Below are positions 1-34,469 of a stretch of DNA of 34,469 nt, one piece after another. Source of the stretch: Arenimonas sp. (GTDB lineage: Bacteria; Pseudomonadota; Gammaproteobacteria; Xanthomonadales; Xanthomonadaceae). The notes beneath the pieces were generated by a model. It did not search any database and was not told the DNA's origin. It saw only the letters and a program-made list of their open reading frames with translations. Position numbers and translations under genes: made by a program. How positions within the stretch are numbered: position 1 is the first letter of the stretch; each line of letters begins with the position of its first letter. The stretch spans positions 1 to 34,469 of the forward strand of contig JBKJMY010000276.1 of NCBI GenBank assembly GCA_046596115.1, read 5' to 3'.

Positions 1-759
1 CTTGGAATCATCGGAGGCCTGTTCGATCGCCTTGCGCAGAAGGCCGAGCGGCAGCCGAGATGCGGCCTTGGCGACGGCGAGGGGCTCGGAGGCGGGCCCG
101 GGAGACGGAGGCGCGGCCGCTGCAGCGCCGGCATCGGCAGCGCCGGCACGGCGGCGCGCTGGTTTGACCGCGGCAACCTTGGTTGCCGTTTTTTTCGCTC
201 TTGCGGGTGCTGGCGCTGCTGCCGGCGGCGCGGCCTTCGGCGGCGAGATGGGTCGCAGCACTTCGGTATAGACGAACTTGTCGCAGGCCTGGCGGAATGC
301 CGACGGCGTTTTTTCCTCGCCAAAGCCATACACCACCAGCCCTTCCTCGCGCAGGCGCTGCGCCAGGCGGGTGAAATCGCTGTCGCTGGTGACCAGGCAG
401 AAGCCGTCGAAGCGGCGCGTGTACATCAGGTCCATCGCGTCGATGATCATCGAGCTGTCGGTGGCGTTCTTGCCGGTGGTGTAGGCGAACTGCTGCACCG
501 GCTGGATCGAGTGTTCGAGCAGGGTCTGCTTCCACTGCTGCATGCGCGTGGAGGTGAAGTCGCCATAGATGCGCCTGACGCTGGCAAGGCCGTACTTGGC
601 CACTTCCGCCAGCAGGCCTTCGATCACCGAAGCCTGCGCGTTGTCGGCATCAATCAGGACCGCCAGTCGGCGCTGGTCGTCGTCCTGGGCACTGCTGGCA
701 CCTGCGTTGCCGCGCCCGCCACTGCCGCCGTTGCCAGCGTTGTTTCCGTTGCCTGCCAT
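1..759 (-). CDS. NYN (LabA/DUF88, PIN-like) domain protein; 3' end runs off the window
   Basis: Missing from the ORF track because it has no stop in the window. Manual minus-strand translation from ATG 759 gives MAGNGNNAG...RRLAVLIDADNAQASVIEGLLAEVAKYGLASVRRIYGDFT...QQFAYTTGKNATDSSMIIDAMDL...FCLVTSDSDFTRLAQRLREEGLVVYGFGEEKTP, which carries the NYN motifs LIDADN, KNATD and SDSDF. GGAGG SD at 768-772. Confidence 0.92.
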   Translation of the reverse strand, partial: MAGNGNNAGNGGSGGRGNAGASSAQDDDQRRLAVLIDADNAQASVIEGLLAEVAKYGLASVRRIYGDFTSTRMQQWKQTLLEHSIQPVQQFAYTTGKNATDSSMIIDAMDLMYTRRFDGFCLVTSDSDFTRLAQRLREEGLVVYGFGEEKTPSAFRQACDKFVYTEVLRPISPPKAAPPAAAPAPARAKKTATKVAAVKPARRRAGAADAGAAAAAPPSPGPASEPLAVAKAASRLPLGLLRKAIEQASDDSK

Positions 760-812
760 GGCCGTGTCCTCCCATAGGTGCCGAATCGCCGACAGAGTGC
801 CAGAATCGGCGC

Positions 813-1874
813 ATGTTCGCGCTGGCGCTCGTATTGATCATGACGGTTGGCTTCGCTGCCCACCGGGCGTCGCTGTGCACGGTGCGCGCGGTGGCCGAGG
901 TGCTCGACCTGGGCAGCGCGCACATGCTTGCCAGTTTCGTGAAGGCGGCCGCATGGACGGCGCTGGTCAGCGGGTTGCTGCTGTTCGCCATGCAGGGCAG
1001 CTTGTATCCGGCCACCCAACGCGCGCCGTATTGGCTGGCCTTGGCGGGTGGCCTGCTGTTTGGCGCCGGTGCCGGCCTCAATGGCGGTTGCGCGTTGTCG
1101 ACGATCCAGCGCCTGGCCGATGGCGAATTGGCGATGCTGGCCACGCTGCTGGCCTTCGTTGGCGGACTGATTGCCTGGTTGTTGTGGATCGAGCCGCTGT
1201 CCGGCCATGCGGCGCGTGCCTTGCCGTTCCGACTTGCGCCGGGAATGCCGTGGGCCCCGGCCTTGCTCGCGGTGTTGTCGCTGTGGGGCGTGTGGGAAGC
1301 GGTGCAGGTGTGGCGGATCGAGCACGGCGCGTCGAATGCGCCGCCGCTATTGGCGCCGCCGTCTGCGCCGCCGCTGTTCGAACCGCCAGGTACATCGCCC
1401 CCGGATGCGATGTCGCGCAACCTGCATCCGGTCTTGCGCGATCGTTGGTCGCCGCGTGCGGCCGCGCTGGTAATGGGCGTCGCCGGTGGTCTGCTGTACA
1501 CCCTGCAGGGAGCGTGGACCTACACCAACTTCCTCGGCGGCGAGGCGAGCGCCTGGGTCGGTCATGAGATGTCGCCGGGTGCGCTGCGCGTGCTGTTCCT
1601 GGTCGCGCTGCTCGCCGGCATGGGGCTGTCGTCCCGGCAGCGGCGCTCGTTTGCGCTGCGCATCCCGCCAGCGCCGGTGTTGGTGCGCAGCATCGCCGGC
1701 GGCCTGCTGATGGGCCTGGGCGCGGCCATCCTGCCCGGTGGCAACGACACCCTGGTGCTGATTGCGATTCCGACCCTGGCGCCCAGCGCATTGGGCGTTT
1801 ATGCCGCGGTTCTCGCGGGCGCCGCGATCGCGCTGCTGTTGCTGCGCGGTGGCCGGCGCGTCGTAGTAAATTAG
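813..1874 (+). CDS. YeeE/YedE family (thiosulfate/sulfur-compound transporter-like) membrane protein
   Basis: Many hydrophobic segments. Motifs HRASLCTV, GGLLFGAGAGLNGGCALS and GGLLMGLGAAILPGGND match the two YeeE/YedE repeats. Confidence 0.85.
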   Translation: MFALALVLIMTVGFAAHRASLCTVRAVAEVLDLGSAHMLASFVKAAAWTALVSGLLLFAMQGSLYPATQRAPYWLALAGGLLFGAGAGLNGGCALSTIQRLADGELAMLATLLAFVGGLIAWLLWIEPLSGHAARALPFRLAPGMPWAPALLAVLSLWGVWEAVQVWRIEHGASNAPPLLAPPSAPPLFEPPGTSPPDAMSRNLHPVLRDRWSPRAAALVMGVAGGLLYTLQGAWTYTNFLGGEASAWVGHEMSPGALRVLFLVALLAGMGLSSRQRRSFALRIPPAPVLVRSIAGGLLMGLGAAILPGGNDTLVLIAIPTLAPSALGVYAAVLAGAAIALLLLRGGRRVVVN

Positions 1875-1922
1875 CTCCTGGCATGGATGCGACCCGCCGC
1901 GGGTCCACACACAGGATGTCCC

Positions 1923-4001
1923 ATGGCGCGTGACCCGCGATACGACCCGCTGTTCGAGCCGATCCGCATCGGCCCGGTGACCGCGAAGAACCGCTTTTTC
2001 CAGGTACCACACTGCAATGGCATGGGCCACGCGATGCCGCAGGCGCATGCCGCCATGCGCGAGGTGAAGGCCGAAGGCGGCTGGGCGGTGGTGTCCACTG
2101 AAGAGTGCGAGATCCATCCGAGTGGCGATGTCTCGCCCTACGTGGAGGCGCGCCTGTGGGACGACCACGACATCCCGGCGTTGCAGCTGATGTGCGAGAA
2201 GGTGCACGCGCATGGCGCGCTGGCCGCGATCGAGCTGACCCACAACGGCCCGAGCGCGTCGAACCTGTACTCGCGGGAAGTCTTGCTCGCGCCGTCGCAC
2301 CAGCCGAGCAAGTACGGTTATCCCAACCAGGCGCGGGCGATGACCCTGCAAGACATCGCCGACTATCGGCGCTGGCATCGTGCCGCTGCGTTGCGTGCCA
2401 AGCGCGCCGGCTTCGACATCATCTACGTGTATGCTGCGCACGACCTGAGTTTGGCGATGCACTTCCTGCAGCGGCGGCGCAACCAGCGCAGCGATGCTTA
2501 TGGCGGCTCGCTGGACAATCGCGTGCGCCTGCTGCGCGAGCTGCTCGAGGATACGAAAGACGCGGTCGGCGACAGCTGCGCGGTGGCGCTGCGATTCGCC
2601 ACCGAGGAGTTGCTCGGTGCCGGCGGTGTCGAGCGTGCCGAGGCGCAGGACATCGTGTCGGCCGTGGCCGAGTTGCCGGACCTGTGGGATGTCAACGTGG
2701 CCGCCTGGTACAACGACTCGATGCCATCGCGCTTCGCCCGCGAAGGCGCGCAGGAACCGTTCGTGGATTTCGTCAAGCGCAGCACCAGCAAGCCGGTCGT
2801 TGGCGTCGGCCGCTTCACCTCGCCCGATACCATGATCTCGCAGCTGCGCCGCGGCGTGCTCGACATCATCGGTGCGGCGCGGCCATCCATTGCCGATCCA
2901 TTCCTGCCAAAAAAGATCGAGGAAGGGCGCGGCGACGAGATCCGCGAGTGCATTGGCTGCAATATCTGCGTCACCGGTGACATGACCATCACGCCGATCC
3001 GTTGCACCCAGAACCCGACCATGGGCGAGGAGTGGCGCAAGGGCTGGCATCCCGAACGCATCGCGCCCAAGGCATCCCAAGCACGCGTGTTGGTGGTTGG
3101 CGGCGGGCCGGCGGGACTGGAAGCGGCGCGCGCGCTTGGCCAGCGCGGCTATGAAGTGCACCTGGCCGAGGCGCGCAAGGAACTCGGCGGCCGTGTTTCG
3201 CGCGAAGCGCGCCTGCCGGGCTTGTCGGAATGGGCGCGGGTGCGCGACTGGCGGCTGCAGCAGATCGCCAAGTTGTCGAACGTGGCGGTGTATCCGGACA
3301 ACCTGCTTGGCGCCGACGAAGTGCTCGAGTTTGGTGCCGACCATGTCGTGCTGGCGACCGGCTCGCACTGGCGCCGCGATGGCTATGGCCGCAGTAATTT
3401 CTTCCCTGACCCGGCACTGGCAGCGAATCCATCGGTGTTCACGCCCGATGACGTGATGGATGGTCGTTTCACCGCTACCGCGGCGGACGGGCCGGTAGTG
3501 CTGTTTGATGATGACGGGTTCTACCTGGCCAGCGTGCTTGCCGAAAAGCTCCGCGCCGACGGACGCGAGGTGCGCTATCTCACCGCCGACGACATGATCG
3601 CGGCCTGGAGCACCAACACGCTGGACTACCGGCACATCCAGCATCGCCTGCACGAGGTTGGCGTGGAGCAGTTGGTGCAGCACAACCTGGTTGGCTTTGC
3701 TGATGGAAAGTTGAGCGTGGAGCACACCTGGTCGGGGAAATTGCGTGAGCTCGACTGCGCCGCGCTGGTGCTGCTGACCGCGCGGCTTCCCAATGAAACC
3801 CTGCTGCTGGCACTACGCGGGCGCGAGCAGGAATGGGCCGATTGCGGCCTGCGCAGCGTGCGTGCGATTGGCGATGCAGATGCGCCCGGGCTGATCGCAC
3901 ACGCGGTGTACGCGGGCCATCGCTATGCACGTGAATTCGATGTCCCGGTCGATCAGGACGCCGTACCGTTTCGGCGGCACTTTCATACCGAAACCAGCTG
4001 A
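1923..4001 (+). CDS. Histamine/trimethylamine dehydrogenase-like Fe-S flavoenzyme (Old Yellow Enzyme barrel + 4Fe-4S + nucleotide-binding domain)
   Basis: N-terminus MARDPRYDPLFEPIRIGP..KNRFFQVPHCNG includes the cysteinyl-FMN Cys. Also YVYAAH, GAARPSIADPFLP, the 4Fe-4S motif CIGCNICVTGDMTITPIRC and Rossmann GGGPAGLEAA. ATG 1923 follows AGGA; the ORF track starts at 1887. Confidence 0.88.
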   Translation: MARDPRYDPLFEPIRIGPVTAKNRFFQVPHCNGMGHAMPQAHAAMREVKAEGGWAVVSTEECEIHPSGDVSPYVEARLWDDHDIPALQLMCEKVHAHGALAAIELTHNGPSASNLYSREVLLAPSHQPSKYGYPNQARAMTLQDIADYRRWHRAAALRAKRAGFDIIYVYAAHDLSLAMHFLQRRRNQRSDAYGGSLDNRVRLLRELLEDTKDAVGDSCAVALRFATEELLGAGGVERAEAQDIVSAVAELPDLWDVNVAAWYNDSMPSRFAREGAQEPFVDFVKRSTSKPVVGVGRFTSPDTMISQLRRGVLDIIGAARPSIADPFLPKKIEEGRGDEIRECIGCNICVTGDMTITPIRCTQNPTMGEEWRKGWHPERIAPKASQARVLVVGGGPAGLEAARALGQRGYEVHLAEARKELGGRVSREARLPGLSEWARVRDWRLQQIAKLSNVAVYPDNLLGADEVLEFGADHVVLATGSHWRRDGYGRSNFFPDPALAANPSVFTPDDVMDGRFTATAADGPVVLFDDDGFYLASVLAEKLRADGREVRYLTADDMIAAWSTNTLDYRHIQHRLHEVGVEQLVQHNLVGFADGKLSVEHTWSGKLRELDCAALVLLTARLPNETLLLALRGREQEWADCGLRSVRAIGDADAPGLIAHAVYAGHRYAREFDVPVDQDAVPFRRHFHTETS

Positions 4002-4039
4002 CCATAGCCAAACCGGCTGACCATAGCGAAAGCAGCTGA
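3989..4039 (+). repeat. 19-bp tandem repeat, about 2.7 copies, spanning the dehydrogenase stop codon
   Basis: cgaaaccagctgaccatag (3989-4007), ccaaaccggctgaccatag (4008-4026), cgaaagcagctga (4027-4039). Confidence 0.85.
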
Positions 4040-4084
4040 GTCGGTAGATTGACGTCAGCGGGAGAGCGGTCCCCTGCCGACAGC

Positions 4085-4312
4085 TCAGTGTTGCTTGTTG
4101 CCTGGATCAAGATGCGCACCACGCGAGGCCTTCTTGTCGGCGGCAGCATCCGGGGCGTCGCCCGGACTCGGATCCGGTGAGCGGGCGTGGTCATGCCCGG
4201 CATCTTCGTCACCCTCGACAAAGCGGCCTTTGGCATCACGATGTTTCAACCGCGTGTGCACGTCGGCTGGCAACTGCGGGTACTCGGCGGTGACCTGATT
4301 GCTGGAACTCAT
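4085..4312 (-). CDS. Small hydrophilic hypothetical protein (75 aa)
   Basis: MSSSNQVTAEYPQLP...RDAKGRFVEGDEDAGHDH...GNKQH. GAAGG lies upstream of ATG 4312, and the ORF fills the gap between recD and the convergent dehydrogenase. Confidence 0.55.
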   Translation of the reverse strand: MSSSNQVTAEYPQLPADVHTRLKHRDAKGRFVEGDEDAGHDHARSPDPSPGDAPDAAADKKASRGAHLDPGNKQH

Positions 4313-4437
4313 GGTGCAACCTTCGGGGCCAACGCGGCCATCGGGGGACTGTTGCGGGCATCGTGGTACACGCGCGATGAATTGCCGCTGAGTCTGCGCA
4401 GGCCGCGTTAGCCCATGCTGAATGGCGACCGTCGCGA

Positions 4438-6126
4438 TCAGTGCGCGCGGGCCGGTGAAAGTCGTGCCGCCAACCCGCTCCAGCGCTGCGCCCGACGCGC
4501 GATGGCCTCGCGCAGCGCAGGTTCGCCAGCCCATAGCAGTACCTCCTGCCGGCAGCGCGTGAGCCCGGTGTACAGCAGCTCGCGCGACAACACGCGCGCG
4601 CCGCGTTCGGGCAGGGCCAGGAAGACACGATCAAACTCCGAGCCCTGCGACTTGTGCACGGTGAGTGCGAACGCCGGCTCGTGCGCGGGCAGCGCCGCGG
4701 GCAACCAGGCGCGCGGGCCGCCGTCGCCGTCGAACCACACGCGCAGCTCGCCGTTCTCGTCCGGCCAGGCGATGCCGATGTCGCCGTTGAACAACTGCTG
4801 GCGATAGCTGTTCTCGGTGACCAGCACCAGCCGACCCTTGAATTGCCCCAGCCCACCACGCAGCGGATCCAGCGCCTGGCCAACGATGGCATTCAGTGCC
4901 TGGCTGCCGGCGGCGCCTTCACGCGTTGCACACAGGATGCGATAGCCGCGCGCGGCACGCAGCGCGCTGGCGACATCGGGTTGCTCGACCAGCGCGCGAA
5001 ACTGCGGCACTGCTTCTTCGCGCACCGCCTCATGCAGGGCGCGATCGCCGGCGGCATGCCAGCGAACGCCGCGGTAGCCATCTCGCGCGAGTCCAGCGAT
5101 CACCGCATCGGCATCGCCGATGCGTACCGCAGCGGCCAGCGCGGGCACGTCGATGTCCGCCGACTGGCGATAGCTGGTTTCCAGGTTGATCCGCTGCGCG
5201 GCCAGTGGCGATCCCGGCTGCTCGCTGGCATCGCACAGCGCGGCAAGCACATCACCAGTTTCCACCGACGGCAACTGGTCGCGATCACCAACCAGCACCA
5301 GGGTTGCGCCGGGCGGTGTCGCTTCAGCCAGCCGGGTCATCAGCGGCAGGTCGATCATCGAGGCTTCATCCACCACGACCAGGTCGGCATGCAGCGGATT
5401 GTCGCGGTGGTGGCGGAACTGGCCGTTGCGTTGCCAGCCCAGCAGGCGGTGCAGCGTGCTCGCGTCGGTCGGCAGCCGTGCCGCCATATCGCCATCCAGG
5501 CGGCCATCGGCAACCTGCGCCAGCAGCGACTCACGCACTGATTCGGACAGGCGCGATGCGGCCTTGCCGGTTGGCGCGGCCAGCAGGATGCGCGGCGCCG
5601 CATTGCCGCTGCGTGCCGCGAACGCAACCAGCAGTTGCGCGACTTGCGTGGTCTTGCCCGTGCCGGGGCCGCCGGTGATCAGTTGCACGCGGTCGGGCAG
5701 GCGAGCGAGCAAGGCCCGGGCAAGTCGGCACTCGTAATCCCAGTAGCGGCGCAGCGCAATCGCATCGCCTTCAAGCACGAGCACGCGATCGCTGGCGGTC
5801 ATACCGGGATGCAAGTGCGGGGGATGCGTGTCCGGAGCGTGCGCATCCGGGCGATGCATCCAGGGCGAAACGGCCAGCACCGCCAGCCAGTCGTCGAGCA
5901 GGGGCAGCGCCGGCAGTTCGCGCTCGGCGTCAATCTCCGCGAACAGTTCACCCAAGCGCGACAGCGGCACCCGGCCATGGCCATGGGCCAGGGCGCGGCT
6001 TGCCAGGGCGGCTGCGGCTTGCACCAGGTCGGGCGTATCGTCGCGTGCGTGGCGCATGCTCAAGGCCAGCGCGTGATCGACGTTGCGCAGCCAGCCACCG
6101 GACCACAGGGCCGCCAGTAAACTCAT
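4438..6126 (-). CDS. recD: Exodeoxyribonuclease V alpha subunit RecD
   Basis: SF1B helicase motifs ITGGPGTGKTT, LAAPTGKAA, STLHRLLG, VVVDEASM, LVGDRDQLPSV, ALTVHKSQGSEF and ELLYTGLTR. Start overlaps the recB stop (ATGA). Confidence 0.95.
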   Translation of the reverse strand: MSLLAALWSGGWLRNVDHALALSMRHARDDTPDLVQAAAALASRALAHGHGRVPLSRLGELFAEIDAERELPALPLLDDWLAVLAVSPWMHRPDAHAPDTHPPHLHPGMTASDRVLVLEGDAIALRRYWDYECRLARALLARLPDRVQLITGGPGTGKTTQVAQLLVAFAARSGNAAPRILLAAPTGKAASRLSESVRESLLAQVADGRLDGDMAARLPTDASTLHRLLGWQRNGQFRHHRDNPLHADLVVVDEASMIDLPLMTRLAEATPPGATLVLVGDRDQLPSVETGDVLAALCDASEQPGSPLAAQRINLETSYRQSADIDVPALAAAVRIGDADAVIAGLARDGYRGVRWHAAGDRALHEAVREEAVPQFRALVEQPDVASALRAARGYRILCATREGAAGSQALNAIVGQALDPLRGGLGQFKGRLVLVTENSYRQQLFNGDIGIAWPDENGELRVWFDGDGGPRAWLPAALPAHEPAFALTVHKSQGSEFDRVFLALPERGARVLSRELLYTGLTRCRQEVLLWAGEPALREAIARRAQRWSGLAARLSPARAH

Positions 6127-9100
6127 GCGGCGGGCCTGTGTCGCAGCAGCGCATCGAGTGCCAACACGAATGCGGGCGGCAAGGTCACCGCATGCAGGCC
6201 CGGCCGCGCCGGGTCATTGCGATCCAGGCCGCGGCTGAACACATAACGCACGCCGCCGAGATGGCGCGCGATGTCGTAGTCGGCGCCCATGCGGAACTGC
6301 AGCCAGCGATGCAGGGCGAGGCTGTACAGCACGTACTGCAGGTCGTATTCGGCATCGCGCACCGCGCGCTGCAGGCTGGCGTGGTCGTAGCCGGGCAGCT
6401 GGTTGGATTTGTAGTCCAGCACGTAATGGCGGCCATCGGCCTCGTAGACCAGGTCGATGAAGCCGGTGAGCAGGCCTTCGATGCGTTGGCGCAGACCAAA
6501 GCCGTGCCGCGCCTGCACCAGCCCATGCGCATGCAGGGTGGCGAGCAGTGCGTCCACGGTGACTGGCGCCAGCGACAGGTGGAATTCCATTTCTGCGATG
6601 CGCCGCGCCGCCGGCAGCAAGGCCAGCCGGGTGCCTTCCGGCATCGGGGCGTTCAGGGTTTCGCCGATCAATGCGGACAGTTGCGTGACGCCTTCGCTGC
6701 GATCTCCCTCGGTGTCGAAGCCGTGCTGGGCAAGTGCCTCGACCACGGCGTCAAACTGTCCGGTCGGCGGGGCCGGGCCGCGCCAATCCAGCCACGCGGC
6801 GAAGTCCACCCGTTCAAGTGCGCGGTGCAAGGCATTGCCAAAGCGCGGGCCTGCATAGCGCGAGTAGTCCAGCGTGGTCACCACGTCGCGTTCGTCATCG
6901 GCGGGTTGCGCTTCGGCAAGGCCTTCCTCGCGTGCGAGCTGCGAAAAGCTGTATACCCACCAGTCGCGGTCATATTGGCGCAGCGGCACGCGCGCCGGTG
7001 GCGTCGCGACGGCATCCACGAAGCGCAGGCGCGGCAAGGTGTCGACGGCCTCGATCGTCACCGCTGGCGCAATTGCGATGGCGTCCGGCGCCAGCGCCTG
7101 CAACTCGTGCAGCCGCGCCTGCACGGCGTTGTCGTCGAGCTTTGCCAGCTCGACCATCACATCGTCGGCCATGCCGTCATCGCCTGCGCAGACACTGGCC
7201 ATGCTGTCATCGACCGCGCCGTCATCGACCGCGCCGTCATTGGCTGCGCTGTCATTGGCACGCTCCGCGCCCGCTGGACGATGCAGCAACCAGCCCAGCG
7301 CAGTCTTGTGTGCATCCTTCACCGCGCCCCAACCAATCCAGGTGGCCAGGCGTGCGCGGGTCAATCCGACATAGAGCAGGCGGATCTGCTCAGCGCGCGT
7401 CTCGCGCGTCTCCTGCCTGGTCGCCGGATCATCCTTGTCCGGATACAAGGTGGCGAGGCGGTCCAGGCCGATGTGGTGGCGCGCCATCGGCGGCTTGCCG
7501 GCGCGCTGCGATCCACTGCTGGTCGCCGCGAAGGGCAGGAACACCAGGTCCAGGGTCAGGCCCTTGCTGACATGCAAGGTCATGATGCGCACGCGCGCCG
7601 AGTCCGACTCCAGCCGCAACAGGTCTTCATCGCTGACGTCCTCGGCTTGGGCGATGCGCGTTTCCAGGTCGGCCAGCAGGCCGGCCAATCCGGGCGCGCG
7701 ATCCACGCCCGATTGCAGTGCCTCGGCCAGTTGCAGGTAGTTGGACACGCGGCGCTCGCCATCGGGCCAGCCAAGCAGGCGCGCCGCCTGCGCTTCGCAC
7801 AACTCGCCCACCAGGGCCATCGGCCCGTGCCGGCGCACCCGCTCCTGCCAGTGCTCGAGCTTGTCCTGCCAGATGCGATGGCTGGGCAGGTCGGTGTCGA
7901 AAGCGGCGATCTGCGCGGCGTCGAGGCCGAATAGCGGCGTTGCCAGCGCGGCGCGCAGGCGGCCGTCATCGGCGGGTGCGAGCAGCGCTTCCAACAGCCA
8001 GCACAGGTGCGTGGCCTCGTCGGTCTGGTACAGGCTCAGCCGTCCTGCCGATACGCTGGGGATGCCGCGCGCCGACAACGCGCGCTGGACGGCTTCGCCA
8101 TCGCGGTGGCGCGGCACCAGTACGCTGATGTCGCCGGGCGCGACCGCGCGGGTCGTGCCATGGCGATCGGTGAGCACTGCGCGGCCGGCCTGCGCGGCCG
8201 ATAACAGCGAATGAATCGCCGCGACGCAGGCTGCGGTGGCGGCCTCGCGCGAGCGATCAATGCTGGTATCGAGCGGATCCTCGCGTACCGGCAGCAGCAC
8301 CAGCGCCGGCGCGTCTGCCCCATCAATGCGTAGTGCGTCATCATTGCAGCTGCCGCCGGGCTCGACCGGCTCGAAGGCGATGCCGGGTTGGTCGAAGGCA
8401 CCCGGCCCGCGCAGCGTGAACATTGCCTCGGTGGCGGCCAGTGCACGCGGGCGCGAGCGGAAATTACGCCGCAGGGTGTGGGTTGCGGCGGCTTCGGATT
8501 GCGCCTGCAGGTACGTGGCGACATCGCCGCCACGGAACCGGTAGATCGCCTGCTTCGGGTCGCCGATCAGGAACAGTGCACGCGGCGTGTCGCCATCGCC
8601 GTCTCCGTCTCCGTCTCCGTCACTCATGGCATACGCATCGGCATCGACATTTGCATCTGCATCGGCATCTGTATTGGCGGGCTGCCCGAACAGCCGCCGG
8701 AAGATATCCCACTGGCGCGGATCGGTGTCCTGGAACTCGTCCACCAGGGCGATGGCGTATTGCCGTTGCAGGGCGGCGGCGAACCCGCCATCCACGTCGC
8801 GCGCCAGACAGGTGTGCACGCCGCGGATCATGTCATCGAAGCCCATCAGTCCGCGTGATTGCTTCAGCGCTGCGCAGCGTGCGATGGCAAAGTCGCGCGC
8901 TGCATGGATCATCGCGATGCGCGCGACCTGCTGCGATTGTTCGTTCGCCTCGGCAGCCTCGACCCAGGCTTGGACCGCGTCGAACAGCGGCGACTGCGGC
9001 GTGGTCTTGTTCTTGTTGGTGCGCTTGGCCAGCATGCTGCTCGAGAATGTCGCCAGCTTGCCGTCTGACGGGTCGTCATCGGCGGGCGAGGACCAATGCC

Positions 9101-9968
9101 GTAGCGCGTCCCAGGCCCTGGCAATGTTGGACGCCTTGACCGACCCTGCGTTCAGCGACTTGTCGGCACAGGCAGCCAGCAGTGACGCGTGGGCTTCATC
9201 GCCGTGTTTTGCAAACGCAGCGGCGAGCGCAATGCGCGCCGCGCGCAAGGCATCACCGGCTTGCGCAGACTCGGAGGTCGGTGGCTCGGGTGGCGGCAGC
9301 AGTCCATCCAGCGCCATCGCATCGCGCAGGAAGCCCGCCAGCGCCTTTGGCGACGACCATAGCGACAACAGGGTTTGCGCATCGGGCTGCGCGCGCGAAT
9401 GCTCGCGCCAGAACTCCAGCGCCACCTCGTGCCGCAACTCGGATTCGTCGAGCAGCACGTCGTACGCAGTCAACGGCCGGCCGGCTACCAGCGCGTGGTC
9501 GCGCAAGGCGCGCTGGCAGAAGCCATGGATGGTATGGATCGGCGCGAGATCCATCTGCTCGGCGGCGCGGCGCAGGCGTGCAAGCAGCGCCGGTACGCCC
9601 TCGCGCGCGCTCGCACCGACCAGCAGGCGCTTGGCCAGGGCGATATGCGCATGGTCGGCGGAATCGGCCCGCAACGCGGCGATCGGATCATCGCGCTCGA
9701 GCAGCTTCAACGCGTTGAGCAAGCGGCCGCGCAGTTGCTCACGCAGATCCTTGGTTGCCGCCTCGGTGAAAGTGACCGCCAGCAGGCGTGACACCGGCAA
9801 GCCGAGCTCGATCACCAGGCGCGAATACAGGGTCGCCACGGTGAAGGTCTTGCCGGTGCCGGCGCTGGCCTCGAGCAACTGGATGCCGGCGATCGGGATG
9901 CGCAGGGCCAGATCCAGGTTGGCATCGCCCATTGCGGCTTCGTCGCGCACTGGTGTGTGCTCAGTCAT
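6123..9968 (-). CDS. recB: Exodeoxyribonuclease V beta subunit RecB
   Basis: EASAGTGKTFT, VTFTEAAT, LVDEFQDTD, IGDPKQAIYRFRGGD, MTLHVSKGL, LLYVGLTRAR and the C-terminal nuclease motif GFIDLVY...LDYKSN. Start MTEHTP at 9968 overlaps the recC stop (ATGACTGA). Confidence 0.96.
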   Translation of the reverse strand: MTEHTPVRDEAAMGDANLDLALRIPIAGIQLLEASAGTGKTFTVATLYSRLVIELGLPVSRLLAVTFTEAATKDLREQLRGRLLNALKLLERDDPIAALRADSADHAHIALAKRLLVGASAREGVPALLARLRRAAEQMDLAPIHTIHGFCQRALRDHALVAGRPLTAYDVLLDESELRHEVALEFWREHSRAQPDAQTLLSLWSSPKALAGFLRDAMALDGLLPPPEPPTSESAQAGDALRAARIALAAAFAKHGDEAHASLLAACADKSLNAGSVKASNIARAWDALRHWSSPADDDPSDGKLATFSSSMLAKRTNKNKTTPQSPLFDAVQAWVEAAEANEQSQQVARIAMIHAARDFAIARCAALKQSRGLMGFDDMIRGVHTCLARDVDGGFAAALQRQYAIALVDEFQDTDPRQWDIFRRLFGQPANTDADADANVDADAYAMSDGDGDGDGDGDTPRALFLIGDPKQAIYRFRGGDVATYLQAQSEAAATHTLRRNFRSRPRALAATEAMFTLRGPGAFDQPGIAFEPVEPGGSCNDDALRIDGADAPALVLLPVREDPLDTSIDRSREAATAACVAAIHSLLSAAQAGRAVLTDRHGTTRAVAPGDISVLVPRHRDGEAVQRALSARGIPSVSAGRLSLYQTDEATHLCWLLEALLAPADDGRLRAALATPLFGLDAAQIAAFDTDLPSHRIWQDKLEHWQERVRRHGPMALVGELCEAQAARLLGWPDGERRVSNYLQLAEALQSGVDRAPGLAGLLADLETRIAQAEDVSDEDLLRLESDSARVRIMTLHVSKGLTLDLVFLPFAATSSGSQRAGKPPMARHHIGLDRLATLYPDKDDPATRQETRETRAEQIRLLYVGLTRARLATWIGWGAVKDAHKTALGWLLHRPAGAERANDSAANDGAVDDGAVDDSMASVCAGDDGMADDVMVELAKLDDNAVQARLHELQALAPDAIAIAPAVTIEAVDTLPRLRFVDAVATPPARVPLRQYDRDWWVYSFSQLAREEGLAEAQPADDERDVVTTLDYSRYAGPRFGNALHRALERVDFAAWLDWRGPAPPTGQFDAVVEALAQHGFDTEGDRSEGVTQLSALIGETLNAPMPEGTRLALLPAARRIAEMEFHLSLAPVTVDALLATLHAHGLVQARHGFGLRQRIEGLLTGFIDLVYEADGRHYVLDYKSNQLPGYDHASLQRAVRDAEYDLQYVLYSLALHRWLQFRMGADYDIARHLGGVRYVFSRGLDRNDPARPGLHAVTLPPAFVLALDALLRHRPAA

Positions 9969-12900
9969 CGCCAGCCCCTGCGCCTGCGCCTGCCCCGATG
10001 TTCGCGTCGACCCCGATGTTCGCGCCAGCTGCCGATGTCGCGGCTTGGCCACATGACGATGCGTTGGTACCCGCGGGTAGGCAGGAAAAAATTTCCGCAG
10101 CCAGGATCTGCATCCGCGCGGTTTGCGCAGCATGTTCGAACGGCATCGCGCCACGCAGGGCGATGCGCACCGCTGCATCGCTGCCTTCGCCGTTCGCGCC
10201 GGACCAGGAATTGCGCGCTTGCTTGCGCGCCGTCTCGTCATCGCCCGCGAGCCACAACAGGTGACCGGCCTTGGGCATGAAGGCCAGCGCCTCCAGTCGT
10301 GCCCGCGCGGCCAGTTGCAGAAGTGCCTGGAGATTGGCGCGCGCTTGGGCGGCGGGCATCGGTGCAATCGTTTCGATGCCGCCATCGAGCACAAAGCGCG
10401 AGATCGGCGTCGTCTCGCCCAGCGCTGACCAGGCCAGTGCGTCCACGCCGAGCGCGATCAGGCTGCGGCCATGGCCTTTGCTGGCGCTGAATTGGCGCAG
10501 CCCGCCATCGTGTACTCGCGGCAACACGCCGGCCAGGCGATGCGCGCCAAGGTCGAGTTGCCAAGGCAGCGGCCGGGTCGCGCCGGCATTGCGCCAGGCG
10601 TCGAAGGCCGGTGCCAGTCGTTGGATCGATTGCCGTAGCGCGTCGCGGCCCGCCGCGCCGGGCGCGATGCGGCCTTCGGCCAGCAGGCGCGCGGCCAATG
10701 CATCCACGCCCACCGGCGCGTGCGAGGGCAGGTCGAATGCAAGGTCGAACACGCGGGTATCGAGTTGCCAGCGGCCCAGGCCGTCGTTGCCGTCGAAGGG
10801 TTCTTCGTCGGGCAGCAGCTCGTCGCGCTCGGGCGTACGCAGGCCGAGGCGCTCGGCCAGGAATTCCCGTGGTGGATGGGCGAGTGCGCGTACCAGTTGA
10901 TCGCGGGTCCAGTCCAGCGGCGCTTCCATCGCCGGCGGATCCAGGGCGCGCGCGAACGGCGCCGCACTGCGCCGCTCCTGGTTGCCTGCAATGGCAGCAT
11001 CACTCCAGCCGCGTCGGTAGCTGAAGCGACGTGCATCGGCGCCCTGGCCGGCGTCACCACCCAGTGCCGCCGGGGAAAACGGCTGCAGCGGATGCACCAC
11101 CAGCAAGTCGCGGCGGGCAAGCTCGGGATCGCCAAAGTAGCGGGCGGCGATGTCGAGCAACTCGGACACCACCACCGAGGGCGGCAAGCTTTCACCACTG
11201 CGCGGGTCCTGGCCAAGGTAACTGACATGAAACGCCTGCGTGGCGGCCGAAAACAATTGCAGGAACAGCGCGCGATCATCATCGCGGATCGAGCGATCGC
11301 CGAGCTTGCGCTGCGGTCCGCCCAGCGCGGCGGCGAGGCGATTGACTCCGGCGGGTGGATCGCGGCGCGGGAACTCGCCATCGCTCATGCCGAGCAGGCA
11401 GATCACCTTGAACGGCACCAGCCGCATCGGCACCATCTTGCCGAAGGTGACACCGCCGGTGAGGAACGGTTGGCGACCGTTGTCCTCATCAAGTGCCGCG
11501 TTGAACCAGTCGCGTACCACTGACGCTGCGACCGGCTCGACAATACCGGCCGCGAACGACTCATCGGCAAACTGCTTGACCAGTGCGCGCAGGAATTCCA
11601 GCGCGCGCCCGTCGCCGGGATCGCGCGGCACCTCCGGGAACAGTGCCTCGAGCAACTGCGACAGTGCCGCCTGCCAGGCGGCTGGCGCGCGCGCGGCCGC
11701 AAGCGCGCGTTGGCCATGCGCGAGCGCCCGCAGCGCCTGCAGCAGGCGATCGAACGATGCCAGGGCGCTGCCCTCAAGCACCGGCAGCGGCGCGATGGCA
11801 TCGATGTTGTCATCGCTGCCGGTGGCGTGTCCGAGCAGCAGGCGATCCAGCGCCCAGGCCCAGGTGAAGGCGTCCTCGCGCGGCGCGCCGAGCGCGGCGC
11901 GATGGTCCGCATCCAGGCCCCAGCGCGCACCTGCAGCCTGCAACCAGGCAGACAGGGTGTCCAGCTCGACCGATGCAATGCCGAAGCGTTCGGCGATCGC
12001 GCCCACCGAGAGCAGGGCGAGCACGTCGTTGATCCCGAAGCGCGCCTCGGGCAGCGCGAGCAATTGCACGAAGGCCTGCGCCACCGGTTGCGTTGCCAGC
12101 GCGCTACCGTCGCCGATCGCAAACGGAATGGCCTGGCGCGGCGCGGATTCGGCACCGAACACCGCCTGCACGAACGGCGAATAGGCGTCGATGTCCGGGG
12201 TGAGCACGGCGATGTCGCGCGGCTGCAAGCCGGGATCGGACTCGAGCAGGGCGCGCAGTTGTTCGTGCAGCACCTGCACTTCGCGCAACCGGGTGTGGCA
12301 GCTGTGAACCTGCAGGGACGCGTCCACCCGCCCATTGGTGGCGTAAAGCGGCAAGCCGGCGCGCCTGGCCGGATCGAGGTCGGGCGGCGGGCGGCGCTCG
12401 AGCAGGTCGCGCTGCAGGCGGTGCAGCAGCCCGGTGCGCAGTTCTGGATCCGGCCCAACGTAAAGCGGCTCCTCGAAATCCGGATGCACGACCTCGTAGG
12501 AAAACAGCGTGCGTACGAAGTCGCGTCCGGCCGACCCATTGGCCCGCAGAAGCGGGTTTTCGCTGTCGGAAAACACTGTATCGGGGGCATCGCGCAGCAG
12601 TTCGCGGGTGCTGCGCAAATCGCCCCACCAGCCGCGCACCGGCGAGAGAAAGTAGAAGTGCACGATTCCCGAGCGCGAGGCGCTGGCGATGACGCGCAGC
12701 ACGTCGGGCGACACGTTCTGCGTGGCGAAGGCGAACACCCGCCCGGGCAGCCCGGCTGGAGCAGCATCGCCGCCGGCGCCGAAGCGTTGCAGGTAGGCAT
12801 CCACGCGCCGCGCGCGGTGGCTCAGCCCATGCGTGGCTAGCCGCCACAACTCGGCCTGCCAGTCGTCGCGGCCCGCACCGCGGTCCCAGCCCAGCAGCCA

Positions 12901-13356
12901 GTCGCGCCGCCATGCCTGGTATTTCTCGAAGGCGTCGGCCACCTCGCCGGCAAGCTGCCAGGCCGCCAGCGCCGGATCGGCACCACCGAGCAGGGGCTGC
13001 AGCGGCCGAAGCACCGGGGCGCGCATTTGCGCCGGATCCGACAGCACCCGCCACAGCCGCCAGCGCAGCCGCCGCGGATCCGCGATCGCCGCGGCACTGG
13101 CATCAGGCACGTTGCCATCCAGTGCACGCGCGACGAATTCGCCCGGTGCCAGGAATTCCAGATTGGCCGCGATGCCATGCACTTCGGCCAGGTGTTTCTG
13201 CAGCCAGCGGCGCATCGCCGGCTGCGGGATCAGCACCGTGTCCGGGGCGAGCAGGGCATTGCCGGGCGCGGGCCGGGCCAGTTCCGCCGCCAGCAAGCCC
13301 GCCAACAGCTCGAGGTCGTTGCCGTGGTACAGGCGGAAATCGGTTGGCACAGGCAT
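9961..13356 (-). CDS. recC: Exodeoxyribonuclease V gamma subunit RecC
   Basis: FRLYHGNDLELL, SLQVHSCHTRLREVQVLHEQL, PRDIAVLTPDIDAYSPF, GGVTFGKMVPMRLVPFKVICLLGM and HPLQPFS. recC-recB-recD gene order. Start set at MPVPTD (13356). Confidence 0.95.
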   Translation of the reverse strand: MPVPTDFRLYHGNDLELLAGLLAAELARPAPGNALLAPDTVLIPQPAMRRWLQKHLAEVHGIAANLEFLAPGEFVARALDGNVPDASAAAIADPRRLRWRLWRVLSDPAQMRAPVLRPLQPLLGGADPALAAWQLAGEVADAFEKYQAWRRDWLLGWDRGAGRDDWQAELWRLATHGLSHRARRVDAYLQRFGAGGDAAPAGLPGRVFAFATQNVSPDVLRVIASASRSGIVHFYFLSPVRGWWGDLRSTRELLRDAPDTVFSDSENPLLRANGSAGRDFVRTLFSYEVVHPDFEEPLYVGPDPELRTGLLHRLQRDLLERRPPPDLDPARRAGLPLYATNGRVDASLQVHSCHTRLREVQVLHEQLRALLESDPGLQPRDIAVLTPDIDAYSPFVQAVFGAESAPRQAIPFAIGDGSALATQPVAQAFVQLLALPEARFGINDVLALLSVGAIAERFGIASVELDTLSAWLQAAGARWGLDADHRAALGAPREDAFTWAWALDRLLLGHATGSDDNIDAIAPLPVLEGSALASFDRLLQALRALAHGQRALAAARAPAAWQAALSQLLEALFPEVPRDPGDGRALEFLRALVKQFADESFAAGIVEPVAASVVRDWFNAALDEDNGRQPFLTGGVTFGKMVPMRLVPFKVICLLGMSDGEFPRRDPPAGVNRLAAALGGPQRKLGDRSIRDDDRALFLQLFSAATQAFHVSYLGQDPRSGESLPPSVVVSELLDIAARYFGDPELARRDLLVVHPLQPFSPAALGGDAGQGADARRFSYRRGWSDAAIAGNQERRSAAPFARALDPPAMEAPLDWTRDQLVRALAHPPREFLAERLGLRTPERDELLPDEEPFDGNDGLGRWQLDTRVFDLAFDLPSHAPVGVDALAARLLAEGRIAPGAAGRDALRQSIQRLAPAFDAWRNAGATRPLPWQLDLGAHRLAGVLPRVHDGGLRQFSASKGHGRSLIALGVDALAWSALGETTPISRFVLDGGIETIAPMPAAQARANLQALLQLAARARLEALAFMPKAGHLLWLAGDDETARKQARNSWSGANGEGSDAAVRIALRGAMPFEHAAQTARMQILAAEIFSCLPAGTNASSCGQAATSAAGANIGVDANIGAGAGAGAGDD

Positions 13357-13424
13357 CGGGTCATGATGCCCGAAGCAGTCGCACCGGTTGCGATTGCCGC
13401 GTGCGGCGCCCGTCTCGCACTGCA

Positions 13425-15044
13425 TCAATCCAGCGCCGCGTGGTCCTCGAAGCGAATCGAGTGCCGAATCCCGGGATTGAGCGGCTCCACCCGGTAGGCG
13501 CCCTGCTGGGCCAGCACGCGGTCGGTGATCGCCGGCAGCAGGTGCGGATCGATCGGGAACTCGACCACGGGCGCTGCCTCCATGTCGATGCACATGGACA
13601 CTTCGATCCGCTGCGGCTGCGCTGGCGAGATGTCCACCCGAACCAGTACGCGGCGGAACGATGTGCTGCGCGTTGCTTCGCGCACGGCGGCCTGGCAGAT
13701 CCGGTAGATCGTGGTCTTGGCGTCATCGGTGAGGGTGTCGAGGCGCCCGTGGAATGCCGTTTCGTAGGCGATGCCGCTGTCCTCGAGAGTGTCGCGCAAT
13801 GGCCCGAAGTCGAGCGCCTCGCGCAGGCCGTGGGTGTCGAGCGCCTGCGGGCGCAGGTTGCGCAGTACCCGACGCAGGCTGTCCTGCATCTCGCGCACCT
13901 GCTCGCGTACTGATTCCAGCAGCCGCAGCGTCTGTTCGTCGCGCACGTCGCGGAACGCCAGGCTGATGCGTGTGCTCAGCGCGTGGATCGAGCGGCCCAA
14001 CTCGTAGTCCAGTTCCACCGCCAATTCCCGCTGGCCCTGTTCCTCGAGACGGACCAGGCGCTGGCTGACCGAGCGCAACTCGGCGGCCGACTCGGTGAGC
14101 GATCGGTTCATCAAGGCCAGGTCGCGGTGCCGTGACGCGAGCCGTTCGTTGCTGCGTCGCAGCTCGCTGCTGGCAGCACCCAGCACCAGCCCGCCGCCGC
14201 CCATCACTGCCAGCGACAGCTGCAGGACACGGACATCCCACGGCAGCAGCCCGAACGCGACCAGGCCTTGCACCAGCAGTCCGGCGATCGCCACCGCCAC
14301 TGCTGCGCCCTCCCATCCGCGCCGGAACGCAATGGCAAAGATCGGCGTGAAGGCGAGCAGCAGCACGTACGGTTCCAGGTCGTGGCGGCGCCCGATCAAC
14401 CAGAACACCGCCAGCGCAAACAGCACCTGCGCCATGATATCCACCGCCAGTGCCCTGTCGATCCGCGCGCGCAGGTCGGGCCGCGCCAGTAGCACCAGCA
14501 GGGGCGCGAGCACCAATTGGCCCAGGAAATCGCCATACAGGAACCCGAAGGCGCCGATAATCCCGGCGCGCTGGTCTGCAGGCAGCAGGAACCACTGCAG
14601 CAGCGGTGACACGCTGGCCGCGGCCAGCACGCCGGCACTGAGCAAGAGCAGCATCCGCTTGGGATCGCCGATGCGTGATTGCGGCTCCGGGCCGCGCACC
14701 AGCCGCACCAGCGCGGCGTACACGAGCCAGGGAACCAGGCCGGTGCCGATGAAACGTTGATCGAACGCCCAGCCCTCATGCAGTGCGATCAGCGCCTGGC
14801 CGGTCCATTCACCCAGCAACAGCCAGCCCCAGCGCCGGGATGGAAGCACCCAGAGCGCGCCCAGGCGAAGGCCCGCGGGCAGGAACCAGAACCGGTGGGA
14901 CACCGCGGCCAAGGCGATCCAGGCCAGTGCGTAGGCGGCAGAGACCGCCGCCATCCGCCACCGCGACGCGGTCCAGTACCCGGTTGCAGTCACCTCCCGG
15001 GTCGAACGGGCGGCTAGCGGCTCGGTCTGCGCGGGTACGGCCAT
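13425..15044 (-). CDS. MASE1-domain membrane sensor with degenerate UhpB/NarX-type (HisKA_3) kinase core
   Basis: N-terminal multi-TM region (WFLPAGLRLGAL, GDFLGQLVLAP, AFRRGWEGA), then a coiled coil, LVRLEEQGQRELAVELDYELG, LRNLRPQALD and IYRICQ. Start uncertain; the ORF extends to 15146. Confidence 0.82.
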   Translation of the reverse strand: MAVPAQTEPLAARSTREVTATGYWTASRWRMAAVSAAYALAWIALAAVSHRFWFLPAGLRLGALWVLPSRRWGWLLLGEWTGQALIALHEGWAFDQRFIGTGLVPWLVYAALVRLVRGPEPQSRIGDPKRMLLLLSAGVLAAASVSPLLQWFLLPADQRAGIIGAFGFLYGDFLGQLVLAPLLVLLARPDLRARIDRALAVDIMAQVLFALAVFWLIGRRHDLEPYVLLLAFTPIFAIAFRRGWEGAAVAVAIAGLLVQGLVAFGLLPWDVRVLQLSLAVMGGGGLVLGAASSELRRSNERLASRHRDLALMNRSLTESAAELRSVSQRLVRLEEQGQRELAVELDYELGRSIHALSTRISLAFRDVRDEQTLRLLESVREQVREMQDSLRRVLRNLRPQALDTHGLREALDFGPLRDTLEDSGIAYETAFHGRLDTLTDDAKTTIYRICQAAVREATRSTSFRRVLVRVDISPAQPQRIEVSMCIDMEAAPVVEFPIDPHLLPAITDRVLAQQGAYRVEPLNPGIRHSIRFEDHAALD

Positions 15045-15134
15045 CGGCCGATTAGCCCGCAAGTCCCGGCCCCGGTCAAGGCCATTGATGTCAGAAAACA
15101 GCGCATTGCCTTCCGCCGGAGTACGCGCGGCCGA

Positions 15135-15140
15135 TATAAT
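15135..15140 (+). promoter_or_regulatory. Perfect sigma70 -10 hexamer upstream of cytochrome c5
   Basis: TATAAT 29 nt before the GTG start, in otherwise very GC-rich DNA. No convincing -35. Confidence 0.5.
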
Positions 15141-15169
15141 CGTCAACTTCGCCCCGTTCCGGATCGCCC

Positions 15170-15688
15170 GTGCGCACCTACGATCTCGTGTTCCTCAAGC
15201 ATTTCTCGCAGGTGATCGCCCTGTTGGTCAGCATCACGATCGTGCTGATCCTGCTCGGGATTTACATCAATGGCCTGAAGCCACCGGAGATCAACCGGGT
15301 TGCCGAAGCCGCCACGCTGGCACGCATCCAGCCTGCGGGCGGGGTCTATGCCGGTTCGACCGGCGCCGCCGCCCAGGCTGCCGCCGCGGCCGCCGCCGCC
15401 GATGCCGCCAAGGGCCAGGTTGCCTACGACGGCACCCTGGATGGCTCGGTGATCTTCGGCAACCTGTGCACTGGCTGCCATACCGCCGGCGTGGCCATGG
15501 CGCCGAAGCTGGAAAAGGCCGCCTGGGCCGCACGCATCGCCCAGGGCGTCGCAACCCTGCACGCGCATGCGATCAACGGCTACAACGGTCCGGACGGCGG
15601 CATCATGCCAGCCCGCGGCGGCAATCCGGCGCTCAGCGACGAGCAGGTCAAGGCCACCGTTGACTGGATGCTGACCCAGCTCAAGTAA
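15170..15688 (+). CDS. Membrane-anchored cytochrome c5 family protein
   Basis: N-terminal TM anchor, RIQPAGGVYAG, a single CTGCH heme motif, and HAINGY..GGIMPARGGNPALSDEQVKATVDWM with the axial Met. Confidence 0.92.
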   Translation: MRTYDLVFLKHFSQVIALLVSITIVLILLGIYINGLKPPEINRVAEAATLARIQPAGGVYAGSTGAAAQAAAAAAAADAAKGQVAYDGTLDGSVIFGNLCTGCHTAGVAMAPKLEKAAWAARIAQGVATLHAHAINGYNGPDGGIMPARGGNPALSDEQVKATVDWMLTQLK

Positions 15689-15749
15689 TCCGCCCTTGCA
15701 TCACCGATCGCGCCGCCTCCGGGCGGCGTCGTCGTCTCTGGAGCCCGAT

Positions 15750-17618
15750 ATGTCCAAGACCCGTGGCAGTGGCACCTTTCCGGTCGGGCTCCCGACGCGC
15801 ATCCGAACGGCCTGCAGCCTGGCCGTGCTGGGGCTGTTGGCGGCCTGCCAGGCCGGCAGCCATGGCAGCATCGCGGACGACCCGACGGGCGCGGCGGGCG
15901 CCGACGTGCCGGCGCCGGCGCGGGTCGCCATCGGCGCCGTGCAGGGTGCCGGCCTGCGCAGCCCGCTGCTGGGTCGGCAGGTCACGGTGCAGGGTGTGGT
16001 GACCGGGAATTTCGCGCGCGGCCTTGGCGGCGTGTTCGTACAGGACGCCGGTGACGGCGACCCGGCCACGTCCGATGGCCTGTTCGTACAGCACGCGGTG
16101 GACAACGACACCGAACACGGCGGCAACGAGCCGGTACTGCATCCGGGCGATCGGGTCGAAGTGTCCGGCACCGTGGCCGAATTGGGCGACAACGAGATGA
16201 GCACACTCACCGAGCTGCGCGACGCGGTCGTGCGCGTCATCGGCCGGGGCGATGTCGCGCCGCTGGTGTTGTCGGCCGCGCCCGCCGATGCCGCGGACTG
16301 GGAACGCTACGAAGGCATGCGCCTGGCGATCAGTGTGCCGCTCACCGTCTCCGACAACGATGGCCTGGCGCGCTACGGCGAATTGGTCGCAAGTTTTTCT
16401 GGCCGCCTGTTCCAGCCGACCGAGCTCGCCGCGCCCGGCCCCGACGCGGCGCGCGTCGCCCGCAACAACGCGCGCCGCAGGTTGCTGCTCGACGACAACC
16501 GCGACAGCAAGGATCCCGAGACCCTGTGGTTCCTGCCGCAGCCCCTGTCCGACGCCGCGCCCGTACGCGGCGGCAGCGAGCTGCGCCACGTCACCGGCAT
16601 CCTCGACCAGCGCCGCGGCAAGTACCGGCTGCAACTCACCAGTCCGCTCGATATCGTCCAGGCGCCGCGCCCGGCCGCACCCGATGTGCCAGGCGACGTG
16701 CGCGTGGCCAGTCTCAACCTGCTCAACCTGTTCAATGGCGACGGCCACGGCGGCGGGTTCCCGACCGAGCGCGGCGCGCAAACCGAGCCGCAGTACCGCA
16801 TGCAGCAACGCAAGCTGGTCGCGGTAGTGCAGGCACTGCGCCCCGACATCGCCGGCCTGATGGAAGTGGAGAACGATGGCAGCGGGCCGGACTCGTCCCT
16901 GGGCCAGTTCGTCGCCGCGCTCAATGCCGCCGGCCCGGTACGCGACTACGCATTGGTGCATACCGGCGAGCGACTGGGCAGCGATGCGATCCACGTCGCG
17001 ATGATTTTTCGCAGCAGCCGCGTGCACCTGCAGGGCAAGCCGGCCTTCCTCACCGGCGGCCCGTTCGAGAATCGTTCGCGGGTGCCCATGGCGCAGGCGT
17101 TTCGCGCCGGCAAGGGGCCGGTGTTCGTGGTCGAGGTGAACCACTTCAAGTCCAAGGGCTGTGGCCGTGATGCCGACGCCGCCAGCGGGCCGGAGAAGGA
17201 CCAGCACGACGGCCAGGGTTGCTGGACACCGATGCGGGTAGAGTCGGCACGCCGCGTCAATGCCTGGCTGGCCACCGACCCGACCCATGGTGGCGGCAGG
17301 TTGACCCTGCTGGTCGGCGACTTGAACGCGCATGCGATGGAAGATCCGCTGCGGCTGCTGCGCGAGGCGGGCTGGCAGGACGCGTTCACCCTGGCCAAGG
17401 TCAGCAGGCCCTACAGCTTCACCTTCGATGGGCAGGTGGGCCGACTGGACCATGCGCTGCTCACGCCGGCGCTGGCGCCCAGGTTGCGCGGGGCGGTGGA
17501 GTGGCACAACAACGCCGATGAATCCGATGCCTTCGACTATCACCGCGACAGCGACGGCGATACCTGGCGCGCGTCCGACCACGACCCGATCCTGCTTGGC
17601 CTGGATCTGCGGCGCTGA
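15750..17618 (+). CDS. ExeM/NucH family extracellular endonuclease (OB-fold + EEP domain), probable lipoprotein
   Basis: Lipobox LLAAC; IGAVQG..RSPLLGRQVTVQGVVTG; WERYEGM; VASLNLLNLFNG; GLMEVEN; NHFKSKG; GDLNAH; LDHAL; SDHDP. GGAG precedes ATG 15750. Confidence 0.92.
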   Translation: MSKTRGSGTFPVGLPTRIRTACSLAVLGLLAACQAGSHGSIADDPTGAAGADVPAPARVAIGAVQGAGLRSPLLGRQVTVQGVVTGNFARGLGGVFVQDAGDGDPATSDGLFVQHAVDNDTEHGGNEPVLHPGDRVEVSGTVAELGDNEMSTLTELRDAVVRVIGRGDVAPLVLSAAPADAADWERYEGMRLAISVPLTVSDNDGLARYGELVASFSGRLFQPTELAAPGPDAARVARNNARRRLLLDDNRDSKDPETLWFLPQPLSDAAPVRGGSELRHVTGILDQRRGKYRLQLTSPLDIVQAPRPAAPDVPGDVRVASLNLLNLFNGDGHGGGFPTERGAQTEPQYRMQQRKLVAVVQALRPDIAGLMEVENDGSGPDSSLGQFVAALNAAGPVRDYALVHTGERLGSDAIHVAMIFRSSRVHLQGKPAFLTGGPFENRSRVPMAQAFRAGKGPVFVVEVNHFKSKGCGRDADAASGPEKDQHDGQGCWTPMRVESARRVNAWLATDPTHGGGRLTLLVGDLNAHAMEDPLRLLREAGWQDAFTLAKVSRPYSFTFDGQVGRLDHALLTPALAPRLRGAVEWHNNADESDAFDYHRDSDGDTWRASDHDPILLGLDLRR

Positions 17619-17692
17619 GCGTCCGCGCGCAGGCGCGGGGCGCGGCTGGAAGCGCGTCCGCCCCGGCCCGTCCAGCCGTTATGATTCCCTGT

Positions 17693-18382
17693 ATGCCACC
17701 CGTCGCCACATCGCTGCCGAGTTTCCCGACCCAGTCGGGCAGCCTGCTCCTGCCCGGTCCGGCAGGCCTGCTGGAGCTGGCCGTGGACCTGCCGCAGGCA
17801 GCTGAGGCGCGCCGGGGCGTGGCCGTGCTCTGCCACCCCAATCCGCCCGACGGCGGCACCATGCACAACAAGGTCGTCACCATGGCCTCGCGTGCCCTGG
17901 TCGAGTGCGGCATCGCCACGGTGCGCTTCAACTTCCGCGGCGTCGGTCAGTCGGAAGGCGCGTTCGACAACGGTCGCGGCGAAGTACTCGACCAACTCGC
18001 CGTTGCGCGTTGGGCACAGGCCGCGCGCGCCGAAGACGCGCTCTGGCTCGGCGGATTTTCCTTCGGCGCCTGGGTGACGTTGAAGGCGGCGCGGCAATTG
18101 CCGGTCAAGCAGATGATCAGCATCGCGCCACCGGTGGGGTTTCGTGATTTCACCGGCGTGTTGCCACCACCCTGTCCCTGGCTGCTGATCCAGGGTGAGA
18201 CCGACGAGATCGTGGATGCTGCCGGCGTGTTCGCCTGGGCGGCGAAGCTGCAGCCGCCGCCGACGATCGTACGCATGCCCGACACCGGCCATTTCTTCCA
18301 TCGCCGCCTGCTCGACCTGCGCGGAGCGATCAAGAACGGCGTGCGCAAGAACCTGCCGCCGCTGTGCCTGGCCCAGGCCTAG
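17693..18382 (+). CDS. Alpha/beta fold hydrolase
   Basis: CHPNPPDGGTMHNKVV, VRFNFRGVGQSEG, nucleophile elbow GFSFG, IQGETDEIV and TGHFFH, giving a Ser-Asp-His triad. Confidence 0.92.
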   Translation: MPPVATSLPSFPTQSGSLLLPGPAGLLELAVDLPQAAEARRGVAVLCHPNPPDGGTMHNKVVTMASRALVECGIATVRFNFRGVGQSEGAFDNGRGEVLDQLAVARWAQAARAEDALWLGGFSFGAWVTLKAARQLPVKQMISIAPPVGFRDFTGVLPPPCPWLLIQGETDEIVDAAGVFAWAAKLQPPPTIVRMPDTGHFFHRRLLDLRGAIKNGVRKNLPPLCLAQA

Positions 18383-18408
18383 GCCGCGCCTGCCAGTGCA
18401 TCGCGCTA

Positions 18409-18461
18409 CCGCATGACGCGTCCGTCCCCATGAGCCGCCACTCCGCATGACGCGTCCGTCC
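18409..18461 (+). repeat. Perfect 19-bp direct repeat duplicating the zapE start region
   Basis: ccgcatgacgcgtccgtcc at 18409-18427 and again at 18443-18461. Confidence 0.9.
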
Positions 18462-19535
18462 GAAGCCTACGTCGCAGGCATCGCTTCCGGCGCCTGGCAG
18501 GACGATGCCGCCCAGTCGGCCCTGTTGCCCGAACTCGACCGACTGCACGAGCAACTGCATGGCGCCCAACCCGACACCCTGATTGACCGGCTTGCGGCGC
18601 GCTTCCGCGAACCCGTGGCGGTGGATGGGCTGTACCTATGGGGCCGGGTCGGGCGTGGCAAGACGTTCCTTGCCGACCTGCTCTACGACAACCTGGGCAG
18701 CGTGCCGAGGCAGCGCTGGCACTTCCATCGTTTCATGGGCGAGGTGCATGCGCGACTGCGCGCGCTGCCCGACACCGCCGACACGCTGTCGGTGGTCGCC
18801 AGGGACATGGCGCAGGACCTGCGCCTGCTCCTGCTCGACGAGTTTTTCGTCGGCGACATCGGCGACGCGATGATCCTCGGCCGCCTGCTTGAACAACTGG
18901 TCGGCCGCGGCGTCACGTTGGTCACCACGTCGAACATCCCGCCGTCCGAGCTGTATCGTGACGGCCTGCAACGGGCCAGCTTCCTGCCCTGCATCGCGCT
19001 GCTGGAAACACACTGCGCCGTGCGCGAACTGGCCAGCGCGCAGGACTATCGCCTGCGCCAGCTGACCCGCGCGGCCACTTACCTGCGCCCGCCCGGCGAT
19101 GCCGCCGATGCCGCGCTGGCCGAACACTTCGCGCGCATCGCCGGACACGAGACAGGGCACTCGGAGCCGCTGCACGTCAACGGTCGCGAGATCGCGATGC
19201 GTGCCTGCGGCGGTGGCACCGCGTGGTTCGAGTTCAGCGCACTGTGCGAGGGGCCGCGATCGGCCGCCGACTACATCGAGTTGGCGCGACGCTTCCATAC
19301 CGTGCTGATCTCCGGCGTGCCGCGCTTCGACGGCAGCAATGAGGATGCGGCGCGGCGTTTTGTCTATCTGGTGGACGAGTTCTACGACCGCCATGTCAAC
19401 CTGCTGCTGTCGGCCGCCGCCGATCCGCTGTCGCTGTACACGGGCCGGCGCGTGGCCAACGAATTCGAGCGCACCGGTTCGCGCCTGGTGGAAATGCAGA
19501 GCGCCGACTACCTGGCCCGCGAGCACCGGCCCTAG
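18447..19535 (+). CDS. zapE: Cell division ATPase ZapE (AFG1 family)
   Basis: GLYLWGRVGRGKTFL (Walker A), HFHRFM, LDEFFVGDIGDAMIL, TTSN.PP.ELYRDGLQR.SFLP, ARRFVYLVDEFYD and FERTGSRLVEMQS. Confidence 0.94.
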   Translation: MTRPSEAYVAGIASGAWQDDAAQSALLPELDRLHEQLHGAQPDTLIDRLAARFREPVAVDGLYLWGRVGRGKTFLADLLYDNLGSVPRQRWHFHRFMGEVHARLRALPDTADTLSVVARDMAQDLRLLLLDEFFVGDIGDAMILGRLLEQLVGRGVTLVTTSNIPPSELYRDGLQRASFLPCIALLETHCAVRELASAQDYRLRQLTRAATYLRPPGDAADAALAEHFARIAGHETGHSEPLHVNGREIAMRACGGGTAWFEFSALCEGPRSAADYIELARRFHTVLISGVPRFDGSNEDAARRFVYLVDEFYDRHVNLLLSAAADPLSLYTGRRVANEFERTGSRLVEMQSADYLAREHRP

Positions 19536-19584
19536 TACCCGGTGGCGCGCGGGCACCGGCCCTGGTGCTAGCATCCTCGTCGCC

Positions 19585-20412
19585 ATGAGCACACCCGAAG
19601 ACTCCACCCTCGGCCGCGTCGTCGCCCCGCCCACGGCCTACGACCCGAGCCTGCTGTTTGCGATTCCGCGCGCGGCTGGCCGTGCCGAGCTCGGCTTTGG
19701 CGACCCGCTGCCCTTCATCGGCGTGGATATCTGGAATGCCTACGAGATGGGCTGGCTCGATGCGCGCGGTCGGCCGCGCGTGGCCTTGCTCGAAGTCCGG
19801 GTACCGGCAACCTCAGCAAACTTGATCGAGTCCAAGAGCTTCAAGCTCTATCTCAACAGCTTCATGCAGCACCGCGTGCCCGACACCGAAGGTTTGCGAC
19901 ACATGCTCGCCGACGACCTGTCCGCGGTCGCGGGCGCGCCGGTCACCGTCGTGCTCGGTACGCTGACCTCCAGGACTTCGAGCATGATCGAAAATCTGGA
20001 AGGCGAGCTGATCGATGATTTGCCGATCGAGATCCACAGCTACGGGCCACCCGACCCAAGCCTGTTGCAGACCAACCCCGATGTCGTCGTCGAGGAATCG
20101 CTGGTCTCGCATCTGCTCAAGTCCAACTGCCCGGTCACCGGGCAGCCCGACTGGGCCAGCGTGCAGTTGCACTACCAGGGCGCGCGCCTGGGTCGCGACG
20201 GACTGCTGCGCTACCTGGTGTCGTTCCGCGAGCACCGCGAGTTCCACGAAGCCTGCGTCGAGCGCATCTTCCGTGACATCCTCGCTACCTGTGCACCAAC
20301 CCGCCTGTCGGTATATGCGCGCTACACGCGCCGCGGCGGGCTGGACATCAATCCCTATCGCGCCACGCCGGGTTGGTTGATGCCCGGCAACACCCGCACA
20401 TCGCGGCAGTGA
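19585..20412 (+). CDS. queF: NADPH-dependent 7-cyano-7-deazaguanine reductase QueF (bimodular type)
   Basis: DIWNAYE, LIESKSFKLYLNSF, LLKSNCPVTGQPDWAS, EFHEACVERIF and YARYTRRGGLDINPYR. Confidence 0.96.
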   Translation: MSTPEDSTLGRVVAPPTAYDPSLLFAIPRAAGRAELGFGDPLPFIGVDIWNAYEMGWLDARGRPRVALLEVRVPATSANLIESKSFKLYLNSFMQHRVPDTEGLRHMLADDLSAVAGAPVTVVLGTLTSRTSSMIENLEGELIDDLPIEIHSYGPPDPSLLQTNPDVVVEESLVSHLLKSNCPVTGQPDWASVQLHYQGARLGRDGLLRYLVSFREHREFHEACVERIFRDILATCAPTRLSVYARYTRRGGLDINPYRATPGWLMPGNTRTSRQ

Positions 20413-20438
20413 CACCGCGTCCATTGCCAGGAATCGCC

Positions 20439-21035
20439 ATGCGCACACGTCCTTCTCCGTCCATGTCCACCACAACCGGGCCCACCTGGAGGCATGCGAC
20501 TGCGCCGAAGTTGCTCGCGATCGCCCTGTTCGCGTTGCTCGCCTCGGCACTTCTCGCGGGCTGCAAGCGCGATAGCGCACCGGAGGTACCGAGCGCACCT
20601 GGTGTCACCGCCAATGCCGCCACCACGCAAGCCGCCACGGGCGACGTCTCGGTGGATGGCGGTCACGTCGCCGAGATCGGCGGCGACCCAGCGTCGTCCG
20701 GCCTGGGCGAGTTCCGCGTTGCGGCGCTGCAGTTGGGCAGCGCACTTGATGCCGACCGGGTCGTGCTGGCGGACAAGGACCAGTTCAGTCCAAGCGACAC
20801 GCTGCATGCCTCGCTGCTCAGCACCGGCGCGCATCCGGGCCTGGCCCTGGCCGCGCGCTGGATCGGACCCGATGGCAAGTCTTTCGCTGAAACCACGCAG
20901 GACCTGGCGCCCACCCAGGCCACCGCGACCACCTTTACCGTGCGCAACGCCGAGCCCTGGCCGAGCGGCGACTACAAAGTCGAAGTGCGGGTCGGCGGAC
21001 AGGTGCTGGCGTCGCGCCGCTTCCAGGTCCGCTGA
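20439..21035 (+). CDS. Hypothetical lipoprotein with C-terminal beta-sandwich-like domain
   Basis: Hydrophobic stretch ending in lipobox LLAGC. C-terminal FSPSDTLHASL...ARW..PDG...WPSGDYKVEV...FQVR. AGGA precedes ATG 20439. Confidence 0.75.
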   Translation: MRTRPSPSMSTTTGPTWRHATAPKLLAIALFALLASALLAGCKRDSAPEVPSAPGVTANAATTQAATGDVSVDGGHVAEIGGDPASSGLGEFRVAALQLGSALDADRVVLADKDQFSPSDTLHASLLSTGAHPGLALAARWIGPDGKSFAETTQDLAPTQATATTFTVRNAEPWPSGDYKVEVRVGGQVLASRRFQVR

Positions 21036-21158
21036 CACGCGCTGCTGGCGTGCTTGTCGCGTCCGGCGGGAGGAGTCTGAGGCTTGCGTTTACAATAGCG
21101 GATTCGAACCACAGTCGGTGCCGGCGTTCCGGTGCCGACGCTGCATCCAGGAGCTCCA

Positions 21159-22487
<1,329 letters not shown>

Positions 22488-22518
22488 GCCGCGCTCCGCA
22501 GGGAGCGTTGGTGACCGC

Positions 22519-22547
22519 ACGGGGCGCTTCGGCGCCCCGTTTCATTT
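22519..22547 (+). terminator. Rho-independent terminator after icd
   Basis: acggggcgc-TTCG-gcgccccgt: a 9-bp stem with a cUUCGg loop, followed by ttcattt. Confidence 0.8.
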
Positions 22548-22583
22548 AAGCGACACCTGCCCGGAGGCGGCTGCGGGTTGGCG

Positions 22584-22784
22584 CTACAACGTGGTGTCGG
22601 CGGGATCGGGATCCTCGATGGGCTCGTGTTTGCGTTCGCCGGGCGGGCCCTCGCCGTCAGCGGGCATGACCGGTTCTTCCGGCGCGTCGGGCGACCCGGG
22701 CAAACGCGGTCCGCCCGTCGTCGAAAAATTGTCCGCGTCCAGTGGCGCGCGCGCGCGCCACGCCTGTGCTTGCATCGTGTCCAT
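22584..22784 (-). CDS. Small Pro/acidic-rich hypothetical protein (about 66 aa)
   Basis: MDTMQAQAWRARAPLDADNF...PDAPEEPVMP...HEPIEDPDPADTTL. GGAG precedes ATG 22784; start uncertain. Confidence 0.45.
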   Translation of the reverse strand: MDTMQAQAWRARAPLDADNFSTTGGPRLPGSPDAPEEPVMPADGEGPPGERKHEPIEDPDPADTTL

Positions 22785-22854
22785 GACTTGCTCCATGCCG
22801 CGCATCCCGCGCCAGCGATGGCCTGAGCATTGCCCGTGCTGGGGCAATGTCCGC

Positions 22855-23790
22855 TTAACCCATTGCCGGTACGGGTATCGGCGCATCGGTTCTCGGCGGG
22901 CCGACTACGTCGCGCGGCTCTCGCCCAAGCAGTTCTGCCAGACGGTTGCGCGCCGGCAGGTTGTCGACCTGCAACAGTTCCCAGTGTCCGAACGAGAATG
23001 GTGTGGCGTGGACAAGGTCGCAAGCATGGCTGGCGAGGCGCGCGACCCAGTCTGGCAGGCCCAGGTTCAGGGCAGCGGCCCGACCCGAAGCTTCACGTCG
23101 AGCCGTGAGGTAATCGCGCAGCACGACCGCGCGCGGCCCGCCGAGGTCGAATTCGCGCTCGCTCGCGGGCGCGCCGGCTGCAATCTCGCGCTCCACCAGT
23201 GCAACCAACGCCTCGCCGAGTTCATCCACCCGCAGCACCGCGATCCGGCCGCGCGCGCCGCGAGGCAGCGGCAGTACCGGGCTGAACGCCGCGGCGCGCA
23301 ACCAGCGTGCGCCGTAGCCACCGTCGCCATCCAGGAGCGAAGGTCGCGCGATGCGGTAGTCGGCGCCGGTGCCTGCCAAGGCTTGCTCGCCCTCGAGTTT
23401 GCTGCGCAGGAAGCCGCTGCGATGCGGATGCGCCAGCCCCAGCGCCGACACGTGGACCAGTCGGATACCGTGTGTGCGACAGGCCGTGGCCAGCGCCAGG
23501 GGTGCGGCACGATGCACCGCGTCGTAGCTTTCGCGGCCGCGCATGCGAAGGATTCCAACGCAATTGACGACCGCGTCTACATCGACGAGGTGGGTATCCC
23601 AGTGCGCGGCGGCATCGAGCTGTTCGAAACGCAGCCCGACCCTCGCGCATTCCTTTGCCAGGGTGGGGAGGCGACGGTCGATACGGTCGGGAAATCGGCT
23701 GCCCACCCGGACTGAGTGCCCACGGGCAAGCAGGGCGGTGACGACATGGCGGCCGATGAAACCAGCGCCGCCGGGGACCAGGACCCGCAT
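22855..23790 (-). CDS. NAD(P)-binding atypical SDR / NAD-dependent epimerase-dehydratase family protein
   Basis: MRVLVPGGAGFIGRHV Rossmann motif, DAVVNCVGIL, HVSALG, FLRSKLEGE and RPSLLDG. GGAGG-type SD upstream. Confidence 0.88.
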   Translation of the reverse strand: MRVLVPGGAGFIGRHVVTALLARGHSVRVGSRFPDRIDRRLPTLAKECARVGLRFEQLDAAAHWDTHLVDVDAVVNCVGILRMRGRESYDAVHRAAPLALATACRTHGIRLVHVSALGLAHPHRSGFLRSKLEGEQALAGTGADYRIARPSLLDGDGGYGARWLRAAAFSPVLPLPRGARGRIAVLRVDELGEALVALVEREIAAGAPASEREFDLGGPRAVVLRDYLTARREASGRAAALNLGLPDWVARLASHACDLVHATPFSFGHWELLQVDNLPARNRLAELLGREPRDVVGPPRTDAPIPVPAMG

Positions 23791-23809
23791 CTTTCCCTCC
23801 AGTGACAGT

Positions 23810-23831
23810 TATTTCTGTCTTGACAGAAATA
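23810..23831. promoter_or_regulatory. Perfect 10-2-10 inverted repeat, probable operator of the adjacent GbsR-family regulator
   Basis: TATTTCTGTC-TT-GACAGAAATA in the divergent intergenic region. It contains TTGACA at 23820-23825 (+). Confidence 0.75.
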
Positions 23832-23856
23832 TATGACGAGTCCAAAGTGCTTGCAA
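23828..23856 (-). promoter_or_regulatory. Sigma70-type promoter for the SDR gene
   Basis: Minus strand reads TTGCAA (23856-23851), a 17-nt spacer, then TATATT (23833-23828). The -10 overlaps the operator. Confidence 0.65.
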
Positions 23857-23935
23857 GCACTTCTTACGCGATCAGCTCATGTGTCCTGACCCCGAAGCTT
23901 CCAATCTGTCCTTCGCCACGCCGCCCGAGGCCGTG

Positions 23936-24469
23936 GTGGATCCGCTCAGCCCGATCCGCCGCCGCTTCGTCATGCACTGGGGCGAGATGGGGACGCGGTG
24001 GGGCGTCAATCGCAGCGTCGCCCAGATCCACGCCCTGCTGTTCCTGTCCGGCCGGCCGATGCACGCCGAGGAAATTGCCGAGACACTGCAGGTGGCACGC
24101 TCGAATGTCAGCAACAGCATCCGCGAATTACAGAACCTGCACCTGGTGCGCACCGTGCACCTGGTTGGCGACCGACGCGACCACTTCGACACCTCGTCGG
24201 ATGTGTGGGAGCTGATGCGCACCGTCGTGCGCGAACGCAAGCAGCGTGAGTTCGATCCCACCGTCGGCGTGCTGCAAGATTGCATTGCCGATCCTGCGTA
24301 CGTCGCGGAAGACCCACAGGTGCGCAAGCGCATAGAGGATACCCACGGACTGATGCTGGCGATGTCCGCCTGGGGTGAGGAAATGCTGCGGCTGGAGCCA
24401 GCCACGCTGATGAAGGTGATGAAGCTCGGCAACCGGATCCGAAAATTGCTGCGCGACGAGGCGAAATGA
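23936..24469 (+). CDS. GbsR/MarR-family transcriptional regulator
   Basis: FVMHWGEMGTRWGVNRSVAQIHALLFL..RPMHAEEIAETLQVARSNVSNSIREL (wHTH), GDRRDHF and ERKQREFDP. GTG 23936 follows GAGG; the ORF extends to ATG 23879. Confidence 0.9.
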   Translation: MDPLSPIRRRFVMHWGEMGTRWGVNRSVAQIHALLFLSGRPMHAEEIAETLQVARSNVSNSIRELQNLHLVRTVHLVGDRRDHFDTSSDVWELMRTVVRERKQREFDPTVGVLQDCIADPAYVAEDPQVRKRIEDTHGLMLAMSAWGEEMLRLEPATLMKVMKLGNRIRKLLRDEAK

Positions 24470-25011
24470 GCATACCCGTCGACACGGACGCGGGACCCAC
24501 GTTGACCACCGCCTGGCCGCTGCGCATCTACTACGACGCGCAGTGCCCGCTGTGCACGCGCGAACTGCATGCACTGGTGCGGCACGACGTCCGCGGCAGA
24601 TTGCAGTTGGTCGATTGTTCCGGCGGCGATTTTGACGATCCCGATGCCAGCCGCGCCGGGCTGGATGCGGGCCTGCTCATGCGACGCATCCATGCCATCG
24701 ATGCCACCGGTCGCTGGTGCACCGGCGTGACTGTGTTCGAGGCAGCCTATCGAGCTGTGGGGATGGATACGATGGCGCGCACTTGGGCCCATCCTTGGCT
24801 GCGTCCATTGTGGGACCGCATCTACCCCTGGATCGCCGACCACCGGATGCTGCTGTCGGGCCTGCACCTCGACGGCGCCTTCGGTTGGCTGGTGGAGCGC
24901 GCCGCCCGCCGCGCGGCGCGCCGCCAAGTCGCCCGCGCAGAGGCTGGTTGCGTGACGAAAGCCTGCGCCGTCCCGCCGGCGACGCCGCCTGCACGCAACC
25001 CGGTGCCATAA
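24466..25011 (+). CDS. DUF393 / DCC-family thiol-disulfide oxidoreductase
   Basis: IYYDAQCPLC (DxxCxxC), RRIHAID and YPWIADHR. Overlaps the regulator stop (ATGA). Confidence 0.88.
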   Translation: MSIPVDTDAGPTLTTAWPLRIYYDAQCPLCTRELHALVRHDVRGRLQLVDCSGGDFDDPDASRAGLDAGLLMRRIHAIDATGRWCTGVTVFEAAYRAVGMDTMARTWAHPWLRPLWDRIYPWIADHRMLLSGLHLDGAFGWLVERAARRAARRQVARAEAGCVTKACAVPPATPPARNPVP

Positions 25012-25042
25012 TCCGGTTTTATCCCGCCACGGTGACACTGCC

Positions 25043-26029
25043 ATGCGCCTGCCGCTGATCGCCATCCTGCTGTCCACTGCCTGCGCCACGGGCTTCGCCT
25101 CTGCCACCACGACCACGCCTACCACCTTGCCGCCGGTGTTGCCGCCGCCGGCCATCGTGCTCGATGGCGCCACCAAGCCGGCTACCAAGCCTGCCACCAA
25201 GCCGGCCGACATCCCCGCCGCCATGCCGAAGTCGGCGTCGCCGGCCGAGCAAGACGCACCGGTGGCAGCCAGCGACAGCACGGCCGCGTCGCTGGACCGC
25301 GCGCTGGCAGGCGACTGGCGCAGCGCCGGCAACGTCGGCCGCGACGTGTACCGGCATCCGCGCGAAACGCTCGGCTTCTTTGGCGTGCGCGACAACCAGA
25401 CCGTGATCGAGATCTGGCCCGGCGGCGGCTGGTACGCCGAAGTGCTCGCGCCGATGCTGCGCAAGAACGGCCACTACATCGCGCTGGTGACAAAACCCAC
25501 GGGCGACGAGAAGTCGCGCGCGTCCACGCAGCGCGGCAACGATGCCTTGCGCACGAAGTTCACCAGTCACCCCGAGGCGTTCGACGGCGCCGAAGTCCGC
25601 GAGTCCGACAACGCGAGCCCTGATCTCGGGCCGCCCGCGTCCGTGGATGCGGTGCTGACCTTCCGCAATGTCCACAACTGGGTGATGGCCGGCAACGAGC
25701 AGGCCATGTTCAAGGCGTTTTTCGAAGTGCTGCGCCCGGGCGGCACGCTGGGCGTGGTTGATCATCGCGCCGCCGAAGACCAGCCGCCGGCAGAGATGAA
25801 GAGCAGCGGCTACCTGCCCGAAGCCTATGTCATCGCGCTGGCCGAGGCCGCCGGGTTCAAGCTTGCCGGCAAGAGCGAGGTCAACGCCAATCCACGTGAC
25901 ACCAAGGACTATCCCGGTGGCGTGTGGACGCTGCCGCCGACCCTGTCCAAGGGCGATGCGGACCGCGCGAAGTACCTGGCGATTGGTGAAAGCGACCGCA
26001 TGACGCTGAAGTTCACCAAGCCCGAATAA
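25043..26029 (+). CDS. Exported class I SAM-dependent methyltransferase-like protein
   Basis: Signal peptide, a Pro/Thr/ATKP linker, then RDVYRHPRETLGFFG, VIEIWPGGGWY, DAVLTFRNVHNW, LRPGGTLGVVDHRA, NANPRD, GVWTLPP and IGESDRMTLKF. Confidence 0.88.
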   Translation: MRLPLIAILLSTACATGFASATTTTPTTLPPVLPPPAIVLDGATKPATKPATKPADIPAAMPKSASPAEQDAPVAASDSTAASLDRALAGDWRSAGNVGRDVYRHPRETLGFFGVRDNQTVIEIWPGGGWYAEVLAPMLRKNGHYIALVTKPTGDEKSRASTQRGNDALRTKFTSHPEAFDGAEVRESDNASPDLGPPASVDAVLTFRNVHNWVMAGNEQAMFKAFFEVLRPGGTLGVVDHRAAEDQPPAEMKSSGYLPEAYVIALAEAAGFKLAGKSEVNANPRDTKDYPGGVWTLPPTLSKGDADRAKYLAIGESDRMTLKFTKPE

Positions 26030-26112
26030 TCACGCGGCCGCGGTGTTGCCAAGCTGGTCTGCCTGATCGCACGTTCCGGCGCGCGCGGATCTGCAATCGC
26101 GGGATGTGCTTG

Positions 26113-28098
26113 CTACTTTGCCAGCGCCCGCTGGCGCAGGGCGAGCAAGCGGGGGTCGCCTTTGCCCGAATGCTGCGCGTCGATGGACTGCAATGATTGT
26201 TCCAGCAACGCCTGCCGGGCCTTCGTGTCGGGCGCGAGCATGGCCACGCCGATGCGTGCCGCGGCCGCGGCGAGCACGGTGGCGCGGTCGTCCGGATGCT
26301 CGGCAAGCTGCGGCTCCAGGATCGCCAGGGCCTCGCGCAATGCACGCTGCGCGGACGCCGGATCACCGGCAACCACGTCCTGCTCGGCGCGTTCGATGAG
26401 CGCCTCGGCAAGCTCGCGCTTCCAGTCCGATCGGGTGGGATCCTTGGCGATCATGCCGCGCAGGAGCAGCGTGGCCTGCGCAACCCTGGCATGCGCGCCT
26501 TCGAAGTCGCCACCTTGGCGCAACAGGCTCGCCAGTTGGGTCGAATACAGCCCGACGTCTTCCTGAAACCCAGTGCTGTTGGGATCGGCATCGAGCAGGC
26601 GCAAAGCCTTGGCGACAGCCTGGGACAGCAGGTCGGTCGCGACGTCCAGCTCGCCATCCAGCGCAAGCGTGCGGCCAAGGGTGGCCAGCGCGATCAGGTG
26701 GCGCTCGGTCTGCGCGTTGTTGCGCGGGTCGGCCCGCGCCAGCGCTTCCTCGATCATGGCATCGGCCCGATAGCCGGCGATCGCGGCCTTCAGGTCGCCA
26801 CGCAGCAGCGCCATCTTGGCCAGGTTGTTGTGCGCCAGCCCGAGTTCGTTCTGGAAACTGGTCTTCTTCGGATTGAGCTCGACCAGTTTTCGCGATGCGT
26901 CCAGCATGGTCTGGTAGTACGTCGTTGCCTGGTCAATGTGGCCGCGGCTTTCCAGGACGTGGCCGAGATTGTTGTCCAGGGTGGCCAGTTGGAAAAGAAG
27001 GTCCAGATCATCCGGCGCCAGCTTGCGCGCCGCCAGCAGCACGCGGCTGGCCGCTTGGAAACCGGCCTGCGCCTTGTCCAGGTCGCCCTGGTACCACTGG
27101 GCATAGCCGACATAGGCCAGCGTGTCGGACAGGGCCAACTGCCGGGCCAGGTTGGCAGGCGCCTGGCGGGCGAGCGGCTCTTGCAGGCGCTGCGCAGCCT
27201 GGAATGCACTCAGCGCCTTGGGCAGGTGTCCCTGGTCCATGCGCACGCTGCCGATCTTGATCAACGCCTTGGCGCGTTGCTCGAGTGCCTCCTCGGTGAC
27301 ATCGGTCGCCGGCAGCGACTCGAAGTAGCCCATGGCCTGGTCGTTGACTGCCTCCAGGATATCCAGCCGCGACACTTCCGACAGTTTGTCGTTGAGGTCG
27401 CCGAGCATGAAGTTGACCAGTTGCTCGGCCTGCTTCTGCCGGCGCTCGGCCGCGTGCCTGGCGATTACCGCCTGCACTGCCAGGAAGCTTGTTGTCAGCA
27501 TTACCAGCGTGGCCAGGGCGGTGATCGCGAGCATGCGCCGATGTCGCCGCTGCGCCTCGCGCTGGCGCAAGGTATCCAGCGGGACACCGAGCAACCCGGA
27601 CAGGATCTTCAACAGCGCGAGCGCCTTGCCGTCCTTGCCGTCCCGTACGTCGGCGGCAATCGGTTCGGAGGGGCGCGTGCCCAGATTGCCGTCGGCGTCG
27701 AGTTCGAAGCGCAGCGTCGTCGGAAAACACTCGCGCGCATCGCCCGCATTCGGTTCGCCAGCGACGATCAGCGCGTAGATGCGAGCGCCCTGCGACTTGC
27801 GCTTGAAGGCAAGGATTTCAGCATCCACCCAACGCGAGCGCGCCGCCTCGGGTGAGCACACAACGATGAGCGCTTCGGATTCGGCGAGTGCGGATTCGAT
27901 CTGCGGGCCCAGTTCGCCGGCGCTCGCCAGTTCCTCGCGATCACGAAAGATCGGCGTCAGCCGGTCGGGCAGCGCGCCGTGCGTGCCGCTGCTGCCGCGC
28001 AGCCGGCTGGGCACGCGGTATGCCTCGATCTGGCGATGCAGCCAGCCCGCCCACTTGGCATCGGCGTGGCGGTAGCTGACGAAGGCGCGGTAACGCAC
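26113..28098 (-). CDS. TIR-domain / single TM / TPR-repeat protein
   Basis: TIR motifs YRAFVSYRHAD, IFRDREEL and LIVVCSPEAARSRWVDAEI. Basic RRHRR precedes a hydrophobic helix (about 27460-27534). TPR-like repeats follow (IGSVRMDQGHLPKAL, VGYAQWYQGDLDKA, LGHVLESRGHIDQA, LAKMALLRGDLKAA, LGRTLALDGELDVA). GTG 28098 follows GGAGGT; alternative GTG at 28104. Confidence 0.9.
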   Translation of the reverse strand: MRYRAFVSYRHADAKWAGWLHRQIEAYRVPSRLRGSSGTHGALPDRLTPIFRDREELASAGELGPQIESALAESEALIVVCSPEAARSRWVDAEILAFKRKSQGARIYALIVAGEPNAGDARECFPTTLRFELDADGNLGTRPSEPIAADVRDGKDGKALALLKILSGLLGVPLDTLRQREAQRRHRRMLAITALATLVMLTTSFLAVQAVIARHAAERRQKQAEQLVNFMLGDLNDKLSEVSRLDILEAVNDQAMGYFESLPATDVTEEALEQRAKALIKIGSVRMDQGHLPKALSAFQAAQRLQEPLARQAPANLARQLALSDTLAYVGYAQWYQGDLDKAQAGFQAASRVLLAARKLAPDDLDLLFQLATLDNNLGHVLESRGHIDQATTYYQTMLDASRKLVELNPKKTSFQNELGLAHNNLAKMALLRGDLKAAIAGYRADAMIEEALARADPRNNAQTERHLIALATLGRTLALDGELDVATDLLSQAVAKALRLLDADPNSTGFQEDVGLYSTQLASLLRQGGDFEGAHARVAQATLLLRGMIAKDPTRSDWKRELAEALIERAEQDVVAGDPASAQRALREALAILEPQLAEHPDDRATVLAAAAARIGVAMLAPDTKARQALLEQSLQSIDAQHSGKGDPRLLALRQRALAK

Positions 28099-28196
28099 GT
28101 CCACCTCCCAAGCGACTACATCGCTCCCCGCGAGTCCAGCCGATGCCCAAAGTTTACGCCGGCCTGCACCCGAACTGGCCGGTCACCTGGCAGCAC

Positions 28197-29960
28197 CTAT
28201 CCGGCCAGCTGTGCCGATTCCAGCGGCCGTTCCCGATGCAGCAGGATCCACTCGGCATGTTCCTCCAGGCAGGCGCAGCCGAGTGCGAGAAGCAGCTGTC
28301 GCGTCTGCGCATTGCCCTGCGCGTGGTCGAGCCGCTCGCGGCAACTGCCGAACAGCCGCGCCATGAAGCGGAATTGCTTGATCAATTCCTTGTCGGCCTT
28401 CTTGTACGAATAAGCCTCGCGGATGGCCGCAAGCAATGGCAACAGGCCCATCGCGACCACGAGCTTCTGTTGGATCGTCGCCGGCATGGCTGCGCCGCCG
28501 ACCAGCAGGGCGAGTGCGCCGAGCAGGCCACCGGCGAGAGCGACATCGCCAAGCAGTGCCGTCAACCGGTAGGCATGCTCGCGCTGGTTGGTGCCGTCGC
28601 GGTAGTACGCGAGTTGGCCGCCATGGTCGGATTGGCCGACCCAGTGTTCCACCACCCATGCCAGCGCGACACCATCGCCGGACCGGGTGGCGCCACGGAA
28701 CAGGCCGGTCGCGCGCATCGCGTGGCGAATCCAGCTCAGGTCTGTGTCCTGTTTCTGCAGGAAGCTGTCGTAACCCAGGCTGCTGTTGGGTGGCGTTTCC
28801 ACGCCTGCCATGCGCCAGAACAATTGCACCCGCAGGCCCTCGGCCAGGCCGCGATAGTCCAGGTATTTGCGCTGCCACTCGCGCCGCGCACCAACTTGCC
28901 TGACCACCAGCCCGAGCAGGAACAGCAACAGGAACAGTGCAACGTACAGGCGATTGGACTGGACATCTGAAAACAGGATGAAGCTCAGCCCCATGGCCGC
29001 GGCCAGCACATGCGTGGACAGCAGGCTGCTGCGGACGCGGCGCTGGAAATGCACGGCCAGCCAGTCGGCGGAGCGGAACAGGCTGTCGATTTCCCGAACC
29101 GCAGGCGTCGCTTCCGGGCTTCCGGCACCCAGCAGGCTGGTGCTGGCGGCCCCGATCTGTGCGCGGTAGCGCGCGGCATCCTGGTTGAATGCCTGCATCT
29201 GCCCAAACACGTGTAAGTAGTGCGCCGGCATCGGTCCGGCACCATCGGTCCCGCCATCGCAGGTGAGCCAGCGCGAGTGGAAAGCGCTGACGCTGCGCGC
29301 ATCCGCATGCGTCGTGCCAGTCGGTGCGCCGGAGATGCGGCGGCTGCATGGCAGGTGGAACACCAGGTCGCTTTCGTCGTCGGCCAACAGGTTAGGCGCG
29401 ATCTGTTCCATGCTCAGGCCCGGCATGACATTGCGCAGGTGGAAGTCCACCACCTGCGCGGTGCCCCCGGTGGCCGAGCTGGGCCGGCCATCCCACAACG
29501 CCAGCAGGATCTGGCAGTGCGATGACATGAACATCCCCAGTTGCGCGTACTGCAGGTTGCGCGCTCCGCCGCGTTCGTGGATGGCTGCGGCGTCATTGCC
29601 CGGCGCCAGCGGTAAAATCCGCGTCCGGCCCTGGGCGAGCAGGGCGTGGAACCGGGACAGCAAATCAGGCGTGCGGAAATCGCGCTCGTATTCCTCGCGT
29701 GGCATCGGCAGCGCCACCATCAGTTCGATGCCAAGCGCCAGCGCTTCCTCGGCCACCAGTTGGTCGCCGCCTTCGGCCAGTGCCGAGATCAGGCGCAGCG
29801 GCAGGTGCGGAAAATCCGATTGCAGGCGGCGGAAGAATGCGCGGACCTGGGTACGCAGGAAGGCTTCCTCCTCGGACACCAAGTCGCGATGTGCGGTGAG
29901 ACCGATGCTCAGCCGCAGCTCGGCATCCGGCTGTTCGCTGATTGGTCGCGCCCGATCCAT
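28197..29960 (-). CDS. SLOG-like nucleotide-binding domain fused to two SLATT-like 2TM effector modules
   Basis: N-terminal SLOG-type motifs SIGLTAHR, LISALAEGGDQLVAE, LPMP..Y..DF and CQILLALWDG...GGTAQVV. C-terminal ADWLAVHFQ-2TM-WQRKYLDYRGLAEGLR, then GQLAYY-2TM-...LEEHAEW, typical of SLATT modules. Start ATG 29960; the ORF track starts at TTG 29978. Confidence 0.78.
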   Translation of the reverse strand: MDRARPISEQPDAELRLSIGLTAHRDLVSEEEAFLRTQVRAFFRRLQSDFPHLPLRLISALAEGGDQLVAEEALALGIELMVALPMPREEYERDFRTPDLLSRFHALLAQGRTRILPLAPGNDAAAIHERGGARNLQYAQLGMFMSSHCQILLALWDGRPSSATGGTAQVVDFHLRNVMPGLSMEQIAPNLLADDESDLVFHLPCSRRISGAPTGTTHADARSVSAFHSRWLTCDGGTDGAGPMPAHYLHVFGQMQAFNQDAARYRAQIGAASTSLLGAGSPEATPAVREIDSLFRSADWLAVHFQRRVRSSLLSTHVLAAAMGLSFILFSDVQSNRLYVALFLLLFLLGLVVRQVGARREWQRKYLDYRGLAEGLRVQLFWRMAGVETPPNSSLGYDSFLQKQDTDLSWIRHAMRATGLFRGATRSGDGVALAWVVEHWVGQSDHGGQLAYYRDGTNQREHAYRLTALLGDVALAGGLLGALALLVGGAAMPATIQQKLVVAMGLLPLLAAIREAYSYKKADKELIKQFRFMARLFGSCRERLDHAQGNAQTRQLLLALGCACLEEHAEWILLHRERPLESAQLAG

Positions 29961-29978
29961 TCGCGCATGATGCCCCAA

Positions 29979-31736
29979 TCACACCTCGCCGGTCTGCAGG
30001 CGCCATAGCGCGGCATAGGCGCCGCCACGGGCGAGCAGTTGGTCGTGGGTTCCGCTCTCGACCAGGCGCCCGCCATCAAGCACGTGGATGGCGTCGGCCT
30101 GGCGCACGGTGGACAGGCGGTGCGCGACAACCAGGGTGGTGCGCTGGTGCGCGATGCGCGCGAGCGAGCGCTGGATCGCGGCTTCGGTTTCGTTGTCCAC
30201 CGCTGAGGTAGCTTCGTCGAGAACCAGCAAGGCCGGCTCGCGATACAGCGCCCGGGCCAGGGCAATGCGCTGGCGCTGGCCACCGGACAATTGCGCGCCG
30301 CGCTCGCCCACCGGGCTGGCATAGCCCAGCGGCAAGGCGGCGATGAAAGCATGCGCCTCGGCATCGCGCGCCGCCGACTCGATGCGCGCTGCGGATGGCG
30401 TCGCGTCGCCATAGGCGATGTTGTCGGCGATGCTGCCATCGGTGAGGAACGGCTCCTGGGCGACGTAGCCGATCCGCTGGCGCAGCGAGGCCGGATCGAG
30501 CGATGCGATGTCAATGCCGTCAACGTGGATGGCACCGGCGTCGGGATCGATGAAGCGCAACAGCAACTTCAACAGCGTGCTCTTGCCGCCACCAGTGCCG
30601 CCGACCAGTGCCACGGTCTGGCCGCGGGTAATGTCCAGCGACACATTCGATACGGCGGGGCGGCCGTCATATGCAAAGCAGACGCGATCAAACGACAGCG
30701 CGGCCTGTTCGCGCACCGGCAGCGTGCCATGGCCGCGCGCCGGCAGTGGTGTATCGAGCAAGTCCATCACCCGGGTGACCGAGGCCATCGCGCGCTGGTA
30801 CAGGTCGGTCATGTCGGCCAGTCGGGTCAGCGGCCACAGCAGCCGCTGGGTCAGGTACACCAGCGCCGAATAGCTGCCCACGCCCAGGTCGCCGCGCAGC
30901 GCGAGCACGCCGCCATACAACAGGGTCGACACAAATCCTGCCAGCACCGCCATGCGGATGACTGGCGTGATCGCCGCCGACACCCGGATCGCATCGGCAT
31001 TGCGTGCGCGGTAGGCATCGGAGGCGTCGCGCACATGGCCGGCCTCGAAGGCTTCTGCGGTGTAGGCCTGGATGGTCGCCATGCCGGCCAGGTTGTTGTT
31101 GAGCCGCGATGAGACGGTGGCCGCTGCTTCGCGCGCAGCGGCGTAGCGGGGGTAGAGGCGGCGTTGGAACCAGAAGGCACCCAGGAGTATCAGGGGGACA
31201 GGCAACAGGGCGAGCAAGGCGAGCGAGTTGGTGAGAACGAAGAACACCGCGCCGATCAGCAGCGACGAAATGAACACCTGGATCAGGTCGTTGGCGCCGG
31301 TGTTGAGGAAGCGCTCGATCTGGTTGACGTCCTCGTTCAACAGGGCCATCAAGCGGCCGCTGCGCTCGCGGGCGATGGTGTCCGGCGGCAGTGCCTGCAG
31401 GTGGCCGTAGGCGGCGTTGCGCAATTCGTGTTGCAGGTTTTGCGCCAGGCCGCGCCACTTCAGCGCATACAGGTACTCGAACAGGGATTCGAAGACCCAG
31501 ACGGCAATGGTCAGCGCAACCAGGCAATACAACTGGTCCATCGGCTCGGGCAGGCCCATCCGGGCCAGGAACGAGGCTTTGCGGTTGACCACGACGTCCA
31601 CCGCCACGCCGATCAGCAGCTCGGGCAGCACGTCGAAAATCTTGTTCAGGACGGAGTAGATCGAGCCCAGGACGGCATCGCGCCGATAGGGCCGGGCGAA
31701 GGCCAGCAGGCGACGAAGCGGGTGTGCGTCGGGCAT
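29979..31736 (-). CDS. ABC exporter, fused permease + ATP-binding (MsbA/MdlB-like half transporter)
   Basis: N-terminal TM domain, Walker A GGTGGGKST, Q-loop VAQEPFL, signature LSGGQRQR, Walker B LVLDEATSAVD and H-loop VAHRLST. Confidence 0.95.
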   Translation of the reverse strand: MPDAHPLRRLLAFARPYRRDAVLGSIYSVLNKIFDVLPELLIGVAVDVVVNRKASFLARMGLPEPMDQLYCLVALTIAVWVFESLFEYLYALKWRGLAQNLQHELRNAAYGHLQALPPDTIARERSGRLMALLNEDVNQIERFLNTGANDLIQVFISSLLIGAVFFVLTNSLALLALLPVPLILLGAFWFQRRLYPRYAAAREAAATVSSRLNNNLAGMATIQAYTAEAFEAGHVRDASDAYRARNADAIRVSAAITPVIRMAVLAGFVSTLLYGGVLALRGDLGVGSYSALVYLTQRLLWPLTRLADMTDLYQRAMASVTRVMDLLDTPLPARGHGTLPVREQAALSFDRVCFAYDGRPAVSNVSLDITRGQTVALVGGTGGGKSTLLKLLLRFIDPDAGAIHVDGIDIASLDPASLRQRIGYVAQEPFLTDGSIADNIAYGDATPSAARIESAARDAEAHAFIAALPLGYASPVGERGAQLSGGQRQRIALARALYREPALLVLDEATSAVDNETEAAIQRSLARIAHQRTTLVVAHRLSTVRQADAIHVLDGGRLVESGTHDQLLARGGAYAALWRLQTGEV

Positions 31737-31793
31737 GGGCGACCGGTCTGCGCGGGATCAGCAGATATTCTCTCATGCGGCTATGCTGGGCCC

Positions 31794-32339
31794 ATGATGA
31801 TCGTCTTCAACAAGCCCTACGGCGTGCTTTGCCAGTTCACCGAAGGTGAAGCGCCGCAGAAGCCGACGCTGGCCGGATTCGGTTTGCCACCCGAGGTTTA
31901 TCCCGCCGGTCGCCTGGACCAGGATTCCGAAGGCCTGTTGCTTCTGTCCAACGACGGCGCCCGCATCGCCCAGATCAGCTCGCCCAAATTCAAATGGCCC
32001 AAGACCTACCTGATCCAGGTCGAGGGCGTGGCGAGTGAAGAGCAACTGCAGGCGCTTAGCGCCGGACTTACCCTCAGTGACGGCCCGACCTTGCCGGCCA
32101 AGGCGCGCAGCCTGCAGGTCGTTCCCGACTGGCTCTGGCCGCGCGATCCGCCGATCCGCAAGCGCAAGACCGTGCCTGACAGTTTCGTGGAACTGACCAT
32201 CCGCGAGGGACGCAATCGCCAGGTGCGGCGGATGAGCGCCGCGGTCGGCTTACCGACCTTGCGCCTGGTGCGCATTGCCATCGGCCCCTACCGTCTCGAT
32301 GGCCTGGCGCCAGGTCAGTGGCGCGAAGAGGCAATGTAG
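31794..32339 (+). CDS. rluE: 23S rRNA pseudouridine synthase, RluE-like (RsuA family, no S4 domain)
   Basis: IVFNKPYGVLCQFT, YPAGRLDQDSEGLLLL with the catalytic Asp, KTYLIQVEG, LWPRDPPIRKRK and EGRNRQVRRM. Confidence 0.88.
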   Translation: MMIVFNKPYGVLCQFTEGEAPQKPTLAGFGLPPEVYPAGRLDQDSEGLLLLSNDGARIAQISSPKFKWPKTYLIQVEGVASEEQLQALSAGLTLSDGPTLPAKARSLQVVPDWLWPRDPPIRKRKTVPDSFVELTIREGRNRQVRRMSAAVGLPTLRLVRIAIGPYRLDGLAPGQWREEAM

Positions 32340-32349
32340 AACGGCGGAC

Positions 32350-32472
32350 GTGATCTTCAAGGACCACTTTTCCAGCCACGCCGCCGCCTACGCGGACGCG
32401 CGCCCGGGATATCCGGCCGAACTGTTCGAGTGACTGTCATCGCAGTGCGTCGGCCACGCGCTGGCTCGGACC
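32350..32472 (+). pseudogene. 5' remnant of a class I SAM-dependent methyltransferase
   Basis: GTG start gives IFKDHFSSHAAAYADARPGYPAELFE*LSSQCVGHALA. This matches the FKDHFS..A..YA..RP.YP.ELF.WL N-terminus. TGA at 32431 sits where Trp is expected, and similarity ends before the GxG motif. Confidence 0.8.
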
Positions 32473-32493
32473 CGGTGACCCTGTTGGCCGCGC

Positions 32494-32527
32494 AAATGGA
32501 AACGGCCTGGGGGATCCCCAGGCCGTT
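32494..32527 (-). terminator. Rho-independent terminator for the minus-strand gene ending at 32589
   Basis: 12-bp stem aacggcctgggg-gat-ccccaggccgtt (32501-32527), followed on the minus strand by TCCATTT. Confidence 0.7.
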
Positions 32528-32588
32528 CGCGCTATCCGCTGGCCTTTATCGGTGCTCTCCGGCAGGCGCGCCCGGTAAAGGCGAGTAC

Positions 32589-33032
32589 TCAGGACTTGGC
32601 CGGAGCTGTCGTCTTGCGCGCGCGCGGAGCGCGCGCTTTCTTCGCTGCGGCTTTCGCCGGGGCAGCGGCAGCGCCGTCGCGCATGTTGGTGGCGGTCAGG
32701 CGACGGGCCCGCGGCGGCTTGCCAGCCGCATCGCTGTCGCGTGCCGCTTTGCGCTTCTTGACCGCGGCGTAAACCATCCCGACGCCCGCCAGGGCCACGG
32801 CGCCGGCAATCGCGGCGACCGGATTCTTCCTCACCACGGCTACGGCCATCTTGCCGCCGCGCTTGGCCAGCGCCAGTCCGGCGCCGGTGGTCACCAGATC
32901 CTTCACCCGCGGCAAGTTGCGCGCAATATTCTTGCCTACGCTGCTCTTGACCGCCACATCGGAAACAACGGAACCGGCATCACGCACGAGGTTCCAGCCA
33001 GTGGTCAGCATCTTTTCGGTGTCATTGCTCAT
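32589..33032 (-). CDS. Hypothetical single-TM protein with basic Ala/Lys-rich tail
   Basis: MSNDTEK...GAGLALAKRGGKMAVAVVRKNPVAAIAGAVALAGVGMVYAAVKKRK...AKAAAKKARAPRARKTTAPAKS, followed by a terminator. Confidence 0.75.
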   Translation of the reverse strand: MSNDTEKMLTTGWNLVRDAGSVVSDVAVKSSVGKNIARNLPRVKDLVTTGAGLALAKRGGKMAVAVVRKNPVAAIAGAVALAGVGMVYAAVKKRKAARDSDAAGKPPRARRLTATNMRDGAAAAPAKAAAKKARAPRARKTTAPAKS

Positions 33033-33154
33033 GAGCCTGGTTTCCATGCGCTGTCCGGGACGCGCCATGCGCCCCGTGGGAACACCAAGCTACCGCAGCG
33101 TAGATGAACGGCCTCTTTCCAGCCGCTTGAACCACGCCTGGCTTGCCGGTCCCC

Positions 33155-34468
33155 TCAGGTTCCGCGCGGCTTGGCGCGGTGCGTGGGCGTGGCTGCCCAG
33201 GGGTCCTCGGGCCAGGGATGGCGAGGGTAGCGACCCTTCATTTCCCTGCGCACCTCGGGATAGGTCCGGTCCCAGAATCCGCGCAGGTCGCGGGTGACCT
33301 GCAAGGGCTTGCCGCCGGGCGACAGCAGATGCAGGGTCAGGGGAATACGTCCCGCACAAACGGTCGGCGTGTCGGCCAGTCCGAACAATTCCTGCAGCTT
33401 CACCGACAACACCGGCGCCTGGTCGTGTTGATAGCGGATCGCGCGTTCCATGCCCGAAGGCACGCTGATTGCACGCGGCGCCAACTGCTCGAGCGCCTGT
33501 CGCTGGTTCCAGTCCAGCATTGACTTCAGCGCGTCGCCAAAGCTCGCCTCATCGAGCGCGTCGAGCCGGGTCTTTCCCAGCAGGGCCGGCTGCAGCCATT
33601 GTCCCCGCGCCTGGAGTAGCGTCTCATCCGACAGGTCCGGGAGCGCTTGCTCCGGCGCCCAGTCGCGCAGACAGCGCGCCCGCTCGCGCCACTGGCGCAG
33701 ACCCTCCGTCCACGGCAGCGAGTCCAGCCCGGCGTCGGCAACCGCTTCGGACAAGGCCTCGGCAGCCAGCTGCGGATCCAGTTTCCCAGCCGGGCGGGAA
33801 GACAGGACGATGCGATCGAAGCGCAATTCACGACGTGCCTGTAGCGCGCGTGTGCGTGGGTCCCAGTGGACGAAGTCCCGTTCCACAAAGCGTTGCGGGA
33901 AGTCGCGCTGCAGGCTGGACTCATCCAGCCGCGCGGCCCGTTGCACCTGGGGATCGCGGCTGTCGAAACGCAACTCGCTGGCGACGATCCAGGGCTCGCC
34001 GAACAGCGCGCTGTCGTCGAAGATCCGCGCCATGCGCCCGTTGGCCAGTTGGTAACGACGCGGGTCGCCGGCGTGCTGGCGGGCAATGCGATCGGGAAAG
34101 GCATGCAGCAGCACGTCGCCGAGCGCGTGCGCGGGAACATCGACGGGCGGACGACCATCGAAACGCAGCCGACGACGCCATTGCTGGCTGGCCTGGTCAA
34201 TGGCAGCCAGTGCGCCGCGGTTGGCATCGGCAACATTTCGGCCGGACCGGAAACAGGACAGCGCCTGCCAGCGAGTCGCCCAGTCGTCGCGGCGGGAGCG
34301 CAACAGGGGATCACGCGCTTCAACCAGGGCGGCCAGGTCGCAGGCAATCGCCAGCTGGTCTTCGCGGCGCGCTGACAGAAGCATCGCCGCCAGCCGTGGA
34401 TGCGTCCCCAGCGCCAGCATTTGGCGGCCGAGCGCGGTAATGCGCGGGGCCTCATCCAGCGCCCCCAG
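33155..34468 (-). CDS. hrpB: ATP-dependent RNA helicase HrpB, C-terminal part (5' end outside window)
   Basis: LGALD..RITALGRQMLALGTHPRLAAML, AFPDRIA, YQLANGR, LSVKLQELFG, LHLLSPGGKPLQVTRDL..FW..TYPEVRREMKGRYPRHPWPEDP. Confidence 0.95.
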   Translation of the reverse strand: MGALDEAPRITALGRQMLALGTHPRLAAMLLSARREDQLAIACDLAALVEARDPLLRSRRDDWATRWQALSCFRSGRNVADANRGALAAIDQASQQWRRRLRFDGRPPVDVPAHALGDVLLHAFPDRIARQHAGDPRRYQLANGRMARIFDDSALFGEPWIVASELRFDSRDPQVQRAARLDESSLQRDFPQRFVERDFVHWDPRTRALQARRELRFDRIVLSSRPAGKLDPQLAAEALSEAVADAGLDSLPWTEGLRQWRERARCLRDWAPEQALPDLSDETLLQARGQWLQPALLGKTRLDALDEASFGDALKSMLDWNQRQALEQLAPRAISVPSGMERAIRYQHDQAPVLSVKLQELFGLADTPTVCAGRIPLTLHLLSPGGKPLQVTRDLRGFWDRTYPEVRREMKGRYPRHPWPEDPWAATPTHRAKPRGT

Positions 34469-34469
34469 G

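What the first reader, a model, noticed from the sequence alone, without database searches (positions are those of the whole stretch)
26113..29960. Candidate new Thoeris-like system: SLOG-SLATT-SLATT membrane effector paired with a TIR-TM-TPR receptor
Seen: two adjacent, co-oriented genes under 100 bp apart, sitting among housekeeping genes. One encodes a SLOG-like domain plus four predicted TM helices; the other a TIR domain, one TM helix and TPRs. Established: in Thoeris, TIR proteins turn NAD+ into ADPR-derived signals, read by a SLOG domain (type I ThsA, SIR2-SLOG) or a Macro domain on a TM effector (type II). SLATT 2TM domains are described as membrane effectors linked to SLOG/SMODS signalling. 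Inference: the TPRs sense a trigger, the TIR makes a nucleotide signal, and the SLOG binds it and gates the SLATT pore, causing membrane depolarisation or abortive infection. I do not recognise this exact pairing as a named system, but I cannot exclude that it is already catalogued.
Basis: partly seen in the sequence, partly recalled or inferred. Interest (0 to 1): 0.9.

Follow-up and report, generated by a model that had tools for sequence, protein, structure and literature searches.

The report
Membrane TIR receptor with SLOG-gated pore
Two neighbouring bacterial genes that are gained and lost together encode a likely membrane-spanning alarm enzyme and a predicted nucleotide-gated membrane protein, so they probably form an untested relative of the Thoeris anti-phage systems whose sensor is predicted to face outside the cytoplasm, like an animal Toll receptor.

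Summary
Observation confirmed. Gene 1 (28197-29960, minus, 587 aa) has a YpsA-type SLOG fold (Z 15.1) and two SLATT hairpins. Gene 2 (26113-28104, minus) is TIR-TM-TPR, with Glu96 invariant in 24 of 24 homologues. The link is real: of 60 relatives, 19 carry both genes, 36 neither, 5 only one, and tree-independent pairs agree (p about 0.004). All 8 'lone' effectors with intact flanks that I searched have the receptor elsewhere in the genome, which fits a diffusible signal. In 12 of 59 loci the partner is an nSTAND1 ATPase with a related TM-TPR tail. The TPRs are predicted to be periplasmic. Against classic defence: no defence family among 133 flanking ORFs, and host-like GC. Nothing was assayed. 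Type VII Thoeris (TIR + SLATT) is published. Earlier notes of this scan found similar modules on other DNA; one says a preprint supplement lists a 'SLOG and 4TM' candidate class, which I could not check. Verdict: new variant of a known kind; the receptor topology is the novel part.

The parts
28197..29960 (-). Gene 1: SLOG-SLATT-SLATT membrane protein, 587 aa (predicted effector)
29271..29918 (-). SLOG domain (residues 15-230), YpsA-like fold; G20, H24, R25, G64, D66, W156, G166, T167 invariant in 50 of 50 aligned homologues
29763..29771 (-). G64-x-D66, matching the GxD/E motif predicted to bind substrate in YpsA (match by motif, not by superposed residues)
   Evidence: PMC6459960 section 14
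29460..29468 (-). GGT motif, residues 165-167 (G165 in 49 of 50; G166 and T167 in 50 of 50)
28812..29084 (-). First SLATT hairpin (SLATT_3/DUF4231-like, residues 293-383; TM 312-330 and 338-356)
28248..28616 (-). Second SLATT hairpin (SLATT_1-like, residues 449-571; TM 470-488 and a weaker 495-513)
28105..28196 (-). 92-bp spacer; GGAG/GGAGG ribosome-binding-like sequence at its end
26113..28104 (-). Gene 2: TIR-TM-TPR protein, 663 aa (661 from GTG 28098); predicted receptor-enzyme
27655..28095 (-). TIR domain (about residues 4-150); F8, S10, Y11, H13, R54-D55-R56 and E96 invariant in 24 of 24
27817..27819 (-). Glu96 codon (GAA), at the position of the TIR catalytic glutamate (role recalled from characterised TIRs)
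27475..27531 (-). Single predicted TM helix (residues 192-210) after a basic RRHRR stretch
26119..27366 (-). TPR superhelix (residues 247-662), predicted periplasmic; the distal half diverges fastest
29979..31736 (-). Upstream flank: ABC transporter, co-oriented; not part of the system (not conserved beside most homologues)
25043..26029 (+). Downstream flank: methyltransferase-like gene, convergent; lies directly against the ABC gene in relatives with an empty site

Best explanation
The two genes are a linked pair that likely works as a Thoeris-like alarm circuit: a predicted single-pass receptor would sense a trigger with TPR repeats outside the inner membrane, its cytoplasmic TIR would cut NAD+ into a small signal, and that signal would bind the SLOG domain of the second protein and open or disrupt its four-helix membrane part. 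Shown here: the domains, the intact TIR glutamate and SLOG pocket motifs, the co-gain and co-loss of the two genes, and their linkage when far apart. Inferred: N-in/C-out topology; ligand-driven clustering of the TIRs; an ADP-ribose-type signal; SLOG as reader; SLATT oligomerisation; growth arrest or death as the outcome; and a biotic threat (most likely a phage protein during adsorption, injection or lysis) as the trigger. The effector is a hub: in other genomes it is served by a SIR2-TIR protein plus an nSTAND1-TM-TPR ATPase, and one genome can hold several receptors for one effector (two receptors and one effector here).
For: Fold: YpsA Z 15.1, well above unrelated rows. GxD invariant in 50 of 50. 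TIR Glu96 invariant in 24 of 24. Both genes are under purifying selection: dN/dS 0.05-0.11 for SLOG, SLATT and TIR against the nearest homologue. Gene context: of 59 loci, 27 have the TIR-TM-TPR gene directly downstream, 12 an nSTAND1-type TM-TPR gene upstream (one has both), 3 other TIR-bearing neighbours, 18 none. Genome co-occurrence in 60 relatives: 19 both, 3 effector only, 2 receptor only, 36 neither. On a recA tree of 57 of them, the receptor follows the effector in 8.4 of 9 independent pairs on average and never the other way, median p 0.004; p 0.03 for the 40 rows at least 90% complete. The reversed gene order occurs in 7 relatives. 9 of 10 genomes with a 'lone' effector, and 8 of the 8 with intact flanks, hold the receptor elsewhere. 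One dominant hydrophobic helix in 24 of 24 receptors, with more K/R on its N side in 23 of 24. Precedents: type I Thoeris (SLOG reads 3'cADPR) and type VII (TIR + SLATT, cADPR); X. citri PknS, described as cytoplasmic kinase, TM and periplasmic TPRs. The distal TPRs diverge fastest (45-53% identity vs 72-90% for TIR in four of the five homologues compared), as a sensor might. Distant homologues sit beside TIR or DUF4062 genes on other replicons.
Against: No activity, binding or protection was measured. None of 133 flanking ORFs from 34 loci is a recognised defence family (82 had a Pfam hit at 1e-12); mobile-element genes occur at one locus (two resolvases), plus two XerD-like integrases in a housekeeping context. 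The site itself takes ordinary cargo in relatives, such as an ABC-export cassette and transposase-like ORFs. GC and GC3 are host-like. No phage match and only distant plasmid matches. About half of the genus carries it (18 of 36 near-full-length matches). The topology rests on hydropathy and a modest charge bias (5-6 vs 3-5 K/R); the model shows one long helix with pLDDT under 50 at 195-222. No ThsA SLOG was among the listed fold matches, so the ligand cannot be read off. dN/dS in the distal TPRs stays under 1 (0.27-0.61).
Confidence: 0.5

Rival explanations
1. Same wiring, but not a suicide defence against phage: the receptor senses predators, competitors or envelope stress, and the signal gates a regulated, non-lethal ion channel, in the logic of the ADP-ribose-gated TRPM2 channel.
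For: Housekeeping neighbours and host-like GC; long-term retention with the genes apart; the PknS TM-TPR receptor serves resistance to amoebae; distant homologues lie beside ion-channel/TrkA/RyR genes; the SLOG fold also matches TRPM N-termini, more weakly (Z about 7-8).
Against: Repeated gain and loss (11 changes for the effector on 57 tips) and sensor swapping are typical of conflict systems; characterised TIR + SLATT operons are antiphage.
Confidence: 0.25
2. The hydrophobic helix does not cross the membrane (it is an anchor or packs in a coiled coil), so the TPRs sense phage proteins in the cytoplasm and this is an ordinary new Thoeris type with a SLOG-SLATT effector.
For: No topology experiment; basic residues flank both sides; low model confidence over the helix; most of the small partner proteins found beside the receptor show no obvious signal peptide on inspection.
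Against: The helix is the single strongest hydrophobic segment in 24 of 24 receptors (peak 1.62-2.84; second best at most 1.65), and the same element precedes the TPRs in the STAND partners.
Confidence: 0.12
3. The TIR is itself the toxic NAD+-depleting effector, and the SLOG-SLATT protein is a brake or modifier, for example a SLOG glycosidase that destroys the product.
For: LOG-clade SLOG domains are N-glycosidases (PMC9503650); the Thoeris preprint warns that TIRs of unverified types may be effectors; 2 of 60 relatives have the receptor clade without a detected effector.
Against: The best fold match is YpsA, not LOG (Z 15.1 vs 9.3 or less); a brake does not need four conserved TM helices; the effector serves unrelated TIR heads.
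Confidence: 0.11
4. The two genes are unrelated cargo that happen to sit together at an insertion site.
For: The ABC-methyltransferase junction takes varied inserts.
Against: Adjacent in 27 of 59 loci at many different sites, in both orders, and co-present across independent tree pairs.
Confidence: 0.02

Closest known systems
Type VII Thoeris (ThsB TIR + ThsH SLATT; canonical cADPR), bioRxiv 10.64898/2025.12.03.692087
   Same: TIR gene next to a SLATT membrane protein; TIR glutamate intact.
   Different: In the passages read, ThsH is described with a SLATT domain and pockets between protomers, with no SLOG; here a SLOG domain is fused to two SLATTs and the TIR is fused to a TM helix and TPRs. 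That study drew on TIR clusters enriched near defence genes; these loci are not. Its figures and tables could not be seen.
Candidate Thoeris class 'SLOG and 4TM' (reported by scan note e1-4325442 as listed in the supplementary tables of the same preprint)
   Same: By its label, the same effector layout: SLOG plus four TM helices beside a TIR.
   Different: Not verifiable here: '4TM' occurs 0 times in the main text and the supplements are closed. If it is this family, the effector class is already catalogued as a putative type. No passage read describes a membrane-spanning TIR-TPR receptor.
Type I Thoeris (ThsB TIR + ThsA SIR2-SLOG; 3'cADPR)
   Same: TIR writer and SLOG reader; more than one TIR gene per effector is possible.
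   Different: Output is a membrane domain, not a SIR2 NADase; the SLOG is YpsA-like; no PADLOC Thoeris model hits.
Type III Thoeris (several TIRs + SLOG-containing effector)
   Same: TIR plus SLOG effector; 9 of 24 receptors hit NCBIfam ThcB4 weakly (best E 1e-4); the window protein scores 13.7 bits against a cut-off of 220.
   Different: One TIR gene in the operon; no type III effector model hits any of 50 effectors. The primary paper was not found in the library.
SLOG/SLATT nucleotide-centric conflict systems (Burroughs et al. 2015; Pfam SLATT_3 and SLATT_1)
   Same: The Pfam names read 'SMODS and SLOG-associating 2TM effector'. Recalled, from no call: SLATT_3 is described as fused N-terminally to SLATT_1 and linked to TIR or SLOG genes.
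   Different: Computational prediction only. The paper was not held, so I cannot say whether it shows this exact pair. The TIR here looks active.
PknS of Xanthomonas citri (PMC13147305)
   Same: Cytoplasmic enzyme, one TM helix and periplasmic TPRs, in the same bacterial order; the periplasmic part is needed for signalling.
   Different: Ser/Thr kinase acting on a sigma factor against amoebae. Homology to this TPR region was not tested directly; the TM-TPR profile found no kinase in the genome or fetched loci.
BcTir/Tpr (bioRxiv 10.1101/2023.05.26.542521, abstract only)
   Same: Two-gene antiphage operon with TIR and TPR.
   Different: TPR is on the second protein, which is the NADase; the abstract mentions no SLOG or membrane effector.

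Membership tests
Thoeris (general) | TIR protein with catalytic glutamate | tested here: met
   TIR_2 and ThsB_TIR above cut-off; E96 in 24 of 24
Thoeris (general) | Separate effector gene with a nucleotide-binding module, conserved with the TIR gene | tested here: met
   SLOG fold; co-occurrence
Thoeris (general) | TIR makes an ADPR-derived signal on infection and the signal activates the effector | not testable with these tools
   needs LC-MS and binding assays
Thoeris (general) | Protects against phage | not testable with these tools
   needs plaque assays
Thoeris (general) | Enriched next to known defence genes (a discovery criterion, not a mechanism) | tested here: not met
   0 recognised defence families among 133 nearest flanking ORFs of 34 loci; 51 had no Pfam hit at 1e-12; no background set was scored
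Thoeris type I | SIR2 domain fused to SLOG in the effector | tested here: not met
   no SIR2 family in any of 50 effectors
Thoeris type II | Macro domain on a TM effector | tested here: not met
   no Macro family; the soluble domain is SLOG
Thoeris type III | Several TIR genes with a SLOG effector matching the curated models | tested here: inconclusive
   ThcB4 hit far below cut-off; no effector model hit; primary paper not seen
Thoeris type VII | SLATT-domain effector beside a TIR gene | tested here: met
   DUF4231 above cut-off; SLATT_3 and SLATT_1 below cut-off in 41 of 50
Thoeris type VII | Homology to ThsH and use of canonical cADPR | not testable with these tools
Candidate class 'SLOG and 4TM' | Listed in the preprint's supplementary tables | not testable with these tools
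   bioRxiv supplements closed; term absent from main text
SLOG superfamily, YpsA clade | YpsA-like fold | tested here: met
   Z 15.1, rmsd 2.7, 159 aligned; next family 11.0; Foldseek E 3e-4
SLOG superfamily, YpsA clade | GxD/E motif | tested here: met
   G64 and D66 in 50 of 50; motif from PMC6459960
Avs/STAND antiviral systems | STAND NTPase in the sensor | tested here: not met
   none in the window protein; present in the alternative partner of related loci
Single-pass receptor with periplasmic sensor (PknS/TLR-like topology) | One TM helix with the enzyme inside and the repeats outside | tested here: inconclusive
   hydropathy and charge bias agree in 24 and 23 of 24; model confidence low there; no experiment

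The most novel reading that the evidence does not exclude
The pathway lives outside defence islands, with receptor and effector often unlinked, which would explain why island-based screens have not characterised it.
Probability: 0.35. Interest if true: 0.85.

Novelty: new variant of a known kind. Interest (0 to 1): 0.62.

Why it matters
Thoeris TIRs characterised so far are described as sensing infection and making a signal for a separate effector; none of the passages I read describes one that spans the membrane with an outside sensor. If the topology and the signal step hold, bacteria have a transmembrane TIR receptor with enzymatic output, joining animal TLR architecture to plant/bacterial TIR chemistry, and a SLOG-gated membrane effector like the TRPM2 arrangement. 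It is directly testable: two genes, clear point mutants, cultured carriers. It also suggests that TIR signalling pathways outside defence islands and split across the chromosome are under-counted.

Tried and rejected
Homo-trimer prediction of the SLATT region (residues 262-580): no verdict, score 0.00 against a mark of 0.42; not evidence either way. RNA runs: no RNA holder listed. Promoter scan: 0 sigma-70-like sites; terminator-like hits all inside genes. Sequence search of the PDB with the effector profile: 0 hits at E up to 1. ThsA SLOG was not listed in the fold searches, which does not exclude kinship. The receptor's fold search returned only TPR proteins. PADLOC: no family for gene 1, only a generic TPR model for gene 2, ShosA weakly in 5 of 50 effectors. 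Atlas: window protein not held; a homologue returned 'hypothetical' clusters, some with DUF4231/SLATT. The 1.84-billion-protein profile search never ran, so the family's far edge is not mapped. Burroughs 2015 and Burroughs and Aravind 2020 were not held. Idea rejected: TPR homologues lacking a TIR annotation carry another head; the 14 fetched are TIR proteins with late start calls. Idea rejected: the site is a defence hotspot; inserts in relatives are an ABC-export cassette and transposase-like or amidohydrolase-like ORFs, judged from sequence. Idea rejected: positive selection on TPRs (dN/dS under 1). The effector tree is the quick one; the careful search did not finish. Viral contigs gave 4 partial matches only.


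Full report
Observation. Two minus-strand ORFs fill the given coordinates: 29960-28197 (587 aa) and 28104-26113 (663 aa), 92 bp apart. Gene 1 starts 18 bp after an ABC-transporter gene; gene 2 ends 83 bp from a convergent methyltransferase-like gene. GC and GC3 match the housekeeping neighbours. The genome has one copy of gene 1 and a second, 40% identical copy of gene 2 on contig C234. The closest titled relatives are Lysobacterales genomes.

Gene 1. Pfam finds DUF4231 above cut-off and SLATT_3 below it; NCBIfam finds SLATT_3 (293-377) then SLATT_1 (449-571), both below cut-off, each in 41 of 50 aligned members. The N-terminal domain has no Pfam hit in this protein; 1-2 of 50 homologues hit the YAcAr or DprA SLOG families weakly. 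The AlphaFold2 model (pLDDT 84.9, pTM 0.87) settles it: YpsA Z 15.1 (rmsd 2.7, 159 residues), DprA 11.0, ShosA 10.3, then Moco-carrier and LOG proteins; TRPM N-termini match more weakly. G20, H24, R25, G64, D66, W156, G166 and T167 are invariant in 50 of 50. G64-x-D66 matches the GxD/E motif that PMC6459960 (passages and Discussion read) predicts binds substrate in YpsA. Family hydropathy gives four helices, the last weakest, in two hairpins with short loops, which would leave SLOG and both termini on one side.

Gene 2. TIR_2 and ThsB_TIR pass cut-off. Glu96 and the FxSY and RDR motifs are invariant in 24 of 24 homologues. One hydrophobic helix (192-210) dominates in 24 of 24, with 5-6 K/R before it and 3-5 after, more on the N side in 23 of 24. 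A TPR superhelix follows. A TIR needs cytoplasmic NAD+ (established knowledge), so a true TM helix puts the TPRs in the periplasm. This is inference: the bias is modest and the model is weak over 195-222. X. citri PknS is described with the same layout, kinase inside and TPRs in the periplasm (PMC13147305, passages). Selection is purifying throughout, and the distal TPRs are the most relaxed part in all five comparisons. This copy and three homologues lack the last 30-50 residues seen in most others.

Do the genes belong together? Of 59 genome loci found with gene 1, 27 have the TIR-TM-TPR gene directly downstream. Twelve have a large upstream gene ending in a related TM-TPR tail (profile E 1e-15 to 1e-21). 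Pfam nSTAND1 was confirmed on the 4 I scanned, and a SIR2-TIR gene was found ahead of it in 7. One locus has both partners, so 38 of 59 have one of the two. Three distant loci have other TIR-bearing neighbours; 18 have none. I searched 10 of those 18 genomes: 9 hold the receptor clade elsewhere, including all 8 whose effector has intact flanks; two effectors lie at contig ends, and one of these is the miss. Among 60 relatives, counting effector matches below 1e-100 and receptor-TIR matches below 1e-29, 19 have both, 3 only the effector, 2 only the receptor and 36 neither; two weak effector hits near 1e-5 were not counted. On a quick recA tree of the 57 with a usable recA, 9 independent pairs differ in the effector, and the receptor follows in 8.4 on average and never the other way (median p 0.004; 7 pairs and p 0.03 for the 40 rows at least 90% complete). 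Seven relatives have the reverse order, often with small genes between. Partner type changes repeatedly on the effector tree (quick tree). Linkage that survives separation and swapping of the TIR head fits a diffusible signal better than a fixed complex; that step is inference.

Is it defence? The context says little for it. The nearest one or two ORFs on each side at 34 loci (133 ORFs from a heuristic gene caller; five references were swapped by hand to skip receptor genes) gave 82 Pfam hits, none a recognised defence family; no background was scored. The ABC and methyltransferase genes lie within about 110 bp of each other in 12 relatives, so the cassette occupies an otherwise empty junction, and other relatives carry unrelated cargo there. 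The family is common in this genus (18 of 36) and rare in the phylum (12 of 400). It is absent from the phage records searched and present only distantly on plasmids, where it again sits beside TIR genes. For defence: patchy gain and loss, NLR-like partners, and the known roles of TIR, SLOG and SLATT.

Mechanism. Most likely (0.5): a trigger clusters the receptor, the TIR converts NAD+ into an ADP-ribose-type signal, SLOG binds it, and the SLATT helices oligomerise and breach or depolarise the inner membrane. Rivals: the same wiring for non-lethal sensing of predators or stress (0.25); cytoplasmic TPRs (0.12); TIR as toxin with gene 1 as brake (0.11); chance (0.02). The wiring from TIR to SLOG-SLATT is shared by the first three readings, about 0.85 in all.

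What is known. In bioRxiv 10.64898/2025.12.03.692087 (passages and sections 5 and 10 read; figures and supplements not seen) type VII Thoeris is TIR + SLATT with cADPR, type III has a SLOG effector, and 29 putative types were annotated from TIR clusters enriched near defence genes. Scan note e1-4325442 says its tables list a 'SLOG and 4TM' class; I could not check this, and it may cover this effector. PMC9503650 and PMC7159879 (passages) state the prediction that SLATT is a nucleotide-regulated pore. Burroughs 2015 was not held; its SLATT_3/SLATT_1 description is recalled. BcTir/Tpr (abstract), PMC10907252 (passages; periplasmic lectin domains predicted on STAND proteins) and PMC13434031 (passages; envelope sensing by Kiwa and Zorya) are further context. 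Ten literature searches returned no paper, in listings or passages read, that describes a TIR-TM-TPR receptor with a SLOG-SLATT-SLATT effector; the library lacks most subscription journals. The scan itself has reported similar modules on other DNA, though sequence look-ups with both proteins returned nothing.

Verdict. Real, conserved and unnamed in the libraries tested. It works like Thoeris by anatomy, but membership is unproven and types I and II are excluded. The effector side is anticipated by published predictions; the membrane-spanning receptor, the shared TM-TPR tail of two sensor types and the linkage in trans outside defence islands are the new parts. New variant of a known kind, interest 0.62.

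Noticed in passing
G000:C234:2182-5313 (minus); also L002, L007, L009, L012, L014, L021-L023, L026, L028-L033, L053, L071, L074-L076: Small proteins of about 130 aa ending in a (D/N)PxIxN-like motif follow the receptor gene in many loci, and two follow the paralogue in this genome, but none follows the window copy. Their profile hits PDB 3njh 'Peptidase' over its full length at E 0.013; recalled as the self-cleaving DP-EP protein SO1698. One has a signal-peptide-like start (L074:9216).
   Followed up: partly
L004, L005, L008, L017, L018, L027, L051 upstream of the effector: Three-gene form: SIR2-TIR, nSTAND1-TM-TPR, SLOG-SLATT-SLATT. L051 has this and the TIR-TM-TPR receptor around one effector; L017 has two extra TIR-TPR genes in between.
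   Followed up: partly
L127:6642-8483 (NZ_CP039902.1): A stand-alone SLOG of this clade directly follows TIR and caspase-family genes on a Ti plasmid, among CHAT-domain genes; it looks like type IV Thoeris with an added SLOG.
   Followed up: no
L052:2083-9812; L204, L206, L207: Distant effector homologues sit beside TIR-WD40, RyR, ion-channel-TrkA-RyR or patatin genes.
   Followed up: no
window 26029-29979: The ABC-methyltransferase junction is a general insertion site: empty in 12 relatives; an ABC-export cassette in G010, G027 and G006; transposase-like ORFs in G034 and G036.
   Followed up: yes
G000 contigs C254, C151, C197, C89, C231, C287, C102, C192, C351, C49, C24: The genome holds many paralogous segments related to the non-TIR part of the TIR-TPR protein L017:6112, on 11 contigs and often in tandem; similar genes flank the cassette in L021-L023, L025, L028 and L030.
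   Followed up: no
L074:4704-11327, L075, L076: In three relatives the reversed cassette lies directly beside the lexA-recA genes, divergent from them; possible SOS link, untested.
   Followed up: no
window 4438-13600 (minus): RecD and RecB-like genes; the long ORF 9961-13593 upstream was not scanned and is probably RecC.
   Followed up: no
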